Source: Candidatus Aenigmatarchaeota archaeon (lineage in GTDB: Archaea; Aenigmatarchaeota; Aenigmatarchaeia; CG10238-14; SCSR01). From it: a stretch of 64,000 nt of DNA. Where the stretch lies: contig JACPAE010000001.1 of assembly GCA_016181005.1 (NCBI GenBank), positions 90,508-154,507 on the forward strand, written 5' to 3'. The notes under the pieces were generated by a model. That model made no database searches, was not told the origin of the DNA, and saw nothing but the letters and a program-made list of their open reading frames with translations. The position numbers and the translations under genes are program-made. Positions 1 to 64,000 of the stretch are shown piece after piece. How positions within the stretch are numbered: the first letter of the stretch is position 1; the number at the start of each line of letters is the position of its first letter.

Positions 1-1903
1 GCAGGGATATGAAATAAACTATAGCGCTGTAGAGCAGTATCTTTGCGACATTCAACCTCTTCAGCAAACTCTCATCACCGTTGGTTATCGTGCTTGACGA
101 CACGGCTATCAGCGTGGCAATCTCTACAAGGTAGACTCCTACAATCAGCTGGAATGCGTGGACAGGAAGTATCGAGCCGATGTTGAAGATGGACTGGAAA
201 ATTCCCGAGCCTATGTCGCTGGCAGGACCCAGCGCCGAGCCTAGGCTCCCATAAATGTTCTTTATCGATTCCCCTAAACTGACAAGCAGCCTTGTCATTA
301 TTGCTGCCAGTGTCACGACAACTCCGGCGCTCAGTGGCGCAAGGACAATGGCCTGCGTGTTCATCGTCGACGTCACGTCCTCCATCATGTTCTTCAAATC
401 CTCATTCACCTCCCGCATGTCCTTCAGGTACTTGGAGATTATCACCATGGACTTGGACGCGCTCTGCATCCCCTTCTGCGACGTCTCGACAACAACATTC
501 ATTATCGCCTCTATGAGCGTTGAAGGGTAGTATCTTATCGCGCCGTACTGCTTGTCGAACACCGCGCCCTCGAAAGTCATGCCGAACGTCTTTATGTTGT
601 AGAGTATCTTGTCGAAAAAGTCAGATATCTTCATGTTCTTCGTCTGCTCCTTGGACCTCTTGAGTGCAGTCTCTAGAGGAATCCCCCTCATCATCAGGCT
701 GCCGAGCTGGAACAATGCCTCTGCGAACTCGCCCTCTATATCTGCGATCTCCTGCCTTATCTTCAGCTTCCTTCTCACGGAAAGATAGGAATAGCTTATG
801 ATGCCGGCGAATATCCCAAGAGTCACAAGCATCGAGTAAACCATCAGCTCAAAGCTGAAAATCTCCTTGGCGCCGATTAACTTCGAGATTCCGAAGCCGA
901 TAAGCGGCAGCGACACCAAAACAGGAATTATGTACGGCTTTTCGTAGAACTTGTCCACCGCGAACTGCGGGTGCTTCCTCAAGTCGGGCTGGTGGAAGCT
1001 GTACGGCCTCCTCTCAAGATAGCTCGACATCAGGAAAAACACTATCAGCGGCAGGAAAACGTCGTAGCCGATCACAAGCAGCACCGGCTTTACAATCTCC
1101 GGGAGGAATATGCTTACCACAGGAAAGAACACCAGGCCTATTATCGGCAGGAGTATCCCCAATGCATTCAGAATCGTCACAGGCTCCTTCATCTCCCTTG
1201 CATATCCTTTCATCCTCTCCTTTGTGCCTTCCAGTATCACAGAAACAGCCTCGTCCAAAAACCTTTCGCGCTTTAGCTGCGATTCAGCGCTGGAGTTCTT
1301 TATCAGATACAGCGCTGTGGCGAACTCCTTGTTCTCCCTCTCCCATTTCTTGATGAAGACTTCAAGCGCGTCCTCTATCCTGTCGTACTTTCTGGTGTAG
1401 ACGCTCCACAAAAGCTCGCGCAGGTCCTTGGCCAGCGCCCCCTTGAGGTTCCTTGACGCAAACTTTACCGAATTCTCCAAGTTGGCCGACAGATGCATGG
1501 AGATGCTCATGTAGATTGCTGCAAGAACCATTTCTGAAGACGCATTTATCCTAAAGCTGGTGGCATAACGGATCGGGTACGATGCTAGGAAGTAGAATGT
1601 CATCGACGCTATTGTCAGGGAGAGAATTGTTGTCGAAAGTGAAAACGAGTCCAGCGATATAAGCAATGTCAATGACGCTGCAAAAATCATCAGTGTTGCA
1701 ACAATTGAAAGAGTGATTGCCCCCTTCGGCGTAATCTTCAGGTGGGAGAATTCTATTGCCTCGCTGTATTTTGACTCCAGACCTTTGGGCAGGAATACAG
1801 GCAGGAACTCTGATATTTCGCAAAGCCTTTCGTAAATGGAAAGCTTCCTTGCCAACTGCTCCTCCTGCAGGAACTTTTCATAGTCTCTTGAAATTGCCGG
1901 CAC
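1..1903 (-). CDS. FlaJ/TadC-like polytopic membrane platform protein (type IV pilus/archaellum assembly); 3' end runs off window start
   Basis: Manual minus-strand translation from a GTG at 1903 is open to coordinate 1 (>630 aa) with no stop, and has many TM helices. It is missing from the ORF table because it has no in-window stop. It lies beside the VirB11/FlaI-type ATPase. Confidence 0.55.
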   Translation of the reverse strand, partial: MPAISRDYEKFLQEEQLARKLSIYERLCEISEFLPVFLPKGLESKYSEAIEFSHLKITPKGAITLSIVATLMIFAASLTLLISLDSFSLSTTILSLTIASMTFYFLASYPIRYATSFRINASSEMVLAAIYMSISMHLSANLENSVKFASRNLKGALAKDLRELLWSVYTRKYDRIEDALEVFIKKWERENKEFATALYLIKNSSAESQLKRERFLDEAVSVILEGTKERMKGYAREMKEPVTILNALGILLPIIGLVFFPVVSIFLPEIVKPVLLVIGYDVFLPLIVFFLMSSYLERRPYSFHQPDLRKHPQFAVDKFYEKPYIIPVLVSLPLIGFGISKLIGAKEIFSFELMVYSMLVTLGIFAGIISYSYLSVRRKLKIRQEIADIEGEFAEALFQLGSLMMRGIPLETALKRSKEQTKNMKISDFFDKILYNIKTFGMTFEGAVFDKQYGAIRYYPSTLIEAIMNVVVETSQKGMQSASKSMVIISKYLKDMREVNEDLKNMMEDVTSTMNTQAIVLAPLSAGVVVTLAAIMTRLLVSLGESIKNIYGSLGSALGPASDIGSGIFQSIFNIGSILPVHAFQLIVGVYLVEIATLIAVSSSTITNGDESLLKRLNVAKILLYSAIVYFISL

Positions 1904-1933
1904 AATTAAAGATTGTCTTTATTCAGGCATAAG

Positions 1934-2239
1934 TTAAGGCGTCGTCGGCTTGCTGCAGCCTGAAAAGCTAGTGCCTTGGATCGGCTCCCAGCCAGGAATT
2001 ATTGAACTGCAGAATTTATAGCACTCGTCGTTCTCGAATTGCTTGCCGCATTTTGTCTTTATCTTGTCCCAATTCTCCTGCGTCTGGAAAGTGCAGAACC
2101 GAATCTTGACTGCGATGCACTCGGCCTCGTTCGTGCCCTGGCGCCCTTGTCCGCCTGCATAAAAGAACCAATAGCCGAGCAGCGCTATTACTGCAACTCC
2201 CAAAACAATTGCTACGATGTAATTAACCGCGCCTTTCAT
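1934..2239 (-). CDS. small Cys-rich membrane-anchored protein, candidate class III signal-peptide (type IV) pilin
   Basis: Internal ATG gives MKG|AVNYIVAIVLGVAVIALLGYWFF: a short basic N-terminus, Gly, then a hydrophobic helix. The C-terminal half carries more than 6 Cys. It sits between the ATPase and the platform gene. Confidence 0.35.
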   Translation of the reverse strand: MKGAVNYIVAIVLGVAVIALLGYWFFYAGGQGRQGTNEAECIAVKIRFCTFQTQENWDKIKTKCGKQFENDECYKFCSSIIPGWEPIQGTSFSGCSKPTTP

Positions 2240-2256
2240 AATATCACTTCTGCCAT

Positions 2257-4116
2257 CTATTTGATTCTTCCCTTGAACCAGTTCAGCCACTTGTCGTAAA
2301 TCATCTTGGAATCCATAGCTCCTATTTCCTCCCTTACCTGCTCTGAAATCAAATGGAACATGGAGTTGGACTCGACAGCATACTCGGCCTCAAGGATGTT
2401 TGGGTTGGTTTGGCCGGCCAGTTCAACCATCGTTTCTTTAATCTTCGCCCTCAGCAGGATGTTGTCCCATACTGCATCCCATCGGCCTCTCCACTCCCTC
2501 ACTCTTTTCGCAATCTCGTTCAAGACTTCAGACTCGCCGTCTATCAAAGTGTCTGTCGGCTTTAGCGTGTCCTCCTTTGCCGAATACTCCATCAAATTAA
2601 CAAACCCTCCTTCGTCCATGGGATCGTTCTTCCAGTTTTTCCTTATCTCGGTCAATTCAGTGACCCTTCTGAACCTGTGAAGGCCGTCGGGGGATTTCAG
2701 CTGGTTGCACACTGTGATTAAATCCAGCGCCTTGAAGCTTGTCGGCGGCACGCCTAAATCATGGACAACCCTGTCATAAACGCCGTAAGCTGATTCCCCG
2801 TGAATTGTGCCGGCGACGACATTCGCCAATGCCCCAATTCTCATGGCCTCGAACAATGCAAGGCTTTCCACGCTCCTAACCTCGCCGATTATAAGAACAG
2901 AATCTCCCAATCTCAACGCAGTCCTCAACGCCTCGTCTGCAGGCAACTCAGTTTCCACTTTTGTAATTACAGAGCGGGATTTCATTCTTTCAATGTTGTA
3001 GCCGAGCCTTCTCATGTCAGCGACTGCGATTTCTAAAGTGTCTTCCGAGGAGACTACTCTGAATTTCGGCAGGATGTCGAGCATTAGTGCATTAAGCAGG
3101 GAAGTTTTTCCCGAGCCTCGACCGCCTGCGACAAGCAGCGCCCTTCCGCCGTCGATGACAAAGCTCATCACTCCTGAATACAACGGGTCTATCATTTTGT
3201 GCTTGATGAAGAGCGGAATAGTCCAAGGCCTTTCCCTGTGCCTTCGGAAAGCGAATGCCAGGCCTTCCGGCGACAGCGTCCTTGTAATTGCAGCAACCCT
3301 TGCCTTTCCTCCAGGAACAACCAGCTCTGTGTCAAGCACCGGGTTTGATTCGTCCAGAGGCCTGCCGGAGAAAAGCCTGAATCTTGTCGCCCATGCGTCT
3401 GCGTCCTCCATCGTCGGCATTAAGTTTGTCTCGCACTCCTCATAATCAGAATGCAAAATGAATATCGGCACGGTGCCTATCGGCGAGTTTACAAACACGT
3501 CCTGGATTTTCTCGTCCGATAGCAGAAGCTCAAGAACTCCATAGCCTGCAGTGTATCGCGAAAGTATGTTCGCCAGCTCGTCTATCTCTGCCGAAGAAAG
3601 GTTGACGTTCATGCTCTGCGCGATGTCGCGCACCAAGTCCCTCCCAAGATTCTTGAAGAGCTCGCGCGATTTTTCCGGCTCTACAGTTTCTGCTTCCGTT
3701 GGTCTGTGGGACGCGAGATACCTTCGCGCAGAATCCAGGATCGAATATTTTTCGTCGCTGAGGACAAACTCCTTCGGCGTTATATGATAAAGATAACGCA
3801 CCTTGCCGAGCAGCTTGTAAATTTCCACCTCGGCCCCCTTTATGCTGTACTTTTCAAGCAGCCTTGCGCCCTTCGGTATCGACAGCATGAACCTTGTGAG
3901 CATAAAGTTCGGCTTGACTGTCGGCGAGAATAATTCGCGGTAGATGTCCCTGCTTCCAAGCTGGTAGTTTTGCAGTACCGGCATGGATTTTTTAATCAGA
4001 GCTGTCCCCTCAAGCATGTTCTTTATCGGCACTAGAGCATTGTTCAAATAATGGACGAACGCCATTCTCTGCTCCAGCGGAGCCGTGTTCTCAAGAACCT
4101 TGTTCGCGTTCACCAT
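2257..4116 (-). CDS. FlaI/ArlI / VirB11-family secretion ATPase (type IV pilus/archaellum assembly ATPase, long form)
   Basis: Walker A is AGGRGSGKTSLLNAL, and DSVLIIGEVR is a Walker-B/Asp-box-like motif typical of T2SS/T4P ATPases. The table ORF starts with GTG at 4122; the ATG at 4116 is the likely start. Confidence 0.85.
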   Translation of the reverse strand: MVNANKVLENTAPLEQRMAFVHYLNNALVPIKNMLEGTALIKKSMPVLQNYQLGSRDIYRELFSPTVKPNFMLTRFMLSIPKGARLLEKYSIKGAEVEIYKLLGKVRYLYHITPKEFVLSDEKYSILDSARRYLASHRPTEAETVEPEKSRELFKNLGRDLVRDIAQSMNVNLSSAEIDELANILSRYTAGYGVLELLLSDEKIQDVFVNSPIGTVPIFILHSDYEECETNLMPTMEDADAWATRFRLFSGRPLDESNPVLDTELVVPGGKARVAAITRTLSPEGLAFAFRRHRERPWTIPLFIKHKMIDPLYSGVMSFVIDGGRALLVAGGRGSGKTSLLNALMLDILPKFRVVSSEDTLEIAVADMRRLGYNIERMKSRSVITKVETELPADEALRTALRLGDSVLIIGEVRSVESLALFEAMRIGALANVVAGTIHGESAYGVYDRVVHDLGVPPTSFKALDLITVCNQLKSPDGLHRFRRVTELTEIRKNWKNDPMDEGGFVNLMEYSAKEDTLKPTDTLIDGESEVLNEIAKRVREWRGRWDAVWDNILLRAKIKETMVELAGQTNPNILEAEYAVESNSMFHLISEQVREEIGAMDSKMIYDKWLNWFKGRIK

Positions 4117-4471
4117 CTTCACGATTCTCTTTCCTCAAAACTTCCAGAACTAGAAATTGCAAGTCACCAAGCCTTTTTGGAACTAATTTTTCGAACTGGG
4201 GCGGCGCCATGTTCTTCATGCTTAGAATCTTGTCGACGTTGACAATCCTGTTGTAGACATCCGCGATTTCCCTCAGCATCCTTGTCTGCTCCTCGTCGTA
4301 CTCGTTCTCGCGCGCCTCAACCAATGCAACCCTAATGGCATCGGGCACCTGCAGGAGCTTGTCAATAACAATCGCCATCGTGGCTTCCGAGTCCTCCACG
4401 CTCGGCGCTATCGCCCAGTTGATGCAGTTGATCCTTATCACATTATTGACGACTTCGTACTCTACAGCCAT
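4091..4471 (-). CDS. hypothetical protein, first gene of the ATPase operon
   Basis: 126-aa ORF directly upstream of the ATPase on the same strand. No recognisable motif. Confidence 0.35.
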   Translation of the reverse strand: MAVEYEVVNNVIRINCINWAIAPSVEDSEATMAIVIDKLLQVPDAIRVALVEARENEYDEEQTRMLREIADVYNRIVNVDKILSMKNMAPPQFEKLVPKRLGDLQFLVLEVLRKENREDGEREQGS

Positions 4472-4515
4472 TATACCCTATTATTTTATCTGTTTTCTAT
4501 AACAAATCTTTTATA

Positions 4516-4944
4516 ATGGCCATCCCAGACCCCACTAGAATACTGCAGTTCGAACAGCACGGCGACATCACAAGGCTTGCCGAAGAGCTTGTAAAAAGAC
4601 TAAATGAAAATACGAGAAGGATAAGGATTGTGGAGCAGAGGATGGACAGGATGGACAATTCTATCAATGCTTTGGAGGACAACACGCTGAACCAGCTTAA
4701 CGACTTGAAGATGTTTTTGGAGAAGATAACCGACAGGCTTGTGTCGCTTTCGGAGAAGCTTGTGGGGATAGAGAGCGAGATTTTGCGGCTGAGCAAGGAG
4801 CTGTCGAAGACTGCGACTAAAAGGGAGTTTAAGGAAATAGAGACCTACATGGAGCTCATCAACCCTGTGACCGCAAAGTACGTGACGAAGGACGAGATGG
4901 AAAGGTACATAAGTTTGAAAATACCCAAGGCGAAGAAGGCTTAG
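4516..4944 (+). CDS. coiled-coil protein
   Basis: 142 aa with heptad-like, charge-rich repeats. Divergent from the ATPase operon. Confidence 0.45.
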   Translation: MAIPDPTRILQFEQHGDITRLAEELVKRLNENTRRIRIVEQRMDRMDNSINALEDNTLNQLNDLKMFLEKITDRLVSLSEKLVGIESEILRLSKELSKTATKREFKEIETYMELINPVTAKYVTKDEMERYISLKIPKAKKA

Positions 4945-4981
4945 CTTTATGTTCAGGTAAAATTAAACTAATTACAGTGAA

Positions 4982-5617
4982 ATGATGGCTTTGCCTTTTC
5001 TTAAATCGAAACCCAAAGTTGCCCCGGTTGATAGGGTAAAGGAATTGAGCGGGAAGGGGTTTTCAGATTCCGAGATTGTCGACATTTTAAGGAAGGATGG
5101 ATATCAGGCATCGGAGGTCGACGCCGCTTTGACGCAGTCCATGAGGTACGAGGCCACCAGGTCGCAGACGACGGAAAGGAGCGAACTTGAGCTGCCAACC
5201 TTGGAGGACATCACGCCGGAGACAAAGCCCCAGATGCCGCAGATACCGGAGACTTCGCTGCCACAGCAGTACTACCAGGAGCAGGCGCAGCAGTTCCCGA
5301 CAGAGGAGTATGTCGATTATATAGTCCAGGCTAGGATGGGGGAGCTTAACGAGAAGATTGTGGAAGTTTCTGTCAAAATCCAGGGTTTTGAAAAGAGGCT
5401 CACCGAACTAGGCGACAGGATAAATGAAATCCTTAGCTTGAGGAATGCGGAGCAGACGCAGATTTTGAGCAGGATAGACACATTCAAGGACAGCGCTGGC
5501 GGCGTGGAGACGAGGATTGGAGCGCTGGAGAAGGCTTTCAGGCAGACATTGCCGGCGTTGATAGAATCTGTAAGGGCGTTAAGCGATTTGGTCCAGAGGA
5601 TGAAATCGGAAGCTTAA
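4982..5617 (+). CDS. coiled-coil protein with small N-terminal helical domain and Pro/Gln-rich linker
   Basis: 211 aa. The N-terminus is GKGFSDSEIVDILRKDGY, followed by a PQ-rich linker and a long coiled-coil C-terminal half. Confidence 0.5.
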   Translation: MMALPFLKSKPKVAPVDRVKELSGKGFSDSEIVDILRKDGYQASEVDAALTQSMRYEATRSQTTERSELELPTLEDITPETKPQMPQIPETSLPQQYYQEQAQQFPTEEYVDYIVQARMGELNEKIVEVSVKIQGFEKRLTELGDRINEILSLRNAEQTQILSRIDTFKDSAGGVETRIGALEKAFRQTLPALIESVRALSDLVQRMKSEA

Positions 5618-5643
5618 GACATTCAAACACCAATTAAGATAAA

Positions 5644-6150
5644 ATGGCAGTTCCTATAGAGACTTTCATAAGCGAGAACTTTAAGATTTACCTGGTAACT
5701 CTCATAATACCGTTCCTGATTTTCTTCACGCTCTTCCTCTGGGCGCTTAAGCAGACGAGGCTGTTCGGCGGGAACAATTTCACATATGTCTTTCTTGCGG
5801 CGTCGTTCACCATTCTGATTTACGCGCTTCAGCCCAACACTTTCGCCTTCCTTGCAAGTTATCTGGCGCAGATAAGCATAGCGAGCAGCATGATAGTTTT
5901 CGTGGGATTGATTGCGCTTATATTCTGGGCTATTATTGTGAGGGGTGTCGGCATGGCTGAGAAGCTCAAGAGCGACGAGAAGAAGCTGGAAGACTTGAGG
6001 AGGCTGGAGTCCAGGCTAATGGAAAAGTTCAGCAGGGAGAGGAATGTTAAAAAGAGGTATGAGTTTAACTCAAAGCTAAACGAGATCGAGAGGGAGATGC
6101 AGATGTTGAACATAAGGATGAAGAAAAGGGCTAGGACTATTTACAGCTAG
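5644..6150 (+). CDS. membrane protein with C-terminal coiled coil
   Basis: Three to four N-terminal TM helices are followed by a charged coiled-coil (EKLKSDEKKLEDLRRLESRL...). Confidence 0.5.
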   Translation: MAVPIETFISENFKIYLVTLIIPFLIFFTLFLWALKQTRLFGGNNFTYVFLAASFTILIYALQPNTFAFLASYLAQISIASSMIVFVGLIALIFWAIIVRGVGMAEKLKSDEKKLEDLRRLESRLMEKFSRERNVKKRYEFNSKLNEIEREMQMLNIRMKKRARTIYS

Positions 6151-6190
6151 TTGCTTTAAATTTTTAGTAAACTAACTTATTTTAGAGAGA

Positions 6191-6733
6191 ATGGCAACCG
6201 ATGTATTCCGCATAGCTGTCGAGCAGCTGCTGGCGCTGGGCTTTTACGAGTTCGTGTTGCCGTTCATCCTGTTCTCCACTGTCCTTTATGCGATGCTAAG
6301 GAAGACGCAGATACTCGGGGATTCGATAGTGATACATGCAATCGTCTCTATGGGTGTCGGCCTGTTCATATTCGCGCTGCCGGTGATAATCGGAGTGGGA
6401 ATCGTGCCTGCGCTGACCAGATTTTTCGCCCAGATGTCAATATTGATGATCGTGCTTGTGTTTTCGTTTCTTGTGGCAAGCTTCTTCTACCCGAATATCG
6501 TGGAGAGGCTGCCGGAAATAGTCAAGACCAGCGGGCCGCTTCAGTTCATAATTTACATGATAATCGGCGTTGCCGGATTCCTGGGACTTTTCAGCGTATC
6601 ATCTGACTATCTGAACTATCTGATAAGAATCTCCGGCGTCAACTTTGAGCTTGTGGCAATGTCGGGAGTTGTGTTAGTTTCCTTGGTTGTGTTCCTGCTT
6701 GTGGCTATGGCAATGTCAAAGGAGGTTTCATAA
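6191..6733 (+). CDS. integral membrane protein (paralogue A)
   Basis: 180 aa and polytopic. The N-terminal motif LALGFYEFVLPFIL is shared with the next gene. Confidence 0.5.
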   Translation: MATDVFRIAVEQLLALGFYEFVLPFILFSTVLYAMLRKTQILGDSIVIHAIVSMGVGLFIFALPVIIGVGIVPALTRFFAQMSILMIVLVFSFLVASFFYPNIVERLPEIVKTSGPLQFIIYMIIGVAGFLGLFSVSSDYLNYLIRISGVNFELVAMSGVVLVSLVVFLLVAMAMSKEVS

Positions 6734-7272
6734 TGCCGACGTTTTTCGAGACAGCGGTATTGAAATTGAACGAGCTTGGATTCTTCAAGTTCCTGCTGCC
6801 GTTCATCCTGACCGCGGCAATCATTTACGGGGGGCTGAGAAGGTCGCAGATTTTCGGCGATCCGGACAGGAACGTTGCTGTGAACGCCGTCATATCGTTT
6901 GTCGTCAGCCTGTTTGTCTGGGCGACTCCCATAATCCTCGGTGTCGACATACAGACAAGGCTTACGGCGTTCTTCGTTCAGGGATTTGTCGTGTCGCTGG
7001 TTGTTCTTTTCGGGTTGCTGATAGCCGGCATGTTCTTCCCGCCTGACCTGGCGAAGAGCTTGGGTGAGAAGATAAAGTCAGGATACTTCTGGGGTGCAAT
7101 CATCATACTCAGCTTCCTTGTGATAGGAGTAGTCGCGGTGTCCAGTGGGTTGGCGACTGTGATGTTTCCGGAAGGAGTCGGTGCAGGAATTCCGTCTGAC
7201 CTATTTATATCTGCGGGAATAATTTTATTATTGGTTGTGAGTGTTGCTTTCATTGTTCAAACGGCAAAGTGA
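6733..7272 (+). CDS. integral membrane protein (paralogue B, tandem duplicate)
   Basis: 179 aa. LNELGFFKFLLPFIL is colinear with paralogue A. Start and stop overlap the neighbours, consistent with an operon. Confidence 0.5.
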   Translation: MPTFFETAVLKLNELGFFKFLLPFILTAAIIYGGLRRSQIFGDPDRNVAVNAVISFVVSLFVWATPIILGVDIQTRLTAFFVQGFVVSLVVLFGLLIAGMFFPPDLAKSLGEKIKSGYFWGAIIILSFLVIGVVAVSSGLATVMFPEGVGAGIPSDLFISAGIILLLVVSVAFIVQTAK

Positions 7273-7276
7273 ACCT

Positions 7277-7369
7277 ATGAACAGAAGAATTTCAAGCGTT
7301 GTGATTGGCGTTGTCAGCCTTTTGATGTTCTCCACTCTTGTTTTTGCGCAGACAGGCTTTGACGACTGA
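7277..7369 (+). CDS. 30-aa micro-ORF, signal-peptide-like / single-TM peptide (MNRRISSVVIGVVSLLMFSTLVFAQTGFDD)
   Basis: ATG sits 5 nt after the upstream stop, and its TGA overlaps the downstream ATG (tgATGa). It is below the ORF-table length cutoff. Confidence 0.3.
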   Translation: MNRRISSVVIGVVSLLMFSTLVFAQTGFDD

Positions 7370-7839
7370 TGAGGTCGAAGATTTTCGGCGAAAAGGGCGG
7401 CATTCCAATCGTCATTGCGCTTGCAGCGGCGGCGTACATAACTGTTTACACGCCAGTAGGCATTTCGTTCAGCCAGTTCCTTGCGAATTTCGTAGGCAAC
7501 ACGATGGTGGTTATTCTTACCTTGCTGGCAGTTTTAATGATGGCTGCAATGCTTAAGACCGGAGGTATAGACTTCGCTGGCATGTTCGCGGGAAATACTT
7601 TATGGGTGGCTTTGATTTTCCTACTTTTGATAGTGTTCGGTGTTTTCATCGCAAGCGGCGGGGCTTCTATATTCCCTGGTTTGAATTTGCTCCCTACCGA
7701 GACATTCAGGACAATAGGTGGAGCTGACACGACCACAGTGGCGCTGATTCTTCTGGTATTTGGAACCGGCTTAATTATCCTTCTGGTCACCAGAGGAAAT
7801 GGTGGTGGGGCTGGTGCTGGCGGACCTCCTCGTCCGTAA
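7369..7839 (+). CDS. membrane protein with Gly-rich C-terminal tail
   Basis: 156 aa with 4 TM helices. The C-terminus is RGNGGGAGAGGPPRP. Confidence 0.45.
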   Translation: MRSKIFGEKGGIPIVIALAAAAYITVYTPVGISFSQFLANFVGNTMVVILTLLAVLMMAAMLKTGGIDFAGMFAGNTLWVALIFLLLIVFGVFIASGGASIFPGLNLLPTETFRTIGGADTTTVALILLVFGTGLIILLVTRGNGGGAGAGGPPRP

Positions 7840-7879
7840 TCCACTGGCTTTATATACCAGTTCTGCATAATAGTTACTT

Positions 7880-8515
7880 ATGAGTGGCAATTTTAGGATG
7901 CTCACATCCAGCCTGTACGGTGGACCTACAATTCTTGTAGAGGATGGCGCGGATGCCACAAGGGTAAACGAGATCAGAAACACTATCGTAAAGCATGAGA
8001 ACGGTCTTGCAAATTTCATGAGCAGATATATACCAGGCGCAAGGAACCTTGTAAATAAGGGGGTTTACTACATACAAAGACTTGGTAGAAGGCTTGGCGG
8101 GCAATACAATCCAGCCACAGATAATTTGCAGATTAATGTCGACCAGAAGAGGGACTTTATGGACGAGTCTACTGCGCACGAGAAGATACACTTTTATCAG
8201 AAGGTTGGCGGTGCATTGGAAACTTACTGGAGCACTCTTGTGAAAAATCTGGGCTATGTTGGAGCGATGCTTTACAGGCCTATAATTGAGGGAGGAGCAT
8301 CCTACATGACGCAGAAATACAGAAATAGAGAAAGCCTAGATGCATATGAACATTATAGAGCTGGCGCTAGAGCTGTTGCAGAGAAACATGGCGAGGGCGT
8401 TTTGGTCAACCCGCCTAGAAATGAGAACAAGGTAATGCAAATAGCTAACACTTTCTTCAATGCAATGATGAGCTACATGAGAGGAAATCCCAGAAGGGCT
8501 TATGCTCTAGCCTAA
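7880..8515 (+). CDS. HExxH zincin-like protein, DUF4157-like
   Basis: GARNLV...GGQYNPAT...STAHEKIHFYQK resembles the DUF4157 signature (GARAFT...GxYxP...LLAHELTHVVQQ). The HExxH motif is seen directly. Confidence 0.45.
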   Translation: MSGNFRMLTSSLYGGPTILVEDGADATRVNEIRNTIVKHENGLANFMSRYIPGARNLVNKGVYYIQRLGRRLGGQYNPATDNLQINVDQKRDFMDESTAHEKIHFYQKVGGALETYWSTLVKNLGYVGAMLYRPIIEGGASYMTQKYRNRESLDAYEHYRAGARAVAEKHGEGVLVNPPRNENKVMQIANTFFNAMMSYMRGNPRRAYALA

Positions 8516-9244
8516 TGACTCCAAGAACTCGTTTTCCGAAAAGTGCAGTTTCCCGGGAATTATTATCACTGAAGGCGTGTCTTGTGACTTGACTTCTTCT
8601 GCAATTGTATATTCTATATGAGGCTTGTCGCTTCCGGCTTTGCCGAAAACAACAGCCTTGTCTTTTGCCGTAACGACTTTCCCTTTCAACAAAATTTCCA
8701 CAGCTTCCTTAGGCGTCATGTATTTATCATTCTCAGCCAAGACATCTAACAAACATAAAGTATGCAATCCGCGCTTCTTGTTTTCTTCGATAGTTTCAAA
8801 GATTGATTTTGATAATTTCCCTTTGGCTCTCTCAGGAAACGAGATTGTAACCGTCGGGCCGAATTTGTAAACATGAAGTCCTGTTTCCCCGATTGCAGAA
8901 AAGATGGAAGCATTGTGGATTATCTTTGTCTCTACTCCTGCTTTTCTTGCCTCAAGGATTAAAGCGGAATGAGTCGTCGCTATCAGAGGATCTCCCTGCA
9001 CAAATATCGAGATTGATTTTGCTTTCGATTCTTGGATTATCTTATTGGAATCGTCTTCCAAGTCTTTCCTTTCAAGCTGGATAATTTTTTTACCGACTAG
9101 ATTTTCCAGATTGGACAAGTTGCCGTGCCACTTTCCCGTATAGTTTTCTATGTAAACTTTGTCGGAATTTTTTGCTTCTTCTACAGCTCTGAGTGACAAA
9201 TCATTTTCGTCGAAAAGACCTAGGCCTATTAACGTGAGTGCCAT
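8507..9244 (-). CDS. dphB: diphthine synthase (diphthamide biosynthesis methyltransferase)
   Basis: MALTLIGLGL start, GDPLIATTH and LHVYKFG motifs of the tetrapyrrole-methylase-fold Dph5 family, about 245 aa. Confidence 0.85.
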   Translation of the reverse strand: MALTLIGLGLFDENDLSLRAVEEAKNSDKVYIENYTGKWHGNLSNLENLVGKKIIQLERKDLEDDSNKIIQESKAKSISIFVQGDPLIATTHSALILEARKAGVETKIIHNASIFSAIGETGLHVYKFGPTVTISFPERAKGKLSKSIFETIEENKKRGLHTLCLLDVLAENDKYMTPKEAVEILLKGKVVTAKDKAVVFGKAGSDKPHIEYTIAEEVKSQDTPSVIIIPGKLHFSENEFLESLG

Positions 9245-9272
9245 AATAAGACTTGGACGATAAAGCTAAAAG

Positions 9273-10073
9273 TTAAACTATCCCGAATAATCTACCAGCT
9301 ACTGCGCTGGTGACACCAAGTGCAATTCCAGCTTCATGCGTAAGAACTACAAAATACACACCGCCCACTCTACCCCAAGGATTCCCATAGCGAGTTCTGA
9401 AGTGAGTTGCACCGTCGTTATAAACTCTCTGAACGGCCGTTGCATAACGATTCCCTAAGGCTCTCGCCCCTCTGCCAACTGCAGAGGCTCCGGATCTCAT
9501 GCCTCTCCCAATTCCATTGGCTGCCCTACCGTACAAACCGGCACTACCTGCGCCTATAAGCAATGAAGGTACCAAACCGATTGCTGCTCCTTCAATAGCG
9601 CCGTCTCCTAATCTCTGAACATAATTTGGCAGATTCTGATAACTGTCTACGACACCGCCCACCAAAGGCCAATTATTCAAGGCACCTAGAAGTGACTGGT
9701 ATCTATCAGGCTCGAAATAATGGCCTATTCCATTCAAGACAGCACCCAAGTAGGCAGACCTAGGAGTCATCCCTAGAAATGCATTTGCGTATCTTTCGCC
9801 GGCTGGTGTACCAGGAACGCTTGCGTTTTCTCGGAAATTATTAACCGCACCTTCAATGACAAGCGGTGCTGCAAAAAGTCCCATTGTCTCTATGCTGCTA
9901 GGTACCCCGTATCTTACAAAAGCGTCTTCTATATTTGTAGGGTTTAATTCTCCTAGAGTAGGAGCAGCATGCCTAACCGTATCTGCAATACCTGAAATCG
10001 TTGCTCCAATAATCAGTTTTAATGGACTTGCTGAAATATGCCCTATTGATTGTCGCGGTTGTACTATTGCCAT
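9273..10073 (-). CDS. glycine/alanine-rich hypothetical protein with hydrophobic C-terminus
   Basis: 266 aa with strong Gly/Ala/Arg bias and GxxxG-type repeats. It lies 4 nt downstream of the next gene. Confidence 0.4.
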   Translation of the reverse strand: MAIVQPRQSIGHISASPLKLIIGATISGIADTVRHAAPTLGELNPTNIEDAFVRYGVPSSIETMGLFAAPLVIEGAVNNFRENASVPGTPAGERYANAFLGMTPRSAYLGAVLNGIGHYFEPDRYQSLLGALNNWPLVGGVVDSYQNLPNYVQRLGDGAIEGAAIGLVPSLLIGAGSAGLYGRAANGIGRGMRSGASAVGRGARALGNRYATAVQRVYNDGATHFRTRYGNPWGRVGGVYFVVLTHEAGIALGVTSAVAGRLFGIV

Positions 10074-10077
10074 AAAA

Positions 10078-10434
10078 TCACTTAGCTGCAGCCGAAGGCT
10101 TCATCCCGCTTCTTATTCCTGCATATGCCCTATCTGCGCCATAGCCGATGCTTCTTGTCACTCCCCATGCCACTGCGCCTGTGAAAAGTGCCGGAGCCAA
10201 TAAGCCTGCTGTAAGAAAAGTGCCTATTCCTGCCAATGCTCCGAAAATATTGCTCCATCCTTTGTAGGGCTTTTCTATTACCTGATGCCTTAATTGATTC
10301 TTTACTCCGTTGTACACGCTTCTGGCCCTGTCTGTCATGCTGTACAAACTTTCGCTGCCTGTTTCCATGCCAGCGTCCTGGTAAGGCCCCAAGCTTCCTG
10401 CGCTTTCGTAACCATAATTTGCTCTCATGTTCAC
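10078..10434 (-). CDS. small glycine-zipper-like membrane protein
   Basis: 118 aa with GALAGIGTFLTAGLLAPALFTGAVAWG. A TATA-like ctttatata lies about 25 nt upstream on the minus strand. Confidence 0.4.
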   Translation of the reverse strand: MNMRANYGYESAGSLGPYQDAGMETGSESLYSMTDRARSVYNGVKNQLRHQVIEKPYKGWSNIFGALAGIGTFLTAGLLAPALFTGAVAWGVTRSIGYGADRAYAGIRSGMKPSAAAK

Positions 10435-10525
10435 TACTTGAAAGTGACAGTATATAAAGATTTCTATCCTCCACTATACACTTCAGAAACCAGCTTTCTT
10501 AACCTTCGACCGGCTAATTCTATGA

Positions 10526-10870
10526 ATGGAAGAAGTGGCACTCCAGTATCTCGTATGGTTCGGATTTGCAATTGTCGGAGCTGTCGTAACATTCTACGTC
10601 TTCGGCGCCGAGCTGCCTATATACCTGCTTATATCAGTCATCGGGCTTTTCCTTTACACCACTGCCAGCAACCCGCTGGTAAAGTTCTCTGGAGGATGGG
10701 TCGGAAGGCTTGCGGTAATACTGTTCCTCGTCAGCCTTGTTTACTATATGGTCACGAGCAACTTTTTCCCAGAGAACATATTCGAGTTCAAGTTTTTCAT
10801 GGCAGGGACTAGCTTTGTGGGCGAGCAGTCGAAGAACCTGGGCGAACTTGTTTTAAACTTTATCAGGTAA
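10526..10870 (+). CDS. small integral membrane protein
   Basis: 114 aa with three hydrophobic helices. Confidence 0.4.
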   Translation: MEEVALQYLVWFGFAIVGAVVTFYVFGAELPIYLLISVIGLFLYTTASNPLVKFSGGWVGRLAVILFLVSLVYYMVTSNFFPENIFEFKFFMAGTSFVGEQSKNLGELVLNFIR

Positions 10871-10879
10871 AGTAGTTGC

Positions 10880-11743
10880 ATGAGGCCGCTTGCCAAGTTT
10901 CTTGAGAACCAGCTGACGAAGGACGAGCTGGAGATGGTTCCGAAGAGCTATGATGTCATGGGTTCGGAGGGGAAGGGTGTCGCCATTATAGAGATTCCCA
11001 AGAAGCTGGAAGACAAGAAGCATTTGATTGCAGAGGCTGTCATGGACGTGAACAAGAATGTCAAGTCTGTTTTGAATAAAGTTTCTGGCCGCAAGGGGAC
11101 TTTTAGATTGGATGAACTGGAGTTGGTTGCCGGAGATGAGGATACCGAAGTTTTGCACAAGGAATATGGATATATGCTCAAGCTTGACCCGCAGAAGGTA
11201 TTCTTTTCGCCGAGGGAGGCTACCGACAGGGACAGGATTGCATCTTTAGTGAAACCTGGTGAGACTGTATTGGTGTTATTCTCTGGAGTCGCGCCTTATC
11301 CGATAGCTATTGCAAAGAAGTCTGATGCTAAAGTTTATGGTGTGGATATCAATCCGGCTGCGCATGAATACGCCAAGGAGAATATCCGAATCAACAAGCT
11401 GGCGCACAGGATTGTCGTTATTAATGATGACGTGAGGAATGCTGGCAGGATTTTTGATTTCAAGTTTGACAGAATCGTGATGCCAATTGCTGTCGGAGGG
11501 GAGGATTATCTGGATGAGGCGTTTTCAATGGTGAAGGATGGTGGCGTTATTCACTTTTATTCGTTTGGTGATGAAAAGGATTTGTTTTCGAAGGCGGAAG
11601 GTTTTGTCAAGGAAGCTGCAAATAGAAACAACATAAAGTTTGTTGTGGAACAGAAGAATAAGGTATTGCCGTTTGGCATTAGAAGCCATAAGATTTGCTT
11701 GGACATTAAAGCAGGGGTACCCAAGCCTGGTCTAAGGGACTAG
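10880..11743 (+). CDS. trm5: tRNA (guanine37-N1)-methyltransferase Trm5/Taw22-like (Met-10+ family)
   Basis: SAM fold ETVLVLFSGVAPYPIAIAKK...VYGVDINPAA...RIVMP. The last 33 nt overlap the tRNA-Leu 5' end. Confidence 0.75.
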   Translation: MRPLAKFLENQLTKDELEMVPKSYDVMGSEGKGVAIIEIPKKLEDKKHLIAEAVMDVNKNVKSVLNKVSGRKGTFRLDELELVAGDEDTEVLHKEYGYMLKLDPQKVFFSPREATDRDRIASLVKPGETVLVLFSGVAPYPIAIAKKSDAKVYGVDINPAAHEYAKENIRINKLAHRIVVINDDVRNAGRIFDFKFDRIVMPIAVGGEDYLDEAFSMVKDGGVIHFYSFGDEKDLFSKAEGFVKEAANRNNIKFVVEQKNKVLPFGIRSHKICLDIKAGVPKPGLRD

Positions 11744-11796
11744 CTTCAGGAGCTGGCGGCTTAGTGCCTTCGAGAGTTCGAATCTCTCCCCCTGCA
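11711..11796 (+). tRNA. tRNA-Leu (anticodon CAG), class II with long variable arm
   Basis: Hand-folded cloverleaf. Acceptor GCAGGGG/CCCCTGC forms 7 perfect base pairs. D-stem is CCC/GGG. Anticodon stem is CTAGC/GCTGG with loop TTCAGGA. Variable arm is 15 nt. T-arm is GAGAG-TTCGAAT-CTCTC with discriminator A. No encoded CCA. Confidence 0.85.
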
Positions 11797-12007
11797 CTTT
11801 GGATTTAGAGGAATTCTAGAAGATACTATTGTCTAAAGGTTTAGGACTAATTCCATTTGAAATAAGTATGATTATCTATTAAGTATAAATTTAATTATAG
11901 ATGGAAAAACTTTATACTTCTAGATAAAATCTCCTAAATGTTAATTCTGATGTGTTGCTCTTTAGGAACAACTTTAAGCATATAACTTCGTGTGATGATA
12001 TGTTCTT

Positions 12008-12490
12008 TCATTTTATGCCTATATCACCAAAAAATTCCAATAAGTTCAAACACCTGATTCCAAAATTTTGAGCTATTACAGGAATTCTATTTGCTTTTGT
12101 TTTGCTTTCATTTGTAACAATTATGGCGTTCATACAAATACTCAATGAAATTATCCATGGATCGGCCCATGCAGTAAGACCGTTGGTTTGAGTATTCCAA
12201 TAGTCTAGATTGTATTTCGTTTTTACTTTCTGCAAATTACTTACTTGTGCATTATCGACATTTATGAATATTTTTCTATTCTGTTGACACCATACAATCA
12301 ATTTGTTGTTACCATTTTGAATTTCTCTTTGGACCTCAATCGGTGCAATAATTTTATCACTAGCTACAAATTTTTCAATTTGTTTCCAAATAGGTAAAAA
12401 AATTACTTTATTCTTTGGGTACCATCTATCAAGATCAATCAGGGAGCTGGAATCAATACAATATGGAGGAATTAATCTCTTCTGCAACAA
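12008..12490 (-). CDS. DUF4411-family PIN-like putative nuclease (partner of ImmA/IrrE peptidase)
   Basis: 160 aa, 4 nt downstream of the COG2856-type gene. This conserved pair is known from defence islands. Confidence 0.55.
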   Translation of the reverse strand: MLQKRLIPPYCIDSSSLIDLDRWYPKNKVIFLPIWKQIEKFVASDKIIAPIEVQREIQNGNNKLIVWCQQNRKIFINVDNAQVSNLQKVKTKYNLDYWNTQTNGLTAWADPWIISLSICMNAIIVTNESKTKANRIPVIAQNFGIRCLNLLEFFGDIGIK

Positions 12491-12494
12491 GTCA

Positions 12495-13583
12495 TCACCC
12501 TATAAGTTTTTCTGCATATTTTGTTTTGACATTCAGGATTCCTGTAGCTTCAGAAAATGCTATGTCACCTTTCTTATAGGCTCCACTAACTTCTTTAATC
12601 GCTAGATTACCGACACGGTTAAAGAAAACCTTTTCCCATTTTCTACGAGCAAATTCATTTTTTTCCATTTTTTCTTTATAAAAAGTTTCTTTGAACATGT
12701 TGTAAATTCTACCGTCGATTTTTCGAATAAAAAGAAGTCTAAGCATCACGACTTGCTTGCTAACACCGTAGTGCTGAGAAATGTCTGAAATATTACTCCA
12801 ATTAATTTTTTCTAGTCCTTTTACCGCTATTTCTAAATTATTTCTAGGAACAAGAAATTCGGCAGAAAATGAATCACAATAATTCTCAATTGATTGCTTA
12901 TTTTCTTGTTCGATTTCAATAGAACAAATTGCGGATGTTCTTTTAAGCAAATGACAGACTTCATGAAAAAGCGAGAATAACTTTACAGTAGATTTATCAC
13001 TTTCATTTAGAACAATTATTGACATTTTTGAAAATATGCTAAATGCTCTAATATCATCTGCTCTAAAAGGATACTCTATGATTAGTATAGAAAGTTTTTC
13101 TTCTAAAATTTTCTTGTAATAAGGAAGTATCTCATCATATTTGCGAAACTCATGATTATCTATTTTCAAAAGTTTCTTGAATGATTCTACCAATTGCGTG
13201 GCAGTTAAATCTTCTGGAAAAATAGGAATCTGGCTTTGTTTTTCACTCAATTCTGCAATTTTACTAGCTAAATATTGTGCTCTTCTTTCGGCCAAGAATA
13301 TTTCTGGAGTAAGTTTTTTTTCACGGTTTATTCTATAATCTGGTATAGTCTCCAGTTTCGATATTCTCTCTGTAAAAAAGGCTATTAAAGGACGTTGATA
13401 AATATCAGATAGTCTCCTAATTTCTGTCATGGTTAAAAAATCTCGTCCAGATTCTATATTTTCAAGTTTTTCTTGGGAACGACCAAGCTTTTTTGCGATA
13501 TCTTTTAGTGTATATCCAGAACTTTCGCGAAGATAGAGTAAACTAGCAATCGGGACTTTTATTGTCTTATTTTTCTTCGTCAT
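12495..13583 (-). CDS. XRE-type HTH + ImmA/IrrE-family Zn-metallopeptidase (COG2856)
   Basis: N-terminal HTH (YTLKDIAKKLGRSQEKLENIESG) and HExxH in LFHEVCHLL. Confidence 0.8.
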   Translation of the reverse strand: MTKKNKTIKVPIASLLYLRESSGYTLKDIAKKLGRSQEKLENIESGRDFLTMTEIRRLSDIYQRPLIAFFTERISKLETIPDYRINREKKLTPEIFLAERRAQYLASKIAELSEKQSQIPIFPEDLTATQLVESFKKLLKIDNHEFRKYDEILPYYKKILEEKLSILIIEYPFRADDIRAFSIFSKMSIIVLNESDKSTVKLFSLFHEVCHLLKRTSAICSIEIEQENKQSIENYCDSFSAEFLVPRNNLEIAVKGLEKINWSNISDISQHYGVSKQVVMLRLLFIRKIDGRIYNMFKETFYKEKMEKNEFARRKWEKVFFNRVGNLAIKEVSGAYKKGDIAFSEATGILNVKTKYAEKLIG

Positions 13584-13635
13584 CTAAAACACATTATAAT
13601 TCTGCCATAATTGAAATAAGTTCAATTAATTTATA

Positions 13636-13776
13636 TTATTTTTCTTTTATTTTCTTCTTAATCAATTCTTCCAATAAGCTGGATGCTGAAGTTTCTTCTT
13701 CTATAGCTTTGATTTTGAATTTTTTCCATACCTCTCGATCTATAAGTATAGTCGTCCTAGAAAGATTCTTATCCAT
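13636..13776 (-). CDS. 46-aa ribbon-helix-helix (CopG/Arc-like) DNA-binding micro-protein
   Basis: MDKNLSRTTILIDREVWKKFKIKAIEEETSASSLLEELIKKKIKEK follows the beta-strand/two-helix RHH pattern. It lies upstream of and on the same strand as the ImmA operon, and is below the ORF-table cutoff. Confidence 0.45.
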   Translation of the reverse strand: MDKNLSRTTILIDREVWKKFKIKAIEEETSASSLLEELIKKKIKEK

Positions 13777-13884
13777 GTAATAATTGTGCAAAAGTAATAC
13801 TTATATACTTGAGTAATAATGTAATAATTATGCATCTGGAAAGATATTTAAATAGAGTCTGCGAAATAAAGAAAGAGGTTTTCC

Positions 13885-14955
13885 ATGTCTAAATCACTGA
13901 CTGTGTTGGATTTCTTTTGCGGTGCGGGTGGTTTTTCTGAAGGGTTCAAACAGTTAGGTTTTGATGTCGTTTATGGTGCAGATAATTGGAATCCTGCTAT
14001 CCAAACATTCAAAGCCAACAATTCCGATGCAGAAGTAGTCAAAGTTGATGTTCTAGAACTCAGTGCAACAGATGTACCTAAAGCTGATGTAATTATTGGA
14101 GGACCACCTTGTACAGAGTTCTCAGGATCGAATAGAGGAGGAAGTGGAAATGTAAAAGAAGGTATGGAACTTGTAAAAAGATTTTTGTATTATGTGCACG
14201 AGTTGAAACCTAGATGGTGGATTATGGAGAATGTACCTAGACTGTTGCAGACCCTGCCACCAAAATTTAGATTGAAAGATTTGGGTATTGATAAAGAAGG
14301 TATTTTCGAAATACCTAAAATGCAGGTATTCAATGCTGCGGATTTCGGCGCACCGCAAAAAAGAACAAGATTGTTATCAGGTAAATACCCGAACCCTCTA
14401 CAGACGCATTCTGAAAATCCTGTAGTTACATTGAACGGACAGAAACTATCGCATTGGTTCACAATGAGAAAAGTAATAGAATCATTTCCTAACCCGTTGA
14501 ACGAACCACGAAAGGGAAAGCACGTCAAAGATCCAAATTATAACTTCAATGTTACTGAGATGAAATTAGAGGATCATTTCGGCGACCATTCCATTATGAA
14601 AGATGAAGAGGCCGAAAGAAACAAGAGACAGAAAACGGAACATCCGTATTATGGGAAGATGAAATTTCCCGACGACTTGGACAGACCATCGAGAACTGTG
14701 ATGGCGACTCAGTTCAATGCATCACGAGAGACCATGGTCATCGCGATGAGTAATAACGGTCGCAAGATTATTTATAGGAAACCCACGATAAGAGAATGTG
14801 CATCATTGCAATGCTATCCTATAAACTACAAATTCATCGGCACAAACCCCACCACAAAGTACAAGCTGGTGGGAAATTCCGTTCCCGTGAAGTTGTCTAT
14901 GGCTGTCGCGAAAGCCATACTGAGAGAAGCTGGAATGAGAACTCGGAAAAACTAA
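13885..14955 (+). CDS. dcm: DNA (cytosine-5)-methyltransferase
   Basis: Motif I FCGAGGFSEGF, motif IV GGPPCTEFS, ENV, and the C-terminal target-recognition region. Confidence 0.9.
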   Translation: MSKSLTVLDFFCGAGGFSEGFKQLGFDVVYGADNWNPAIQTFKANNSDAEVVKVDVLELSATDVPKADVIIGGPPCTEFSGSNRGGSGNVKEGMELVKRFLYYVHELKPRWWIMENVPRLLQTLPPKFRLKDLGIDKEGIFEIPKMQVFNAADFGAPQKRTRLLSGKYPNPLQTHSENPVVTLNGQKLSHWFTMRKVIESFPNPLNEPRKGKHVKDPNYNFNVTEMKLEDHFGDHSIMKDEEAERNKRQKTEHPYYGKMKFPDDLDRPSRTVMATQFNASRETMVIAMSNNGRKIIYRKPTIRECASLQCYPINYKFIGTNPTTKYKLVGNSVPVKLSMAVAKAILREAGMRTRKN

Positions 14956-15740
14956 GCTCTTAGTGACATCCTTGCCTGTTTTTCAGAGGCGTTTGTGTAT
15001 CGTCTAAGCAGATAATATACGACGGACATGTATACGCTCGCACGCCTTGATTGATTCAAATTCAGACTGTGAAAACTGTAGAACCATGCATCGCCTCTAT
15101 TGGCCTCTTCGCATGCAAAAGCCAAGACAAGGGAAGCAACCATAATCCTCAACGGGACATCTTTCAAGCTCCTTATCTCGCCGTTCTTCATGTAAGTGTC
15201 GCCATCCAACCTGATGTTACCATATCCGTCCTTCGGGAAATGTTTCTCGACGAGCTGTTTGGTGAGTTCTACTATGTCGTCTGAAGAAATTATTCCTTTG
15301 CTCCTATAGACGCCATCAATGTTACTCTGCAATGTCGTCGCGTCTGGAATTTTCATAGCTATGCTCTCTAGGACGTCGTCTATGAAACCGTCCATGATTT
15401 TGGACCTGGTGGGGAAGTCTTCTCTCATCCATTTGACAAGAGTCTCGGTTATTTTGAAATGTGGCAGAGCATCAGTCGAACATTGCTCACGACTTAACCC
15501 TGGTGGTATTATCCTCCCTATCCAATCACACACGTGAGATATTTTGATGGTACTATGAATTGGACAGAGGCCGAACATGGACCTTGTAGTACGCTCACAT
15601 TCCGGATGTCTGCATTTTATGACGATGCCTGAGTGGTTCACTGGTGTCGGGTTCTCCTTCGGCAAACCACCCCCATTGGAAAATTCGACGATGTATCCTC
15701 CTTCTTCAAGGACTATACTGTCGTACATCTTTAGTGACAT
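14952..15740 (-). CDS. hypothetical Cys-cluster protein; candidate cognate restriction endonuclease (positional inference only)
   Basis: 262 aa, convergent with dcm (4-nt overlap) and translationally overlapping vsr upstream. Carries CRHPECERTTRSMFGLCPIHS. No family recognised. Confidence 0.3.
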   Translation of the reverse strand: MSLKMYDSIVLEEGGYIVEFSNGGGLPKENPTPVNHSGIVIKCRHPECERTTRSMFGLCPIHSTIKISHVCDWIGRIIPPGLSREQCSTDALPHFKITETLVKWMREDFPTRSKIMDGFIDDVLESIAMKIPDATTLQSNIDGVYRSKGIISSDDIVELTKQLVEKHFPKDGYGNIRLDGDTYMKNGEIRSLKDVPLRIMVASLVLAFACEEANRGDAWFYSFHSLNLNQSRRASVYMSVVYYLLRRYTNASEKQARMSLRA

Positions 15741-16155
15741 ATCTCTTAATCCTACCTAAAACCTTATCTGGATTACTCCTTATATCATGCTCCCAAAATT
15801 CAAATACTTTCCATCCTAGATTATCAAGTTCTTTTTTATTGATTTTATCTCGTTCGATGTTACGTTCGAACTTCCTTTTCCAGAATTCTGTATTTGTTTT
15901 AGGTATAGGCAGATTGCATTTTTTACACTTATGCCAAAAACAACCATTAACAAATACGGCAATCTTTTTCTTAGGGAAAATAAAATCCGGATTTCCTGGC
16001 AATGTGTTTCTTTCAATCTTTTTCTTCAATAACATGGATAGAATTTTTTCAGGTTTTGTACCACGGGGTTTATTGGATTTCATTGACTTGGAGACAGTTT
16101 TTGAGTTTGATTTAGGTGATTTTCCTACAGGTTGAGTTGTATACGCACGTTTCAT
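15706..16155 (-). CDS. vsr: very-short-patch-repair endonuclease
   Basis: GNPDFIFPKKKIAVFVNGCFWHKC...NTEFWKRKFERNIERDK...GWKVFEFWEHD is the canonical Vsr/DUF559 signature. Confidence 0.85.
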   Translation of the reverse strand: MKRAYTTQPVGKSPKSNSKTVSKSMKSNKPRGTKPEKILSMLLKKKIERNTLPGNPDFIFPKKKIAVFVNGCFWHKCKKCNLPIPKTNTEFWKRKFERNIERDKINKKELDNLGWKVFEFWEHDIRSNPDKVLGRIKRYVTKDVRQYSP

Positions 16156-16372
16156 GAAGAATATGTTGTAACCGAAAAGCTTATTTATTTCAAATACAAC
16201 TGTTATTCAATACAATACAGCCGACGCATGTTCGGTTTGTCCTGTAAAGGGGCACTTGAATGGAGTAGTATTGAAATCTATTCCTGATAATTTACTGGAT
16301 ATGTGACGTTTGTTGAGTATGGTTTGCGTATAGCGAACCTTTAAAAGGTCGTAAAGACCGGAGGAAAATAAA

Positions 16373-17407
16373 ATGCAAAATTTGAAAACGAAAGAATCTT
16401 CAGGTTGGGTTCGATTCAAGGCTTTAGAAGCCAAACAACCTGGTGGTACCCTTTACACTATAGTCATGAAAGGGAAAGATTTGGTTTCCAAATCTCGAGT
16501 TCTTACTAGAGACAAAGACGATGAAGGTGTGCAGAGAATCTTGAGTAAGGCGAGATGCAGAAGGATAGCTAGATTTTATGCTATGGATGACACACTCTTG
16601 CCTGGAAATATCGTAAGCACAATAGATAATAACGATGTCCGCATAGAAGATGGACATGTTCAAATAAGTAAAGACTTCATAAACGAAGTAATAGATGGTC
16701 AGCATAGATTGTGGGGATTTGATCCTGAGTATAATGAACAAGGGACGGATTTCGATGTGATACTCACATTCTTAATCGGTGCTGACGTGCAAACTAAAGC
16801 AAAACTCTTCTACAAAATCAATAAAGAACAAAAGAAAATAAATCCAAGTCTAGCATATGATTTGCTAATCGTAATGGGTAGCGATGAACTGAAAGCAGAG
16901 ATTGCTAAAGTTGTACAGGATTTGAACGAAGACAAAGAATCTGCATTCTACGGAACAATAAAAATCAGAGAAACCAGCGAAGGTACGATTTCGATGGCTA
17001 CAATGGCCCATAAAATCGAACAGTTTCTTAAGGGACCCATGGGAAAACGTTTCCTCGATAGAGAAGAACTAAACAAACAAGTTCTCTATGACGTATTAAG
17101 AAACTATTTCACAGCAGTGAAAAACTTGTTACCAGACGCATGGTCCGATTCGAATTGCATACTAGTCAAATCATTGGGTTGTGGCGCTCTGATAGAACTA
17201 CTTCCAGATGTGATATCTGAACACACGTCTAGAAATGGCCGTACAGTACCGACAGTAAAACAGTTTGTAGAGATAATGAAACCCGTATCATCATTCGACT
17301 TCTATGATCAAGAAGTAACTAACTTGGGTGGTGAAAAGGGTCAGAGATATCTAGCTAATCTATTAGTGGAAGAAATTGGAATCGGGGGATTCGAGGTGGG
17401 AAAATAA
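16373..17407 (+). CDS. DGQHR-domain protein (DndB-like, ParB-nuclease superfamily)
   Basis: Literal DGQHR motif (EVIDGQHRLWGF) in a DndB-like N-terminal context (GVQRIL...RIARFY). 344 aa. Confidence 0.8.
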   Translation: MQNLKTKESSGWVRFKALEAKQPGGTLYTIVMKGKDLVSKSRVLTRDKDDEGVQRILSKARCRRIARFYAMDDTLLPGNIVSTIDNNDVRIEDGHVQISKDFINEVIDGQHRLWGFDPEYNEQGTDFDVILTFLIGADVQTKAKLFYKINKEQKKINPSLAYDLLIVMGSDELKAEIAKVVQDLNEDKESAFYGTIKIRETSEGTISMATMAHKIEQFLKGPMGKRFLDREELNKQVLYDVLRNYFTAVKNLLPDAWSDSNCILVKSLGCGALIELLPDVISEHTSRNGRTVPTVKQFVEIMKPVSSFDFYDQEVTNLGGEKGQRYLANLLVEEIGIGGFEVGK

Positions 17408-17433
17408 CCCACCCTTAATTTTAAGTGATGTGA

Positions 17434-18306
17434 ATGGACGAAGAAACGTTAAGAAAACTCCAAAGTGAATATACAAACTCTAAAGGGTCAGAGAAACAAA
17501 GATTGTGGAGAGAAGAAAATCTACGAAAAGAATTTGTTGAAAATTTTCCCATAGAAGAAATACCTAAGATGAAACTTGAAGATTATGTTGTGGGATTACC
17601 TAAAGAAGATGGCACAAGAAATATTCATAGTTTTTGCAATTGGATTGAAAATGTTACGCAGGAATCTGGACAGATATGGATTGGTGGTTCTGGCGCATAT
17701 GTTATTTTCTTTGAAGTTGAGCGTGATGGTGAGATGATAAACTCATTTATGATTAGAGAAGGTAACGAAAGCACCCCAATAAGAGAAGATGTAGCTGGAG
17801 AAGAATTTGAAAAAGTCAAAAGAATGTTGTATCGAATGTTGAAATTCGGAGAAGATGATAACATAGACGCAGTAAAATCAATTTATAACGAATTTAAGAT
17901 GCACAGTCATGTTAAAGCTAAGATTTTGCATTTGTATTTCCCTGAAATGTTTTTGAACGTTTTTTCAAGTTATTGGGTGAATAGTTATTTGAATTCTTTG
18001 GATTTACAAATAGAATCCGATGCGTTCGATGGTAGAATGTCTTTGATGAAGTTTAAACAAAATGATTCTATAATGTCTAAATGGACTACACAACAATTTG
18101 CAGATTTTCTATTGTACACGTTCCCACCTAACATTAAAGCTATTAAAGAGTTGGATAAAAAGAAAAAGGAATTAATCATCAGGATGAAAGAACTAGAATC
18201 GATGTTTATCAATGGTGAAAAGGGTTTAGAAGATGACGCACTTGAATATAATAAAAATCTACAGAAGAAAATAGACGAAATAAATAAACAACTAGAAGAA
18301 CTTTAA
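17434..18306 (+). CDS. hypothetical protein with C-terminal coiled coil, operonic partner of DGQHR protein
   Basis: 290 aa, 26 nt downstream on the same strand with the same AT-rich composition. No recognisable motif. Confidence 0.45.
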   Translation: MDEETLRKLQSEYTNSKGSEKQRLWREENLRKEFVENFPIEEIPKMKLEDYVVGLPKEDGTRNIHSFCNWIENVTQESGQIWIGGSGAYVIFFEVERDGEMINSFMIREGNESTPIREDVAGEEFEKVKRMLYRMLKFGEDDNIDAVKSIYNEFKMHSHVKAKILHLYFPEMFLNVFSSYWVNSYLNSLDLQIESDAFDGRMSLMKFKQNDSIMSKWTTQQFADFLLYTFPPNIKAIKELDKKKKELIIRMKELESMFINGEKGLEDDALEYNKNLQKKIDEINKQLEEL

Positions 18307-18356
18307 TTCAGAGATAACATACATTATCAATGAGCTAACGATACTTTCTTTACCCG

Positions 18357-18393
18357 CTCTAACACCATTTAAACCCAAAAAGCTGAATATTCT
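18357..18393 (+). promoter_or_regulatory. promoter-like motif copy 1 (aacaccatttaaa + downstream cc.aaa..c.gaatatt)
   Basis: Shares a 13/13 identical core plus a similar downstream half with the copy at 19068-19106. Confidence 0.3.
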
Positions 18394-18522
18394 CGTTATA
18401 GAACGAAAAGGACAAGATACTTGATGATCCAGCCGTACATAAAGAACTGCTAAGGAATTTCTATTAATTGCCGGGTAGTCCTAGGCTTATTTCTTTAAAA
18501 ATCCAACCAATATTCTATATAA

Positions 18523-18756
18523 GTGCTGGTAGGCATGGGAAAAAGAAAGCTTGGCCTCATACCCCCGATGTATGTAGAGCCAAACAGAAAAATGAAAAAC
18601 TTTATGAAAGTGGCCAAATATCCGAAAACCATTAGAGAGTACAAAGACCTTATGAAAAGTTTGAAAGCCAGTCCAAGAAACTTCAGTAAAAAGCTTCGAG
18701 AGTATACTTGGAAGGGTAAAACTGTGGCCGATATTGAGAAGGAACTAGCTGGATAA
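18523..18756 (+). CDS. small basic hypothetical protein
   Basis: 77-aa Lys-rich ORF. Confidence 0.3.
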   Translation: MLVGMGKRKLGLIPPMYVEPNRKMKNFMKVAKYPKTIREYKDLMKSLKASPRNFSKKLREYTWKGKTVADIEKELAG

Positions 18757-18774
18757 GTCCTAATAGGTGATGGT

Positions 18775-19035
18775 ATGAAATTGAAGATGAAACTCCCAAA
18801 AGAATTGGAGGTAAGGGTGCTTACGGCTTTATACAAGTACTATACAAAGGACGTGACCTTTGAGAGGGCCGCAGAGGACGAAAACATACCAATAGTATTA
18901 TTTGTAAACTATGTCAACGATAATGACCTGCCCATAGTACACACAGATAAAGACATGAGCGTTGGAATACAAAGGGTGCTGGTCCTTATGAAGGAAAGGG
19001 GTATGAAGGTTGACAAGTTAAGACTTTCTGCCTAA
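18775..19035 (+). CDS. small hypothetical protein
   Basis: 86-aa ORF 18 nt after the previous one. Confidence 0.3.
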   Translation: MKLKMKLPKELEVRVLTALYKYYTKDVTFERAAEDENIPIVLFVNYVNDNDLPIVHTDKDMSVGIQRVLVLMKERGMKVDKLRLSA

Positions 19036-19067
19036 GATATCCTAGATAATCACACTTTCATTACTCC

Positions 19068-19106
19068 CATAACACCATTTAAAAACCACAAATCAGAATA
19101 TTGATG
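19068..19106 (+). promoter_or_regulatory. promoter-like motif copy 2; TATA-like tttaaaa about 30 nt upstream of S2P ATG (leaderless)
   Basis: The motif ends 3 nt before the ATG at 19109. Confidence 0.35.
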
Positions 19107-19108
19107 TT

Positions 19109-20266
19109 ATGGTATCCTTCGAGATCGTCTCGCTTGTCGCATTCGCCACGGTCATAGGATTGTGGCTGTTGTCTGACAGGAAAAACAAGGAGATGACGTT
19201 CAAGTACGGCTTTATTATCAGGAGATGGACGAAGGGCTTGGAGCTTATCGACAAGGTGGTTTCCAGCCATCCAAGACTAATTACAATTGTCGGCAACATA
19301 GGGATCGGTATAGGTGTGTTGGCAGGACTGGGGGGTCTGGCCGTCCTGATATATCTCACAATTAACCTGCAGCAGGCGTTCCAGCTAGTTCTTCCAACAG
19401 CAGGCGGCTACCAGATACCTGGCCCTGTAATCTCGATACCTTTCTGGTACTGGCTGACAGCGATTTTCATCATCGTCGTCACGCATGAATCAATGCACGC
19501 AGTCTTCGCCAGACTGGAGAACGTCAAGGTGAAGAATTACGGAATCTTAATGCTTCTTCTTCTGCCGATAGGCGCGTTTGTCGACCCCGACGAGAAAAGA
19601 ATCAAGAAGCTAGGCACTATAAAGAAATTAAGAATATTTGCCGCCGGCAGCCTTGCCAACTTCATCACAGCAATAATCGGAGTCATTGTCCTGATATCAT
19701 CGGTGTTTCTCTTCACGTCCGCAACAAAGAACATGGGCGTCGCGATAGAGTCTGTGGAGCCCGGCTCGCCTGCGGACAAGGCAGGTTTGGAAGGGACTAT
19801 AACGGAGATCAATGCCATCAAAATCAACAACAGCCTTGACTTCGCCAAAGCCTTGAACAGCACGAAGGCCGGGGATACCCTGGACATAACAACAGACAGA
19901 GGCGTCTACAAGCTCGCGCTGGAGATCCATCCGAAAAATGAAAATAGGACCTACATGGGCGTAAGCATCAGGAACGCGTTCTCCTTCGACGTCTTCGGAC
20001 TGCAGGGAATAGTTTCCAGTGTGTTTTACAGCGTCTTCTTCACCGTAATCTCCTTCCTCAACTGGCTGATAGTGATCAGCGCTGGAGTGGGAACAGTTAA
20101 CATGCTCCCGATGAAGCCGTTGGACGGCGGCCTGTTCTTCGAGGAGATATTCACAAAAGTGTTTGGCGACAACGGAAAGAAACTGATTCTTGTCTCAAGC
20201 TACCTGATACTGGGATTGCTATTGCTGAACCTCTTCGGCCTTCCGCTGCTAAAGTCTATTCTTTGA
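19109..20266 (+). CDS. site-2 protease (M50 family intramembrane metalloprotease) with PDZ domain
   Basis: HESMHAVFA (HExxH) in a TM helix, PDZ-like middle region, NMLPMKPLDGG (LDG motif). Confidence 0.85.
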   Translation: MVSFEIVSLVAFATVIGLWLLSDRKNKEMTFKYGFIIRRWTKGLELIDKVVSSHPRLITIVGNIGIGIGVLAGLGGLAVLIYLTINLQQAFQLVLPTAGGYQIPGPVISIPFWYWLTAIFIIVVTHESMHAVFARLENVKVKNYGILMLLLLPIGAFVDPDEKRIKKLGTIKKLRIFAAGSLANFITAIIGVIVLISSVFLFTSATKNMGVAIESVEPGSPADKAGLEGTITEINAIKINNSLDFAKALNSTKAGDTLDITTDRGVYKLALEIHPKNENRTYMGVSIRNAFSFDVFGLQGIVSSVFYSVFFTVISFLNWLIVISAGVGTVNMLPMKPLDGGLFFEEIFTKVFGDNGKKLILVSSYLILGLLLLNLFGLPLLKSIL

Positions 20267-20816
20267 GAACTTCAGTCTTCCTGATCTCGAAATTCCTTAC
20301 GGGATAAATAATCCTGCCCTGCCGAATAATCCTGTTCTTGATCTCGTTGTTCATGACCTTGCTGATGAACTCCTCTAATGTGGAATTCTCAACCTCTTCC
20401 TTGACGATGCTCACGACATATTTCCTTATCTTCGCCTCGACATTTGTCCTTACTTTCTTCGACATGACTGTCAGTCCCTTTACGCGTAGCTTGACATTGT
20501 CCTGCGTCTTGAGGTCCTGCACAGAATCTATCCTCTTTATTCTCCTTAGAACCATCCTTGAGATGTAATCCTGCATGCATTCGAAACCGTCGAAAACTGT
20601 AGATGCCCTGGTCCCGTTTACAGCATCAATCTTGAACTTGAATTTGACATAGTACTTGTTCATGTCGTCCATAAGCTCTATGGCGTTAAGTATCAACCTC
20701 TTGCCTACGAGCGATTGCGGCTCCGCTGTCCGCGCCTTTCCTATGTCCTTCTCTCCGAAAACCTTCGGCGCCACAATCGTGCACCACTGCTTCCCCTTTA
20801 TCTTAACTGCCAACAA
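20256..20816 (-). CDS. rps3ae: 30S ribosomal protein S3Ae (eS1)
   Basis: 186 aa with the characteristic KxKGKQWxxIxAP...F N-terminus. Confidence 0.85.
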   Translation of the reverse strand: MLAVKIKGKQWCTIVAPKVFGEKDIGKARTAEPQSLVGKRLILNAIELMDDMNKYYVKFKFKIDAVNGTRASTVFDGFECMQDYISRMVLRRIKRIDSVQDLKTQDNVKLRVKGLTVMSKKVRTNVEAKIRKYVVSIVKEEVENSTLEEFISKVMNNEIKNRIIRQGRIIYPVRNFEIRKTEVLKE

Positions 20817-20817
20817 A

Positions 20818-21279
20818 TCAACCTTTCTGGATTATGAGCCTTGCCTTCTCTGGGTCGTACCTCCAGTCTGAAGGAAGCTTTTTTGTCCTGACATAGTACT
20901 TGACCAGCCTTCTTATCTTAGACTCGAGGTTCTGCAGGCCTCTCTTAGAATGCTTGTCCTGCTTGTTTGAAGACATGTGCTTCCTCAAGTTAACAGCTTT
21001 TCTTAATAAGAATAATAAATCTTCAGGTATCTCAGGATAATTCCCGCTCTCCTTCATTATCCCGCTCACAGGCTTTCCGGCGATAACCTGCACGTCCGGT
21101 ATTCCATGCGTGTCCCGGAGTATCGTGCCTATCATGGAAGACGAATATTTCTGCTTTGCAAGGCCTGCAACCATACCTTCGACATCCGCCTTGCTGTACT
21201 TGACCCATTTGGGGATAGACTTGTGCGGAGGCCTGTGGCTACCGCTCCTGCCTTTCTTGCCTGAGTAGATTCTTGCCAT
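20818..21279 (-). CDS. rps15: 30S ribosomal protein S15 (uS15, S13e type)
   Basis: MARIYSGKKGRSGSHRP...SKADVEGMV...LRDTHGIP; 153 aa. Confidence 0.9.
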   Translation of the reverse strand: MARIYSGKKGRSGSHRPPHKSIPKWVKYSKADVEGMVAGLAKQKYSSSMIGTILRDTHGIPDVQVIAGKPVSGIMKESGNYPEIPEDLLFLLRKAVNLRKHMSSNKQDKHSKRGLQNLESKIRRLVKYYVRTKKLPSDWRYDPEKARLIIQKG

Positions 21280-21339
21280 AATTTCACGGTAAATGTTTTA
21301 GAAATCTATATTTATCTATCTTTATAAAGTACGCCAAGG

Positions 21340-21966
21340 TCATTCCCTGTTCGCATATCTTGCCCGCTTTTCAATCTCCGTCAACTGCTGCAGGACTGCG
21401 CCTGTGTTTTTGTACTCCGACTTGTAGCCGGCAAGTATTCCGCTCCAAATGGTGTTGAAATTCTGGAAGTGGGTTGACTTGACCGCCTCTTTCAGCAACT
21501 TCAAGTCCACCCCCTTGTCTTCAATCCTTTGCGTGAAATCGCCGAGGCTAAAGTCTATCATGTAAATCTTGCCGTTGCTGAGAATCATGTTCGATGTCGT
21601 CAAGTCCCCGTGAACTATGTCACTTGCGTGCAGCTTTCCTATTATCCTGCCCAATTCCCTGCACAGTGGTTCCAAATCTTCCTTTGAAGCTGCGTTCAAA
21701 TAGTCCCTTAATTTTTCGCCTTTGACAAACTCCATAACGATTTTGCAGCTCTTTTCATCAACTGAAAATATCTTCGGCGTGGATATTCCAAGCTTCCTTG
21801 CTTCTGTCAGCAGCTTCACTTCTTTCCTCGTCCTGAGCTTCCTCAGCTCCTCGTCCAGCTCCTTTACCCTGTATTTTTTCGGAGTCCTTTCCTTGACGAG
21901 AACGTCCTCGCCATCGAAGGAGTCGATGTACACAACAGCTTCAGCCCCGCGGTACAGAATTTCCAT
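21340..21966 (-). CDS. bud32: Bud32/PRPK-type small kinase (KEOPS subunit)
   Basis: 208 aa. LYRGAEA... resembles the Bud32 glycine-loop region (inexact), with HGDLTTSNMIL catalytic loop and DFSLGDF. Confidence 0.8.
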   Translation of the reverse strand: MEILYRGAEAVVYIDSFDGEDVLVKERTPKKYRVKELDEELRKLRTRKEVKLLTEARKLGISTPKIFSVDEKSCKIVMEFVKGEKLRDYLNAASKEDLEPLCRELGRIIGKLHASDIVHGDLTTSNMILSNGKIYMIDFSLGDFTQRIEDKGVDLKLLKEAVKSTHFQNFNTIWSGILAGYKSEYKNTGAVLQQLTEIEKRARYANRE

Positions 21967-21978
21967 AAATTAAAAGCT

Positions 21979-22518
21979 GTGGCAAACTATTTAATACTGA
22001 TGAAGATAGACTGGAAAGTTTACGCGGCTGTGATGGGACTGGCGTTGATAGCGGCTATTGCACTATTCATAGCTAAAATTTTCTATCTTGTGGGCGCGAT
22101 TCTAGCCACACTGCTTTTGGCGTTATTGCTGGGGGTCATGAAGCCGGTGAAATACTTGGGAATCGAATTGGTCACATTGTCCACAATACTTATCGGGATA
22201 ATGTTCGGGTCTTTAATCGGAGCTGTATACGGGGCTGTGGTTCTGATAGCCCATTTGATTCTTGGGAGATACTATATAGGCCCTTATTTACTGTGGCTGT
22301 TGCCAGAATATGCACTGATTGGAGTTGTATCCGGCGTCATGGGCAATGGCATTATAAGCTTGGTGGGTGTGTCGGTAATAGCGGGCATGAATTTTGTCAA
22401 TCTATTTTTGACTTTCCTTGTGGACCGAGAACGCGTTGGCCCCTACGTGCCGTATGTCTTGGGGAATGTTGTAATAAATTCCTTGCTGCTGATGCAGGTC
22501 ATGCCGCTGCTTCTCTAA
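21979..22518 (+). CDS. polytopic membrane protein
   Basis: 179 aa with 5-6 TM helices. Confidence 0.45.
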   Translation: MANYLILMKIDWKVYAAVMGLALIAAIALFIAKIFYLVGAILATLLLALLLGVMKPVKYLGIELVTLSTILIGIMFGSLIGAVYGAVVLIAHLILGRYYIGPYLLWLLPEYALIGVVSGVMGNGIISLVGVSVIAGMNFVNLFLTFLVDRERVGPYVPYVLGNVVINSLLLMQVMPLLL

Positions 22519-23481
22519 TCAGAGGTCTACAAGGCCGCCTTCAGCGATCTTGAACACTGCCTCTCCCTCGCTCAAGTTCGGGGCGTCAACCATGCGTGCA
22601 ATCCTTGTTCCTTCCTTCCCTCTTCTCAGATACATTCTGTATGTTGCAGCGTGGGCCAGGACATTTCCCCCGACGAAAGTTGTAGGATCTCCAAAGAGTA
22701 TATCAGGTCTTGACATTACTTGATTTGTGATATAAACAGTTATGTTGTATGCGTCAGCCAAGCGCTGCAGCTGGTGCAGGTGCTTATTCAACTTCTGTTG
22801 CCTTCCTGCAAGTTCGCCCCTTCCGACAAAATCTGCACGGAAATGGGATGTTACCGAGTCGACAACAATTAATTTAATTTTTTTTTCTTCGATTATTTCC
22901 GGGGCCTTGTCTATCAATAGTATTTGATGTGCTGTATTGAATGCGCGCGCGACATAAATCTTTTTCAGGACTCTCTCTGGTTCCAACTTCAATGCTCTTG
23001 CTATCTGGACTATTCTCTCAGGCCGGAAGGTGTTCTCAGTGTCAATAAAGAGGCATGCCCCGTCTAATCCTCCTTTGTCTTTTGGCAACTGCACCGCCAC
23101 TGCCAATTGAAACCCCAACTGACTCTTGCCTGACCCGTACATGCCGTAAGCCTCTGTTATTGCCTGCGTCTCCACGCCTCCTCCAAGAAGCTCGTTCAAA
23201 GTCTTGCTTCCGGTAGTTATCTTCGCCACCGTCATCCTTTTCTCCAGAATCTTGTCAGCGGTCTCGTAGCCGATGTTGAGCATTTCCCTTACAGAGCTTA
23301 TTATCTTTGCTGCCTGCCCTTCGCCTATCTCTGCTATGTTCGCTAGCTCGGTGGGCGACGTGACAGCAATAACCATCGGGTCCGTATAGCCAATATTCTT
23401 CAGCTTTTCGGCAATCTTCACGCCCACTCCAGGCAAGTCCTCAAGTGAAAAATCCTTTTTTGCCAAATTATCCACCGACAA
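22519..23481 (-). CDS. radA: DNA repair and recombination protein RadA
   Basis: N-terminal HhH ([15 protein letters not shown]), Walker [11 protein letters not shown], and the RecA/Rad51 core. Confidence 0.95.
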
Positions 23482-24472
23482 TAATTTCTATCTCGTTGAC
23501 TAATCTTTTACTCTCTTCCAAAGCATTTATATCTTCAAAATCTGTGACGCTGAATTCCAGCCTGTCGAACATCTTGTTTCTCTTCACTCTTCCCCTGAAA
23601 AGCATCTCCCTGCCAAGCAGCTTTTCCTTCATCATGTCTAACCTTTGGTCAGTGCCGAGGTCGATTAAATCAGCCGGAGTAATCTCGCACAATTTTTCCG
23701 CAACTTCCCTGAATAAGACGCATCTTATGTCGCCGGTGCCGTCGTCGACAATAAATGAGACTATTAATGCGTGGTTCGGGGGGACTTCGCCGTGCTCGTT
23801 GCACTTGCCTGCATCCAGCTTGCCTTCGCAGATGGAGCAAGTGCTGAACATGAAATTCCCCTTGAACAACTGGACTATGGTTCCCCTGATTTCAAAGGCT
23901 CCGCTTGATGCAAGACTTGCTATGCTGGCTCTTTCTGGCAAAGGATTGTAAAGTATGCTTTCCAGTTCCTCGATAGTGGGCAGATCTAGGTCATGAACAT
24001 GGTTTATCGAGCCGAATTTTCCCAGCGCAATCTCCTTCTCCCCATAAATATTTTCCTTCACCAAGCCATTGCCGATTTTCACCACATCTCCTATAGTAAC
24101 AAGCCCGTCCTCCACAATTCTCACCTGATCGTCCCAAAGCGGAATCCTGACGACACCGGTGCTGTCGCCGATGTGGATGTTCGACACCCTCCCCTTCCTT
24201 CCGTCTCTCTGGAACTCGTTGATCTTGGATATCTTGAATATCCTTCCTGATATGCTGACGTTTTTCATTCCCAGACTTATTTCCCTTATTTTCATCCTGT
24301 ATTCACCGGCAAGGTTTATGCCAAGCTCCTTCGCGATTAGACGCACTGCGCCTTCCTTCGTAATTAACGATTCCATCTCGTCGTATTTATTGTTGACCTT
24401 CCTAAGCAATTCGTCCCTGGCGACATCGGACTTGGCTGCCAGCTCCTTAAACAGATGGTCAAATTGGTCCAT
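23468..24472 (-). CDS. rpa: replication protein A (ssDNA-binding, OB folds + Zn ribbon)
   Basis: OB-fold pattern plus [17 protein letters not shown] zinc ribbon. The start is set at the internal ATG 24472 because the table ORF would overlap the histone gene. Confidence 0.75.
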
Positions 24473-24500
24473 GTCTAATTCTTGTAAGTTGAAGAATAAA

Positions 24501-24710
24501 TTAAGGCTTCTTTCGGCTGAGCCTGATATCTTCCGCGATGAGAGTCTTCCTTCCTGCGTGCTTGGCAAGTTCGGACGCTTCCTTTGCCACTGTTATCAGC
24601 CTGTCCTCCATCACAGTCGCCAGTTCTTCCAGCGCCTCTTGAGAGACCCTCTTTGCTCCTACCTTTTTCAGGATTCTCTCGAACGGAAGTTTAGGCAGAA
24701 TGTTTGCCAT
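24501..24710 (-). CDS. archaeal histone (HMf-like histone fold)
   Basis: 69 aa: PxAPxERIxK...AEELATxMEDR...A.E.A.HAGRKTIxAEDIxLA is a classic histone-fold signature. Confidence 0.85.
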
Positions 24711-24740
24711 AATTAAAATTAAGGATTGTTAAATTAAAGC

Positions 24741-24983
24741 TTAAGCTTCCTTGAATTCCCTGGCAACCCACACGGCAATCAAGCCGATTGTGGAAAGAAA
24801 GCTTACAACAGCCCCCATCATCGCAAGGATCACGGTGAATCCTCTTGCACTAAATATAGTCAGACCTATGCCGATCGAAAGCATTGCGACTCCTGCTATG
24901 ATAGCCAAGATGAAATAGTTCTCGTAGCTTTCCATCCTGTCCTTCCCTTTCAGCCTTTCAAGATACTTCTTCATAAATTTCAC
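24741..24983 (-). CDS. small two-TM membrane protein
   Basis: 80-aa ORF upstream of histone/RPA. Confidence 0.35.
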   Translation of the reverse strand: MKFMKKYLERLKGKDRMESYENYFILAIIAGVAMLSIGIGLTIFSARGFTVILAMMGAVVSFLSTIGLIAVWVAREFKEA

Positions 24984-27094
24984 TGCAGTTTCGCCTTAAA
25001 TATCTTTACCTCGGAGTTCGAATACATGAGCTCGAAATTCTTCAAGTCCCTGCCTTGGAAGAAGAACATGTTAGTGTAAACAGAATCCCTTATAGAAGCA
25101 TCCATGAAAATCACTGACCTGAAACTTGGGTCGACCCAAACCATTGCGTCTAATGTGTTGTTGTCGGTTTTGCTTATCCTAATCTCCTGCCCGGCTTGGA
25201 AGTATACAATATCTCTTACTAGTGCATTCCTCACGCCGTATCTTGGAGCGTTCAAAACAGCCAATATCTGGGTGTCGTTCTGAAGAAGCGATATGGTCAC
25301 TTCACTATTTTGATAGACAGACCTGTCGAGCGCAGACAATGGAATTATCTGATAGTTCTTGCCGTCGCATTCCCACTGTTTCCCGCCTGTCGATTTCCAT
25401 AGGTTCATGTCAAATGTCCCGAAGCAGCTCATCCAGTAGTATTTCCCTATCAAATCATTCGTTGCCATTATGTAAACTTCGGAAACGTCTTTACATGCGT
25501 CCTCAGGCATCTTGTTCCCGTTCGTCTGCCTAGCCAAATCACACTGATCGTCGGTAAGGTGCGTATATTTCTTTATAATTTCCAATGATTCAGTTTCGTT
25601 GTCTGTAGACATCATTCTCCCCATGTCGCGGATTCTTATGTTGTGGTCGTAAGGTATGCAATCGCCGTACCAGCAGTGCGCGCCGTCTGCATGAACCTTC
25701 AGTCCCGTGTAGCCTGCTATAATGTGGCCGGGATCCCACCAAGTAGCAACTAGCGCGTTATTATCGGCGTTGCTCTTCAGCCACTCGAGCGCGTTGTACC
25801 AGTTCTGGCTTATGACAAGGTCGCTGGAAGACTGGCCAATCTGCATCGCGGTTGATATAGAAACGAAAACCATCGCACCTATTACTGCAAACGTAGTTGC
25901 AAAGAGTAAAGCGTTCCTGCTTTTCAGATAATTGAAAAGATTGCCTATGACATAACCTCCGGAGAGTGCGGCTGCAGTGCTGAACAAAAGCTGGAACCTT
26001 GTTCCCTTAAGGATTAAGTAGAATGACATCACTGCCCACATGAAAAGGAAAACTTCCATGAAGTTTATCCTTTCCCTTCTGAAAATCTTGTAGACGACGA
26101 GCAGAGGCAAACCTAGAAGAGTCATTATTGTCGGCAACATTCCAACCCTGTTTGCAACAGAAAGGAATCCCTCCTTGGTGAAAATGTTCACTGCCTGCAA
26201 CTCTGCGACCGAGATGTTCACTATCAAAGGTTCGCCTCCTAGTCCTGTGAATGTAAGACCTCCTATGAAAGACTGTATCATCGTCCTCTGAAGGAGAATG
26301 AATCCGAGAACGTTGGTTATCAAAAGTATTATGAAAATAGGTGCGACAATCGATTTTATGTCGGGTAAAAGATTTTTCCAGTGTACCTTGAACCTCTGCT
26401 GATGGATGATGTCCTCGATTATTCTGAAGATTATGAATGCGGGTATGAAAGCGGTGAATAGTATCAGCGGTAGCCATCCTGCGCTCCAGTTGAACGCGAA
26501 CAAAAGCACGGAAATAACGCTGAGGGTATAAAGGGGGATTGAGAGAAAGAGATTTTTAGAGAACTTGATTGTTGTGACTATGGCCAACAAGGAGAGAAAC
26601 AGATAAAAGTTGACTACCACATCGGTGTCGACATAACCTCCCATTGAAACCACAATGAAGCTCGGCGAGACTACGGCGAAAAGTGCAGTCAATAACCCGC
26701 CAATATTGTTGGAAAGCATTCTCCCCAGCAGGAAGGCGGGGATAGTCGTCAGCGCAACCATAATAATCGGCGATATCTTGGCTACATTCATCAGGTCTAT
26801 GCTCATAAAACTGTTCAGTGCCTTGTAGAGGTACGCAATTGTAAACGGCCAGCCCTGATATATTGAATAAGGCCTGCCTGGCGGATAGTAGCTTAGAGTG
26901 TCCCAGCTTGGGATATTGTATCCGTTGTCTACAATCTCTTTTGCATGCCTGTAAAACCACCATGGGTCGTAGTCAAGCACAGTAGGGGATGAAAGAGTGG
27001 ACGTCCTGATGTAAATGCTTAAAATTATTATGAAACCAAGAGCTGCCAGTGTGGCCAAACCACCAAAAATTGATTTGTTTAAATTAATCTTCAT
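24980..27094 (-). CDS. aglB: archaeal oligosaccharyltransferase AglB (STT3 homologue)
   Basis: Polytopic N-terminal half plus a soluble C-terminal half with WWDPGH (WWDYG-type motif). Start is set at internal ATG 27094; the table start 27148 would overlap the next gene. Confidence 0.8.
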   Translation of the reverse strand: MKINLNKSIFGGLATLAALGFIIILSIYIRTSTLSSPTVLDYDPWWFYRHAKEIVDNGYNIPSWDTLSYYPPGRPYSIYQGWPFTIAYLYKALNSFMSIDLMNVAKISPIIMVALTTIPAFLLGRMLSNNIGGLLTALFAVVSPSFIVVSMGGYVDTDVVVNFYLFLSLLAIVTTIKFSKNLFLSIPLYTLSVISVLLFAFNWSAGWLPLILFTAFIPAFIIFRIIEDIIHQQRFKVHWKNLLPDIKSIVAPIFIILLITNVLGFILLQRTMIQSFIGGLTFTGLGGEPLIVNISVAELQAVNIFTKEGFLSVANRVGMLPTIMTLLGLPLLVVYKIFRRERINFMEVFLFMWAVMSFYLILKGTRFQLLFSTAAALSGGYVIGNLFNYLKSRNALLFATTFAVIGAMVFVSISTAMQIGQSSSDLVISQNWYNALEWLKSNADNNALVATWWDPGHIIAGYTGLKVHADGAHCWYGDCIPYDHNIRIRDMGRMMSTDNETESLEIIKKYTHLTDDQCDLARQTNGNKMPEDACKDVSEVYIMATNDLIGKYYWMSCFGTFDMNLWKSTGGKQWECDGKNYQIIPLSALDRSVYQNSEVTISLLQNDTQILAVLNAPRYGVRNALVRDIVYFQAGQEIRISKTDNNTLDAMVWVDPSFRSVIFMDASIRDSVYTNMFFFQGRDLKNFELMYSNSEVKIFKAKLQ

Positions 27095-27113
27095 GCAATC
27101 GCTCGACTTTTTT

Positions 27114-28310
27114 TTAAATATCAACCTTATGGTTAATAACGTTTTCATACATATCCAAATGCATCTTGGCAGACTTTTCCCATGTCATGTTTTTATATTT
27201 TTCCGTTCCCATATGTCCCATTTTAATCCTTCTGTCATCATCTTCCAGCAGTGTGACGATTTTGTCAGCAATATCTTCTGGTGACGCTATTGACAACAGA
27301 CCTGTCTTTCCATCGTCTACTCTCTCAAGATGAGAGCCCATGCTAGTGGCCACTGTTGCAACGCTGAAATAGCTGGCGTCCGCGAGAAGAAAGCAGAATC
27401 CGTCACTGAGTGCAGGGCAAACAACTAGGTCGCATGTCCTGAAAAATCTTGACACATCCTCCTGCGGTATTCTTCCTATGTAAGCTACATTGTTTTCAAG
27501 CCCCATTTCATGAACAAAAGGTTTCAGCTCATCGTACCCAGAGCCTGCAACTAGAAGACGTGCGCTTGGAATCTTTTCCAGAACAATTTTCATAGCCTTG
27601 AGCAGTGTGATGAGGTTCTTCGACTGCCCTGTCTTTTTGACGAGAAGCCTTCCTATGTATCCTATGACAAAATTGTCATTAAGTTTCAGCTCGTCCCTGT
27701 AATCGCCAGATTTGACATCGGGTTTGTCGTCGACTCCGTGTGGTATGACTGTTATCCTGCTTGGAGCAACGCCGTTTGCCTCCAATGTAGTCTTCGAATA
27801 TTCGGAAGGACATGCAAACCAGTCGTATGGAGATTTAGACATCAATCTCTCGGCAAGCGGATAAATGTTCTTTTCTAGGGAATTCTGGCCTATTTTATGC
27901 CAGAGCTCATTGAAAAATTCGTGGCAATAAAGGACTGAGGGCTTTTTGGCATATTTTGAAATCATCCAACCTGTCAACCCCGGCACCAGCGTGTTTATCT
28001 GCACTATGTCGACCTGCCTAGCCAGCTTTATGCCGGTTATAAGAGAGGTAAGAGCGAACGACTGCCTCCCTGGAAAAAGGTATTTAGAACTGTAGAATAT
28101 CGGCACCCTGTGGATTTTTATGCCGTCCAGAAACTCTTCCGACATCGTGTTTGGAATTTTCGAAGTAATCCAATGTACTTCATGGCCAATTTTCACCAGA
28201 GCCTTGCCTATGTTGAGTGTATATGTCTCCCCCCCGCCGAAATAAGGCGGTGCCAAGTCAGATGAGATTAGTACTTTCATCAAATCAAGCACTCGATAAA
28301 GTTTACTCAA
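27114..28310 (-). CDS. glycosyltransferase family 4
   Basis: GT-B/GT4 C-terminal EX7E-type region and N-terminal GGxE. Confidence 0.8.
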   Translation of the reverse strand: MSKLYRVLDLMKVLISSDLAPPYFGGGETYTLNIGKALVKIGHEVHWITSKIPNTMSEEFLDGIKIHRVPIFYSSKYLFPGRQSFALTSLITGIKLARQVDIVQINTLVPGLTGWMISKYAKKPSVLYCHEFFNELWHKIGQNSLEKNIYPLAERLMSKSPYDWFACPSEYSKTTLEANGVAPSRITVIPHGVDDKPDVKSGDYRDELKLNDNFVIGYIGRLLVKKTGQSKNLITLLKAMKIVLEKIPSARLLVAGSGYDELKPFVHEMGLENNVAYIGRIPQEDVSRFFRTCDLVVCPALSDGFCFLLADASYFSVATVATSMGSHLERVDDGKTGLLSIASPEDIADKIVTLLEDDDRRIKMGHMGTEKYKNMTWEKSAKMHLDMYENVINHKVDI

Positions 28311-28358
28311 ATGTTAAGTATTTTAACTTTTGGTTGAATTAGATATAAGGGATCGAAA

Positions 28359-29333
28359 TTGTACTATAATATTCACGATATCTTAGGTATAGAATCGAAC
28401 ATAAAGATTTTGCCGGAATTCTTCGAGGGAAAGCCGAAAAATGTTGACATTGTCATAAGGCAGGGTGACTTTGAGTTTGACACATCAAAATATGGCAAGC
28501 TTGGACTGAAATTTTTCGGCGGCAACGACAGGCTTTATCTGGAATATCCGTTCTACGGAAAGCCGATACAAAAGCTTCTAATAAAGGATCTTTTGGGAAA
28601 GAAGACTGAGTTTCTGTTCACCAAATTCACGCATAGCATGTTTGGCGTTGATGCGATTATAGACTTTATCATACAGGCCAAGTTGCTGGAAAAGGGATAC
28701 ACGTTTATCCATTCTGGCGGCCTTACAAAGGGCAACAAAGCATTCATAATAGCTGCATGGTCTGAGATGGGAAAATCGTCTACAATATTCGGTTTGGCTA
28801 GGCAGAATTTCGGCGTCCTTGGAGACGACACCGTTATATTGGGGAAGAATGGAAAAGTATACTCATTCCCAGAGAAAGCTGGAATTTATTTCCACTCGAA
28901 AAATGTTCACAACGTGAGATTGTCGCCGTTCAACAAGATGAAACTTTTCTTCAAATACATGATATCAAAAATGCCACCTTTGTATTTGTACATTGACCCG
29001 AATCTCAGGGTTGATTTGTCCAAACTCCTTCCAATAGAGAAGGGTGGCAAGTTGGAGAAAGTGTATTTCTTGGAATGGGGTGAAGGCAGAGGTAAGATAG
29101 ACAAAGAATCGGCCATAAACAAGACGATTTCGTCCACAATACACTCGTTGTTCAGCAATTTCTTCGCAAAAGAAACATTTTTGGCATACTCGTACCTAAA
29201 CGGCTTGGATACGCAGTTTGTTGAAAAAGGTATGGAGGATGTCTTGAGTTCAGCGCTCAATAAATGTGAAATTTTGCGAAGCACGAAGAAGGATTTTTAC
29301 AAATACTTGCTTGAAGATTATGGCGACAAATAA
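28359..29333 (+). CDS. hypothetical P-loop protein (AWSEMGKSST), possibly HPr-kinase-C-terminal-domain-like
   Basis: 324 aa embedded between GT4 genes. Family assignment is tentative. Confidence 0.35.
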   Translation: MYYNIHDILGIESNIKILPEFFEGKPKNVDIVIRQGDFEFDTSKYGKLGLKFFGGNDRLYLEYPFYGKPIQKLLIKDLLGKKTEFLFTKFTHSMFGVDAIIDFIIQAKLLEKGYTFIHSGGLTKGNKAFIIAAWSEMGKSSTIFGLARQNFGVLGDDTVILGKNGKVYSFPEKAGIYFHSKNVHNVRLSPFNKMKLFFKYMISKMPPLYLYIDPNLRVDLSKLLPIEKGGKLEKVYFLEWGEGRGKIDKESAINKTISSTIHSLFSNFFAKETFLAYSYLNGLDTQFVEKGMEDVLSSALNKCEILRSTKKDFYKYLLEDYGDK

Positions 29334-30408
29334 AATTAGGGTTGGTTTAGTTGCAACGTTTCCGCCGGAGAAAGGTGGAGTCGCTATAATTTCGAAGAAC
29401 CTTTATGGCAATCTTAAAAAAATTTGCCATGTTGTTACAATAGGTCTGAACGACTCGAAGGCAGATTACAAGATATCAGTTACTAGGAACTTCGATAAAG
29501 ATTTGAACAGAATAATTGAAAAGGAGAGACTGGATATTCTTCATGTGCAGTACATAACAAGCGGTAGGTACTTGGGTGTCAGCGGGACTTCCATAACTTC
29601 GCCGTTAAAGACTATCATGGCTAACTTTATGTTTCTAAAATTCCTCAAATTGAGAATACCTAAAGTCGTGACGTTGAGCGAGGTTCACACAAACGTGAGG
29701 AACAACAAGGATCGCATATCAAAATTCTTCGAGAAAATAATTGCGGAAAAATCAGACGGGATAATAGTTTATGAGGAAAGCTTGGAAGAGTCCTTGAAAA
29801 GGAATTGGGGGATTGATGCAGAATACATCCCTCATGGGATAAGGGAGATAAAAACACCTAGAAAAAGCGGGAAAACTATCTTGTTCCAAGGTCTGATAAA
29901 TCCGGAAAAGGGTCTGGAGTATCTCATAGATGCGATGAGATTTCTTCCAGATTTCTCATTGATAATAAAGGGTCAGATCGTGAATCAAAAGTATGCTGAA
30001 ACCCTAAAATCAAGGATAGAATCGAACAAGCTAGACAATGTCAGAATCGAATTCGGGTGGGTGGGAGACAAGGAAAAGGACAGGCTGTATAAAAGTGCAA
30101 GCATTGTAGTTGTGCCTTATGTCTGGGCCCCGTATCCCTCCGGGATTTTGCATGAGGCTATATCTTACAGAATACCGCTAGTAGTCACTGACATACCTTC
30201 ATTAAGCCACATAGTTAACAGGTTCCAATGCGGTGTTGTAGTTAAGACCAGGGATCCTGAGGATATAGCAAATGGTGTGAGAAGAGTTTTTAATAACTAT
30301 GAAAATTACTTGAAAGGATTAGACAGCTATAGAAAGGTTGCAAACTGGAAATCGGTGGCCGAAATGCACATAAAGTTTTACAATAGTCTTCTCGACGCAT
30401 CTAACTGA
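29320..30408 (+). CDS. glycosyltransferase family 4
   Basis: RVGLVATFPPEKGG N-terminus and GT4 C-terminal domain. Internal ATG chosen as start. Confidence 0.75.
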   Translation: MATNKIRVGLVATFPPEKGGVAIISKNLYGNLKKICHVVTIGLNDSKADYKISVTRNFDKDLNRIIEKERLDILHVQYITSGRYLGVSGTSITSPLKTIMANFMFLKFLKLRIPKVVTLSEVHTNVRNNKDRISKFFEKIIAEKSDGIIVYEESLEESLKRNWGIDAEYIPHGIREIKTPRKSGKTILFQGLINPEKGLEYLIDAMRFLPDFSLIIKGQIVNQKYAETLKSRIESNKLDNVRIEFGWVGDKEKDRLYKSASIVVVPYVWAPYPSGILHEAISYRIPLVVTDIPSLSHIVNRFQCGVVVKTRDPEDIANGVRRVFNNYENYLKGLDSYRKVANWKSVAEMHIKFYNSLLDASN

Positions 30409-31351
30409 ATCTATCCATGTTATTGGAATACCACTTATAAGTCAATTTAAGGCCTTCTTCGAAAGGTGTCTCTGGAGACCATTCCAAAAATTTCTTCGCC
30501 TTTTGATTATCGCAGTGTATGAGCATAGGGGATGATAGTTGCTTATTTAACGATGTGTATTCTGCGCCAGAGTGGACTGCTATCTGCATTCCTATGTCGC
30601 CAACTTTTATCTTGCTTCCTGAGGTTATGTTTATCGGGCCTCCTATGAACTCGCTTTCTGCGGCCTTCAAAAATGCGAATACTGTGTCGGCTATATAAGT
30701 GAAATCTCTGATAAATTCGCCGTTCCAAACTTCGATCTTCTTGCTTTTTATCGCCTGTATTATTATGGTCGGTATTATGTAGTCCGAAGCCTGTTTTGGA
30801 CCGAACATGTTCGAAAGACGTAGATAAACAGTGGGTACATTTCTGATTTTACTATATTGTTCGCATAATTCTTCCCCGATTTTTTTGGTTAGGCAGTAAA
30901 CATTTGTTGAGATATCTATAGGATGGTTCTCGTCTATTGGCAGATATTTTGGATTACCATATAGAAGGGTTGATGAAGAAAATACAAGCTTTTTCAAATT
31001 GCTATTTTTTTGTGCGAAATTAAGGACGTTCAAAGTTCCCATGACATTAATTCTGAATGCCAGCTCTGGATTGTCTTGGCACACGCGTGGCTGTCCTATT
31101 GCACCTAAATGAAAAATATGCTCATAGTCTGTTTTCAAGCTATCAAAATCTTCCTTTTTTGATATATCAATATCAACAATTCCTATATTGTCCTTGAACT
31201 CGTCGAGATTTATTGTAGAAGTCTTTCTTATTACATCAAGAGCTGTGACATCAGCCTTTAACGCAACCAATTTCTGGATTATGTGAGATCCGATGAATCC
31301 AGCCCCACCAGTCACCAGAACTTTCTTTCCTTCCCAGTCCATTTTTGTCAC
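30401..31351 (-). CDS. NAD-dependent sugar epimerase/dehydratase (extended SDR)
   Basis: VLVTGGAGFIGSH Rossmann, YxxxK. Confidence 0.85.
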   Translation of the reverse strand: MTKMDWEGKKVLVTGGAGFIGSHIIQKLVALKADVTALDVIRKTSTINLDEFKDNIGIVDIDISKKEDFDSLKTDYEHIFHLGAIGQPRVCQDNPELAFRINVMGTLNVLNFAQKNSNLKKLVFSSSTLLYGNPKYLPIDENHPIDISTNVYCLTKKIGEELCEQYSKIRNVPTVYLRLSNMFGPKQASDYIIPTIIIQAIKSKKIEVWNGEFIRDFTYIADTVFAFLKAAESEFIGGPINITSGSKIKVGDIGMQIAVHSGAEYTSLNKQLSSPMLIHCDNQKAKKFLEWSPETPFEEGLKLTYKWYSNNMDRFS

Positions 31352-31372
31352 ATAATAATTCGCTAAAAATGG

Positions 31373-31762
31373 TTATATTGGTTGCTCCAAATCAATTTCC
31401 GTCCTGAAAGTGTCTTCCTCATACTTTCCACTGTCTCTTGTCTCTGTACTGAACGTGAGGAAAACAGTATCTTCCAATGCCTTGTGAGCATGTATAATCA
31501 TTTGGGGAACTATTTCCAAATCACCAGGAACTAGTATGTGGCTCTTCACAACTGCACCACCATCCAATTCTTTGGTGAATGACTGCATCTTCCCGCTAAC
31601 AATATAGATATATTGCGCAGATTTTTTGTGATAATGTTTGCCTCTTACCGCCCCTGCTTTGGATGCTATTATACCGATATGACTCACTGGTTCCTCAAGT
31701 ATGTCGCTTATTGTTCCCCTCTCGTCGATAAATGCAGGTTTTATCTTTACAATTCTGTACAT
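31373..31762 (-). CDS. cupin-fold protein, FdtA/WxcM-like putative dTDP-4-keto-6-deoxyhexose 3,4-ketoisomerase
   Basis: 129 aa with HYHK and a His pair in a cupin context. Confidence 0.5.
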   Translation of the reverse strand: MYRIVKIKPAFIDERGTISDILEEPVSHIGIIASKAGAVRGKHYHKKSAQYIYIVSGKMQSFTKELDGGAVVKSHILVPGDLEIVPQMIIHAHKALEDTVFLTFSTETRDSGKYEEDTFRTEIDLEQPI

Positions 31763-31822
31763 GAAGCATCTATTGTTAATAGAATCAATTAACTTTATAT
31801 CTTATAGGGAAAACTGTTTATA

Positions 31823-32593
31823 ATGGTTAAAGCGCTTTCAGAAGAACTTGTTGCAGTCATTACAGGAGGTGGCAAAGGGATAGGTAAATCCATTGCTCAG
31901 GAGCTGGCGAAAACTGGGGCACATATCGTAATTTGTGCAAGAAATGAGGATGACTTGAAGAAAGTATGTGAAGATATTAGAAGGTCCAATGGAAAGTGTG
32001 ATTATAATGTGGTTGATGTAACCAGCAAGCAAGATGTTGAGAAGTTTGTTGAAAGCGTGATTATGAAATATGGGAGGATAGATGTTTTGGTTAATAATGC
32101 TGGATTTGCAAACGGTAAGAAATACATAGAATCTGTCACCGATGATGAGTATGAGAATTATTTCGAAACCAATGTTCACTCTGTATTTTATTTCCTAAGA
32201 AAGGTTATACCTGAGATGAAAAGTCAAAATAGTGGTTTGATAATAAATGTATCTTCACAATCTGGGCTACATGCAAGCCCAATAATGCCGATTTATTCAG
32301 CCAATAAATTTGCAATTGAAGCCTTTACCGAAGCAGTTGCGAAAGAGTTTGAAGAGTCTGGCTGCAATGCTAAGTGTATTGCTATATGCCCTTCTGGCGT
32401 GAATACGGAAATGCGAGTCAAGTTGTTCGGTTTGGAGGATGCTAAATTACAGCAGTCACCAGATGTAGTGGGAAAAGTTGTAAGTGATATTGTTTTAACG
32501 AAAATAGACGTACCTAATGGTGCCAATGTGCATATCAGAAACGGTTCTGTCGCTAAAATAGATGATGTCCTATATGACTGGAGATCTAAATGA
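31823..32593 (+). CDS. short-chain dehydrogenase/reductase (SDR)
   Basis: TGGGKGIGKSIA glycine motif, NNAG, and YSANK catalytic dyad. Confidence 0.85.
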   Translation: MVKALSEELVAVITGGGKGIGKSIAQELAKTGAHIVICARNEDDLKKVCEDIRRSNGKCDYNVVDVTSKQDVEKFVESVIMKYGRIDVLVNNAGFANGKKYIESVTDDEYENYFETNVHSVFYFLRKVIPEMKSQNSGLIINVSSQSGLHASPIMPIYSANKFAIEAFTEAVAKEFEESGCNAKCIAICPSGVNTEMRVKLFGLEDAKLQQSPDVVGKVVSDIVLTKIDVPNGANVHIRNGSVAKIDDVLYDWRSK

Positions 32594-33405
32594 TTCTTAA
32601 CAAATTATTTGTCTTTATTACGAGATTCAAAGACGGTTATACCTTCTTTGATAAGATAAAAATCTTTTTCCATAATGTTTTGTACATAATTCTGTATCCG
32701 ATAAACACGATTTCATTTCTTCTTTCGAGAAGGCACCTTTTACATCCTCGAGTGTTCTTTTCAGGTTTCGTAATTAAAAACTCCGATGGTACATTTTACT
32801 GCCGTGACAATGTTGATATGGATATAGTTTCAGAAAGGTTTGAGAGCGATTTAAGAAGATATTTCAAAGGCTTTAAAAGAGGGACATTTATAGATGTAGG
32901 TTCCAACATCGGGAAATACACTGTAATGATAGGGAGAGGAGGCAAGGTAAAAGTAGTCTCGATAGAACCTGAGAAAGATAATTTTCGTGCGTTAAAGAAA
33001 AACTTGGATTTGAACAACTGTAGAAATGTATTGGCTGTCAACATGGCTGCATGGAAAGAAAGAGGTGAGATAAAGTTATTCGAACATGAGGGTCAAGGTG
33101 TCTTGGCTTCTGCCACAAAACCATCTGAGACTTATACCACCGTACGTGCAGATTCAATTGATAACATCATTAATGATAACAACATCAGTGATGTAGATTT
33201 TGTAAAAATAGATGTAGAAGGCGCAGAACCTGAAGTATTGAAAGGGATGAAAAACATCCTTAGTGCTGGTAACACCAAGATAATTTTTGAAGCTTGGGAC
33301 GAAGAACATTTTAGAAAATGTATGAAGATATTGGACAAATATCGTTATGTTGCTAAAAGAATAGGCAAAATCTATTGGTTTGCGACCAAACCTAGGACTC
33401 GATAA
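32590..33405 (+). CDS. FkbM-family SAM-dependent methyltransferase
   Basis: DVGSNIGKYT and FVKIDVEGAEPEVL. Confidence 0.75.
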   Translation: MILNKLFVFITRFKDGYTFFDKIKIFFHNVLYIILYPINTISFLLSRRHLLHPRVFFSGFVIKNSDGTFYCRDNVDMDIVSERFESDLRRYFKGFKRGTFIDVGSNIGKYTVMIGRGGKVKVVSIEPEKDNFRALKKNLDLNNCRNVLAVNMAAWKERGEIKLFEHEGQGVLASATKPSETYTTVRADSIDNIINDNNISDVDFVKIDVEGAEPEVLKGMKNILSAGNTKIIFEAWDEEHFRKCMKILDKYRYVAKRIGKIYWFATKPRTR

Positions 33406-34606
33406 CACTAGGCTCTGGTATTGGTATTATAATCTTACCTTTGTATCCCTTGTTCCTTATTTTCGGTATTATGTCATCCTTTATATTCCATGGTAACATT
33501 ACTGCATATTCCGGTTGATCTTTTACCATTTCTGATTCATCAAAAATTTTTATATGCATACCGGGAGAATACTTATTGGCTTTAGACATATTTGTTTCTA
33601 CAAGATAGTCGAGTAAGTTAGAGTCGATTTTGCAAAAGTTCAGCAACGTTGTGCTTTTCGCAGGGGCTCCAATGCCGATTATTCGGTGTCCTTTTGATTT
33701 CAAGTCATGCAGTAGGTTCCTCAATTTTATCCTGGTTTCGTTCACACGTTTCCTAAAGTTTTCAAATGACTCTTTTGTATTTAAGCCCTTTTCCTGTTCA
33801 AGAATAGTTGCGACAGAATCCTTTATTGTATGTACACCTCTCTTACATGCAAAAACTAATATTGAACCTCCTTGGTTTTGAGTCCTTTCAGCATGAAAGA
33901 CATCCATGCCAAATCTCTTGAACAAATTAATCAAGGCTTCCAACGAATAGTACCTCAGATGCTCGTGGTATATTTCGTCGTATTGTAGTTTTTCAACCAT
34001 GTCTAGAAGATAGTGCGACTCTGTGATGAACACTCCAGAATCTTCAAGGAGCATTTTCACGCCATTGATTAATGATGCCAGCTCTTTTACATGAGCAAAC
34101 ACGTTCAAGCCTGTTATGATTTTTGCCTTTCCATGATTTTTAAGAATATCTTTTGCCAAATTCTCATCGAAAAACTCATTTATGGTAGGTATTCCCTTTT
34201 CTATTGAAACCTTTGCTACACTGGATGGATCTACGCCCAGAATCTTGACATTGTGGGGTATGTAGTTTTCTAACAATGTCCCATCATTTGAGCCTACGTC
34301 TATAACAAAGTCGTTTTCTTTCAGGTTATATTCCTTTATCAGCCTGTCTACAAGCATATTGGCGTGCTTGACGAAAACCTTGTTTGATGACGACATGTAA
34401 ACATAATGATCTGTGAACAGTGCCTTTGGGTCGACTGTATTGCTCAATTGTACAAGCTTGCAGTCTTCACAGTATACGGCCTTCAAGGGATAGAAAATTT
34501 CCTCTTTGTTCAATCTTTCATCAGACAAGAAATCGTCGCTGGGTGGATGATGTCCTAAATCCAAAACAGTGTAAAGCCTATTGCCAGAACATACTTGGCA
34601 TTTCAT
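33392..34606 (-). CDS. TylC3/TcaB9-like NDP-sugar C-methyltransferase (Zn-binding N-domain + class I MTase + C-methyltransferase C-domain)
   Basis: CQVCSGNRLYTVLDLGHHPPSDDF...YCEDCKLVQL...YVYMSSSN and VIDVGSNDGTLL. Confidence 0.7.
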   Translation of the reverse strand: MKCQVCSGNRLYTVLDLGHHPPSDDFLSDERLNKEEIFYPLKAVYCEDCKLVQLSNTVDPKALFTDHYVYMSSSNKVFVKHANMLVDRLIKEYNLKENDFVIDVGSNDGTLLENYIPHNVKILGVDPSSVAKVSIEKGIPTINEFFDENLAKDILKNHGKAKIITGLNVFAHVKELASLINGVKMLLEDSGVFITESHYLLDMVEKLQYDEIYHEHLRYYSLEALINLFKRFGMDVFHAERTQNQGGSILVFACKRGVHTIKDSVATILEQEKGLNTKESFENFRKRVNETRIKLRNLLHDLKSKGHRIIGIGAPAKSTTLLNFCKIDSNLLDYLVETNMSKANKYSPGMHIKIFDESEMVKDQPEYAVMLPWNIKDDIIPKIRNKGYKGKIIIPIPEPSVIES

Positions 34607-34700
34607 AGTATAATCTATACTGGAAAAGGCTTTAAATCTCTTGATGCCGTTAAAATATTAAACCTTGTTCTAGAAAGGTAATATTCAGGGAAAGGTAAAA

Positions 34701-36293
34701 ATGAGGTTTGATCTGACGTCAAAGGACTTTATAGCAGTCCTATTGATCCTAATAGTCTTTGTGTTCGTCCTTGAAACTACGAGCATGATTAAATCGAACG
34801 TAATTTTTGGCGACGAGGGCTTTCACGCCGGTCTGGCCAAGTGGATTTCAGAAAATAAGGAGTATCCTAAATGGAACCCTCTAGGATATACAAACGTTTT
34901 CAAGACTGGATATTCAAGACCGCCTCTATTCAACATTTTGGAGGCAGGATTTCTTTTTGTACTTGGAAATCATGAAATAGTTCTTAAGATATTATCTCCG
35001 ATTATAGCTGCACTTATAGGCATCTCATTCTATATTCTAATCAAAAACTTGTACAATAAGGAAATAGGTTTTATTGCCACTCTGATTTTCATAGGATTTC
35101 CTTCATTTGTAACTTATAGCCTGTTGGTGTTTGATGAAATTCTCTTTGTGTTTTACATGGTGCTGTTTATGCTGACGCTTTCTATGGGTGTGAAGACTGG
35201 CAACAACAAGTATTGGCTACTGTCCGGCATCTTTGGTGGATTGGGTATGCTAACTAAGAATGCAGGTATAATGGTCCCATTATTTCTATCGCTTGCTTTC
35301 CTGTATCTGGTGATAAAAGAAAAGGATTTGAAACTTTATGTAAAGAAGTTTTTGTTTCTTTTAATCATAATTGCTTTGGTTTTCGGACCTTTCGTATTAA
35401 GGAACTTGGAACTTTATAACACTATTGCATGCTACGAAATACCGTTCGCCCCAATAGACCAAAGCGGATGTGATCTCAAAACCTTTGAGGAAGTGAGAGC
35501 ATTTGATGTTAGGAATCTGTCTGGAAGCACAGAGTCTGATATATTGAAGGTTGGGTTAGTTAGTTTTGTTGACTTTGCTTACGGGAACTATTGGTTTGTT
35601 TTAGTTGGTTTGTTCGGGGGGTTTGCACTCTTTCTAACCCAGCAGAATAAGGTTAATTCTCTGTTTCTAATCATGCTTTTTCTAGTTATATTCATTATTT
35701 ATGGTTCTTACAGCAGAGCAGAAGATGTTGCAAGGCAGATACTTTTCTGGTCTGGCATACTTGCCTTGATAAGTGCCGTGTACTGGGGTGAAATATACAA
35801 ACTGTTGGAAAAATATAACAAATATCTTGGTATTGTAATACTTGTTGCTATTGTTTTCCTTTCTTACCAAAACATAACTGAAAAGGTTAAGACCATGGAG
35901 AACGCCAAGCGATTTTCTCCTGAATTTTTCCAAGCATGTGATTGGGTTAAATCCAATTTATCAAAAGATATTATACTGATGACGTTTTGGGGATACAGAG
36001 CATCTTACAGCTGTGAGAGAATTATAAGTCCGGGATGGGCTGATATAAGACTGAACGATGATCCGGCAGACATTGTAAGAGTTGCTGAAATGCATGGAAT
36101 AACGCATTTCTTCATACAAAAATTCAGCATAACACAAGAGCCATCTAGAGAAAGTTATTCTGTCGCTTTCGTGAAATTGCTTGAGGACAATCCGGACAAA
36201 TTCGAGAAATTATATGAAAACGGACCACCATTTGACCAGTGTCTGCAGCAGGGGCTCTGCAACGGTAATATCATTTATAAAGTAGTCTATTGA
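34701..36293 (+). CDS. GT39/ArnT-like membrane glycosyltransferase (PMT_2 family)
   Basis: 530 aa with about 11 TM helices and an N-terminal DE-containing loop. Confidence 0.6.
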   Translation: MRFDLTSKDFIAVLLILIVFVFVLETTSMIKSNVIFGDEGFHAGLAKWISENKEYPKWNPLGYTNVFKTGYSRPPLFNILEAGFLFVLGNHEIVLKILSPIIAALIGISFYILIKNLYNKEIGFIATLIFIGFPSFVTYSLLVFDEILFVFYMVLFMLTLSMGVKTGNNKYWLLSGIFGGLGMLTKNAGIMVPLFLSLAFLYLVIKEKDLKLYVKKFLFLLIIIALVFGPFVLRNLELYNTIACYEIPFAPIDQSGCDLKTFEEVRAFDVRNLSGSTESDILKVGLVSFVDFAYGNYWFVLVGLFGGFALFLTQQNKVNSLFLIMLFLVIFIIYGSYSRAEDVARQILFWSGILALISAVYWGEIYKLLEKYNKYLGIVILVAIVFLSYQNITEKVKTMENAKRFSPEFFQACDWVKSNLSKDIILMTFWGYRASYSCERIISPGWADIRLNDDPADIVRVAEMHGITHFFIQKFSITQEPSRESYSVAFVKLLEDNPDKFEKLYENGPPFDQCLQQGLCNGNIIYKVVY

Positions 36294-37318
36294 TTACTGA
36301 TAATATGATAACTATAATTGCTGGGGTTCTTGTTTCCTTTTTTGTAACTTGGTTTCTTACACCATTTCTAATCAATTACTTTAAGAATGTGGGTATTGTA
36401 GGCATAGACCAACATAAAAAGGACAAGCCTATTTTACCTTCTTCAGGAGGAATTTCTGTCGCAATTGGCATACTATGTGGACTGTTGACATTTGTCGGCT
36501 TGGAGACATTTCTTTTCGGCATATCCGGTGACATCCTAAGCCTGCTTGCGATAACATCATCTATACTAATAGTTACTTTGGTCGGACTATTTGACGATTT
36601 GAATGTAGCCTCGAAAAGGGTTATTGTAAAGGACATGAAAGAAATAAGGATTGGTCTGCCTCAATGGGCAAAGCCTTTGTTGACATTACCAGCTGCAATA
36701 CCTCTTATGGTTATAAGTGCTGGGAACTCCCATATCAACTTGCCATTGATAGGATTGATTGATGTGGGCATCCTATATCCACTTGTCCTGATACCTATTG
36801 GCATCGTAGGTGCCAGCAACGCGGTGAATATGTTGGGCGGTTTCAACGGTGTAGAGGCCGGTATGGGTATTTTTTACATGCTGGGTTTGGGTATGTTTGC
36901 CCTTCTTACACACAATGATATTGCTGTGCTGTTTTTCATAGCAACTGCCGCCCTTTTGGCATTTATAAGATTCAATTGGTACCCAGCCAGAATACTTCCA
37001 GGCGATTCTATGACATATCTTCTTGGATCTGTTTTAGCGGCTGGTGTAATAGTCGGCAACATGGAAAGGTTTGGTATTATACTGATGCTGCCGTTTTTGG
37101 TCGAGTTTGTTTTAAAGCTAAGATCCGGATTCAAGGCAACCAGTCTTGGGAAGCTAAGAAAGGATGGCGCTATAGAGAATATATATGGCAGTAAAATCTA
37201 CAGCCTGACGCACATTGTTATGAATATTGGGAGATTTGGGGAACGTAGCATAACTGTAATACTTGTTTCGCTCGAAATTTTACTTGTTCTCATTGTTCTT
37301 GGTGTTTATCTTCTTTAG
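36290..37318 (+). CDS. polyprenyl/dolichyl-phosphate hexose-1-phosphate transferase (MraY/WecA/GPT family, AglH-like)
   Basis: DDLNVAS and NAVNMLGGFNGVEAG motifs in a polytopic protein. Confidence 0.75.
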   Translation: MITDNMITIIAGVLVSFFVTWFLTPFLINYFKNVGIVGIDQHKKDKPILPSSGGISVAIGILCGLLTFVGLETFLFGISGDILSLLAITSSILIVTLVGLFDDLNVASKRVIVKDMKEIRIGLPQWAKPLLTLPAAIPLMVISAGNSHINLPLIGLIDVGILYPLVLIPIGIVGASNAVNMLGGFNGVEAGMGIFYMLGLGMFALLTHNDIAVLFFIATAALLAFIRFNWYPARILPGDSMTYLLGSVLAAGVIVGNMERFGIILMLPFLVEFVLKLRSGFKATSLGKLRKDGAIENIYGSKIYSLTHIVMNIGRFGERSITVILVSLEILLVLIVLGVYLL

Positions 37319-38812
37319 AAGAAGCTTCTTAACCTCTTTCAGATATTTTGAAGATTTGGGGAATTTTTCCGATAGAACGTCTATTGTTTTTATGTCGTTT
37401 TCATTATAGAATTTCAGAAAGTATAAAATTACAAAATGGGACAAGGTGAATATAACTGACAATATGCCGCCTATTATAAGGTTTGGAATGAAAAATGATG
37501 TTAAATAAAGTATCCCATACACTATGAACGCACTCAGCAATATTTTTACAACATATGGAAAGTCTATTTTGAAATTGATGTACTTTTTCAGATAGTAAAG
37601 GCTTATTCCAACCATTAGAAGAGTTGACATGAGATAAGCCAAGGCTGTTCCAAGTATTGAAAAGTAGTGTGTTAGTGTTACTGAAGTTATTATATAGAAT
37701 GCTGTAGACACCACAGCTATATTTTGGAATGTTTTCATCCTGCCTATAGCATATAGAGTTCTTGACAAAAGTGTGCCTATGCCGAAAAACAAAGCTGCCG
37801 TGATTAGTATCGGCACTATATTTGAGGCTGGGAAAAATTCCGCTCGTCCTATAAGGTAAATCAATTTTCTAGGAAATATTGAAACGAAAAACAAAATTGG
37901 GAGAGCTATTAGTAGAGAGTATCTGAGTGCAATGTTGAGTAGAAAGCTTTGTTGCTTTACAAGCTCCTTTTTCGCAGAAAGTCTCGAGGAGATAGGAAAC
38001 AATGCATCAGACAATATTCTTGGTATGAAGTATATTTGTGTTGATAATATCATACCAACCGCGAAAAGACCTGTAGCATACGGCGATTGTAAGATTGATA
38101 CTATAAGATACTGTCCATTAAACAGCATCATCCAAAACAGCTGAGTTATAAAAGACGGTACCGCATGCTCCCTTAGACTTTTCAAATCTGGAATTTTGAA
38201 TTTTGTGACGAAAAGTTTCAACGTGCCCATCCTCAACAAGAATATGCTGATAGAACCAACAAGATACCCTATAAGGAAGCCGAATATTTTGAATCCAAAA
38301 AATGCAAGTACTCCCGCAGTTAGAAACTTTATAGAATCTCCTAGCATGGCGGAAATGGCCAAGTATTTGATTTTTTGATAACCTCTTAAAATGCCCGCTA
38401 AGAAAAATGACATTGAAATGGGTAAGAGCATTGCAATGCTAAAGAATAAAACATTTTGAGGTATCTTTATGAAAGCGGCTATCTCATTTGAAAAAAGAAA
38501 TATTCCAAGTATGGAGACTATGTTGAAAATAGTTGTCAAAATCAGCGTGAAGAATAGTACCGACTTTAGATACTCGAGTTGATTCTTTCCAAGATAGTAT
38601 GCTGTCAACCTTTGTATTGTGTTCTCCATACCGAAAATAAGAAGGGCTGATACCATTGAAGCGAAGTTGAATGCAATAGCCAATATCCCAAGCTGATCAG
38701 GAAGCAAAGTTTTTGCCGCAAGAAGTTGGAAGAGAAAATTTAATATTATTGAACTTATCCAAGAAATGAAAAGCCAGACTGTATGTGAAACTAGACTCCT
38801 TTTCACTTCCAT
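37280..38812 (-). CDS. oligosaccharide flippase (MOP/Wzx family)
   Basis: 510 aa with about 14 TM helices. Confidence 0.75.
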   Translation of the reverse strand: MEVKRSLVSHTVWLFISWISSIILNFLFQLLAAKTLLPDQLGILAIAFNFASMVSALLIFGMENTIQRLTAYYLGKNQLEYLKSVLFFTLILTTIFNIVSILGIFLFSNEIAAFIKIPQNVLFFSIAMLLPISMSFFLAGILRGYQKIKYLAISAMLGDSIKFLTAGVLAFFGFKIFGFLIGYLVGSISIFLLRMGTLKLFVTKFKIPDLKSLREHAVPSFITQLFWMMLFNGQYLIVSILQSPYATGLFAVGMILSTQIYFIPRILSDALFPISSRLSAKKELVKQQSFLLNIALRYSLLIALPILFFVSIFPRKLIYLIGRAEFFPASNIVPILITAALFFGIGTLLSRTLYAIGRMKTFQNIAVVSTAFYIITSVTLTHYFSILGTALAYLMSTLLMVGISLYYLKKYINFKIDFPYVVKILLSAFIVYGILYLTSFFIPNLIIGGILSVIFTLSHFVILYFLKFYNENDIKTIDVLSEKFPKSSKYLKEVKKLLLKKINTKNNENK

Positions 38813-38834
38813 TATAGAACCGCCGTATTGGAAT

Positions 38835-39935
38835 TTATAAAGCTATAAATGAATGTTCACCTACGATGAGCCTGGAAGATTTGGTTTTATCTGAAGGTAC
38901 TATATTCACTTTTCTTCCTATAACACTGTCCGTTATCTTGGTTTCACAGTCTATTTTTGCCTCGCCTATAACTATGCTACGCTCTATCCAAGCATTTTCC
39001 ACAACAGTCTGGTCACCAATCGATGCATAAGGACCTATTACAGAATTTCCGCCTATTATGCAGTTGCTTCCGATGATAGTAGGCCCTTTGATTGTTGCTC
39101 CTTTCTTGACTATAGTACCGTCACCTATGCTAACTTTACCCTGTATGTCGGCTCCTTCCTCAATTTTCCCTTTGTTGGAGGATATTATTTCATCTAGCAG
39201 AAGCGTATTCGCTTCCAGTATTCCTTCTGCATCCCCAGGATCCTTCCACCATTCTGCGTCTATTATCCGATAGTCGACCTTGCTTCCATCATCCAGCAAC
39301 CCCTGTATGGCTTCTGTTATTTCATACTCGTTTCTCCAAGACGGCTTTAGTTTGTCTATCTCGTTGAAAATTGCTTCATTGAAAAAGTATATGCCAACTA
39401 ATGCAAGATTGTTCGGTGAGGTTATTGGCTTTTCTATAAGCCTGATTATCTTCCCGTCTTTGATCTCTGCGACACCAAATCTTTGTGGGTTTGGAACATC
39501 TTTTAACAAAATCATTGCGTCCAAGTCCCCATTTTTGAAGGTGTCGACGTATTTTTTAATTCCTCCCTTTAGTATGTTGTCTCCAAGATGGACAATGAAT
39601 TTTTTATCTGCATTATCATTAACCAGAAATCCTCTGGCTACTTTAACTGCATGTGCCAGTCCTCTAGGCGCGTCCTGCTCTATGTAAGTAATCTTGATTC
39701 CGAACTTTGACCCATCGCCTATGGCATCTTTTACCTCCCTTATCTTTTCTTCTGTGTGACCTACAATAATTCCAATGTCAGTTATACCAGCATTCTTTAA
39801 AGTTTCTATCGGATAGTATATCATCGGCTTGTTCGCAAGAGGTATCAAGTGTTTGTTGCTTGTGTGGGTTATAGGCCGCAATCGAGTCCCAAGACCACCA
39901 GATAAAATCAACCCCTTCATTTTCTTCACGGTCAA
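38835..39935 (-). CDS. sugar-1-phosphate nucleotidyltransferase (RmlA/GlmU-like, NTP-transferase + C-terminal left-handed beta-helix)
   Basis: GLILSGGLGTRLRPIT signature and C-terminal hexapeptide repeats. Confidence 0.85.
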   Translation of the reverse strand: MTVKKMKGLILSGGLGTRLRPITHTSNKHLIPLANKPMIYYPIETLKNAGITDIGIIVGHTEEKIREVKDAIGDGSKFGIKITYIEQDAPRGLAHAVKVARGFLVNDNADKKFIVHLGDNILKGGIKKYVDTFKNGDLDAMILLKDVPNPQRFGVAEIKDGKIIRLIEKPITSPNNLALVGIYFFNEAIFNEIDKLKPSWRNEYEITEAIQGLLDDGSKVDYRIIDAEWWKDPGDAEGILEANTLLLDEIISSNKGKIEEGADIQGKVSIGDGTIVKKGATIKGPTIIGSNCIIGGNSVIGPYASIGDQTVVENAWIERSIVIGEAKIDCETKITDSVIGRKVNIVPSDKTKSSRLIVGEHSFIAL

Positions 39936-39985
39936 AACATATTAAGTGTTAATCTATTAAAGATATCGAATATATGCCACATAAA

Positions 39986-40795
39986 CTAGAGGTGTGCTAT
40001 TACACTCCTAACATGCGGATTTACAAGGTTGTCCTGCTTTAAAAGCTCTTTAATCTGGTACAATGTCACCCAAATAAATCCGTTGGGAACTTCAATTTCC
40101 TTATCCTCATCCGCCTCTACAAGCATGTTGTATGTACGTTTCATATAAAACCTTCCACCGTCCTCAGGTAGCCACTGTGCATAAAGCACCTTATGCTTAT
40201 CTGGATTTTCAAAGAACTCAGAAAACAAGGGCTTCCTTCCCTTGTGTAACTGTTTCAGGTTGCTAAACGTCACTTGCAAAGTTGCAGACAACTGGACTTT
40301 GCCATAGTTCCCAGGCTCGGCCTTGGCCTCGAGTAAATAGTGCGGTATGCCGTTGAATCTTTTCATTAAGATGCCTGCTATACCACTCTCATTACCTTGA
40401 TCTATCATAGGCTGGTCCCATCCTTGTCCGGCTTCACGGAACTCTGAATTTGATATCCTTACACCAATAACTGAAAAGAAACCTCCGGACTCGTGGACAA
40501 GATTCCCTGTCTTTTCGTCGAAACTCCAACCTTTAGCATCTTTAAGATTAATCTTTTCAACTCTCATCTTACATTCTTTGGCTCTATCTTCCAACCATTT
40601 CCTGACTTGCTCCAGATTGTTAAACTGGTTTTGATCGAAAATGCTTTCTGAAAAATGCTCGGCCATTGCCACTAAATTTGGATTCTCGTCCAATTTTTGT
40701 ATTGCCTCAAGCAAGGATTTTTTAACGCCTTCGTTTCTTCTAGGCATGAAATCACCTATTAAACTCGAAAATCTTTTCAAACAGCATCTGAGCAT
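39986..40795 (-). CDS. NDP-hexose 2,3-dehydratase-like protein (single EvaA-type domain), tentative
   Basis: EDGGRF motif and context with RmlB, a 3-ketoreductase and a C-methyltransferase. At 269 aa it is about half the length of two-domain EvaA. Confidence 0.35.
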   Translation of the reverse strand: MLRCCLKRFSSLIGDFMPRRNEGVKKSLLEAIQKLDENPNLVAMAEHFSESIFDQNQFNNLEQVRKWLEDRAKECKMRVEKINLKDAKGWSFDEKTGNLVHESGGFFSVIGVRISNSEFREAGQGWDQPMIDQGNESGIAGILMKRFNGIPHYLLEAKAEPGNYGKVQLSATLQVTFSNLKQLHKGRKPLFSEFFENPDKHKVLYAQWLPEDGGRFYMKRTYNMLVEADEDKEIEVPNGFIWVTLYQIKELLKQDNLVNPHVRSVIAHL

Positions 40796-41720
40796 TTAGC
40801 GCATCCTTTAAATTCGGTGAGGACTCTAGCAACTTGCCTTCAACCAAGTCTCCGAATTTGGAGATCTGGGCATCATAACCGAATGGGTCCGGCTTCCAAA
40901 ATACTGAATTTGATTCGCTGAAGAGCATTATTTGAGTTTCTGACTGGTTGAATTTTGTTAGAATAAGCTTATCCGCATTTTCAATGTATGCATGATTATT
41001 TTTGTCATCGATAGCTTCTATCCTTTCATGCACAGGAAGTCTCCAGTTTGCGGATGATGTGTAAAATAAATTAACCGTGCATCCATTTTCAGTTAGAATC
41101 GATGTTGAAATGGTTTTTCCTCTTTTGTTGTCGTTTAAGATAGAAGAAAACTTTGCATTTACTTCTTTAGGTTTTCCCAGTAACCAGCATAACAAATCGC
41201 AATAATGAATAAGGTTTTGCAATACACCTGCCTCTCCTTCCTTGCGTCCATGTTGTGTGAAGAAAGACATTGTGCAGCCTACCAGATTCCCCAACTCACC
41301 TGACTTTCTCAGCTCGTCAAACTTTATGATGCCAGGATAAAATCTTTTGTTGAATGCAACCATTAACCTGTTTGATCGATCTCCATTGGTTTCTATGAAT
41401 TCCTTGATGCTTTTCGATGAGGACGATACAGGCTTTTCCAAAAGGACGAAAAGATTGTTGTTCAGAGCCACCTGAGCTATCGAAAGATGCGAATCGACAT
41501 CGGTAGCTACAAGCACACAGTCGACTTCACCTGATTCCATGAGTTTGTTGGCGTCAGAGTATATTTTTGCATGAGGAAATTGTGATTTGATAGGCTCCAA
41601 CTTGTCCACTTTCCTTCTGCACAATGCTGTTATCCTGAATCTTTGGTCCTTAATTATTGCTGGTATGTGAGCCTTCTGCGTTACTACACCGCAACCAATT
41701 AAGCCTATTCTTATTACCAT
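40752..41720 (-). CDS. Gfo/Idh/MocA-family NAD(P)-dependent oxidoreductase (candidate NDP-sugar 3-ketoreductase)
   Basis: IRIGLIGCGVVTQKAHIPAI N-terminal Rossmann; EKP motif. Confidence 0.8.
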   Translation of the reverse strand: MVIRIGLIGCGVVTQKAHIPAIIKDQRFRITALCRRKVDKLEPIKSQFPHAKIYSDANKLMESGEVDCVLVATDVDSHLSIAQVALNNNLFVLLEKPVSSSSKSIKEFIETNGDRSNRLMVAFNKRFYPGIIKFDELRKSGELGNLVGCTMSFFTQHGRKEGEAGVLQNLIHYCDLLCWLLGKPKEVNAKFSSILNDNKRGKTISTSILTENGCTVNLFYTSSANWRLPVHERIEAIDDKNNHAYIENADKLILTKFNQSETQIMLFSESNSVFWKPDPFGYDAQISKFGDLVEGKLLESSPNLKDALNAQMLFEKIFEFNR

Positions 41721-41824
41721 TATACACCATGCCAGCTAAAGCAGCATGTGACTTCGTTGTTTAATAAAGTATTAAAAGGTAACATTTAAGTAATTAGTTT
41801 CGATGCACGCGTAAAATTTTCGGT

Positions 41825-42832
41825 GTGACGATGCAATTGCCTTCAGTCTCTATAATAATAGTAGGTTATAACAGCAAACCACATTTTGATAGTTGTTTTT
41901 CCTCAATTTCAAGGATCGGTTATTCCAAAACCAAATACGAGGTTATACTTGCCGACAATAATTCGAAAGACGGTTCTGTCGAATATGTGAAGGAAAAATT
42001 CAAATGGGTCAGAATACTGCCTTTAAAGGAGAACTACGGAGTCGCAATAGCAGTTAACAGAGCTGCAAAAATAGCGAAAGGAAAATATATAGTCATCTTG
42101 AACCCTGACACGGAAGTTGAGAAAAAATGGCTTGTCGAACTTGTAAAAGTAATGGAATCCGATAGAACTATTGGTGCGTGTGGGTCTAAGCTTTTGTACT
42201 ATGATGAGAGGGACAAGATAAATACTATAGGAGGATTTTGGAGCGTGCTCGGCTTCTCTGGCTCTTTGGGTGAAGGGGATAATAAAATTAAACATACTAA
42301 GATGAAGGAGGTCTTTTTCCCTACAGGCTCTTCGCTCATGGTAAGAAAAGATTTGTTTCTGTCTGTTGGGGGATACGATGATGACTATTTCATGTATGTT
42401 GAGGAACCTGACCTATCTTGGAGATTGTGGAATATGGGATATAGGATTGTTTCAGTGCCGTCCTCGATAGCTTACCACAAGGTTGGCGCAAGTGTGAAGA
42501 GAGGTGATGGGGGATTCAGGTCAATGGTCTACTACCATACAACAAAAAATCGTCTGGCTACAATAGTAAAGAACGCGACTTTTCTTAACGTGGCATGGAT
42601 GCTGCCTACAAGCATACTTGCACACATTTTCCAATCCCTAGTATTCTTGGCTAGAGGCAGGTTGGATGCTTCGTGGGCTGTTTTGAAAGGTATATTGTGG
42701 ATTGCACCCAACTTCGGTAAGCTGGTCGAAAAAAGAAGCCGCTTAGTTCACAACGGCAACACTTCTAAATTGATGATAGGTGTTGCCGACAGCATCAAGA
42801 TTTTCTTCTGGAAATTTAAAAAACACTTCTAG
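41825..42832 (+). CDS. glycosyltransferase family 2
   Basis: VSIIIVGYNS...ADNNSKDGS, DxD-type, GT-A fold. Confidence 0.8.
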   Translation: MTMQLPSVSIIIVGYNSKPHFDSCFSSISRIGYSKTKYEVILADNNSKDGSVEYVKEKFKWVRILPLKENYGVAIAVNRAAKIAKGKYIVILNPDTEVEKKWLVELVKVMESDRTIGACGSKLLYYDERDKINTIGGFWSVLGFSGSLGEGDNKIKHTKMKEVFFPTGSSLMVRKDLFLSVGGYDDDYFMYVEEPDLSWRLWNMGYRIVSVPSSIAYHKVGASVKRGDGGFRSMVYYHTTKNRLATIVKNATFLNVAWMLPTSILAHIFQSLVFLARGRLDASWAVLKGILWIAPNFGKLVEKRSRLVHNGNTSKLMIGVADSIKIFFWKFKKHF

Positions 42833-43786
42833 TCAAGCGTTTGACCACCATGACTCATTGTCGATATACCATTGGACAGTCTTCTTTATGGCATCGCCGA
42901 ATGTTGTACTAGGTTTCCATCCCAACCCATTCCTTATTTTCGTGTCGTCCAATGAATACCGTTCGTCATGCCCTAGTCGATCGGTTATAAAGGATATCAG
43001 ACTTTCTGGCTTGCCCAAGATTTTTAGTATTTGTTTCACTAATTCGAGATTTGTCTTCTCATTGCCGCCCTTTATGTTGTAAGTCTCGCCTAGTTTTCCT
43101 TTATGGAGGACTATGTCAACCGCCTCGCAGTTATCTAACACATATATCCAATCCCTAACTTGCTGGCCATTCCCATATATAGGTACCGGCTTGTTTCTCA
43201 AGGCATTTATCACTATTTTTGGTATGAATTTTTCAGCATTTTGAAATGGTCCGTGGTTGTTCGTTGTTCTTGTTATTAGAATCGGTGTATTGAATGTTTC
43301 AAAATAACTTTTTGTTAGCAACTCTGCTGCTGCCTTGCATGCTGCATATGGATTTCTTGGATTTAACGAATCTGTTTCCTTAAATGATCCGTTTTTTATG
43401 CTTCCATAAACCTCGTCTGTCGATATCTGTACAAATCTTTCCACATTGGTTTCCTTTGCAGCTTCTAGGAGCCTTCCAACACCCAATACTTCTGTGAGTA
43501 TGAATGACTCGGAATCTACTATACTTCTATCCACATGGGTTTCTGCGGCAAAATTCACAACAAAGTCACAATCTTTAACTGCTTTTTCCACGTCTCCCTT
43601 ATTGCATATATCGCCGTGAATGAATTCTATTTTGTCCATCACGCTTGCCAGATTCTCTTTTTTTCCAGCATAGGTCAGCTTGTCCAGGACTACAATTCCA
43701 TAGTCTGGATGCTTTTCGAGCATATAGTGCACAAAATTACTGCCTATGAAGCCACAACCACCCGTAACTAGCACTTTCTTACTCAT
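42833..43786 (-). CDS. rmlB: dTDP-glucose 4,6-dehydratase
   Basis: VLVTGGCGFIGSNFV, YAACKAA (YxxxK), 317 aa. Confidence 0.9.
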   Translation of the reverse strand: MSKKVLVTGGCGFIGSNFVHYMLEKHPDYGIVVLDKLTYAGKKENLASVMDKIEFIHGDICNKGDVEKAVKDCDFVVNFAAETHVDRSIVDSESFILTEVLGVGRLLEAAKETNVERFVQISTDEVYGSIKNGSFKETDSLNPRNPYAACKAAAELLTKSYFETFNTPILITRTTNNHGPFQNAEKFIPKIVINALRNKPVPIYGNGQQVRDWIYVLDNCEAVDIVLHKGKLGETYNIKGGNEKTNLELVKQILKILGKPESLISFITDRLGHDERYSLDDTKIRNGLGWKPSTTFGDAIKKTVQWYIDNESWWSNA

Positions 43787-44319
43787 TAAATCACTATTCC
43801 ATATTCTTCCAATTTTTCTTTTATCTTCGGTATTGTTTTAAAATCTATTTTCTCATAGTCTTCCTTGTCATAAGGATGTGATGACATTGCTAAAACTGCT
43901 ACTGGCTCATCTGTCAGCGGCAAGAAAACATGGTAAACACCTGTAGGCACATACACGTGCGCCATTTTTGAATCCTCTATTGTTATGGCTGGATCTCTGG
44001 CATTGCTAGGCGGTTCCGATCCTAGAATTATGGAGAACACTTTGTTGAACGTAGATGAATTCTTTCTCGTGTCCCAAAAAAACCAAAGTGCAGTGCCTGA
44101 TAACGTGTAAAAATTCTCTATCGTTTTCTTGTGCAGGCAACCTGCACGTGGAATATGCTTCTTATTTGCGACTGATATGTAAACATTTTTCACTCCAGCA
44201 CTAAAAAAGGGATCCTGCATTCCTAATGGGGCCAATTCAGCCAGAAATCCTCTGTTGTCCTTCAATACTTTGTTCAGCCTTATCATTAGGCCTTCTATAT
44301 CAGTCTTTATTATTTCCAT
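43786..44319 (-). CDS. rmlC: dTDP-4-dehydrorhamnose 3,5-epimerase-like (cupin)
   Basis: 177 aa, RmlC-like N-terminus (DNRGFLAEL), directly downstream of rmlB. Confidence 0.75.
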   Translation of the reverse strand: MEIIKTDIEGLMIRLNKVLKDNRGFLAELAPLGMQDPFFSAGVKNVYISVANKKHIPRAGCLHKKTIENFYTLSGTALWFFWDTRKNSSTFNKVFSIILGSEPPSNARDPAITIEDSKMAHVYVPTGVYHVFLPLTDEPVAVLAMSSHPYDKEDYEKIDFKTIPKIKEKLEEYGIVI

Positions 44320-44400
44320 AAATCTTACTTTTGAGCTATAGATTTAAGTTTATCAGTCTACATCTAAAAATGAACATTTGGGTCTATTGTTGCTGGTAAT

Positions 44401-46275
44401 ATGTGTGGAATAGCAGGCATTGTTGGGGAGGAAAACAAGGACTTGATCAAGTCTATGTGTGATGTCATAGAACATAGGGGTCCTAATGATTCTGGGTATT
44501 TATTAGACAAGGATTTGTCGCTAGGAATGAGAAGACTAAGCATTATAGACTTGGCTGGTGGAAAGCAGCCTATACATAACGAAGACGAAACAGTGTGGGT
44601 GGTCTATAATGGCGAAATATACAATTATCTGGAAATAAGGTCCGAGCTGGAAAGCTTCGGGCATAGATTTTATACCAAGTCAGACACCGAGGTATTCGTT
44701 CATGCTTATGAACAGTATGGGGATATGTTTGTGGAAAGACTGAGGGGGATGTTCGGTTTTGCTTTGTGGGATATGAAAACCAGAAAACTGATCCTTGGCA
44801 GAGACAGGTTAGGGAAGAAGCCTTTATACTATACACTGCAAAACGGGAAGCTTATATTTGGGTCTGAGATTAAATCCATACTGCAGACAGGCGTAACTCG
44901 GAGAGTTAATTGGCGAGCCGCTGATGACTTTATGTCTCTTGGCTATGTGCCTGGACCAATTACTATGTTCGAGGGCATATACAAACTTCTGCCTGGCAGC
45001 ATACTTGTTTACCAGAATGGTGAGGTAAAGATTTCTAAATACTGGGAAGTGAGCATATCCAATGATCCTGTATCTGAAGCTGAGGCTGCGGAAAAGGTAA
45101 TCGAACTTTTGAAGGAATCTGTGAGAATAAGGCTTATGAGCGAGGTCCCTCTTGGAGTTTACTTGTCTGGGGGGATTGACTCAAGTTCTGTTGTGGCTTT
45201 GATGAGCTCCATCGTCGAAGAGCCTATAAAAACATTTACAGTAGGCTTTGGAGAAGACGATATTGAACTGAAGTATGCGAGACTTGTATCCAACAAGTTC
45301 AAAACTGACCATAGAGAATTGATTGTGCATTCCGATGTAATTAAAATATTACCCGATGTTATTTGGCATTTCGACGAGCCTTTGGCTGATGCCGCAGCTT
45401 TACCTACATATCAGATGTCGGAAGTTACAAAAAAATTTGCCACAGTTACTCTATTGGGGGAAGGTGGGGACGAAGCCTTTGCTGGATACGATAAATACAG
45501 GCAGATGCTATCACTGTCGAAATATTCGAAACTTGTGCCTTATCCGATTAGAAAGAACTTGATTCCACCAATAACTAATATGTTGTTGAAGATTGTGCCT
45601 GGAGTTAAGAACAGGAAATATCTTGAATTCTTGACTAGAATTCTTCCGGCGACTAACAACGAGAGTGAAATGTATTATAACTTCATAATAGCTGGATTTG
45701 ACAAAACGGACAAGGTTGAATTGAATGGTGGAGGCGTCCAAACAGGCTATTTAGACGGGCTTCTACAAGAGAACTTTTCGAACAGAGATTTGTTCACAAA
45801 CATGATAGGATTTGATTTTAAGGTATGCCTTCCTGACAGGTTGTTAATGAAAGTCGATAAGATGACAATGGCCAATTCTATCGAAGCTAGAGTCCCTTTC
45901 TTGGACCACAAGTTTGTGGAATATGTGAATACTCTACCAAGAGATTTGAGATTGAATAAGTATATTCTAAGAAAATCTATGAAAGATTTGTTGCCTAAAG
46001 AGATTGTTAAGAGGAGGAAGAGGCCGTTCATAGTTCCGATTACAAAATGGTTGAATTCTGAATTGAAGGAAATATCAACACAGATAATTTCCGGCTATGA
46101 AAATGCTAATAAATTCAACTATAGCTATATCAAGAATCATATTATGAAGAACCCGAACAATCTGATGCATAATTATCAGATATGGAACTTGATGATTTTC
46201 AGACTGTGGCATAAGATGTTTATAGAAACTGATTCTGTTAAGCGGCCTGGCTCATTAGACGCTCTTCTAGGTTAG
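44401..46275 (+). CDS. asnB: asparagine synthase (glutamine-hydrolysing)
   Basis: MCGIAG Ntn start and SGGIDSS PP-loop. Confidence 0.9.
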   Translation: MCGIAGIVGEENKDLIKSMCDVIEHRGPNDSGYLLDKDLSLGMRRLSIIDLAGGKQPIHNEDETVWVVYNGEIYNYLEIRSELESFGHRFYTKSDTEVFVHAYEQYGDMFVERLRGMFGFALWDMKTRKLILGRDRLGKKPLYYTLQNGKLIFGSEIKSILQTGVTRRVNWRAADDFMSLGYVPGPITMFEGIYKLLPGSILVYQNGEVKISKYWEVSISNDPVSEAEAAEKVIELLKESVRIRLMSEVPLGVYLSGGIDSSSVVALMSSIVEEPIKTFTVGFGEDDIELKYARLVSNKFKTDHRELIVHSDVIKILPDVIWHFDEPLADAAALPTYQMSEVTKKFATVTLLGEGGDEAFAGYDKYRQMLSLSKYSKLVPYPIRKNLIPPITNMLLKIVPGVKNRKYLEFLTRILPATNNESEMYYNFIIAGFDKTDKVELNGGGVQTGYLDGLLQENFSNRDLFTNMIGFDFKVCLPDRLLMKVDKMTMANSIEARVPFLDHKFVEYVNTLPRDLRLNKYILRKSMKDLLPKEIVKRRKRPFIVPITKWLNSELKEISTQIISGYENANKFNYSYIKNHIMKNPNNLMHNYQIWNLMIFRLWHKMFIETDSVKRPGSLDALLG

Positions 46276-46279
46276 ATTT

Positions 46280-47425
46280 ATGAAAATCTTATTCGTACAT
46301 CCAAAAGGAGAGATTGGTGGCGGTGACCACAGTCTATTAACAATTATCAAAGCTATGGACAAAAGCAGGTTCAGGTCATACGTCATCGTGCCTAAAAAGG
46401 GACATTTGTTTACAGAGTATGAAACCCATGCTGAAAAAGCCCGGCAAGTAGATTTTACTGTACTTAAAACACCTGACAGTTTTGTCGAATTGGTTAGAAT
46501 GCTAGCTGGATTTGTTCCTTCCATCTTCAGAATATGGAAACTAATTAAAAAATGGGATATAGATCTGGTTCATGTCAATAGTATTGTAGTGCCATCAGCC
46601 GTTATAGCGGCTAAACTGGCTGGAAGAAAATGCGTTGTACACAAAAGAGAGATAATTGTTTCTAGAAAACTTGTTGGGAATATTTTGGACTTTGTTACAA
46701 ACCTTTTTGCCGACAAGGTTATAGCAGTCAGTAATGCAACTAGAAACTATTCCAAGTTTATTGGTGGGAAGACTGTTGTCATTTATAATGGTGTAGACAT
46801 TTCTTCTTTCAGCTCAAGGAAAGGAGAGAGTAGCCTAACTTATTTGCATAAACTCCATGGAAAAAGAAAACTTGTTGGTGTTTTCAGCAGAATAGAACCT
46901 TGGAAGGGGCAGAAAATCGTAGTTAACGCTCTCAAACAAGTAGTTGGTGAGATAAGGGACATCAAAGTCTTTATCTTCGGCGTGCCTTACACAGCGCGTG
47001 GGAAAGCTTATTTCAGGGGACTTAAAAACAGTGTTAGTGAATATGGTTTGGGTGATTTCATAGAGTTTCCTGGTGTGGTCATATCATTGAAGAAAATTTA
47101 CAGCGAATTTGACATTATACTATTGCCGTCTATTGACCCAGAGCCATTTAGCAGAGTATTAATTGAGAGTATGGCTGCCGGAGTTCCTGTTATCGCTACT
47201 AACATCGGTGGAAATGTTGAAGGTGTTATAGATGGTAAAACTGGTATTTTGGTTAAGCCTAACAATCCGGACGACTTGGCAGATGCTATGATAAAATTGC
47301 TTAAAGATGGTGAACTTAGGGGGAAAATGAGAAAGTTCTCCTTAGAGTATGTAAAGAAGAATTTTGATATCAAAGACAGCATACTATTAGTGGAAAAGGT
47401 GTATGATGAAATGGTGAAGAAATGA
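46280..47425 (+). CDS. glycosyltransferase family 4
   Basis: EPFSRVLIESMAAGVPVIATNIGG. Confidence 0.85.
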   Translation: MKILFVHPKGEIGGGDHSLLTIIKAMDKSRFRSYVIVPKKGHLFTEYETHAEKARQVDFTVLKTPDSFVELVRMLAGFVPSIFRIWKLIKKWDIDLVHVNSIVVPSAVIAAKLAGRKCVVHKREIIVSRKLVGNILDFVTNLFADKVIAVSNATRNYSKFIGGKTVVIYNGVDISSFSSRKGESSLTYLHKLHGKRKLVGVFSRIEPWKGQKIVVNALKQVVGEIRDIKVFIFGVPYTARGKAYFRGLKNSVSEYGLGDFIEFPGVVISLKKIYSEFDIILLPSIDPEPFSRVLIESMAAGVPVIATNIGGNVEGVIDGKTGILVKPNNPDDLADAMIKLLKDGELRGKMRKFSLEYVKKNFDIKDSILLVEKVYDEMVKK

Positions 47426-48369
47426 TTGGTGTTACTGGTTGTGCGGGGTTTATAGGATCGTCACTGACTGAGCAACTGCTTAAAAACGGCGAGCAAGTTG
47501 TAGGTATAGACAACTTCGCTGATTTCTACCCAAAACCTATGAAGCTTTCAAACCTTGAGAATCTTCAAAAATTCAGTACATTTACCTTTATAGATGGGGA
47601 TATTTGCAATCAGGATGTCGTGAAGAACTTTTTGCAGGATGTAGACATTGTTTATCACATGGCTGGAACAGGCGGAGTCAAACTATCTGTTTCTAATCCT
47701 TCTTTGTATTTTAAATCTAATGTTTTGTCTACATTCACATTGCTGAATTGTGTAAGAGGCTCTGATGTTGATAAAGTTGTTTATGCTTCTAGCTCATCTG
47801 TGTATGGTAATGCGTCTTTAGAAGACTTGCCTGTGAGTGAAACTTTCACCTGCAATCCAATATCGCCATATGGTTGGAGTAAATTTGCTGCAGAAACTTG
47901 TTGTGCAACGTTCAGTAAAACATACTCTATTCCAACTATTTCGCTAAGGTACTTCACTGTTTACGGCCCCAGACAAAGGCCTGATGAAGCTGTTCACACA
48001 TTTGTCAGAAATATGCTTAATGGTGAATATGTGGAGATTTATGATGACGGCAATCAAATAAGAAACCTCACTTACATAGACGATGTAGTTGTGGCTACGA
48101 TTTCGGCCGGCAAATCTAACTTATCTGGTGCTGTGTTTAACATAGCGTCCAAAGATACTATAAGTGTTAAGGCACTTGTTGATGTTATAAGTAGTGTTGT
48201 TGGAGTAAGGCCTAAAATCAAGTTTGTCGAGTCACCAGCTGGGGTAGCTTACAATACACATGGTGATATATCAAAGGCCAGATCCATTTTGGGTTTCGAA
48301 CCGAAAATACCGCTAAAAGTCGGTGTTGAAAGGTTTGTTGAATGGTACAAGCTACATAACAAGGGGTGA
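47422..48369 (+). CDS. NAD-dependent epimerase/dehydratase (UDP-sugar 4-epimerase / UDP-GlcA decarboxylase-like)
   Basis: IGVTGCAGFIGSSL, YGWSKFAAE (YxxxK). Confidence 0.85.
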   Translation: MIGVTGCAGFIGSSLTEQLLKNGEQVVGIDNFADFYPKPMKLSNLENLQKFSTFTFIDGDICNQDVVKNFLQDVDIVYHMAGTGGVKLSVSNPSLYFKSNVLSTFTLLNCVRGSDVDKVVYASSSSVYGNASLEDLPVSETFTCNPISPYGWSKFAAETCCATFSKTYSIPTISLRYFTVYGPRQRPDEAVHTFVRNMLNGEYVEIYDDGNQIRNLTYIDDVVVATISAGKSNLSGAVFNIASKDTISVKALVDVISSVVGVRPKIKFVESPAGVAYNTHGDISKARSILGFEPKIPLKVGVERFVEWYKLHNKG

Positions 48370-48371
48370 CT

Positions 48372-49274
48372 CTACTCTCTTACTCCATATTTTTTTGACA
48401 TGAAGTTATTGATATCCAAAACTGCTTCTAAACCTTTGGTTTCCACATTCCTTTCTTTGAGGAAAGATACAAAAGCTTCCAAATCCTTAGGCAGGCAATT
48501 GCCACCGAATGCTTTCCCATGAACGGTTCCGTATTTGCCTATTCTATTGTCTGTGCTTACAATTTCAGCCACCTTTTTTGAGTCTATACCAAAAGCTTGG
48601 CATATTAGAAACAGTTCGTTCCAATAAGATATCTTGCTGGCAAGATTAAGATTGTGTGCGTATTTAATCATTTCTGCTGTTTTGGCATCTGTCCTGAAAA
48701 TAGGCACGTTAAGTGGCTTGAAAAGCTCTTCTAATACTTCGCCGGATTTATGATCATATTCGCCTATAACAATTTTGTCTTCGAATTTTTTGATACTAAA
48801 TGGATTAGCTTCATACCATCTTTTCAGTTCCGGATCCGTGGTGGTTTTGTTCACCTGCGTCAAGAATTCTGGGCTGGCGCACAAACCAAAGTCTTTTCCA
48901 CATACTTTGCCTGAGTAATTCTCCAAAATTTCCTTTACAATAGTCTCTGTTGTAGTTGGTATGACTGTACTTTTAACAACAACCAAATGATATGTGTCCT
49001 TCTGTTTCAATTGTTTGCCTACGGCTTCGGTTGCAGACTTTATGTAACTCAAGTCTATTTTGCCGTCCTTTGTCGGAGTCGGCACGCATATGAAAGATAC
49101 ATCGCTTTTTCCCATGGCTTCCGTTATGTCATCTGTGGCTTTGTATCCATCATTTTTAAGTCTCTCTATAAGCTCCTTGTTAATATCGTAGAAAATTACA
49201 TCATTCTTTCCTAGAAGGAGCTGACCTATTGAGGCCCCTACATAACCCGAACCGATTATACTTACCTTTGCCAA
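48372..49274 (-). CDS. UDP-glucose/GDP-mannose dehydrogenase family protein lacking the C-terminal UDP-sugar-binding domain
   Basis: NAD-binding N-domain and a central domain with catalytic GGNCLPKD. It ends about 45 aa later at a convergent gene boundary (300 aa versus about 400-440 typical). Confidence 0.65.
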   Translation of the reverse strand: MAKVSIIGSGYVGASIGQLLLGKNDVIFYDINKELIERLKNDGYKATDDITEAMGKSDVSFICVPTPTKDGKIDLSYIKSATEAVGKQLKQKDTYHLVVVKSTVIPTTTETIVKEILENYSGKVCGKDFGLCASPEFLTQVNKTTTDPELKRWYEANPFSIKKFEDKIVIGEYDHKSGEVLEELFKPLNVPIFRTDAKTAEMIKYAHNLNLASKISYWNELFLICQAFGIDSKKVAEIVSTDNRIGKYGTVHGKAFGGNCLPKDLEAFVSFLKERNVETKGLEAVLDINNFMSKKYGVRE

Positions 49275-49326
49275 ACAATCACGCTAATATTTTCACATTG
49301 TTTTAGGTATAAAAAGATTTGATAGA

Positions 49327-50463
49327 CTATGAAAAGAATTCTTTTATCTTAGTAGACACGTAGGTTATCTGCTCATCTGTCAACTCAGGGTACATTGGGA
49401 TGCTAAGTATCTCCTTTGAAACCTTCTCTGTAACTGGCAAGTCTCCTTCCTTATAACCCAAAGCTTTATAGGCCTGTTGAAGATGTAATGGAATAGGATA
49501 GTATATCTGAGTAGATATACCATTCTGTTTCAAAAAGTCTGCCAACTGATCCCGTTTACTTGTTCTTATTGTATAAACATAAAAAACATGCTTACAATCG
49601 TCCGCTTGGACAGGTAGTATGAGATTTTTTACACCTGACAAGAGCTCGTTATATAGCTTTGCATTCTTTCTCCTCTGTTCATTAAACTTTTCCAAAAATT
49701 TTAGTTTGACATTCAGAATTGCAGCCTGTATGTTAGCCATCCTATAATTAAATCCGATTATGTCGTGCTCGTATTTCTTTCCTTTGGCCCTTCCATGGTC
49801 TAGCAACATTGAAACCTTTTCGGCTATAGCTTCGTCATTAGTCACGACACATCCTGCATCGCCGAATGCACCCAGATTCTTAGCCGGAAAAAAACTGAAA
49901 CAGCCTATATCGCTCACGGGTACTCTCTTCTCTTTATACTCTGCACCGTGTGCTTGTGCACAATCTTCTATCACAGCAAGGCTGTACTTATCTGCCAACT
50001 CTTTTATCGCGTCCATGTCGCACGACTGTCCATAGAGATGGACAGGTATAATTGCCTTTGTTTTATCGTTTATTTTCTGCTCGATATGTTCAGTGTTAAT
50101 GTTGTAGGTGTTTTCGTCTATATCCACAAACTTTGGTAAAGCTCCCGCATGCACGATTGAAGCCGCCGTCGCTGTAAAGGTGTTTGCAACTGTTATAACC
50201 TCGTCTCCCTTTTGTATACCTGTGGCTCTAAGTGCCAGTTCCAAAGCAGTTGTGCATGAACTGCAACCGATAGCAAATTTTGAGCCGCAGAATTTTGCAA
50301 AATCTTGCTCAAATTCTTCTTTTGCTTTTCCTTTTATGAATTGTGTACTATCTATTACATCCTGAATAGCAGTGTCTATGTCATTTTTTAATTTCAAATA
50401 TTGTGTTTTGAGATCTACCAATGGAATTTTCATTTTAGCCATTAGATTATCTATTACCTTCAT
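49327..50463 (-). CDS. DegT/DnrJ/EryC1/StrS-family PLP-dependent sugar aminotransferase
   Basis: 378 aa, typical fold-type I family pattern. Confidence 0.9.
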   Translation of the reverse strand: MKVIDNLMAKMKIPLVDLKTQYLKLKNDIDTAIQDVIDSTQFIKGKAKEEFEQDFAKFCGSKFAIGCSSCTTALELALRATGIQKGDEVITVANTFTATAASIVHAGALPKFVDIDENTYNINTEHIEQKINDKTKAIIPVHLYGQSCDMDAIKELADKYSLAVIEDCAQAHGAEYKEKRVPVSDIGCFSFFPAKNLGAFGDAGCVVTNDEAIAEKVSMLLDHGRAKGKKYEHDIIGFNYRMANIQAAILNVKLKFLEKFNEQRRKNAKLYNELLSGVKNLILPVQADDCKHVFYVYTIRTSKRDQLADFLKQNGISTQIYYPIPLHLQQAYKALGYKEGDLPVTEKVSKEILSIPMYPELTDEQITYVSTKIKEFFS

Positions 50464-51187
50464 CGTTTATGAATCGAACGATTTGTGCAGGTATTCCCAT
50501 TACCAGTGCACGAGACGGTACATCTTTTGTGACTACTGCAGACGATGCTACTATTGCGTTATCCCCAATGACCACACCCGGAAGAAGGCTAGCATTTGCA
50601 CCAATTGCTGCCCCATTGCCTATTTTTGGACCTTTTATATGTTCCTTCCCATGTCCTCCCTTACCGAATGTGTTATCGTTGGTAGTTGCTACCAGTGTAC
50701 TGATAAAGACGTCTTCACCAATTTCGCAATTGCCTGTTATATGCGTGAGATCCATTATCTTCGTTCTGTTACCGATATGGGAATTGTAGCTTATGGTCAC
50801 ACCCCTCCCAATTACACAGAACTCTCCAATAGTCACTCTTTCTCTTATCGATACGTTATCACCGATGAGAGTGTTTTTTCCAATAAAAACATCGTAATAA
50901 ATGATTGCATTTGGGCCGATTGAACAATTTTCTCCGATAATTATTCTTTCTTTTTCGTACTCTGGTTCTCTGGTCAGTGCACCTGAGTTTTTTGGACGCT
51001 TTCCCAAGTATGCTCCTGGAAAGATTTCCACATTATTGCCTATAGTTACACCTGTCTCTATTATTACATTTGGGTGGATGGTAACATTATTTCCCAGAAT
51101 AACACCGGATTTGATAATGGCGAAATTTCCTATTGAAACGTTTTCTCCAATTTGGGTCGTCTCTACTATAGCAGTTTTTTCTATCAT
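50447..51187 (-). CDS. left-handed beta-helix (hexapeptide-repeat) sugar N-acyltransferase
   Basis: Continuous [LIV]G-x4 hexapeptide repeats. Overlaps both neighbours, so translationally coupled. Confidence 0.8.
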   Translation of the reverse strand: MIEKTAIVETTQIGENVSIGNFAIIKSGVILGNNVTIHPNVIIETGVTIGNNVEIFPGAYLGKRPKNSGALTREPEYEKERIIIGENCSIGPNAIIYYDVFIGKNTLIGDNVSIRERVTIGEFCVIGRGVTISYNSHIGNRTKIMDLTHITGNCEIGEDVFISTLVATTNDNTFGKGGHGKEHIKGPKIGNGAAIGANASLLPGVVIGDNAIVASSAVVTKDVPSRALVMGIPAQIVRFINDEGNR

Positions 51188-52176
51188 TCTTCCAACCTCT
51201 GTGTATCGAGGGTTTCGAGTATATCTTTCACTACATCCTCACCGATAAGCGAGATTATCTGGAAGGGTCCCATTACATGGTTTAATCCTAGTTTTATAGC
51301 TTCATCAATCTCTTCTTTGCTAGCAATCCCTTCTTCTACCATTTTTATGGCTTCTTTCAACTGAACCATAAGCAAGCGGTTTACGATGAAACCTGGTGAA
51401 TCGTGTACAACGATAGGTTTCTTGCCTAATCTCTCACAAAAATATAGTGCATCTTTTATTAATCTATCCGGTGTACTGTCAGTCTTCACTACTTCCACTA
51501 GCTTCATTTTGTTGACAGGATTAAAGAAATGGAGCCCTATCGTTCTGTTTTCTGCTCCTTTCGGAGAAAGGTAGGAAATTGGAATTGATGAGGTGTTTGA
51601 AGCTATAGTGCATTGCGTTGTTTGGCTGACTTTCTCAAGTACTTTTCTTTTTATTTCCTTGTCCTCACTCACGCATTCTATAACAAGACCGCATGGGGCA
51701 AGATCATTAAAATCTGTCGTTATTTTTAATAGTTGAATTTTTTTTCCAGTGTTATCGTGATCATTTGATTTTGATAGAATAGAATACAAAGATTCACGGA
51801 TTGTGTCTTTCTTATTGTTGTCTCGTGTCTTGACTATCGTCTTGAACCAATTATCTATAAGCAACGCTGCAATTCCAATTCCCATTTTCCCGCTACCTAT
51901 AACACCAACTATAATATTTTCGTTGTGGTGGTAATCCTGTATTATATGCGTTCCTCTAGCTACATCAGACCCTCTTTTAATTAATTTTTTCTCGTTACCA
52001 TTATCTGCTAGAAGCAGGAAATAAGGCGCGTTGTGTTTCTTAGAACCTGACAATACCTCACTCGAGTAAAGTACCTTAAAATCAGATAGTTTATTTTCTA
52101 CAATATTTCCATCGCAATAAATACATTCTTTTATTTCGTGGTTCCATTTACGATGGCAGTTAGAACACTCAAACAT
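51184..52176 (-). CDS. DUF35 (Zn-ribbon + OB fold) fused to 3-hydroxyacyl-CoA dehydrogenase
   Basis: N-terminal CSNCHRKW...CIYCDG plus KVLYSSEVLSG...APYFLLLADNGNEKKLIKRG (DUF35 pattern). Then GVIGSGKMGIGIA, SNTSSI, HFFNPV, PGFIVNRLL (HBD signatures). Confidence 0.8.
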   Translation of the reverse strand: MFECSNCHRKWNHEIKECIYCDGNIVENKLSDFKVLYSSEVLSGSKKHNAPYFLLLADNGNEKKLIKRGSDVARGTHIIQDYHHNENIIVGVIGSGKMGIGIAALLIDNWFKTIVKTRDNNKKDTIRESLYSILSKSNDHDNTGKKIQLLKITTDFNDLAPCGLVIECVSEDKEIKRKVLEKVSQTTQCTIASNTSSIPISYLSPKGAENRTIGLHFFNPVNKMKLVEVVKTDSTPDRLIKDALYFCERLGKKPIVVHDSPGFIVNRLLMVQLKEAIKMVEEGIASKEEIDEAIKLGLNHVMGPFQIISLIGEDVVKDILETLDTQRLEE

Positions 52177-53299
52177 ATATATTTCCTTTTAATATTGTTA
52201 CAACAGCACTTCCACCAGAACCTCCTATATTATGAGCTAGTCCGTACGCACGTTTTTTTACCTGTCTATCTCCAGCCTCTCCACGAAGTTGAGTGACTAA
52301 CTCGGTAATTTGAGCCACTCCAGTGGCTCCTATTGGATGACCGTCTGCTTTGAGACCGCCGTCTGTGTTAACTGGGAATTCGCCTGTAATACTGGTATTC
52401 AAGTCGGACGCTTTGCCGAATTTGCAAAACCCAATTGATTCGAGAGAAACGAGTTCATTTATCGTGAAACAGTCATGAATTTCGGCTAGTGAAATGTCAT
52501 TTGGTTTTATAGAGGCTTTGTTAAATGCCATTTTTGACGCTTTTTCAGTAGCTTTCATTTTAATGATGTCTTCCCGTTGGGTGATTGATAATGTATCAAC
52601 AGCCATTTCACTAGATAATATTTCGACATCTCTTTCGCTGGATTTTGTTGCCGATAGTATTACTGCAGCAGCTCCGTCTGAGATTGGACTGCAATCGAAT
52701 AGGCGCAACGGACTGCAAACAACAGGTGATTCTTTTATTTCATTCAATGTGACTTTCTTGTGGTAAAAATGAGCGAGTGGATTCTTGTTTGCATTCTCGT
52801 GGTTTTTTAGAGATATTCTATCCAACGCTTCGTGAGTAACACCATATTTATCGAAATATTCTGAAGCAATTAGAGCGTATGCTGCTGGATATGTCAATCC
52901 ATTATCTTGTTCCAGCCGTAAGTCGGCAGCAGACGCGAGTGCATCAGTAACTGTTGACACGTCACGATTGGTCATTTTCTCAACACCTACAACCAACACG
53001 TTTTCATAATTGTTTAAAAGTTTTGTAGCTAGATTGAATGCCGCACCACCGCTTGCACAAGCACTTTCTACTCTGATGCTCTGTTTATCAAACCCTGGAA
53101 GAAGGCTGGCTATTAATGAGTTTAAATGAGATTGGTTGTCTATCGTTCCTCCAAAAAAATTTGAGACAATGCATGCATCTATATCTTCTACACTAATTTT
53201 AGCGTCTTTTTTTGCATTTAATATCGCTTCGTACATCAATTGTGGTATCTGTTCTCTAAGCACACCAAATTTCGTGCGACCTACGCCACGTATGAACAT
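52169..53299 (-). CDS. archaeal-type thiolase (acetyl-CoA C-acetyltransferase / SCP-x-like)
   Basis: ESACASGGAA catalytic Cys, NTDGGL, GHPIGATG. Confidence 0.85.
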   Translation of the reverse strand: MFIRGVGRTKFGVLREQIPQLMYEAILNAKKDAKISVEDIDACIVSNFFGGTIDNQSHLNSLIASLLPGFDKQSIRVESACASGGAAFNLATKLLNNYENVLVVGVEKMTNRDVSTVTDALASAADLRLEQDNGLTYPAAYALIASEYFDKYGVTHEALDRISLKNHENANKNPLAHFYHKKVTLNEIKESPVVCSPLRLFDCSPISDGAAAVILSATKSSERDVEILSSEMAVDTLSITQREDIIKMKATEKASKMAFNKASIKPNDISLAEIHDCFTINELVSLESIGFCKFGKASDLNTSITGEFPVNTDGGLKADGHPIGATGVAQITELVTQLRGEAGDRQVKKRAYGLAHNIGGSGGSAVVTILKGNIYV

Positions 53300-53337
53300 A
53301 TCTAGAATATAAATGAAAGTGTTTATATACTTGTTTG

Positions 53338-54337
53338 CTATAATGCATTTTCTAGATTAACCGGCACTCCGTTTTGTGCAGATTTCATAGCAGCTTCGAG
53401 TATTTTGACTATTTCCAAGCCAACTTTTCCATCGGATATTGGCCTCTTTCTGGTTTGAATACACTCAATAAAATGTTTCAACTCCTCTTTAAGAGGTTCT
53501 ATATTTTCTAGGCTAAGTGCTGATTTACCGCCTTCGCGCGTTATTATCTTATAATCACCGAATGAATTGGATATTGGGTAAGATCCTGAATCATAAACAA
53601 CAAGTTCGTTCTTCATCGAATCAACAAAAGCACTTTTCTTTTCACCGACTATCCAAAAATCACGGAGCTTTACAGGGGATAACCAACCAACTTGAGAATA
53701 CCCTAGAACACCGCTTTTGAATTTTGCAACTATAAGAGCAAAATCTTCAAACTCTCTTTTTAAAGTATTGGTTGTTATTGCAGTTATTTCTGTCGGTCGT
53801 TCATCTAAAATATTTGTTATTATATCGAAATCATGAACTGCGAAATTAAAAATTACACCACAGTCTTCACGTGGCTTTCTGAGACCCATTCGCATTAATG
53901 AAAGGTAGTGTATATTACCGAACTCTCCAGAAACTTTTAATTCTTTAGCCTTTTTGACAGCTGGATCAAAGCGGAATGTATGACCTACCATTAGTATTAC
54001 GTTGTTTTTTTCAGCTGTTTCCACCATATTTTCAGCGTCAGTTCTATTAAGCGCCAATGGCTTCTCAACTAACACATGTTTTCCAGCGTTCATACATTCT
54101 ATGGCTATTGAGGCATGTGTTGAAGCCGGTGTACATATACTTATTGCTTCTATATCGCTGTTTATGATATCTTTATAGTTTTTTGTAACACTGGTACCCA
54201 ATTTTTGGGCATCTTTTAAAGCGTTGTCATTCAAGTCAGAAACCATTTTTAACTCAATGTTTTCAAGTGAACGATATATTCGTATATGATTACGCCCCCA
54301 TTGACCTGCACCTATTACACCTACTTTCGTGTATCAT
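53338..54337 (-). pseudogene. Gfo/Idh/MocA-family oxidoreductase with +1 frameshift at codon 4 (or sequencing indel)
   Basis: The table ORF (53338-54246) begins after the Rossmann motif. In frame upstream, directly after a TGA, lies YTKVGVIGAGQWGRNHIRIY. An ATG at 54337 in the +1 frame reads MIHE and then joins with a 1-nt slip next to an AAA run. Confidence 0.65.
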
Positions 54338-54382
54338 CACCTTTTCAGATTTATTTATAAATCTTAAAGTTTAAAAAGGAAC

Positions 54383-54841
54383 ATGAAAATTTTGATGCCG
54401 ACAAGCCCTGGTGGACATTTGAAACAGAGCCTATTGCTGGCCAATCGTCTTAAAATGAAGTTTGATTTAGTTTTCGTAACTTACAAGACGCCTCTAACAA
54501 AAGAAATTTTAAAAAACTACAATACAGAGTTCGTTATAGATCCGTATAGGGGAATAAAATCACTGTTTAGATATCCTGTCCTAGTACTTCAAGCTTTAGG
54601 TATACTACTAAAAGAGAGACCCAATGCAATTGTTACTCCCGGTTCAAATATACCTATACCATTCTGCTACTTGGGCAAACTGTTAGGTATAAAGGTTATT
54701 TTCATAGAAAGCTGGTCTAGGGTCAAGACTCGTTCCACATCTGGTAAATTTGCATATAAGATAGCAGATCTATTTTTTATTCAATGGAAACCCTTAAAAA
54801 AACTCTATCCTAAAGCTGTATATGCCGGTAGGTTTATGTGA
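54383..54841 (+). CDS. Alg14-like membrane-anchor subunit of split GT28 glycosyltransferase
   Basis: 152 aa with PF08660-like pattern (SPGGHL...IESWSRV). Confidence 0.65.
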   Translation: MKILMPTSPGGHLKQSLLLANRLKMKFDLVFVTYKTPLTKEILKNYNTEFVIDPYRGIKSLFRYPVLVLQALGILLKERPNAIVTPGSNIPIPFCYLGKLLGIKVIFIESWSRVKTRSTSGKFAYKIADLFFIQWKPLKKLYPKAVYAGRFM

Positions 54842-55281
54842 TATTCGTAATTGCTGGGGAACCAAGTTTTGAAGAATTGATAAAAGAAATCGATAGAATA
54901 GTACCGGAATTAAAAGAACCTGTAATAGCGCAGATAGGAAACGGTAAATATATCCCAAAAAATTGCAAATGGTTCAGAGTTCATTTTCCTCTATATCCAT
55001 ATTATAAGAAAGCAGATATTATTGTGTCGCATCATGGCGCAGGCACTATATTTGAGGTGCTGAAATTTCACAAAAAGCTTATTTGTGTGGAAAATGCTTT
55101 CAAAGGACGCAATCCGGATCTCATGAGTGAGTTAAGTAAAGGAGGGTATTTGATTGATTGTAAAAAAATTAGTGACTTGAAGAAATGTATTAGTTTGGCT
55201 AGAAAAACAAAGATAAAAAAATACAAGTCCCCTAAATGTGAAATTGGCGAAACAATTATAAAATTTTTGAACCGGGATTAA
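54838..55281 (+). CDS. Alg13-like catalytic subunit (GT28 C-terminal domain)
   Basis: SHHGAGTIFE glycosyltransferase-28 C-domain. Overlaps the Alg14-like stop. Confidence 0.65.
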   Translation: MIFVIAGEPSFEELIKEIDRIVPELKEPVIAQIGNGKYIPKNCKWFRVHFPLYPYYKKADIIVSHHGAGTIFEVLKFHKKLICVENAFKGRNPDLMSELSKGGYLIDCKKISDLKKCISLARKTKIKKYKSPKCEIGETIIKFLNRD

Positions 55282-57974
55282 GTTAATCGTGTTGGCGACA
55301 AGTACCGAGACTTTACACCATTAAACTCAAACAACAGTTCGCCGTGACATTGCAGGCATTTTCCTGCTAACGGCACTGCCTTGTACAGTGTGTCGCAATT
55401 TAGGCAAGAAAACGAGTCGTACGCTGGTAGGGGCTGCTGCAGGGTTTCTCCGTTTGTCGGCTTTATCCTGTTGCCCCTGAACAATTCTTTCAGTAACATC
55501 TGCCTTCCCAGTCCTGTCAATTCGTTTTTACTAATCCCGATGACTTCAAAGACCCTTTCCAAAGGAGGCAATATCTGATTCTCAATATAGTATCTTGAAT
55601 CGACTGCTATCTTATTTTCCTTCACGTAATCAGGATCCTCCGCGCGTTCGGACAGCAGCTGCATTCCTTTGACTATAACAAACCCCACGCGGTCACCAAC
55701 GCCTGGCGACGAACCGTTTCTCTTCTTCAATTTCTTAACAAGCTCGACGTGAGGTTGTATCCCTTTATATGAACTTATTGCCTTGGATATGCTTTTCGTA
55801 ATCACTAGGTCTTCAATGGGAACCTCGTTTCTTTCAAGCCTTTGCGTGATATCCTTAACGTACCTAAATGCCTTTTTTGTATCCTGCTCTTTCAACAAAA
55901 TATTTAATACTTCAAACAACGTCTTGGTTGTAGCGTCGCACCAGTCGCGTCTGACTGTCTCAATGCCTTTCATCACTATTTCTTCTTTCCATTCACCGTC
56001 AATTTTTTCATAGCTTAAACCTGCATATCTTTTTTTCGAAAGAATTAAAAGCGACTTGTAAACACTTTCAATTTTTAACTGGACTATGCCGTCGAGTTCT
56101 GTATTCACCAATTTTTCGACTTCATGACCGATTCTAACCGCCTCGTCTAAATCTCTCGTATTAGTCTTGACCATTATTGAATCTGTGTCCCCGTAGACTA
56201 CCTGGTAGCTGGTGCCTTTTTCCACTATCTCCTTAGTCCTGTTTATCAGAAACCTACCGCATCCAGTGATCGTATTCGCGATTTCCATGATGTACAATCT
56301 CGCCCTTAGGTATCCTGTGTATCCGTAGAATGCGTTCGTCATTATTTTAAGGGCAAGCTGTTTTGCCTCCAGGATTCTCTTAATCTCCCCACTAGATTTC
56401 CTTACACTGTCTCTAACCTTGTCCCTTTCAAATATCAACCGTTTTAAAATTGCAGGTATGACACCTTCCCTAACTTTTGGCGAGACGAACTTTGTCTCAT
56501 AGGGTGTCGTTATGGTGTCCGCTCCATTGTTTTCATCCTTGATAAGCGTTGTTGGACAGATATTGTAAGCTATGAAAATAGACGGGTACATCGACTTGAA
56601 ATCAAGATAAACCACAGATTCTGTATGCAGCCCAAGCGTCGGTTCTAGCACCAGCGCGCCTTTTAGTGTTTGTATCTCGGTTTCTTCGGAGTGCGTTCCA
56701 TCGACTGGTTTGTCTGGCAGTATGAAGCTATGAAGGTTGAACTCTCGCAGCAGAAGGTTCTCAACCCTTTGCGCCTCCCCACCGTCAAGGCAGTCCTGTA
56801 GTAGAAGTCCAGACACCTTACTCAACTCAAGAAACTTGTCTATAAACGACTTTTCTAAGAGAAGTCTTAGTGGGAGCACGGAATCTTTTTCCGCATAGTC
56901 TATCAGCTTTGACAGCTGTTCTTCCGTTCCGTGCCAGTATGAATATATTTCGCTGTGCGGGATGTTTATTTTTTCATCGTTCAGAAGTGCGCGGGACACG
57001 TCACCCAATCCCAAACGCTTCAATCTTAGATTTCCTTTTTGTATTGACTCTTTAATCAAGGCATACGTGTCTACAATCACCCTGCCTGTAACAGTGTTCC
57101 TGAATTGTTGTCCGAATTTTCTTGAAGAAGCCGGTTTTTGATTGCACCTTCCTATTGTTTGATGGAGCTTGTTTTCTCTAAGCCTATCGAGGATGTATGG
57201 AAAATCGAAGCCGTTTATATTATATCCTACCAACAGGTCTGGGTCGTAGGCTTCGATCACTCTTAAGAATTCTTGGAGCATTTCCTTCTCTGAAGAGAAG
57301 ACTTTTACGTTGCTTCTTACTCTAGTCCTTTTTGCGACCAGGGACAGGCTCTTGTGGTTATTGTAGTCGGGATTAAATGTAAGGCTTATTATTCCGATTT
57401 CATCTTTTCTAGAATCTGGTATGACATCTTTAGATATCGTCTCTATGTCTATGGAGAGATACTTGAAACTGCCATTCTCAGGGTTCTCAACTTCGGCAAA
57501 ATCCTCGACGTCCATCGAAATGTCGCACTTTACCGTGTTAGTCTTGGACGGCCTGCCTTTTACGTTAAGCCATTTAAAGCCGGATATTCCCATGTCTGCC
57601 ATAAACCTGTACTTGAAAAGTATGTCAGACTCGAACACCGATTGTACAAAACTCTCCTTCTTTAGCGATTCCCTTACTTCCGGTACCTTTGACGGATCTG
57701 TCAAGGTTACTTTCAGCATCTTCGTTTTTTCCTTTTGGTAATTAATCGACTTGAATCTCTCAACTTCTTCAATGTTTTTTATTATTTGGAAGTTTTTTTT
57801 CAGAAATTCCACCACCTTGTCCTTCTGTTTCGGCAGTACGTAGAAATAGGGATAGAACCCCCTATAAAAACCGCAGACAGCTTTACCTTCCTTGGTTTTG
57901 CCGAAAAGTCTGACTATTGGAGCATTGTCAAGAACTATATAATCGCAGTCTAGAAGCTGAAATTGAATTTCCAT
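55278..57974 (-). CDS. polB: family-B DNA polymerase with C-terminal Cys4 zinc-finger extension
   Basis: Exo I YLSIDIET, KxxxNSxYG-like KIMTNAFYGYTGY, YGDTDS, and KKRYAG. An extra ~70 aa after YYIENQILPPLERVF contains CLNCDT...(12 aa)...CLQCH. Confidence 0.95.
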   Translation of the reverse strand: MEIQFQLLDCDYIVLDNAPIVRLFGKTKEGKAVCGFYRGFYPYFYVLPKQKDKVVEFLKKNFQIIKNIEEVERFKSINYQKEKTKMLKVTLTDPSKVPEVRESLKKESFVQSVFESDILFKYRFMADMGISGFKWLNVKGRPSKTNTVKCDISMDVEDFAEVENPENGSFKYLSIDIETISKDVIPDSRKDEIGIISLTFNPDYNNHKSLSLVAKRTRVRSNVKVFSSEKEMLQEFLRVIEAYDPDLLVGYNINGFDFPYILDRLRENKLHQTIGRCNQKPASSRKFGQQFRNTVTGRVIVDTYALIKESIQKGNLRLKRLGLGDVSRALLNDEKINIPHSEIYSYWHGTEEQLSKLIDYAEKDSVLPLRLLLEKSFIDKFLELSKVSGLLLQDCLDGGEAQRVENLLLREFNLHSFILPDKPVDGTHSEETEIQTLKGALVLEPTLGLHTESVVYLDFKSMYPSIFIAYNICPTTLIKDENNGADTITTPYETKFVSPKVREGVIPAILKRLIFERDKVRDSVRKSSGEIKRILEAKQLALKIMTNAFYGYTGYLRARLYIMEIANTITGCGRFLINRTKEIVEKGTSYQVVYGDTDSIMVKTNTRDLDEAVRIGHEVEKLVNTELDGIVQLKIESVYKSLLILSKKRYAGLSYEKIDGEWKEEIVMKGIETVRRDWCDATTKTLFEVLNILLKEQDTKKAFRYVKDITQRLERNEVPIEDLVITKSISKAISSYKGIQPHVELVKKLKKRNGSSPGVGDRVGFVIVKGMQLLSERAEDPDYVKENKIAVDSRYYIENQILPPLERVFEVIGISKNELTGLGRQMLLKELFRGNRIKPTNGETLQQPLPAYDSFSCLNCDTLYKAVPLAGKCLQCHGELLFEFNGVKSRYLSPTRLT

Positions 57975-57981
57975 ACTCTAG

Positions 57982-59067
57982 TTATAAGAAGCTAGTTTTA
58001 AATATTTCCCGCGTCTGCAAATCGACATGCCATAAAATAGGAACTGCGCTATCTCCGCCTAACAAGACTGTTGTTCCCTTGTAATTGTAAACTGCTGGGT
58101 CCCCTTTAGTCATGATGATAATGTCCGGCACTATGTCAAGGAAATATATGTTGCCTTCATGAAGACTGCTGGAAGGATTTAGATTCCGCCTTTTAAGCAG
58201 CAGCGTCATTGTTTTTTCCATGTCAATATCCCACTTTTCCGCATAATGGGACAAGAGATTGCTACTTGTCAGGAAAATTTTAACGTTGTTGAATTCAATT
58301 AGGGCTGGGTTGGGATACAACATTTCTTCCTTGTTATTCGCTTCCCCTCCGAAAAAAAATATTTCATGTTCGCTTAAATCGGCTTTCAGCCTTCCTATAT
58401 CAATATCGGTTTCCAACAAAAAAATCTTTGTGGAAGGTTGTTTTCGTACCAACTCCAATAACTTGCCATAATTTTTTATGTCGAGTTTTGTTGGAAGGAT
58501 TGTGATATGACTGGGTTGTTCGCTTTTTACAACAGCCCTTTTAATTTCTATGTCAGGAAATATCACCTCTGTTACTTTAATGAATCCTTCTTCCTTTTCA
58601 CAGACTAGCGCGACAATATCATTTTCAAGCAGGTGTTCTAAAATCTCTGGGGACGCTTCAAGAGTTAAACTGCCTGTATTGTCCTCTATTTTAATTTCCC
58701 TTTCACCAACTTGTGTGACCAATGCGATTAACGTGAACTTTGGCAGTTTGTCGGAGATTCTGTTTGCCGATATTAGATTTTCGAGATTTTTTTTAGCTAA
58801 AAGAGTTTTTATAAAACTGTACCGGTAGTTGATGAGTTCCGTTGCATCTTCTACAGAATACCTTTTCTTAAGCTCAAGTTGTTTGAGGATTTTGACAGAC
58901 CTTCCCTTTAATATAAAATCTTCGCTTAGAACAAGTGGCAGCTCTTTTAGCGACATGCTCGTTATTTCTTCTAGCCTCTCAGGATGATTATAAAGTGTGT
59001 CCAATGCTTCGCTATTGACTTGAATGCCCTTATTTAGGAAGTGCTTTAGAATTTCGGACTTGTCCAT
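57982..59067 (-). CDS. DP1-like (PolD small subunit / eukaryotic B-subunit-like) protein with degenerate phosphoesterase motifs
   Basis: DP1-type N-terminal helical domain (LKHFLNKGIQVNSEALDTL), OB-fold segment (IKIEDNTGSLTLEASPE...IVALVCEKEEGFIKVTEVIFPD), then a PDE-like region. Motifs I-III read LDIKNYG, ETDIDIG, GGEANN instead of DxHxG, GDxxD, GNHD. Confidence 0.55.
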   Translation of the reverse strand: MDKSEILKHFLNKGIQVNSEALDTLYNHPERLEEITSMSLKELPLVLSEDFILKGRSVKILKQLELKKRYSVEDATELINYRYSFIKTLLAKKNLENLISANRISDKLPKFTLIALVTQVGEREIKIEDNTGSLTLEASPEILEHLLENDIVALVCEKEEGFIKVTEVIFPDIEIKRAVVKSEQPSHITILPTKLDIKNYGKLLELVRKQPSTKIFLLETDIDIGRLKADLSEHEIFFFGGEANNKEEMLYPNPALIEFNNVKIFLTSSNLLSHYAEKWDIDMEKTMTLLLKRRNLNPSSSLHEGNIYFLDIVPDIIIMTKGDPAVYNYKGTTVLLGGDSAVPILWHVDLQTREIFKTSFL

Positions 59068-59084
59068 ACCCTCGTTCTAGTTTT

Positions 59085-59351
59085 TTACTTTTTTAAGGTA
59101 TATACTATGAGGCCGTCCTTGGCGCTGATTTTTGAGTGGGGTAATGGAAGAGGTTGTATCTTCCCGGCTTCGACAAGCTCCTGAATGTACTTGTTGACCG
59201 TATTCCAGCTGACGTCGTGGTCGGTCAGCTTTGATATCTCTTTTGAGATTGTGGATGTTGTAACTGGTGTGCTGAACGTAGTTAGTATTTGTACAATTCG
59301 GTTTTGCACTTCCCTGCGAATGTTGGGTCGCCCACGCTTCATAAAGAACAT
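59085..59351 (-). CDS. small winged-helix transcriptional regulator
   Basis: 88 aa, TISKEISKLTDHDVSWNTVNKYIQELVEAGKI wHTH pattern. The alternative overlapping frame 59077-59406 is judged spurious. Confidence 0.45.
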   Translation of the reverse strand: MFFMKRGRPNIRREVQNRIVQILTTFSTPVTTSTISKEISKLTDHDVSWNTVNKYIQELVEAGKIQPLPLPHSKISAKDGLIVYTLKK

Positions 59352-59673
59352 CTAAATATTGGCGTTGATTTTTATAAACTTTTAAACTGTTTTTCCATAT
59401 GTTCAAACTTTTCTTTATGTAGGTGTATTATGGTCAATTTAGTTTAAAAAGATAAAAGTAGGTTCAATTAATAATAACGATGTTATAATATAATTATATT
59501 ATTTATTTATTATTTATATTAAGTGCCGGCCGTTGTGATCTGGTTAAACGAACTTTTAGCTGAAGGCTTGCCTAAATGGGATGAAAAAATGCAGGTATTG
59601 GACGAAAGGCCATGGATTTTATATGAACTTCCATAATTAAGGTTAGAATGTTTCAACTTATTCTTAGGAAACC

Positions 59674-60090
59674 TCATAAAAATTTAGTCAAACCACTAAT
59701 TAGGAAAAACTTTGTGATAACAGCTCTCACAAAATTATCTTTATTTCTAACTGGAGAATAGCTTACAGGGTTCGAGTGTTTTATCTTTAATAACAGTTCA
59801 GTTTTCACCAGTCTCTCAAGACGTTTTCTAAAACCTTCCACACCTATCCTCATCTTATGAACAGTCTTCATCTCATGGTATAGTATTGGAAAGCAGTGCG
59901 GTTGGCAGTCAAATGGGTAGTCCTTTCCAGTCATGTAGAATTTACGCAGTATCTGAACATCAACGAAATCCAACCTCTCGGCAAGTTCGATTGCCAAGTT
60001 GGCGGCAGAGTTATTCTCCTCTAAGAGGGAATCTTCACGAAGCGGTGAAATAAAACTTTGTTCCATAAACAACAGCTCAGGAAATACCAT
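59674..60090 (-). CDS. hypothetical protein
   Basis: 138-aa ORF, no motif recognised. Confidence 0.3.
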   Translation of the reverse strand: MVFPELLFMEQSFISPLREDSLLEENNSAANLAIELAERLDFVDVQILRKFYMTGKDYPFDCQPHCFPILYHEMKTVHKMRIGVEGFRKRLERLVKTELLLKIKHSNPVSYSPVRNKDNFVRAVITKFFLISGLTKFL

Positions 60091-60130
60091 TTCAAGCTTG
60101 CCTTTAAAATGAATTTATATTCTGCAGAGG

Positions 60131-60814
60131 TTATATCAAGTTACTTAGTTTAACATCAACTTTGCCATCATCAACGCTCACCAAGCCGAAATATCCTTCA
60201 GGGAACCGTCCACTATTGATGACTTTTGTCCCCTTTATAATGTCAACACCACTACTTTCATGTATGTGAGCGCACACAGCAGCATCCGGCTGGTTGGCTT
60301 CTATAAATTCCCTTACAGCCAGAGAGCCGACATGGGCCCCGGTTGGAATCAGGTCTATTTTTGTGTTGAATGGAGGGACATGCGTAACCTGGATTTTAAT
60401 ATCAGCACGTTTCACTTCACCAAAAGCATTTTCCAGACCCAGCATGATTTCACCTTCAGCAGGCTCGAAGGGGGTTTTGAATGGAGTTCTCGCACCTCCA
60501 TAGCCGTAAAACCCAACACCATCAATCACCTTTCCCTCACCATGCACACTTATACTCTCCTTCTTCAGGAATTCTATCACATCTTTATCCCAGCTCCCCG
60601 GTACTGTGATAATAGGAGCGTGCAACGATTTCAGCTCCTCCAAGATTATCCTAACAATGTCAGTTCTGCTAAACCCTTTCGGTACAGCATAGTCTGTAAA
60701 ATCACCCGGGCAGACGATGGCATCAATGCTGAGCACAGACATCTTATCCAGAAACTTCATTATGGCCTCTATGTCTCCGTGGATGCATCCAAGAACTGCT
60801 ATGTTCATTGACAT
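60131..60814 (-). CDS. calcineurin-like metallophosphoesterase (MJ0936/YfcE-type)
   Basis: VLGCIHGD (motif I) and CPGDFTDY (motif II). Start placed at internal ATG 60814 (table start 60856). Confidence 0.7.
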   Translation of the reverse strand: MSMNIAVLGCIHGDIEAIMKFLDKMSVLSIDAIVCPGDFTDYAVPKGFSRTDIVRIILEELKSLHAPIITVPGSWDKDVIEFLKKESISVHGEGKVIDGVGFYGYGGARTPFKTPFEPAEGEIMLGLENAFGEVKRADIKIQVTHVPPFNTKIDLIPTGAHVGSLAVREFIEANQPDAAVCAHIHESSGVDIIKGTKVINSGRFPEGYFGLVSVDDGKVDVKLSNLI

Positions 60815-60845
60815 TAATTTTATCTTGAAAGTGAAATATTTAATC

Positions 60846-61166
60846 ATGCTGAACAAGCGGAAAGGCTACAGGGTAGAAAGGAAGATAAAGCTTCTTTTGG
60901 AGAAGCATGGATGGACAGTTGTACGTGCAGGAGCTAGCCTGGGTGTTGCCGACTTGATTTCCATCAAGAACAAAAAGTGCATCCTATTGCAGATCAAATC
61001 GACAAACAAGAACACGCTGTATTATTACGGTTATGACAGAGCCAGCTTCGAGGGGTTCCCATTCTACCTTGTGGTGGACTTTGGATACGGTAAAATAAGG
61101 GTGATGCACCCAAAGAAGGTTGTTGGTGTGACAGACGGCGTAGATTTTAACAAGTTTCTGCGCTGA
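60846..61166 (+). CDS. Hjc-like Holliday-junction resolvase (PD-(D/E)xK) with Gln at the ExK position
   Basis: KRKGYRVERK...VVRAGAS...VADLISIKNKKCILLQIKS aligns to Hjc E-D-ExK as E-D-QxK. Start is at the internal ATG of table ORF 60717-61166. Confidence 0.5.
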   Translation: MLNKRKGYRVERKIKLLLEKHGWTVVRAGASLGVADLISIKNKKCILLQIKSTNKNTLYYYGYDRASFEGFPFYLVVDFGYGKIRVMHPKKVVGVTDGVDFNKFLR

Positions 61167-61203
61167 TTAATACAACGAAAAAACAAATTTTATTCAGAGC
61201 AAA

Positions 61204-61983
61204 ATGTCAACCCGGTATTTAATCAACCCGGAGAACAGGATAGCGCTGATTACAAACTCAAATGTAATGTACGGACTGGAGAATACTACAATGCACAGCA
61301 TAGTGCAAGCGATTCCAGGTGCGCAGCGAAGGCTTCCAGTTCTCACAGAAAAGGGAAATTTGGCAGGGATACTGACGTACACGGATTTGATCAAGGCATT
61401 ATTAGGCGGCAGAGCGCCGCACTCAAGGCTCGAGTCTTTTATGACAAGGGAAGTTGTCAGTTGCGGACATGACAGTTCCGTATATGCTGTGATGAATATC
61501 CTTAGGAACTCAGGCGTTGGAGGAGTTCCTGTGCTGCGGGGCAGAAAACTTTTCGGGCTAGTGAATGAGCGCGACTTTCTAAATGTACTGGCATTAAAAC
61601 CGAACACATCAACTGTGGAGGAGATTATGACTAGAAAGCCATTTTACATAAACAGCAGTTTGCCAATCCTAGACTGCATTAAAAGCATGGCTGGAACGAA
61701 ATACAGGAGGTTTCCTGTAGTGGAGAACAAAAAGCTTGTCGGGATCGTCACCAGCTACGACGTACTTACCCATCTTAGGAAAGTGAACTTTAACATCGCG
61801 GAACTGAGCGACCCTGTGAGGGCGGTGGCAAAGCCGGCGATTACTCTTTCTAAAGGCGATGATGCCGCGGAAGCTATCAGGATCATGAAAGAAAATTCAA
61901 TAGGCGGCATTCCGGTTGTCGAAGATGGAAGGCTGGAAGGAATCGTCACGGAATACGATTTTATCAGAAAAGTTAGTGTCTAG
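61204..61983 (+). CDS. CBS-domain protein (two CBS pairs)
   Basis: Four CBS repeats (e.g. VSCGHDSSVYAVMNILRNSGVGGVPVL). Confidence 0.85.
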   Translation: MSTRYLINPENRIALITNSNVMYGLENTTMHSIVQAIPGAQRRLPVLTEKGNLAGILTYTDLIKALLGGRAPHSRLESFMTREVVSCGHDSSVYAVMNILRNSGVGGVPVLRGRKLFGLVNERDFLNVLALKPNTSTVEEIMTRKPFYINSSLPILDCIKSMAGTKYRRFPVVENKKLVGIVTSYDVLTHLRKVNFNIAELSDPVRAVAKPAITLSKGDDAAEAIRIMKENSIGGIPVVEDGRLEGIVTEYDFIRKVSV

Positions 61984-62510
61984 CGAAGGTATGAAATATG
62001 GAGTTTGGAGTAAGATGGTGCACCGCTTCCGAGAATGCTCTTAAAAAGGCACACTTCATCCACAGGCATCGACATGCCGCTACTTTCTATCTTTTCCAAG
62101 CCATCTTTAAACACTGCCTTGTCTATAACCTTTCTCACACGGCATATCGTCAAATGCGGCGGTTTGCTATCGCCGTCGATGGCCGACGCCAAATCCAGGC
62201 GTAATTTCTCCAGATCGTGGCTGTCGAGCGACAGGGCTATGACCTTTACATAATCATCGCTTGGTATGGCAACGATTTTCTCAATAGCGACCTCAAACTT
62301 TTCACGGGTTCCCACAACATCGTCCATAACTTTAGATATCTCTGGAATCTTCATCTCCGGAATCTCTCCGAGGAAGGACAATGTTATGTGGAGGTTTTCT
62401 GGTTCGACGAACTTTGCTTCAATCGGCAGTTGTTCAATCGCTCTCTTAAGTGTGTTAACATGTCGCACCACATTTTCAGGCAGAGAAATCCCGATAAAAC
62501 ACCTGACCAT
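61980..62510 (-). CDS. thpR: RNA 2',3'-cyclic phosphodiesterase / 2'-5' RNA ligase (2H family, LigT/ThpR)
   Basis: Two HxT/SxT motifs: LHITLSFLGE and PHLTICRV. Confidence 0.85.
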   Translation of the reverse strand: MVRCFIGISLPENVVRHVNTLKRAIEQLPIEAKFVEPENLHITLSFLGEIPEMKIPEISKVMDDVVGTREKFEVAIEKIVAIPSDDYVKVIALSLDSHDLEKLRLDLASAIDGDSKPPHLTICRVRKVIDKAVFKDGLEKIESSGMSMPVDEVCLFKSILGSGAPSYSKLHISYLR

Positions 62511-62552
62511 AATCTTTATTAAATTATTCTACGAATAATATAGTAGAGTTAT

Positions 62553-62816
62553 ATGGGAGAAGTCAAGATAAGAGCTGGGGATATTGTAGGAAAGACAATA
62601 ATAAGCGAAGAGACTGGAAGGAAGTTCGGAATTGTCACCAACATCGATTTTATAACTGACAGCGGGGAGCTGTTGAACATTGTCGTAGACCAGCCTACAA
62701 GGCACCTGTCAGAGATGAACCTGAAATCGGACGACGCTGGAAAGCTCTTGATTCCGTTCACTGCAGTCAAGTCAGTCGGAGACTTTATAATCATAAGCGA
62801 AAGCGAGCTCATTTAA
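62553..62816 (+). CDS. PRC-barrel domain protein
   Basis: 87 aa with GKTIISEETGRKFGIVTNIDFITDSGELLNIVV pattern. Confidence 0.55.
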   Translation: MGEVKIRAGDIVGKTIISEETGRKFGIVTNIDFITDSGELLNIVVDQPTRHLSEMNLKSDDAGKLLIPFTAVKSVGDFIIISESELI

Positions 62817-63786
62817 GCCAGGGAATTTCAACCTCGTCTGTTCTCCAATTTTGAAGCACACCACTATTCTCTATAGCAACCTTTTGTCCAGAGCCATATG
62901 CTAGAATACCGTTCCATGCTATCATTAACCCATTATCGCCTGCGTACTCTTTAGGGACTACATGCATCTCGGCATTTCTTTCATCGCACATAATTTTCAT
63001 TATTTCCTGCAGCCTTTTGTTTGCAGCTACCCCACCGACAAGAAGAACCTCTTTTTTATTCGTATGAGCTAAAGCTCTTTCCGTAACTTCTGTTAACATA
63101 GAAAAACAAGTTTCTTGCATAGAATACGCAATTGCCTCTTTACTAACACCTTCTTTAAACTTTTCTATCGCGTCAGTCATTATTCCAGTGAATGATATAT
63201 CCATCCCTTTCACCACATAAGGCAATTGTACAAAGTCGCCATTCCTTGCAAGTATTTCTATTTCCGGTCCACCAGGCATTTGCAAACCCATTTCACGTGC
63301 AAGAACGTCTAAAGCGTTGCCTATTGGGATGTCGAGCGTCTCGCCAAAGACCCTGTATTTTCCATTAGCATAAGCCAAAATCTGCGAGTTCCCGCCAGAA
63401 AGATAAACCACCACTGGATCAGTCGCACCGGTCTTTACCTTTCCTATCTCTATGTGCGCCACGCCATGATTGACTCCAATTAATGGTTTGCCCCACTTTA
63501 ATGATAAATATCTTGCCAGTGTAGCCCCTACTTTTAATGCATTCGGTATTCCCATACCTTGTGAAAATGCTATGACGTCGACACTGTTTAAATCAACCTT
63601 TTCTTTAACAAAGCCAAGTAGCTGTGGTGCAATTGCTATGTGATGGTCAGCAAGATCGCTTGGAATAAAGCCTTTGCCTATCGTGGGTGTGAACATGTCT
63701 TTAACGTTCACTAGCACTTCACACTTGCCGTCAACTACACCTATGCCAATTGTGTGTGCAGTTGCCTCCAAACCAAAGGATATCAT
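62809..63786 (-). CDS. kae1: tRNA N6-threonylcarbamoyladenosine synthase Kae1 (KEOPS catalytic subunit)
   Basis: GLEATAHTIGIGVV and GVNHGVAHIE (His metal site), ASKH-fold, 325 aa. Confidence 0.95.
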   Translation of the reverse strand: MISFGLEATAHTIGIGVVDGKCEVLVNVKDMFTPTIGKGFIPSDLADHHIAIAPQLLGFVKEKVDLNSVDVIAFSQGMGIPNALKVGATLARYLSLKWGKPLIGVNHGVAHIEIGKVKTGATDPVVVYLSGGNSQILAYANGKYRVFGETLDIPIGNALDVLAREMGLQMPGGPEIEILARNGDFVQLPYVVKGMDISFTGIMTDAIEKFKEGVSKEAIAYSMQETCFSMLTEVTERALAHTNKKEVLLVGGVAANKRLQEIMKIMCDERNAEMHVVPKEYAGDNGLMIAWNGILAYGSGQKVAIENSGVLQNWRTDEVEIPWLK

Positions 63787-63829
63787 ACAACCACTATAAA
63801 ACAGAAATATTATAAATAGCTATTCTATT

Positions 63830-64000
63830 CATGCTCGTCGAAGATCTGGCAAGGTACGGGATTCCCGAAAAGTACATAGAGAAGATGAAGGAGGAGAAGG
63901 TCAGGACATTGTATCCTCCTCAGGCACAGATAGTTGAGAAGGGGCTGTTCAAAGGAAAGAACCTTATATTGTCCTTACCGACGGCGAGCGGCAAGACTCT
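63830..64000 (+). CDS. Hel308/Ski2-like helicase, N-terminal fragment (runs off window end)
   Basis: MLVEDLARYGIPEKYIEKMKEEKVRTLYPPQAQIVEKGLFKGKNLILSLPTASGKT, i.e. a Q-motif plus Walker A. Confidence 0.6.

Follow-up and report, generated by a model that had tools for sequence, protein, structure and literature searches.

Genomic islands next to tRNA genes and defence islands have been described previously (Makarova et al. 2011, as cited in PMC12988326), and restriction-modification (RM) systems are reported to be under-represented in DPANN archaea (PMC12988326). In three-component HTH/DUF955/PIN systems, DUF4411.1 was named as a potential toxin (PMC5499597), and phage defence was demonstrated for RmrA/ImmA antitoxins with varied toxins (PMC10440598). 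DndB and DpdB, DGQHR-domain proteins of the ParB superfamily, belong to the Dnd and Dpd DNA-modification systems. Type II Dcm–Vsr RM cassettes, such as EcoRII/Dcm/Vsr-type arrangements, are also known, and the E. coli DUF3883 protein PD-T4-1 and McrB-like AAA+ restriction proteins have an N-terminal domain in common.

The locus considered here lies in a 64,000-nucleotide stretch (the window) of a Candidatus Aenigmarchaeota (DPANN) MAG, the genome of an uncultured archaeon. In our reading, positions 11798 to ~19053 (~7.3 kb) are very probably a lineage-specific, horizontally acquired, mosaic defence island that occupies an ancestrally ~40-nt gap separating the 3′ end of tRNA-Leu(CAG) from the promoter of S2P, a housekeeping protease gene. 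Like known tRNA-adjacent islands, defence islands and core-gene defence hotspots, it lies beside the 3′ end of a tRNA gene, is atypical in composition, is missing from relatives and brings together several unrelated defence modules. Unlike them, it has neither an integrase nor a duplicated tRNA 3′ end, its sole flanking repeat copies the promoter of the downstream gene, and its host is a small-genome DPANN archaeon. The features of the locus are as follows; L001 is the closest relative found.

10880 to 11743, plus strand: trm5, tRNA m1G37 methyltransferase, left core flank (Pfam TRM5-TYW2_MTfase 3.6e-48; 71% identity to the L001 orthologue)
11711 to 11797, plus strand: tRNA-Leu(CAG) (ARAGORN; Rfam tRNA 49 bits at 11711–11796; aligned to the orthologous L001 tRNA)
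11798 to 12007, no strand: left junction and non-coding island leader, GC 0.26 (similarity of relatives stops at the tRNA 3′ end)
12008 to 12490, minus strand: DUF4411 PIN-like protein, candidate toxin of module 1 (Pfam DUF4411 4.8e-26)
12495 to 13583, minus strand: HTH(XRE)–ImmA/IrrE M78 peptidase fusion, RmrA-like antitoxin/regulator (Pfam Peptidase_M78 1.8e-13, HTH_31 1.3e-8)
13636 to 13776, minus strand: Arc-like RHH protein, 46 aa, first gene of the module 1 operon (PHROG Arc-like repressor 2e-6; weak Pfam RHH matches)
13885 to 14955, plus strand: dcm, C5 cytosine DNA methyltransferase (Pfam DNA_methylase 6.5e-48; PADLOC MTase_II 1.7e-60; TIGR00675 143.5 bits, above cutoff)
14952 to 15740, minus strand: RE262, 262-aa candidate restriction endonuclease (conserved linkage only)
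15706 to 16155, minus strand: Vsr very-short-patch-repair endonuclease (TIGR00632 108.5 bits, above cutoff; Pfam Vsr 2.4e-16)
16373 to 17407, plus strand: DGQHR-domain protein, ParB superfamily, DndB/DpdB-like (TIGR03187 136.6 bits, cutoff 58.85; PADLOC DpdB 1.6e-22)
17434 to 18306, plus strand: 290-aa protein, stand-alone N-terminal domain common to PD-T4-1 and McrB-like ATPases (PADLOC PD-T4-1 2.7e-31)
18343 to 18399, plus strand: direct repeat copy B, degenerate S2P promoter (TTTAAA box) and start region, ATG changed to ATA
18535 to 18756, plus strand: o73, small ORF in the repeat-bounded module (called as a gene in public assemblies)
18775 to 19035, plus strand: o86, small ORF (weak UPF0175-like, antitoxin-type HTH similarity)
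19054 to 19110, plus strand: direct repeat copy C, working S2P promoter and start codon, right junction with core DNA
19109 to 20266, plus strand: S2P (M50) metalloprotease, right core flank (66% identity to the L001 orthologue; Pfam families)

The final 33 nt of trm5 overlap the 5′ end of tRNA-Leu(CAG), whose 3′ end is the start of the island, and S2P is followed by S3Ae and then S15. ARAGORN and Rfam confirmed the tRNA that the first-pass annotation had placed beside the island, and the gene content agrees with what it had listed (RHH, HTH-ImmA, DUF4411, dcm, a candidate restriction endonuclease, vsr, and a DGQHR gene with its partner).

Insertion at this site was inferred from relatives with only 54–71% Trm5 identity, as no island-free strain of the same species was recovered. 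Among 27 relative loci compared, only about ten reach past the junction, all fairly distant (Trm5 ≤71% identity). In L001 (Trm5 71%, S2P 66% identity) the S2P start codon lies 38 nt past the tRNA-Leu 3′ end, and in L018 (65%), with L001 one of the two closest relatives, the gap between tRNA-Leu and S2P is 37 nt; neither has an ORF in between, and both have a TATA box 6–8 nt past the tRNA. The order trm5, tRNA-Leu, S2P, S3Ae, S15 is conserved in L001, L018 and L024, and the same trm5-to-S15 order is seen in L019 and L023 as far as their contigs extend, while in L025 and L026 S2P directly follows trm5 without the tRNA. The proposed alignment to related genomes thus found trm5–(tRNA-Leu)–S2P–S3Ae–S15 contiguous in relatives, which supports insertion. 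Moreover, tblastn (E ≤ 1e-5) with nine island proteins, a query set from which the RHH ORF was left out, gave no match in the 27 loci. Small inserts (203–824 nt) are also present between tRNA-Leu and S2P in L019, L023 and L024, a different one in each, which lends some support to the idea of a hotspot.

The shift in composition that the first-pass annotation described is evident in sliding windows. GC is 0.357 in 11798–18342 versus 0.476 in the left and 0.461 in the right flank, with a drop from ~0.47 to ~0.36 right after tRNA-Leu and recovery by ~19 kb. None of the 500-nt windows in the island exceeds 0.450, against a flank average of 0.470 (sd 0.026; Mann–Whitney p = 1.7e-7), and median GC3 is 0.29 for eight island genes versus 0.60 for 22 flanking genes (p = 5e-6). 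Within this mosaic island, the three modules differ in GC (0.301, 0.410 and 0.356). Elsewhere in the window, the 28–52 kb segment, a glycan-biosynthesis cluster, is also low in GC (0.387). Hence, the GC of the ‘core’ is not uniform, and a low value by itself is no proof of foreign origin.

The first module is predicted to be a RosmerTA-like toxin–antitoxin operon, in which the Arc-like RHH protein and the HTH-ImmA/IrrE peptidase would restrain the DUF4411 PIN-like nuclease until infection. As in RosmerTA (RmrT/RmrA) and HTH/DUF955(ImmA)/PIN-like systems, the HTH-ImmA/IrrE gene is directly upstream of the DUF4411 gene, in the layout given in PMC5499597. In contrast to those systems, the operon starts with an additional Arc-like RHH gene and the host is an archaeon. 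The HTH-ImmA protein matched PADLOC RmrA (3e-16) and PHROG 2439 (4.5e-40), whereas its score against the NCBIfam ‘spr1629 antitoxin’ model was 48.7, far under the cutoff of 335. Its nearest relative found, a 52%-identical homologue, is encoded on a tailed-phage contig (L053), which fits a horizontal origin.

The second module would be a type II RM cassette, in which Dcm would methylate host cytosines, RE262 may act as the nuclease that cuts unmethylated DNA, and Vsr would repair the T:G mismatches that arise from deamination of 5-methylcytosine. In common with type II Dcm–Vsr cassettes, it has one gene for a C5 methyltransferase, one for Vsr and a third at the nuclease position (vsr is upstream of RE262, with a 35-nt overlap), and the trio recurs in other genomes: homologues of dcm, RE262 and vsr adjoin in L044 and L045/46, and those of dcm and RE262 in L042/43. 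The third protein is where this cassette departs from them, as RE262 matched no known family or solved fold and has no recognisable nuclease fold or motif. Linkage to the methylase is what suggests RE262 as the candidate nuclease.

For the third module, the first-pass annotation had named a DGQHR pair. The product of 16373–17407 indeed has a DGQHR domain, but its 290-aa partner has none and is instead a PD-T4-1/McrB-like N-terminal domain. The DGQHR protein resembles DndB/DpdB in scoring above the domain cutoff, but it falls far below the equivalog cutoffs (DpdB 81.5 versus 300; DGQHR_dnd_1 97.5 versus 450), and the island lacks the dndACDE, dptFGH and dpdA genes of Dnd and Dpd systems. Residues 1 to ~240 of the 290-aa protein are homologous to the N-terminal domain of PD-T4-1 and McrB-like proteins, with the PD-T4-1 match spanning only profile positions 13–234 of 383. 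In its relatives NOV_C or AAA_5 is mostly present after the shared domain, whereas here the alignment contains neither the C-terminal DUF3883/NOV_C PD-(D/E)XK nuclease nor the AAA_5 ATPase domain, and the domain stands alone beside a DGQHR gene. The two genes, 26 nt apart, are probably co-transcribed and form a candidate two-protein restriction-like system. The 290-aa protein would provide the domain found ahead of the nuclease or ATPase domain in proteins of the PD-T4-1/McrB type, and enzymatic activity would come from the DGQHR protein. The pairing is not conserved: unrelated genes lie downstream of the closest DGQHR homologues.

The right end of the island had been placed at ~18.4 kb. The low-GC block does stop there (18.4–18.5 kb), but compared with relatives the inserted DNA reaches ~19.05 kb. 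In the terminal 0.7 kb are two small ORFs, flanked on both sides by an imperfect direct repeat of 57 nt that corresponds to the promoter and start codon of S2P. Copies B and C are 79% identical over 57 nt, with a local alignment score of 47 versus a background maximum of 26 in the rest of the window on both strands, and the exact 14-mer TAACACCATTTAAA is found at 18360 and 19070 only. In copy C, TTTAAAAA at 19079–19086 is the S2P promoter, and this copy aligns with the tRNA-to-S2P sequence of L001 and L018. The repeat encloses o73 and o86 only, which points to more than one insertion event. This module is of intermediate composition (GC 0.388; GC3 0.43 and 0.52). Both ORFs are missing from the loci of relatives; o73 matched no family, and o86 gave weak matches to Pfam UPF0175 (E 0.055) and PADLOC PDC-S70 (E 0.003).

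Profile searches of the main island ORFs (Pfam, PADLOC, NCBIfam, PHROGs) gave no match to an integrase, recombinase or transposase family, in agreement with the first reading of the sequence. The 28-mer of the tRNA 3′ end, with up to three mismatches, occurs once in the 64 kb, and the best local alignment of the 45 nt at the tRNA 3′ end to 11798–19108 scored 10, equal to the shuffle mean of 9.5. The earlier statement that there is no tRNA 3′ repeat therefore stands under a sensitive aligner, but a direct repeat does exist, that of the S2P promoter. With neither integrase nor tRNA repeat, the two options first proposed, an integrase-less remnant or a recombination hotspot, are still the right ones.

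In nine SRA runs the locus is covered by independent Logan assemblies at 100% identity, and in seven of the nine these include island genes. One contig (L010, 11767–29035) starts within the tRNA, takes in the complete island and extends to ~10 kb beyond S2P. Four Logan contigs from four runs (L009, L010, L012, L013) span the right side at 100% identity, starting in island genes and reaching into the S2P core block or towards it, so that this side is real DNA and not a chimera. Among the contigs seen, only the MAG contig spans the junction of tRNA and island; Logan contigs end at 11787 or 11796, and those that carry the island begin at 11758 or 11767. Extra DNA could thus be collapsed at this point.

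An artefact of assembly or binning that joined low-GC DNA from a different organism at a tRNA sequence common to both would agree with this left junction, where Logan contigs overlap by just 21–30 nt within the tRNA. It is nevertheless highly improbable, given the four contigs across the right side; moreover, S2P is the ancestral neighbour of tRNA-Leu, so the join restores the expected synteny around the insert. We also give very little credence to the view that the genes are ancestral at the site and were deleted in the relatives examined. The small number and the distance of the loci that pass the junction leave some room for it, but it needs independent clean deletions in several lineages, each restoring the ~40-nt spacing of tRNA and promoter, and the GC3 contrast is unlike long residence. 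Homologues of the RM cassette, in addition, occur in unrelated contexts.

How the DNA entered is a closer question. It may be the remnant of an integrase-mediated element (virus, plasmid or integrative element) in the tRNA-Leu 3′ end, whose integrase and distal attachment repeat were later deleted; we regard this as possible but rather unlikely. The island begins exactly at the tRNA 3′ end, Logan graphs in several samples branch within the last ~39 nt of the tRNA as an att-like shared segment would, and the phage-borne HTH-ImmA relative fits. However, these graph breaks could equally reflect similar tRNAs of other organisms in the samples, no integrase or integrase fragment was found and intergenic stretches are ≤230 nt, the tRNA 3′ end is not repeated within 11798–19108, its sequence was not found in IMG/VR, and the differing GC of the three modules speaks against a single element. 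Alternatively, strains may swap defence cassettes without integrase, by homologous recombination in the conserved flanks (trm5/tRNA-Leu and S2P/ribosomal-protein genes), as at bacterial core-gene defence hotspots, a reading we hold tentatively and at somewhat less than an even chance. It is favoured by core flanks conserved across relatives of 54–71% identity, by the different small inserts at the same junction, and by the lack of both integrase and tRNA repeat. In one sample, two successive Logan contigs overlap, the first ending at 18465 and the second starting at 18436, and a second sample also has a contig start at 18436; this indicates a site at which alternative upstream sequences merge. 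Yet every Logan contig seen over the segment has the identical island, with no alternative allele recovered, and the promoter repeat is more like a product of site-specific or illegitimate insertion than of recombination in the flanks.

The locus is thus a real yet fairly ordinary genomic island. Most likely it was assembled by at least two separate insertions, probably more, at a junction where relatives vary as well; we infer the order of these insertions and the mode of integration. Any integration machinery would have been lost from the island or was never part of it. For this archaeon, the outcome would be three independent defence modules and one small repeat-bounded cassette between tRNA-Leu(CAG) and S2P.

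Comparison with relatives places an insertion between tRNA-Leu(CAG) (11711–11797, + strand; ARAGORN and Rfam agree) and the gene of the S2P protease. A genome scan and a metagenome scan, each with Trm5 as query, yielded 27 relative loci. In two of them, L001 (71% identical to the window in Trm5 and 66% in S2P) and L018 (65%), the 3′ end of tRNA-Leu is followed after 6–8 nt by a TATA box and after 37–38 nt by the S2P start. None of nine island proteins, including those of the small ORFs o73 and o86, had a tblastn match (E ≤ 1e-5) in the 27 loci, and the island is thus absent from the syntenic position. Since the relatives' loci lack the island proteins and L001 and L018 have a gap of only 37–38 nt, ~7.3 kb (11798 to ~19053) must have been inserted in the window. 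The order trm5, tRNA-Leu(CAG), S2P, S3Ae, S15 is also found in L024 (~60%), and in L019 and L023 (~60%) as far as the contigs reach; the tRNA is missing from the junction in L025 and L026 (54%), where S2P directly follows trm5. The first-pass annotation had proposed an insertion and named the relatives' synteny as its check: trm5–tRNA-Leu does directly precede the S2P/S3Ae block in relatives, and the proposal is upheld with corrections. In all likelihood, the island is a horizontally acquired mosaic inserted at the tRNA-Leu/S2P junction.

Several features of this neighbourhood were observed in passing. ARAGORN does not call tRNA-Leu(CAG) in L001 (10838–10933) and L018 (about 5538–5629) because of ~12 additional, conserved nt in the D-arm region (…AAACAGAAAATT…), which are probably a non-canonical archaeal intron and which the window's tRNA-Leu(CAG) lacks. 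In the window, trm5 and the tRNA gene share 33 nt, which are the end of trm5 and the 5′ end of the tRNA (11711–11743), such that the C-terminal codons ...KAGV of Trm5 are the tRNA-Leu acceptor stem GCAGGGGT; this overlap is kept but shorter in two relatives with the tRNA directly after trm5 (L001, about 10838–10849; L017, 856–877). Trm5 is the enzyme that forms m1G37, and its substrates include the tRNA-Leu species that read CUN codons; the gene of the enzyme thus overlaps that of a probable substrate. A second, divergent Trm5/TYW2-like gene lies inverted between trm5 and tRNA-Leu in L019 (6301–7170), L023 (1048–1908) and L024 (1659–2393; all − strand), carriers with ~60% Trm5 identity, and is absent from the window, L001 and L018. 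In L037 (Trm5 47%), 7.4 kb separate trm5 from S2P (10864–18295) and hold tRNA-Cys and a 1053-aa ORF; considered as a parallel island, this locus showed no composition shift and is probably a rearrangement in a distant lineage.

The AT-rich shift that the first reading saw after the tRNA was borne out by measurement. GC is 0.357 over 11798–18342, against 0.476 in the left flank (1–11797) and 0.461 in the right flank (19054–28300). In 500-nt windows the island reaches at most 0.450, compared with a flank mean of 0.470 (sd 0.026; Mann-Whitney p = 1.7e-7), and median GC3 is 0.29 (range 0.23–0.51) in eight island genes versus 0.60 in 22 flanking genes (p = 5e-6). A GC of 0.357 against flanks of 0.47 is a difference of the kind expected for a horizontally acquired genomic island. 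However, low GC by itself does not establish that DNA of this genome is foreign, since a second and larger atypical region, a 24-kb sugar/glycan biosynthesis cluster at 28300–52000, is nearly as low (0.387). It encodes glycosyltransferases, an epimerase/dehydratase, a C-methyltransferase, PMT_2, a flippase, an NTP-transferase, an Asn-synthase-like protein and a DegT aminotransferase.

The low-GC part of the island holds the following genes.

12008–12490, − strand: DUF4411 protein, third gene of the RHH operon
12495–13583, − strand: HTH-XRE domain fused to an ImmA/IrrE M78 peptidase (PADLOC RmrA, 3e-16)
13636–13776, − strand: Arc-like RHH protein, 46 aa, first of a three-gene operon
13885–14955, + strand: dcm, convergent with vsr
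14952–15740, − strand: RE262, a 262-aa candidate restriction enzyme without a family match
15706–16155, − strand: vsr, upstream of RE262
16373–17407, + strand: DGQHR-domain protein, domain score above cutoff
17434–18306, + strand: 290-aa protein, 26 nt downstream of the DGQHR gene

Three modules are thus clustered in 6.5 kb, namely a type II methyltransferase with Vsr, an RmrA-like protein with DUF4411, and a DGQHR protein with a PD-T4-1-like domain, which makes this a defence island in the sense of at least two unrelated systems lying together. Searches of Pfam, PADLOC, NCBIfam and PHROGs bore out in substance the earlier list of genes. The low-GC part is also mosaic, with GC contents of 0.301, 0.410 and 0.356 in its three modules.

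The right boundary had been placed at 18.4 kb. The low-GC block does end there, but the inserted DNA reaches ~19.05 kb. Between these points lie o73 (18535–18756) and o86 (18775–19035), both absent from relatives and intermediate in GC3 (0.43 and 0.52). No family matched o73; o86 is weakly similar to UPF0175 (E 0.055) and PDC-S70 (E 0.003), and none of its relatives occurred in the viral contigs searched. This 0.7-kb piece is bracketed by a direct repeat of 57 nt with one gap and ~79% identity (copy B, 18343–18399; copy C, 19054–19110). The two copies align locally with a score of 47, compared with at best 26 elsewhere in the whole window on either strand, and the exact 14-mer TAACACCATTTAAA occurs in these copies only. 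Copy C serves S2P as its working promoter and start codon and aligns with the junction sequence of L001 and L018; copy B has decayed, with ATA in place of ATG. It follows from the promoter repeat that ~57 nt of the target were duplicated or imported in at least one event. The simplest history would involve at least two events: an older insertion of o73 and o86 would have duplicated the promoter region, and one or more low-GC insertions would later have entered between the tRNA and copy B. A third copy just after the tRNA was considered, where CTAATTCCATTTGAAA at about 11847 resembles the core, and its score of 9 is background. The promoter repeat is not a general feature of the junction, because alignments seeking such repeats around the inserts of L019, L023 and L024 score 17–24, also at background.

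Public assemblies contain the same locus. Logan assemblies of nine SRA runs (SRR12113384/385 and SRR12113420-431) hold pieces of it at 100% identity (99.99% in one contig), and the pieces include island genes in seven of the nine. One contig, L010 (11767–29035), runs from inside the tRNA across the whole island to ~10 kb past S2P, and L009, L012 and L013 start in island genes and reach S2P or head towards it; with four contigs spanning it, the right side of the island is secure. The join of tRNA and island is spanned by the MAG contig only and is consistent with the relatives' synteny. Contigs from four runs end at 11787 or 11796, inside the tRNA, and island contigs begin at 11758 or 11767. 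One sample has a contig ending at 18465 and the next beginning at 18436, and in a second sample a contig also begins at 18436. Such breaks recur at 11758–11796 and 18436–18465 (L003–L008, L010 and L015), with overlaps of 21–30 nt, and these branch points of the assembly graph coincide with the ends of the low-GC block on either side. Alternative sequences in the communities at both places would account for them, and similar tRNAs from other organisms may be another cause; no alternative allele was retrieved from the Logan assemblies.

How the DNA entered can be weighed from these observations. The island starts at 11798, immediately 3′ of tRNA-Leu(CAG), which is the placement of an integrase-mediated element, and an old integrative element that has since decayed would leave such a position. 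Among the main island ORFs scanned, none matched an integrase, recombinase or transposase family (Pfam, PADLOC, NCBIfam, PHROGs) or a recognisable integrase fragment, and the non-coding gaps of the island do not exceed 230 nt. Even when up to 3 mismatches are allowed, the 28-mer at the 3′ end of the tRNA occurs once in the 64-kb window; the last 45 nt of the tRNA aligned to 11798–19108 with a best local score of 10 against a shuffle mean of 9.5, and no tRNA 3′-end repeat of the attL/attR kind lies at the far boundary. The absence of both an integrase and a tRNA repeat had been noted at first reading and stands after these searches. Degenerate tRNA 3′ ends ahead of copies B and C were also considered and gave no signal (scores 5–6), and the viral contigs (IMG/VR) searched for a possible attP did not contain the tRNA 3′ end. 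Lacking both an integrase and a tRNA repeat, the island gives no support to recent integration of the classical tRNA type; an old element that has since decayed is less likely than not.

A hotspot that collects or exchanges cassettes is favoured by three observations: the flanks are conserved, relatives carry different inserts, and the assembly graph has a merge point here. The tRNA–S2P junction is indeed variable, with a 185-aa ORF in L019, a different ORF in L023 and a 203-nt segment in L024. We hold flank-mediated exchange to be quite possible, though short of probable; it was judged separately from the decayed element, and the two do not exclude each other. Beyond this, the tRNA-Leu/S2P junction of these DPANN archaea may act as a docking site for small defence cassettes, either independent of integrase or served by an integrase acting in trans. 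The ~57-nt S2P promoter/start sequence of copies B and C may serve repeatedly as a site of recombination, and each cassette on arrival may double the promoter or bring its own copy, by loose analogy with the attC sites of integron cassettes.

The first module is a RosmerTA-like operon. RmrA of RosmerTA is an antitoxin of the ImmA/IrrE metallopeptidase type, in many cases with an HTH at its N-terminus, and the island's HTH-ImmA protein has these domains (Peptidase_M78 and HTH_31 in Pfam) and matches twelve PADLOC RmrA models (best 3e-16). In RosmerTA, RmrA neutralises an adjacent toxin and the system protects against phage; here the DUF4411 gene adjoins the HTH-ImmA gene on the same strand at 4 nt, and its product is predicted to be a toxin (PMC5499597). 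A regulator, a protease and a PIN-like nuclease form a published three-component layout (PMC5499597), and the island, with its HTH-ImmA gene upstream of DUF4411, has the same layout. ImmA-type RmrA antitoxins with varied toxins defend against phage (PMC10440598). The nearest HTH-ImmA relative found is encoded at 5001–6184 of L053 (IMG/VR UViG_3300006674_000022), with 52% protein identity and 66% DNA identity over 441 nt. L053 is a tailed-phage contig with a terminase and a DnaD-like loader, and its HTH-ImmA gene is followed only by a 28-aa DUF4411 fragment.

In the restriction-modification module, dcm encodes a type II C5 methyltransferase (PF00145, 6.5e-48 over the full length; TIGR00675 above cutoff). 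RE262 has 54 homologues (28–81% identical), for none of which a Pfam domain or a functional name from the source was found, and none of the family occurred in the viral contigs searched. A homologue of RE262 adjoins a C5 methylase in three independent contexts (4/4 counting the window), and two of the three also have a vsr homologue. From this linkage we infer that RE262 is a candidate restriction enzyme. Its AlphaFold2 model, from 38 sequences, is confident (pLDDT 94.2, pTM 0.91); RE262 matched no family and its model no solved structure, and a PDB profile search returned nothing meaningful. As modelled, RE262 could represent a restriction endonuclease family with a fold absent from the PDB. 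In L042 (6749–8602) and L043 the C5 methylase beside the RE262 homologue is 617 aa long, and the extra C-terminal part of the L042 methylase is 32% identical to RE262 residues 110–222 (E 3e-14). A helical domain is hence common to the putative nuclease and this methylase, and it may serve in DNA recognition or in interaction. The RE262/dcm pair of L042 has a SLATT protein and a ThsB-like TIR protein as neighbours (8703–10877).

The third module resembles known systems only in part. The DGQHR domain scores 136.6 against a cutoff of 58.85, whereas the protein reaches 81.5 against the DpdB equivalog cutoff of 300 and 97.5 against the DGQHR_dnd_1 cutoff of 450. No dnd or dpd genes (dndACDE, dpdA) were found in 11.8–19.1 kb, which places the protein outside Dnd and Dpd. 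The 290-aa protein matches PADLOC PD-T4-1 at 2.7e-31, over profile positions 13–234 of 383 only. Alignments with a Salmonella DUF3883 protein, where similarity stops before the nuclease domain, and with an Acaryochloris McrB-like ATPase show that it comprises only their common N-terminal domain. Unlike PD-T4-1, it has no C-terminal DUF3883/NOV_C PD-(D/E)XK nuclease. A word-indexed homologue search returned only the protein itself, whereas an exhaustive HMMER search found 528 representatives. Most of these are ~410 aa long with a C-terminal NOV_C/DUF3883 nuclease at ~290–380, and others have 550–850 aa with AAA_5. Since the nuclease and AAA_5 domains are both absent, the 290-aa protein is not a PD-T4-1 member.

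A conserved pair of DGQHR and 290-aa proteins was considered and set aside, as three contexts of DGQHR homologues (46–51% identical) have different neighbours. Candidate partner genes in two of them, L049 and L052, gave no PADLOC match and no BLAST similarity. The pairing is local, because the genes downstream of the closest DGQHR homologues are unrelated. A joint function of the two proteins is a hypothesis, under which DGQHR and a McrB/PD-T4-1 N-domain protein could be the two halves of a new system resembling restriction. Near the DGQHR homologue of L052 lie GmrSD and a CD-NTase with Cap15 (130–5456), and homologues of island genes elsewhere are likewise in defence-rich neighbourhoods (L042, L052). 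The most far-reaching reading, with the repeat as recombination site, the junction as docking site and, as further possibilities, RE262 as a new fold and a split DGQHR system, strikes us as distinctly improbable.

As an island, this region fits an established pattern and is no surprise to specialists; what stands out is that the host is a DPANN archaeon, that the comparison with an empty site is exact, that the promoter repeat is unusual, and that two of the proteins are uncharacterised. The site is cleanly empty in relatives and so defines the boundaries exactly, something seldom possible for uncultured lineages. By-products of the analysis are a RE262 family of ~54 clusters, with a C5 methylase beside it in all contexts examined and a confident fold without a solved match, and a stand-alone PD-T4-1/McrB N-terminal domain beside a DGQHR protein. 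DPANN genomes are very small, and these archaea have been reported to be poor in restriction-modification and CRISPR systems (PMC12988326). A recently acquired, well-delimited island of three defence modules indicates that they can still take up immunity genes of bacterial or phage type at a defined candidate hotspot.

Follow-up and report, generated by a model that had tools for sequence, protein, structure and literature searches.

A co-directional gene pair in a tRNA-adjacent island

The locus consists of two open reading frames on the forward strand of a Candidatus Aenigmatarchaeota contig. The first (positions 16373–17407 of the 64,000-nt stretch of DNA that was analysed, referred to as the window) encodes a 344-aa DGQHR-domain protein (protein 1), and the second (17434–18306) encodes a 290-aa protein (protein 2). 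The coordinates of the initial annotation, which placed both ORFs on the same strand and 26 nt apart, proved exact, and each ORF is preceded by an SD-like sequence. The proposed location of the pair in an AT-rich island beside a tRNA gene is in agreement with a tRNA-Leu(CAG) gene at 11711–11797 and with a GC content of 0.31–0.42 across 12–19 kb, versus 0.46–0.50 in the flanks. No att repeat of the tRNA was found at the far border of the island.

The neighbouring genes were also identified correctly at the outset as an R-M/Vsr cassette and an ImmA/DUF4411 module, and encode a DUF4411 protein, an HTH-ImmA protein, a Dcm methylase, a 262-aa ORF and Vsr. The HTH-ImmA protein (12495–13583) matches the Rosmer RmrA models (best E=3e-16), the DUF4411 protein beside it has no PADLOC match, and the 262-aa ORF has no family. 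GC content moreover differs by gene (0.45 for the 262-aa ORF, 0.39 for protein 1 and 0.32 for protein 2), suggesting a mosaic origin of the island.

Protein 1 is related to DndB and DpdB

The literal DGQHR motif is located at residues 108–112 of protein 1 (nt 16694–16708), and the DndB-like character attributed to the protein was supported by scores of 136.6 bits with TIGR03187 (cut-off 58.85) and 43.3 bits with the Pfam DndB model PF14072 (cut-off 29.1). Protein 1 therefore passes the curated domain cut-offs of the DGQHR superfamily, and it also has the ParB/Srx fold that characterises this superfamily, in an NTP-binding N-terminal domain (approximately residues 12–170) that is followed by an all-helical C-terminal domain (approximately residues 171–340). 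PMC4619093 defines a QR pair, the DGQHR pentapeptide and an FxxxN motif; protein 1 has them at residues 54–55, 108–112 and 146–150, respectively. Across 41 homologues, Q54-R55, D108-G109-Q110-(H111)-R112 and F146...N150 show no or almost no variation.

DpdB and DndB belong to the dpd 7-deazaguanine and dnd phosphorothioate systems, and protein 1 differs from both in several respects. It scores far below their equivalog cut-offs (81.5 bits against 300 for the DpdB model NF041060, and 97.5 bits against 450 for the DndB model TIGR04172, DGQHR_dnd_1). Neither dpdA (TGT-like) nor dpdC was found adjacent to it in the window, and the statement that dnd, dpd and ssp genes are missing held up in a window-wide PADLOC search, where none ranked above the weak DpdB match of protein 1 itself (77.8 bits) among the best 25 of 90 families. 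No dndCDE or other dnd linkage was seen in the island, the window or 9 related loci, and dpdA/dpdC and ssp were likewise missing from the related loci. Finally, the partner of protein 1 is a restriction-type head (see below) and not a modification enzyme.

Another point of comparison is offered by the Type IV restriction enzymes GmrSD, SspE and BrxU, in which a DUF262 ParB-like NTPase is fused to a DUF1524 His-Me nuclease. However, the DUF1524 nuclease is missing from protein 1, which matched neither the GmrSD_N nor the GmrSD_C Pfam model. The SspE-type EHxxP motif (PMC10164549) is not conserved either, as conservation in the C-terminal domain extends to E283 but not to the His and Pro after it. 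A sequence-profile search of the PDB with protein 1 returned nothing. Judged by its sequence, protein 1 is a ParB-fold NTPase resembling DndB and DpdB, and no nuclease motif can be recognised in it.

Protein 2 combines a restriction-type head with a helical tail

Protein 2 had been described as belonging to no recognisable family, which turned out to be wrong. Although Pfam and NCBIfam yielded nothing above cut-offs, residues 5–245 match the PADLOC model PDLC04021 (PD-T4-1; E=2.7e-31) over model positions 13–234 of 383. The matching region corresponds to a head domain (17434–18129, forward strand, residues 1–232; at most to residue 235) that is common to PD-T4-1, head-HNH fusions and McrB-type AAA+ proteins. 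An exhaustive phmmer search retrieved this domain in 528 cluster representatives. The head in these relatives usually lies upstream of a nuclease or McrB-type motor (including in annotated plasmid records), with NOV_C (60 of 111), HNH (11), HNH_2 (8) and AAA_5 (6) as fusion partners.

PD-T4-1 is a single-gene E. coli system directed against T-even phages (Vassallo et al. 2022, PMC9519451), and its N-terminal ~230 residues are homologous to the matching region of protein 2. However, a genuine PD-T4-1 protein (WP_000889012.1) scored 679 bits with the full model and 473 bits with the C-terminal model PDLC04022, whereas protein 2 scored 107 bits with the head only and did not match PDLC04022. Protein 2 thus lacks the NOV_C/DUF3883 PD-(D/E)XK nuclease and has a helical hairpin instead, and it is encoded in a two-gene operon with a DGQHR gene.

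Among fused relatives, P0074 and P0078 are closest to protein 2 (31–35% identity) and resemble McrBC-type systems, in that their head is joined, with or without an EVE domain, to an AAA_5 McrB-type GTPase. Both contain an insert that is specific to the protein-2 clade, and Bacillus plasmid homologues are annotated as AAA_5 ATPases. McrBC-type Type IV systems have variable N-terminal specificity domains. Pfam detected no AAA_5 domain in protein 2, and no AAA+ GTPase or McrC-like nuclease was found in or near the pair (for McrC, among the best 25 of 90 PADLOC families for the window).

The region that holds the nuclease or motor in relatives is occupied in protein 2 by a charged helical hairpin tail (18130–18306, forward strand; residues 233–290). 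The C-terminal coiled coil noted earlier was recovered in the AF2 model (pLDDT 88) as a helical hairpin spanning residues 234–289, with helices at 234–259 and 266–289. A coiled-coil-like tail is also present in P0071, another member of the protein-2 clade, and the helical tail is a shared derived feature of this clade.

Protein 2 retains the head motifs F34, Y51, G54, F67-C68, E72, K163, Y168 and P170, among others, with FCNW where the family has FCYW. Its head is unusually acidic, with a pI of 4.9 where the family median is 8.7, and two conserved basic positions have been lost. Both features make DNA binding by protein 2 less likely. No solved structure matched the head. Foldseek comparison of the head with the PDB gave nothing significant (a resemblance to OGG1/EndoIII was dismissed because the matches were weak, with E at least 0.78 and probability at most 0.16), and a sequence-profile search of the PDB with protein 2 was empty.

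We also considered that protein 2 might be a freshly broken fusion gene. However, tblastn of the window with 14 relatives (seven of them 555–850 aa, several McrB-type) found the head region only, with no nuclease or AAA+ remnant anywhere in the window, and this origin was rejected. In another locus (L020), a separate 118-aa HNH gene lies downstream of the gene for a 237-aa head (P0185), in the same orientation, indicating that the head can be encoded apart from its effector. The arrangement in L020 shares the same head-in-trans logic with a separate small effector gene, but there the partner is a canonical HNH nuclease rather than a DGQHR NTPase, and P0185 has no helical tail. Head-plus-tail proteins also occur alone, as shown by P0230 in the metabolic context of L018.

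The pair is conserved in one subclade of DGQHR loci

Conservation of the partner next to DGQHR homologues, as expected from the initial annotation, was confirmed for the two closest homologues only. In L012 (63% identity for protein 1 and 51% for protein 2) and L017 (57% and 40%), a protein 2 homologue is encoded directly downstream of the DGQHR gene, after a gap of 29 nt and ~50 nt, respectively. Gene order, strand and short gap (26, 29 and ~50 nt) are thus kept in three lineages whose third codon positions are saturated. A protein 2 homologue was absent from the seven other members of the DGQHR clade (identity 51% or less), and none of 63 distant DGQHR loci in GTDB representative genomes had a head domain within 6 kb. 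The pairing is therefore limited to 3 of 10 clade contexts, and two of the three instances lie on contigs of less than 2 kb. A word-indexed search with protein 2 found only protein 2 itself, a metagenome scan yielded no instance beyond L017, and both viral scans with the two alignments and searches of phage records remained without a match. The carriers of the pair are probably DPANN archaea or environmental organisms. In none of the related loci does the pair lie inside a dnd or dpd cluster, an arrangement that the initial annotation had named as speaking against its proposal.

Some of these observations would fit a scenario in which both genes are unrelated neighbours in a defence-island junkyard, with protein 1 alone being active and protein 2 being either what is left of a PD-T4-1/McrB-type gene after decay and loss of the effector, or a head that acts as a decoy or in a dominant-negative manner. 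Next to the acidic head, the lost basic residues and the FCNW variant, this scenario would account for protein 1 homologues often occurring without protein 2, for a clade member without obvious defence neighbour (L008), and for the frameshift in the DGQHR gene of the L017 assembly. The ENA copy P0004, however, is free of this frameshift, and protein 2 has an intact ORF, no effector remnants around it, and a tail that is shared and derived within its clade. That the ORF is intact and the gene order kept at 40–51% identity, despite saturated synonymous sites, points to purifying selection on both ORF and arrangement, and we consider the junkyard scenario quite unlikely.

A co-directional gene follows the DGQHR gene in all 10 clade contexts, although the identity of that gene varies: protein 2 in three, and a Type II REase with its MTase, a GmrSD_N gene or unknown genes in the others. 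A single clade-wide partner was rejected, since BLASTP showed the downstream genes of L007, L010 and L011 to be dissimilar to each other and to protein 2, and tblastn and HMM searches found no head domain in these three loci. A docking tail common to the downstream partners was rejected as well, as the last 60 residues of unrelated partners are not coiled-coil-like.

A Type II R-M cassette is linked to the DGQHR gene in 3 of 10 clade contexts. L016 repeats the four-gene layout of the window in the same orientations (Dcm 61%, 262-aa ORF 44%, Vsr 50% and DGQHR 48% identity), and in L013 the DGQHR gene accompanies a different Type II R-M system, upstream of the REase in the position of a C-protein. 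In line with the frequent linkage of ParB-like or COG1479 domains to R-M systems (Makarova et al., PMC3632139), protein 1, with or without protein 2, could be an accessory of the adjoining Type II Dcm R-M/Vsr cassette in a Dcm-REase-Vsr-DGQHR unit, for example modulating restriction or repair at methylated sites. However, L012 and L017 have the pair and its leader with no Vsr upstream (the upstream gene being on the forward strand), no R-M system adjoins the DGQHR gene in 7 of 10 clade contexts, and the GC differences inside the island suggest that its genes have mixed origins. An R-M accessory role appears very unlikely.

A structured leader and a junction hairpin accompany the pair

The first ORF is preceded by a conserved leader (16215–16372, forward strand), a probable 5′UTR with three hairpins (16219–16237, 16239–16253 and 16254–16266) and the SD sequence GGAGG (16360–16364). 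A BRE/TATA-like block, GAAAAGCTTATTTATT (16174–16189, forward strand), precedes the first conserved hairpin by approximately 30 nt. Its counterparts in the alignment are AAAGGTTATAAG (L012) and AAAGGTTTATAAAG (L017), and on this basis it is a candidate archaeal promoter of the operon. A sigma-70 promoter scan, a model unsuited to an archaeon, did not rise above shuffled expectation.

Leader identity among the three lineages is 0.47–0.53, versus 0.33 for shuffled sequences and 0.34–0.42 for third codon positions. With no more than 3 sequences as input, RNAalifold predicted 20 base pairs, of which 5 show compensatory changes, and Rfam gave no match within 15900–18700. A small ORF in the leader was rejected, since the 19-codon ORF of the window is interrupted in L012. 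The first hairpin is a palindrome, A-GCCGA-N7-TCGG-TT, of which the core GCCGA-N7-TCGGT occurs once in the window (versus 0.03 expected), at –153 from the ATG in the window, –148 in L012 and –151 in L017. Its arms are invariant while the 7-nt spacer varies freely, and it is absent from DGQHR loci without protein 2.

A terminator-like scan further revealed a hairpin, GGTGGG-N7-CCCACC, followed by a T-rich tract at the junction of both genes (17395–17413, forward strand), spanning the stop codon of protein 1. L012 and L017 have a stable hairpin of unrelated sequence at the same position, in L017 followed by T8. The junction hairpin may have an attenuating or stabilising role, and its terminator-like nature suggests partly uncoupled expression of the two genes. 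Leader and junction hairpin thus accompany the pair in three lineages in which the flanking genes differ.

The varying downstream partners make a DndB-like regulator a serious rival explanation. Protein 1 would then be an NTP-modulated DNA-binding transcriptional regulator of adjoining defence cargo (protein 2 and/or the divergent Vsr-REase operon), and protein 2 would be one exchangeable cargo among others and not a subunit. For DndB, the founding member of the DGQHR proteins, experiments have demonstrated autorepression through binding to TACG-N10-CGTA palindromes in the DndB promoter (PMC4507180), and the protein has been described as ATP-dependent (bioRxiv 2025.10.10.680097). With its invariant arms and free spacer, the leader palindrome looks operator-like and might be bound in a similar way. 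Regulation would also suit the ever-present but varying co-directional gene, the C-protein place of the DGQHR gene in L013, and its divergent orientation from homologous Vsr-REase-Dcm cassettes in the window and L016. The palindrome is nevertheless absent precisely from L016 and L013, where R-M linkage occurs. Moreover, it lies ~150 nt before the start codon and, if the BRE/TATA-like block is the promoter, downstream of it, a position that an RNA leader fits at least equally well. Protein 2, without enzymatic domain, would be odd as stand-alone cargo, the score of protein 1 with the DndB-specific model is far under the cut-off, and DpdB is a case of a DGQHR-type protein acting as catalytic partner and not as regulator. 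Altogether, we find a regulatory role for protein 1 doubtful.

A possible split sensor and NTP-switch module

The pair is a genuine operon that is conserved in one subclade and seated in a defence island, and it is a new combination of known parts. The proposal that it forms an undescribed two-gene defence module thus stands in part: the operon and its setting support it, but the partner does have a family, and the DGQHR gene is as often linked to Type II R-M systems (3 of 10) and to other varying genes. Our best reading, which we hold tentatively, is that of a split sensor and NTP-switch defence module, in which the defence function is deduced from context.

Such a module would be expressed as one operon of promoter, structured leader, DGQHR gene, junction hairpin and head gene, and would travel as a small mobile cassette among defence islands. 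Protein 2, which would probably dimerise or dock via its helical tail, would recognise an invader-associated cue, most likely a nucleic acid, and pass the signal to protein 1. The output of protein 1 might be an NTP-dependent, ParB-like closing on DNA, or DNA nicking. In this way, the pair would be a split counterpart of the single-chain GmrSD, SspE and BrxU enzymes, protein 2 providing recognition in trans, and likewise of the DpdA-DpdB pair with its stimulation by the partner. The contact between both proteins, the cue, the DNA-directed output and the anti-virus or anti-plasmid role are all presumed in this scheme.

The split module is favoured by the order, strand and gap kept in three diverged lineages, by the leader and junction hairpin moving with the pair while flanks differ, by the head of relatives mostly standing upstream of a nuclease or McrB-type motor, and by the separability of head and effector in L020. 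It is also consistent with the ability of ParB/Srx proteins to nick DNA under NTP control, as cited in PMC12839542, and with the tRNA-flanked low-GC island that holds a Rosmer-like pair and a Type II R-M/Vsr cassette. Arguing against it are the lack of a recognised nuclease in either protein and of a conserved EHxxP motif, the acidic head with its lost basic positions, the pairing in no more than 3 of 10 clade contexts and in none of the 63 distant loci, the solitary P0230 in L018, the terminator-like hairpin between the genes, and the number of three instances, two of them on short contigs.

A broader reading, which we deem unlikely, is that the DGQHR/ParB clade constitutes a portable first-gene chassis whose downstream defence partner can be exchanged, be it a restriction head, a Type II REase, a GmrSD-like protein or a gene of unknown kind. 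In the subclade of the pair it would make up a restriction-like system lacking any canonical nuclease, in which the detached PD-T4-1/McrB-type head would direct an NTP-gated ParB/Srx domain to clamp or nick the DNA of invaders and the structured leader would exert control over the operon.

With three lineages among billions of proteins, the pair is rare and its general importance uncertain. Defence annotation by HMM only would likely call protein 2 'PD-T4-1', which is wrong because the nuclease half is missing. If both proteins cooperate, the PD-T4-1/McrB-type head would be a free-standing module, able to couple with a non-nuclease ParB-like NTPase, and DGQHR proteins would prove to act outside dnd and dpd modification as well. 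Experiments on the PD-T4-1 head, which is poorly understood, would also become feasible, as protein 2 consists of little else.

A DGQHR gene and a head gene within a tRNA-adjacent island

The gene encoding the 344-aa DGQHR-domain protein (protein 1; 16373–17407, +), preceded by a GGAGG located 9 nt 5′ of its ATG, and the gene encoding the 290-aa product of the next ORF (protein 2; 17434–18306, +) are separated by 26 nt, so that the coordinates, shared strand and spacing given in the initial annotation were exactly reproduced. The window is of archaeal origin, as its genes flanking the island show; these encode TYW2/Trm5, ribosomal proteins S3Ae and S15/S13, RadA, a histone and STT3. A tRNA-Leu(CAG) at 11711–11797 is followed by ca. 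7 kb of low-GC DNA extending up to before the M50 protease gene at 19109, and the GC content of this island (0.31–0.42 versus 0.46–0.50 in the flanks) bears out the proposed tRNA-adjacent, AT-rich setting.

Both of the defence neighbours that had been proposed were present in the island. Directly after the tRNA lie a DUF4411 gene (12008–12490, –), for which no PADLOC model matched, and a gene for an HTH-ImmA/IrrE protein (12495–13583, –) that matched the Rosmer RmrA models (best E=3e-16), and these two probably constitute a Rosmer-type toxin/antitoxin-like defence pair. They are followed by a Dcm C5-methylase gene (13885–14955, +), a 262-aa ORF of no family (14952–15740, –; no match in Pfam or PADLOC) that is the probable cognate restriction endonuclease, a Vsr gene (15706–16155, –) and finally the DGQHR/head pair (16373–18306, +). 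When the 69 window ORFs were scanned with PADLOC, the best 25 of 90 families included no dnd, dpd or ssp component above the weak DpdB match of protein 1 itself, in agreement with the reported absence of such genes.

The right border of the island carries an exact 14-nt direct repeat, TAACACCATTTAAA, at 18360–18373 and 19070–19083, and the ca. 700 bp between the copies contain two small ORFs (18535–18756, 73 aa; 18775–19035, 86 aa). The two copies may be scars of an insertion, or a TATA-like promoter element may have been duplicated. The PADLOC scan also returned a strong "homing endonuclease" match (E=5e-90), which we suspect to be the family-B DNA polymerase at 55278–57971 (–), and two "mad2" matches. 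Another low-GC stretch, at ca. 27–54 kb, is an ordinary glycosylation/polysaccharide cluster of glycosyltransferases, PMT_2, Polysacc_synt, Asn synthase and C-methyltransferase genes.

Protein 1 belongs to the DGQHR superfamily

Protein 1, whose sequence includes ...EVIDGQHRLWGF..., scored 136.6 bits against the generic DGQHR domain model TIGR03187 (cut-off 58.85) and also passed the Pfam DndB model, in support of its earlier designation as a DndB-like DGQHR protein. The three motifs that characterise this domain (QR, DGQHR and FxxxN; PMC4619093) were all invariant in 41 homologues. The more specific models were failed (DGQHR_dnd_1, 97.5 of 450; DpdB, 81.5 of 300), and the linkage test was negative as well. 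Protein 1 therefore belongs in the DGQHR superfamily but outside DndB and DpdB proper. Its C-domain lacks a conserved His-Me nuclease motif, and no sequence relatives were found in the PDB.

Among related proteins, those of the DUF262 group are NTPase switches of fused nucleases, and DpdB is an ATPase that both DNA and the partner protein DpdA stimulate. DndB is an autorepressor that binds palindromes (PMC4507180), and DNA nicking by some ParB/Srx proteins is among the work cited in PMC12839542.

Protein 2 carries the head domain of nuclease and McrB-type fusion proteins

Protein 2 had been described as having no recognisable family. While Pfam and NCBIfam were indeed silent, this description proved incorrect, as the PADLOC PD-T4-1 model matched residues 5–245 (E=2.7e-31; model positions 13–234 of 383). 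Exhaustive phmmer searches revealed the underlying domain of ca. 235 residues (referred to as the head) in 528 cluster representatives, usually at the N-terminus. The rest of the protein contained NOV_C/DUF3883 in 60 of 111 head relatives, HNH in 11, HNH_2 in eight and a McrB-type AAA_5 domain in six, with single relatives carrying an extra reader domain (MrcB_N, AspBHI_N or EVE). Annotated plasmid records confirm these nuclease and motor fusions: a Salmonella and E. coli plasmid homologue annotated as "DUF3883 domain-containing protein" is a genuine PD-T4-1 (679 bits; the C-terminal model PDLC04022 adds a match of 473 bits), and Bacillus plasmid homologues are annotated as "AAA_5 ATPase". Pfam contains no model of the head, and no solved structure was detectable.

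The closest fused relatives of protein 2 are two McrB-type proteins (P0074 and P0078). Protein 2 itself lacks every effector domain of its relatives, and no effector remnants were found in the window; in place of an effector, residues 234–289 form a helical hairpin in the AF2 model (pLDDT 88), which corresponds to the coiled-coil end noted initially. Since the nuclease half of PD-T4-1 is absent and protein 2 belongs to a two-gene pair instead of a single-gene system, it is not a PD-T4-1 system, despite the common head. Nor is the pair McrBC or GmrSD.

The best-supported reading, which we hold only tentatively, is that the two genes form a defence-island module split into two components. In it, protein 2 would provide recognition, via a head that elsewhere precedes nucleases and McrB motors, and protein 1 would act on DNA through a ParB-like, NTP-gated activity. 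The nearest parallels are the partner-stimulated DpdA–DpdB pair and the GmrSD/SspE/BrxU enzymes. Against this reading, neither protein contains a canonical nuclease, only three instances of the pair were found, and a terminator-like hairpin lies between the genes. Moreover, the head family as a whole is basic, with a median pI of 8.7 and some eight K/R positions conserved, whereas the protein 2 head has an acidic pI of 4.9 and lacks two of these positions. In the protein-2 clade, FCYW of the family is replaced by FCNW, and the conserved basic residues corresponding to K88 and K200 are lost.

The pairing is confined to one small subclade

The clade of protein 1 was sampled in ten independent contexts (45–100% identity, the window included), and in all ten the gene following the DGQHR gene was co-directional. 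A protein-2 homologue was found in two of the other nine loci: 29 nt downstream in L012 (63% identity to protein 1; homologue 51% identical over 150 aa up to the contig end) and in L017 (57%; homologue P0072, 40% over 162 aa). The L017 DGQHR gene is frameshifted at ca. 1095–1130 in the JGI assembly, but a contig of this lineage in ENA (P0004) carries it unbroken, and the L017 head ORF breaks off 46 nt short of the contig end; both are probably assembly or sequencing artefacts, decay of this copy being possible.

The partner was missing from the remaining seven contexts. The DGQHR gene was accompanied by a Type II restriction endonuclease and a convergent N6/N4 methyltransferase in L013 (51%), by FTR1 in L008 (48%), by a GmrSD_N/DUF262 gene 39 nt downstream in L085 (47%), and by ORFs of no recognised family in L007 (50%) and, inside defence islands, in L010 (46%) and L011 (45%), the downstream ORFs of these last three being similar neither to each other nor to protein 2. 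L016 (48%) has a homologous Dcm (61%)/262-aa (44%)/Vsr (50%) cassette, arranged as in the window; an integrase gene and a small ORF for a membrane protein lie downstream. Similarly, among more distant DGQHR loci (63, taken from GTDB representative genomes), none had a head gene within 6 kb. Conversely, a DGQHR gene lay upstream in all three protein-2-clade members with readable context; the fragment P0071, whose coiled-coil tail is longer, is a further member of this clade. The DGQHR/head pairing is therefore real, and confined to one small subclade.

Elsewhere, the head protein P0230 (L018) is solitary. In L020 (6001–7157), the 237-aa protein P0185 is a head on its own, and an independent HNH gene (118 aa) comes next in the same orientation, a naturally occurring split counterpart of the head–HNH fusions. 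The element that contains these two genes also has an integrase gene and a gene for a Shedu-like SduA_C protein.

Protein 1 might alternatively be an accessory of the Dcm/Vsr restriction–modification cassette upstream of it in the window, which is quite improbable given that L012 and L017 lack this cassette. That the two genes are functionally independent, or protein 2 a degenerate relic, is also improbable, as the ORFs are intact and gene order is kept at saturating divergence.

Several neighbourhoods deserve separate mention. The Dcm/262-aa/Vsr cassette lies directly beside the DGQHR-clade gene in both the window (13885–16155) and L016 (1654–3945). L085 (965–3255) presents a tandem of different ParB-like NTPase genes, the second (GmrSD_N/DUF262) with a DGQQR motif, and upstream a gene for an HATPase_c_4 plus wHTH regulator. 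In L013 (1062–3824), whose contig shares its sample series with the MAG of the window, the DGQHR-clade gene is upstream of and co-directional with the Type II enzyme DUF6996/DUF6997 (PADLOC REase_II, E=4e-39), the usual position of a C (controller) protein.

A conserved leader and a hairpin at the gene junction

A conserved non-coding leader (16215–16372; core 16219–16266) precedes the protein 1 gene. Over all columns of the 160 nt 5′ of this gene, the three pair-bearing lineages were 0.47–0.53 identical, compared to 0.37–0.43 against lineages without the pair, 0.33 (maximum 0.42) for shuffled sequences and 0.34–0.42 for third codon positions of the adjacent gene. The core contains GCCGA-N7-TCGGT (16220–16236), with invariant arms and a variable spacer, occurring once in the window (0.03 expected) and located at –153 (window), –148 (L012) and –151 (L017) from the start codon. 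Two further small hairpins lie 3′ of it and a BRE/TATA-like block ca. 30 nt upstream. RNAalifold support is thin because there are only three sequences, and Rfam yielded no match; the palindrome could be a protein operator or part of a structured 5′UTR.

Such an operator-like palindrome, together with the DndB precedent, would suit the main rival reading, in which protein 1 regulates exchangeable defence cargo in the manner of DndB. The DGQHR gene always comes first while the partners after it vary, and beside restriction–modification systems it occupies C-protein-like or divergent-regulator positions. However, the palindrome is missing exactly where such linkage occurs, and protein 2 would be odd as stand-alone cargo. 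We regard this reading as somewhat less likely than the split module.

In all three pair-bearing lineages, a stable hairpin spans or just follows the protein 1 stop codon, before the head RBS (window 17395–17413; L012 ca. 1280–1312; L017 ca. 1266–1290, where T8 follows). The hairpin sequences are unrelated, and this retention of structure without sequence conservation suggests attenuation within the operon, i.e. an attenuated or regulated gene junction. Beyond the leader and pair, each of the three lineages has different flanks, so that the mobile unit appears to consist of leader, DGQHR gene and head gene.

A new pairing of known kinds of parts

No description of the DGQHR/head pairing was found in the literature searched or in PADLOC v2, and we therefore regard it as a new pairing built from known kinds of parts. 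The proposal of an undescribed two-gene module finds partial support, in the combination and not in its components, protein 2 not being family-less. The pair is rare and of moderate interest, with a putative role in defence, and annotation of defence genes by HMM only may mislabel protein 2 as PD-T4-1.

What the first reader, a model, noticed from the sequence alone, without database searches (positions are those of the whole stretch)
49327..53299. Tightly overlapping operon thiolase / DUF35-3-hydroxyacyl-CoA dehydrogenase fusion / LbH acyltransferase / DegT aminotransferase: predicted N-(3-hydroxybutanoyl) amino sugar
The four genes overlap by 4-17 nt and are embedded in the glycan island. 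An archaeal thiolase plus an HBD would convert 2 acetyl-CoA to 3-hydroxybutyryl-CoA. The DegT enzyme makes an NDP-amino sugar, and the hexapeptide-repeat enzyme N-acylates it. The HBD carries an N-terminal Zn-ribbon/OB DUF35 domain. In archaea that domain is the scaffold bridging thiolase to HMG-CoA synthase for intermediate channelling. Fusing it to a reductase and placing it next to a thiolase suggests an analogous channelled thiolase-reductase complex, dedicated here to glycan decoration.
Basis: partly seen in the sequence, partly recalled or inferred. Interest (0 to 1): 0.6.

Follow-up and report, generated by a model that had tools for sequence, protein, structure and literature searches.

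The report
Private 3-hydroxybutyryl supply for archaeal glycan
A tiny DPANN archaeon carries, inside its surface-sugar gene island, a four-gene operon that most likely makes its own 3-hydroxybutyryl-CoA (with the reductase tethered to the thiolase by a small docking domain) and attaches it to a 3-amino sugar; the same cassette recurs in other archaea and had not been described in the papers I could search.

Summary
Four minus-strand genes overlap by 8, 4 and 17 nt inside a glycan island that runs from AglB/STT3 to Alg14/Alg13: an archaeal-type thiolase, a Zn-ribbon/OB + 3-hydroxyacyl-CoA dehydrogenase (HBD) fusion, a QdtC/WlbB-like hexapeptide N-acyltransferase, and a C-3-type DegT aminotransferase.

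In 8 of 8 other fusion loci examined a 46-62% identical thiolase sits immediately upstream. A hexapeptide transferase lies next to or near it in 7 of 8. All contigs long enough to judge are glycan loci.

The same docking domain is fused to a non-homologous SDR ketoreductase in an equivalent glycan cassette, and to DUF362 elsewhere, always beside a thiolase.

Best reading: two acetyl-CoA are converted to (S)-3-hydroxybutyryl-CoA by a tethered thiolase-reductase pair, and that group is then N-linked to a 3-amino sugar, probably UDP-GlcNAc3N.

Acyl-donor specificity and complex formation remain inferred. I rate this a new variant of known kinds, with interest about 0.6.

The parts
52169..53299 (-). 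Archaeal-type (DUF35-partnered, SCP2-like) acetoacetyl-CoA thiolase, 376 aa. Carries Cys81 (ACASG), His275 (HDCF) and His321 (GHP).
   Evidence: Pfam Thiolase_C_1 9e-44 and Thiolase_N 2e-20. NCBIfam PRK06064 scores 416 bits and AcCoTHIOL_METTL 358 bits. Best PDB hits are 7yvy 2e-76 and 6esq_A 1e-74, the thiolase of the thiolase/HMGCS/DUF35 complex. It is 46-62% identical to the thiolase directly upstream of every related fusion gene.
51937..52176 (-). N-terminal DUF35-like domain of the fusion (residues 1-80). It has a 4-Cys zinc ribbon (C4, C7, C18, C21) followed by a five-stranded OB fold. It is the proposed thiolase-docking module.
51184..51912 (-). 3-hydroxyacyl-CoA dehydrogenase (HBD) domain of the fusion (residues 89-330 plus stop). 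Carries GSGKMG 94-99, Ser196, His216, Glu228 and Asn266. It lacks the last ~35 residues of typical HBDs. A flexible linker spans residues 81-88.
   Evidence: Pfam 3HCDH_N 8e-41 and 3HCDH 1e-18, matching only profile positions 1-64 of 97. PDB hits are 3mog 2e-44 and 9fbd 4e-42. Invariant catalytic columns are seen and positions. The full-length AF2 model has pLDDT 85.5, with only residues 81-86 below 50.
50447..51187 (-). Left-handed beta-helix (hexapeptide) sugar N-acyltransferase, 246 aa. It is the proposed 3-hydroxybutanoyl transferase.
   Evidence: Pfam Hexapep 2e-42. Best PDB hits are QdtC 3fs8 at 1.9e-27 over residues 19-239, FdtD-like 4mzu, and WlbB 3mqg at 1.6e-18. The closest LbH among the compared loci is the one in the SDR-type cassette L093, with 31% identity over 231 aa and E 4e-36.
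49327..50463 (-). DegT/DnrJ/EryC1 PLP-dependent sugar aminotransferase, 378 aa, of the C-3 aminotransferase type.
   Evidence: Pfam DegT 3e-129. PDB hits are 7b0d 1e-118, QdtB 3frk 7e-107, DesV 2oga 2e-87 and WbpE 4e-77. It is 48% identical to the Methanolobus psychrotolerans DegT, which overlaps a GFO gene next to the cassette.
53338..54337 (-). GFO/IDH/MocA oxidoreductase resembling archaeal UDP-GlcNAc 3-dehydrogenase (WbpB-like). The listed ORF is 53338-54246. The Rossmann segment KVGVIGAGQWGRNH is encoded in frame upstream (54247-54333) but has no start codon. The ATG at 54337 is one base out of frame.
   Evidence: NCBIfam NF040723 UDP-GlcNAcDh_Arch 1.5e-62, matching profile positions 30-301. 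Pfam GFO_IDH_MocA starts at profile position 38. GFO and DegT are coupled in L001 and L005.
48372..49274 (-). Truncated nucleotide-sugar dehydrogenase-like gene, 300 aa with a TTG start. It has the N-terminal and central domains and the GGNCLPKD Cys motif but no C-terminal UDP-binding domain. It is probably a separate transcription unit.
   Evidence: Pfam UDPG_MGDP_dh_N and UDPG_MGDP_dh are present but UDPG_MGDP_dh_C is not. TIGR03026 matches profile positions 61-298 of 413. The convergent epimerase gene ends at 48369.
53322..53329 (-). TATA-like box TATATAAA in the 38-nt GFO-thiolase spacer, centred about 26 nt upstream of the thiolase ATG. It is a possible promoter of a leaderless four-gene mRNA.
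   Evidence: Read directly from the sequence. The spacing rule for archaeal TATA boxes is general knowledge and was not tested here.

Best explanation
The operon is a self-contained unit for decorating a glycan with an N-(3-hydroxybutanoyl) 3-amino sugar.

**Proposed steps**
1. The archaeal-type thiolase condenses two acetyl-CoA to acetoacetyl-CoA, a thermodynamically uphill reaction.
2. The next gene product is an NAD(P)H-dependent 3-hydroxyacyl-CoA dehydrogenase. Its 80-residue N-terminal DUF35-type Zn-ribbon/OB domain, joined by a flexible linker, docks it on the thiolase. Acetoacetyl-CoA is therefore reduced at once to (S)-3-hydroxybutyryl-CoA, which pulls the condensation forward.
3. In parallel, a nucleotide sugar is oxidised at C-3. 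This is most likely UDP-GlcNAc, acted on by the adjacent WbpB-like GFO dehydrogenase. The DegT enzyme then transaminates it to the 3-amine.
4. The QdtC/WlbB-like hexapeptide transferase moves the 3-hydroxybutanoyl group onto that amine.
5. The product is built into the N-glycan or surface glycan encoded by the surrounding island.

**Shown here:** gene identities, intact catalytic motifs, the DUF35 relationship of the N-domain, and conservation of the thiolase-fusion-acyltransferase cassette in glycan loci of distant taxa.

**Inferred:** physical docking, direction of flux, acyl-donor specificity of the LbH, identity of the sugar, and stereochemistry.
For: - **Anatomy and domains:**
- **Catalytic residues.** HBD Ser196, His216, Glu228, Asn266 and the GxGxxG motif are invariant in 34 family members. 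The thiolase has Cys81, His275 and His321.
- **The N-domain is DUF35-type.**
  - The family profile's best PDB hit is 6esq_E.
  - 6 of 23 members hit PF12172 and one hits PF01796.
  - All eight 100-148 aa proteins retrieved in the tail of a 1.84-billion-protein search pass Pfam PF01796.
  - hhalign gives 99.0% probability.
- **Linker.** It is disordered in the full-length model.
- **Synteny.** In 8 of 8 related fusion loci a 46-62% identical thiolase lies directly upstream, often overlapping. These loci include another DPANN MAG, Methanolobus psychrotolerans, a Methanobacteriota MAG and a 'bacterium' MAG. An LbH is adjacent or nearby in 7 of 8. An amine-generating gene (DegT+GFO, or Polysacc_deac_1/DUF3473) accompanies the cassette in the window and in 5 of those 8 loci.
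- **Convergent case.** In L093/L094 the same thiolase (54% identical) and the closest LbH (E 4e-36) flank a DUF35-like domain fused to an SDR ketoreductase instead of an HBD, again in a glycan locus.
- **Thiolase adjacency.** DUF35-like N-domain proteins sit one or two genes from a thiolase in all 13 contigs that extend past the gene. The two short contigs L091 and L096 cannot be judged.
- **C-3 chemistry.** DegT is closest to QdtB, DesV and WbpE. The LbH is closest to QdtC and WlbB. The GFO gene is closest to archaeal UDP-GlcNAc 3-dehydrogenase.
- **Precedents.** DUF35 bridges thiolase to the next enzyme in PDB 6ESQ. In S. acidocaldarius, KT/DUF35 binds a ketoacyl-CoA reductase and a dehydratase (bioRxiv 10.1101/2024.07.05.601840). 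The DUF35 domain of Shy copurifies with the thiolase-like Sal (PMC11321319 abstract).
- **The target sugar exists.** N-(3-hydroxybutanoyl) 3-amino sugars are known in bacteria (PMC4869667).
Against: - The domain lacks the N-terminal helix segment of canonical DUF35 (alignment), so the binding mode could differ.
- The HBD lacks the C-terminal ~35 residues conserved in most of the family.
- The LbH is most similar to characterised N-acetyltransferases, and nothing in the sequence demonstrates a larger acyl pocket.
- LbH types differ between cassettes, from 172 to 282 aa.
- The GFO gene appears frameshifted and the downstream dehydrogenase is truncated, so the pathway may be incomplete in this MAG.
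- The island also has dTDP-deoxysugar genes, so the acceptor could be dTDP-Qui3N or Fuc3N instead.
- No glycan structure or biochemistry exists for this organism.
Confidence: 0.65

Rival explanations
1. The LbH is an ordinary N-acetyltransferase of a WbpB/WbpE/WbpD- or QdtA/B/C-type pathway that makes a 3-acetamido sugar. On this view the thiolase and HBD fusion serve another purpose, such as general acetoacetyl-CoA metabolism or feeding isoprenoid, lipid or storage pathways, and merely sit in the island.
For: The best characterised relatives of the LbH (QdtC, WlbB) use acetyl-CoA. In L001 the LbH most similar to the window's (E 1e-24) sits in a DegT-GFO-LbH operon, not next to the thiolase. 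LbH subtypes differ among cassettes.
Against: The four genes overlap and are translationally coupled. The thiolase-fusion-LbH order recurs across distant taxa and always in glycan loci. An SDR-reductase version shows the same association, with the closest LbH. No HMG-CoA synthase, PHA synthase or beta-oxidation genes lie nearby in the window. L005 and the window each have only this one LbH to acylate the DegT product.
Confidence: 0.13
2. The cassette supplies a different acyl group. Candidates are acetoacetyl, a longer or branched 3-hydroxyacyl made from another acyl-CoA primer, or an O-linked rather than N-linked 3-hydroxybutanoyl ester.
For: Thiolases of this class and 3HCDH enzymes can act on several chain lengths (NCBIfam matches to generic 'thiolase domain-containing' and 3-hydroxyacyl-CoA dehydrogenase models). 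The LbH superfamily includes O-acyltransferases. DUF362- and unknown-domain fusions in the same slot imply that other chemistries exist.
Against: The closest NCBIfam and PDB matches of the reductase are 3-hydroxybutyryl-CoA dehydrogenases. A reduced DPANN genome is unlikely to offer primers other than acetyl-CoA (general knowledge, not tested). Amine-generating enzymes accompany the cassette, and the LbH is closest to N-acyltransferases.
Confidence: 0.12
3. The N-terminal Zn-ribbon/OB is a generic fold. It could bind nucleic acid or CoA, or be purely structural, and does not dock the enzyme on the thiolase. On this view the two enzymes act as free proteins.
Against: All 13 contigs that extend past the gene have a thiolase one or two genes from the DUF35-like protein, whatever the fused enzyme is. 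Three of the DUF35 entries matched here are, by their PDB titles, complexes with a thiolase-fold protein (6esq, 6ok1, 7pxp). Cassette thiolases are more conserved than the fused enzymes.
Confidence: 0.1

Closest known systems
Archaeal acetoacetyl-CoA thiolase / HMG-CoA synthase / DUF35 complex (Methanothermococcus thermolithotrophicus, PDB 6ESQ/6ET9)
   Same: The thiolase is of the same type (6esq_A 1e-74). The DUF35 Zn-ribbon/OB module is the best sequence-profile and structural match to the N-domain. The logic is also shared: an uphill Claisen condensation is coupled to the next, favourable enzyme.
   Different: Here DUF35 is not a separate scaffold protein. It is covalently fused to the second enzyme and lacks the N-terminal segment. 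The partner is a reductase rather than HMG-CoA synthase, and the product feeds glycan decoration rather than isoprenoids.
Sulfolobus acidocaldarius ketothiolase/DUF35 + ketoacyl-CoA reductase + MaoC dehydratase assembly (bioRxiv 10.1101/2024.07.05.601840)
   Same: A thiolase/DUF35 pair recruits a ketoacyl-CoA reductase so that condensation is pulled by reduction.
   Different: In that system DUF35 is free, the reductase is an (R)-specific NADPH-dependent SDR, and the pathway iterates to fatty acids. Here there is one round only, the reductase is of the 3HCDH type (expected S-specific), it is fused, and the context is a glycan locus.
ChsH2(MaoC-DUF35)-Ltp2 and Shy-Sal of bacterial steroid side-chain degradation (PDB 6OK1; PMC11321319)
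   Different: In those proteins DUF35 is C-terminal to a MaoC hydratase, the partner is a retro-aldolase rather than a true thiolase, and the pathway is catabolic and bacterial.
WbpB/WbpE/WbpD (WlbA/C/B) pathway to UDP-2,3-diacetamido sugars, and QdtA/QdtB/QdtC pathway to dTDP-Quip3NAc
   Same: There is a C-3 oxidoreductase-like gene (NF040723 1.5e-62), a C-3-type aminotransferase (QdtB 7e-107, WbpE 4e-77) and an LbH N-acyltransferase (QdtC 2e-27, WlbB 2e-18). The five-enzyme Wbp pathway is summarised in PMC10622841.
   Different: Those pathways use acetyl-CoA from the general pool. Here a thiolase and a reductase are inserted between the dehydrogenase and the acyltransferase genes. All NCBIfam scores are below the equivalog cut-offs, and the GFO gene looks frameshifted.
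Bacterial O-antigen/capsule loci for N-(3-hydroxybutanoyl) amino sugars (FdhC/QdhC with FdtAB/QdtAB; QhbA/QhbB of Acinetobacter)
   Same: The predicted end product is the same kind of sugar, such as Fuc3N(3Hb), Qui3N(3Hb) or QuiNAc4N(3Hb). These loci also pair an aminotransferase with a dedicated acyltransferase (PMC4869667; PMC3628348).
   Different: No thiolase or reductase genes are described in those loci, so the donor presumably comes from general metabolism. Reported groups there are often the (R) isomer. From memory and not checked here, FdhC is a GNAT rather than an LbH.

Membership tests
DUF35 (Pfam PF12172 zf-ChsH2 + PF01796 OB_ChsH2_C) | Match to the Pfam HMMs above the gathering score | tested here: not met
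   No hit for the window protein or its isolated N-terminus, even at E<=10. Among 23 family members, 6 give sub-threshold PF12172 hits (best 2.5e-4) and one gives PF01796 at 3.3e-3.
DUF35 (Pfam PF12172 zf-ChsH2 + PF01796 OB_ChsH2_C) | Four-cysteine rubredoxin-like zinc ribbon directly followed by an OB-fold barrel | tested here: met
DUF35 (Pfam PF12172 zf-ChsH2 + PF01796 OB_ChsH2_C) | Profile-level homology to bona fide DUF35 proteins | tested here: met
   The family profile's best PDB hit is 6esq_E at E 0.0075, and it also hits 6htj and 7pxp. It retrieves eight 100-148 aa proteins at library-wide E of 6e-5 to 4e-4, all of which pass PF01796. hhalign gives 99.0% probability and E 3.8e-18 over 87 columns. 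Caveat: the comparison set was chosen from hits of the same profile.
DUF35 (Pfam PF12172 zf-ChsH2 + PF01796 OB_ChsH2_C) | N-terminal segment preceding the zinc ribbon, present in canonical ~130 aa DUF35 proteins | tested here: not met
   The domain starts at the first Cys (residue 4). Canonical members have 10-33 extra N-terminal residues.
DUF35 (Pfam PF12172 zf-ChsH2 + PF01796 OB_ChsH2_C) | Physical association with a thiolase-fold protein | not testable with these tools
   Only genomic evidence is available. A thiolase lies one or two genes away in all 13 contigs that extend past the gene. The two short contigs L091 and L096 cannot be judged.
3-hydroxyacyl-CoA dehydrogenase (3HCDH; Hbd/HADH type) | 3HCDH_N Rossmann domain with GxGxxG, and the Ser-His-Glu-Asn catalytic set | tested here: met
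   PF02737 at 8e-41. GSGKMG 94-99, S196, H216, E228 and N266 lie in invariant columns. Their assignment to human HADH S137/H158/E170/N208 is by spacing and from memory.
3-hydroxyacyl-CoA dehydrogenase (3HCDH; Hbd/HADH type) | Complete C-terminal helical domain | tested here: inconclusive
   PF00725 matches only profile positions 1-64 of 97. The window protein and its closest relative P0002 lack the conserved KLGxKTGxGFYxY tail present in the other 32 family members. The model is still confident up to residue ~328.
Archaeal DUF35-partnered thiolase (PRK06064 / AcCoTHIOL_METTL type) | Full-length similarity with a nucleophilic Cys and the HDCF/GHP histidines | tested here: met
   PRK06064 scores 415.8 bits against a cut-off of 420. 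AcCoTHIOL_METTL scores 358 bits against a cut-off of 600, so it is not an equivalog. PDB 6esq_A matches at 1e-74 over residues 3-370.
WbpB/WbpE/WbpD-type UDP-GlcNAc3N(acyl) pathway | Intact UDP-GlcNAc(A) 3-dehydrogenase, a C-3 aminotransferase and an LbH N-acyltransferase encoded together | tested here: inconclusive
   All three gene types are present and adjacent. All score below the equivalog cut-offs. The dehydrogenase has no in-frame start upstream of its Rossmann motif. Substrate identity cannot be tested.
3-hydroxybutanoyl-transferring sugar N-acyltransferases | Use of 3-hydroxybutanoyl-CoA as donor | not testable with these tools
   This is inferred only from conserved linkage to a thiolase plus a reductase.

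The most novel reading that the evidence does not exclude
The DUF35-like N-domain may define a general plug-in docking system. One conserved archaeal-type thiolase would recruit interchangeable second enzymes that each carry this ~80-residue tag: a 3HCDH reductase, an SDR ketoreductase, DUF362 proteins, and domains with no Pfam match. This would create dedicated two-enzyme metabolons. They would supply unusual acyl groups for glycan decoration and, in other lineages, feed fatty-acid-synthase-like operons. If true, it would also give DUF362 its first functional context as an enzyme acting on a thiolase product.
Probability: 0.4. Interest if true: 0.75.

Novelty: new variant of a known kind. Interest (0 to 1): 0.6.

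Why it matters
- **A new role for DUF35.** DUF35 is known as a free scaffold around thiolases (mevalonate pathway, archaeal fatty-acid synthesis) and as a fused tether in steroid catabolism. Finding it fused to a 3-hydroxybutyryl-CoA dehydrogenase, and elsewhere to an SDR reductase, next to a conserved thiolase inside glycan loci extends that principle to cell-surface biosynthesis.
- **Donor supply in a reduced genome.** It explains how organisms with minimal metabolism (DPANN archaea) can make an acyl donor they would otherwise lack.
- **Concrete predictions.** It predicts a modification, an N-(3-hydroxybutanoyl) 3-amino sugar, that I found no report of in archaeal glycans, and a simple testable protein complex. 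Methanolobus psychrotolerans, for which a named-species genome assembly exists, carries the cassette and could be used for the test.
- **Annotation gap.** The family is currently labelled only '3-hydroxyacyl-CoA dehydrogenase family protein', and the docking domain is invisible to Pfam.

Tried and rejected
- **Pfam on the window protein and on its isolated N-terminus.** No DUF35 hit.
- **The single genome-contig scan with the full-length family alignment.** It was swamped by ordinary bacterial HBDs. Only 1 of 80 loci (L009) was a fusion, because the patterns chosen lay in the HBD domain. A query restricted to the N-domain would have been better.
- **Literature searches.** I looked for thiolase or HBD genes in polysaccharide loci, for 3-hydroxybutanoyl in archaeal glycans, and for 3-hydroxybutanoyl-CoA N-acyltransferase enzymology. 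Nothing relevant came back. The library lacks most subscription-journal papers, so absence there is weak evidence.
- **An autotrophic 3HP/4HB or beta-oxidation context.** Rejected. No enoyl-CoA hydratase, acyl-CoA dehydrogenase, 4-hydroxybutyryl-CoA dehydratase or carboxylase lies in the window island or in the HBD-fusion loci.
- **A second DUF35 or thiolase in the window.** None found.
- **The TATA-like element at 54361-54352 as the operon promoter.** Rejected as ambiguous. It lies 26 nt from the divergent Alg14 ATG, so it fits that gene better.
- **Cluster-member names.** They gave little taxonomy.

Full report
**1. Observation**

- thiolase, 53299..52169 (376 aa)
- a 330-aa protein, 52176..51184
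- a hexapeptide-repeat protein, 51187..50447 (246 aa)
- a DegT aminotransferase, 50463..49327 (378 aa)

Successive genes overlap by 8, 4 and 17 nt. Pfam and NCBIfam give Thiolase_N/Thiolase_C_1, 3HCDH_N+3HCDH on residues 90-325 only, Hexapep, and DegT_DnrJ_EryC1 at 3e-129.

The window protein is 100% identical to a protein of a Candidatus Aenigmarchaeota (DPANN) MAG, where it is annotated only as '3-hydroxyacyl-CoA dehydrogenase family protein'.

The surroundings are a glycan island. It runs from AglB/STT3 (24980-27148) through GT4s, a flippase, a PF00953 GT, an NDP-sugar pyrophosphorylase, a 4,6-dehydratase, a 2,3-dehydratase, C- and other methyltransferases and Asn synthase, to an Alg14/Alg13-like pair at 54383-55281. 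Its G+C is lower than the flanks, 0.36-0.41 against 0.44-0.50.

**2.

Thirty-eight nucleotides upstream lies a GFO/IDH/MocA gene. Its best NCBIfam match is the archaeal UDP-GlcNAc 3-dehydrogenase model (1.5e-62, below the equivalog cut-off).
- The listed ORF (54246..53338) lacks the Rossmann GxGxxG.
- The motif KVGVIGAGQWGRNH is encoded immediately upstream in the same frame, but behind two stop codons.
- The only plausible start (ATG 54337) is one base out of frame across a GAAAG run.
- This is either an assembly error or a real frameshift.

Downstream, after a 52-nt spacer with an oligo-T run, is a nucleotide-sugar dehydrogenase-like gene of only 300 aa. It lacks the C-terminal UDP-binding domain.

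A TATATAAA box centred about 26 nt upstream of the thiolase ATG sits in the GFO-thiolase spacer. This fits a leaderless four-gene transcript, although I did not test it.

**3. Is the N-terminal extension a DUF35 domain?**

Neither PF01796 nor PF12172 hits the window protein, even when the first 88 residues are scanned alone at E<=10.
- **A family exists.** About 60 clusters of roughly 364-aa proteins share the extension. In 23-34 aligned members the four cysteines (C4, C7, C18, C21), P51, Y52 and G75 are invariant.
- **Profile against PDB.** A profile of the extension has the DUF35 chain of the thiolase/HMGCS complex (6esq_E, E 0.0075) as its best PDB match. The DUF35-fold proteins 6htj and 7pxp (BbsA) are also among the top five.
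- **Pfam on family members.** Six of 23 give sub-threshold PF12172 hits and one gives PF01796.
- **Large-scale search.** The profile searched against 1.84 billion representatives finds only 157 proteins at E<=1e-3. Eight hits in the tail (library-wide E of 6e-5 to 4e-4) are 100-148 aa proteins, and all eight pass Pfam PF01796.
- **Profile-profile comparison.** hhalign between the two alignments gives 99.0% probability and E 3.8e-18 over 87 columns. The caveat is that the canonical set was drawn from hits of the same profile.

I conclude that this is a divergent, minimal DUF35. It keeps the zinc ribbon and the OB barrel but lacks the N-terminal segment of canonical members. In the full-length model the two domains are each confident and are joined by a linker (residues 81-86) with pLDDT below 50, which suggests a flexible tether.

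**4. The enzymes**

- **HBD domain.** It keeps GSGKMG and the Ser196/His216/Glu228/Asn266 set in invariant columns. Its best matches are 3-hydroxybutyryl-CoA dehydrogenases. It and its closest relative lack the roughly 35 C-terminal residues (KLGxKTGxGFYxY) that the rest of the family has. The consequence is unknown.
- **Thiolase.** It is of the archaeal, DUF35-partnered type (7yvy 2e-76, 6esq_A 1e-74). It has Cys81, His275 and His321.
- **DegT.** Its closest solved relatives include the C-3 aminotransferases QdtB, DesV and WbpE.
- **LbH.** Its closest solved relatives are QdtC and WlbB, both 3-amino-sugar N-acetyltransferases.

**5. Related loci**

I examined eight further fusion loci. They include the closest relative (47% identity), Methanolobus psychrotolerans, a Methanobacteriota MAG, a 'bacterium' MAG and groundwater metagenome contigs.
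- In 8 of 8 a thiolase 46-62% identical to the window's lies immediately upstream, often overlapping.
- In 7 of 8 a hexapeptide transferase is adjacent or within about 1 kb.
- In the seven loci with enough flanking sequence, the neighbours are glycosyltransferases, nucleotide-sugar enzymes and flippases.

The source of the amine varies. It is DegT plus GFO, overlapping each other, in the window, L001 and L005. It is a Polysacc_deac_1/DUF3473 deacetylase in L003, L004 and L008. The LbH subtype also varies, from 172 to 282 aa, with one PglD-like. The constant core is therefore thiolase plus fusion, which acts as a donor-supply module that plugs into different amino-sugar pathways.

**6. Convergent evidence**

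Among the 150 best proteins carrying the N-domain, 29 are HBD fusions and 33 are DUF362 fusions. The rest are fragments or carry other C-terminal domains.

One of them, P0185, is fused to an SDR/KR-type ketoreductase. Its locus (L093/L094) reads GT4, thiolase (54% identical to the window's), [DUF35-like-SDR], LbH, FemAB-like, GT, UDP-sugar dehydrogenase, 2-epimerase, deacetylase. That LbH is the best match to the window LbH of all those compared (31% over 231 aa, E 4e-36). Two non-homologous acetoacetyl-CoA-type reductases occupying the same tethered slot, beside the same thiolase and the same kind of acyltransferase in glycan loci, is the strongest argument that the product used is a 3-hydroxyacyl-CoA.

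The DUF362 fusions sit in two kinds of context:
- an equivalent cassette of deacetylase, thiolase, fusion, GNAT and radical SAM (L089);
- operons resembling fatty-acid-synthesis sets, with FabA-like, SDR and thiolase genes (L090, L092, L095).

Across all 13 contigs that extend past the gene, a thiolase is one or two genes away. The two short contigs L091 and L096 cannot be judged.

**7. Mechanism proposed**

The steps are:
1. 2 acetyl-CoA → acetoacetyl-CoA (thiolase; an unfavourable reaction).
2. Acetoacetyl-CoA → (S)-3-hydroxybutyryl-CoA (HBD held on the thiolase by its DUF35 tag).
3. UDP-GlcNAc → 3-keto → 3-amino (GFO, then DegT).
4. N-acylation by the LbH.
5. Incorporation into the glycan.

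The pulling role of a tethered second enzyme follows published DUF35 systems:
- the thiolase/HMGCS/DUF35 complex (PDB 6ESQ);
- the S. acidocaldarius KT/DUF35 complex, which binds a ketoacyl-CoA reductase and a dehydratase (10.1101/2024.07.05.601840);
- Shy, whose DUF35 domain copurifies with the thiolase-like Sal (PMC11321319).

N-(3-hydroxybutanoyl) 3-amino sugars and their transferases (FdhC, QdhC, QhbA) are known in bacteria. No donor-synthesis genes are described in those loci (PMC4869667; PMC3628348).

Docking, flux direction, donor specificity, sugar identity and stereochemistry are inferred, not shown. UDP-GlcNAc3N is favoured over dTDP-Qui3N/Fuc3N because GFO and DegT are coupled in three loci. 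The island also carries dTDP-deoxysugar genes, including a cupin with a weak FdtA match, so the acceptor is uncertain.

**8. Weak points**

- The HBD lacks its C-terminal tail.
- The characterised relatives of the LbH are acetyltransferases.
- The flanking dehydrogenase genes look damaged in this MAG.
- I have no biochemical or glycan data.
- The literature library lacks most subscription journals, so 'not described' is provisional.

**9. Verdict**

It should be extended to include the 3-dehydrogenase gene, the family, the SDR analogue and the wider DUF35-tag pattern. It should be corrected on two points: there is no Pfam hit, and fused DUF35 tethers have precedent. I classify it as a new variant of known kinds, with interest 0.6 and confidence in the main mechanism of about 0.65.

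Noticed in passing
window 54246-54340 (minus strand): The UDP-GlcNAc 3-dehydrogenase-like GFO gene has its Rossmann motif (KVGVIGAGQWGRNH) encoded in frame upstream of the listed ORF, but behind two stop codons. The only start (ATG 54337) is one base out of frame across a GAAAG run. This is an apparent 1-nt frameshift, either an assembly error or a pseudogene.
   Followed up: partly
window 48372-49274 (minus strand): A nucleotide-sugar dehydrogenase-like gene of only 300 aa with a TTG start. It keeps the GGNCLPKD cysteine motif. It lacks the C-terminal UDP-binding domain and about 20 residues of the N-domain, and it abuts a convergent epimerase gene.
   Followed up: partly
L089 2613-4013; L090 8001-9488; L092 5329-6795; L095 8001-9041: The same DUF35-like N-domain is fused to DUF362 (PF04015) in 33 of the 150 best family representatives. 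In L089 it sits in a cassette of deacetylase, thiolase, fusion, GNAT and radical SAM. In L090, L092 and L095 it sits with FabA-like dehydratase, SDR and thiolase genes, resembling the proposed archaeal fatty-acid synthase set. This gives DUF362 a possible functional context.
   Followed up: partly
L093/L094 6875-9701: A DUF35-like domain is fused to an SDR/KR ketoreductase (P0185). It lies directly after a thiolase 54% identical to the window's and next to the closest homologue of the window's LbH, in a groundwater-metagenome glycan locus. It would probably be an (R)-specific counterpart of the window cassette.
   Followed up: yes
family representatives P0144, P0214, P0227, P0136, P0174, P0199, P0237: Further proteins of 266-404 aa carry the DUF35-like N-domain followed by C-terminal regions with no Pfam match at E<=1e-4. 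These are additional, unknown fusion partners.
   Followed up: no
window 51184-51290 (C-terminus of the fusion): The window HBD and its closest relative P0002 lack the conserved C-terminal ~35 residues (KYKPxxLLxxMVxEGKLGxKTGEGFYxY) present in the other 32 aligned family members. The window gene ends in an ATGA overlap with the LbH start.
   Followed up: partly
window 33392-34606, 38835-44319: The island holds a second, separate deoxysugar pathway. It comprises an NDP-sugar pyrophosphorylase with an LbH tail, an NDP-hexose 2,3-dehydratase, another GFO oxidoreductase, a 4,6-dehydratase, an RmlC/FdtA-like cupin and a sugar C-methyltransferase. This suggests a branched or 2,6-dideoxy sugar in the same glycan.
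   Followed up: no
window 54352-54361: A near-palindromic TATA-like element, TTTATAAATA, lies in the divergent spacer. It is centred about 26 nt from the Alg14-like ATG at 54383, which fits a leaderless Alg14/Alg13 transcript. It could be bidirectional.
   Followed up: no
window 12001-14000 and 28000-56000: G+C falls to 0.31 at 12-14 kb and to 0.36-0.41 across the glycan island, against 0.44-0.50 elsewhere. This is compatible with horizontally acquired or fast-evolving surface-glycan genes.
   Followed up: no
A1 alignment, columns after beta-2 of the Rossmann fold (window residues 115-118): Most family members have K-x-R-S after strand beta-2 where the window protein has K-T-R-D. This hints at different NADH versus NADPH preference within the family.
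   Followed up: no
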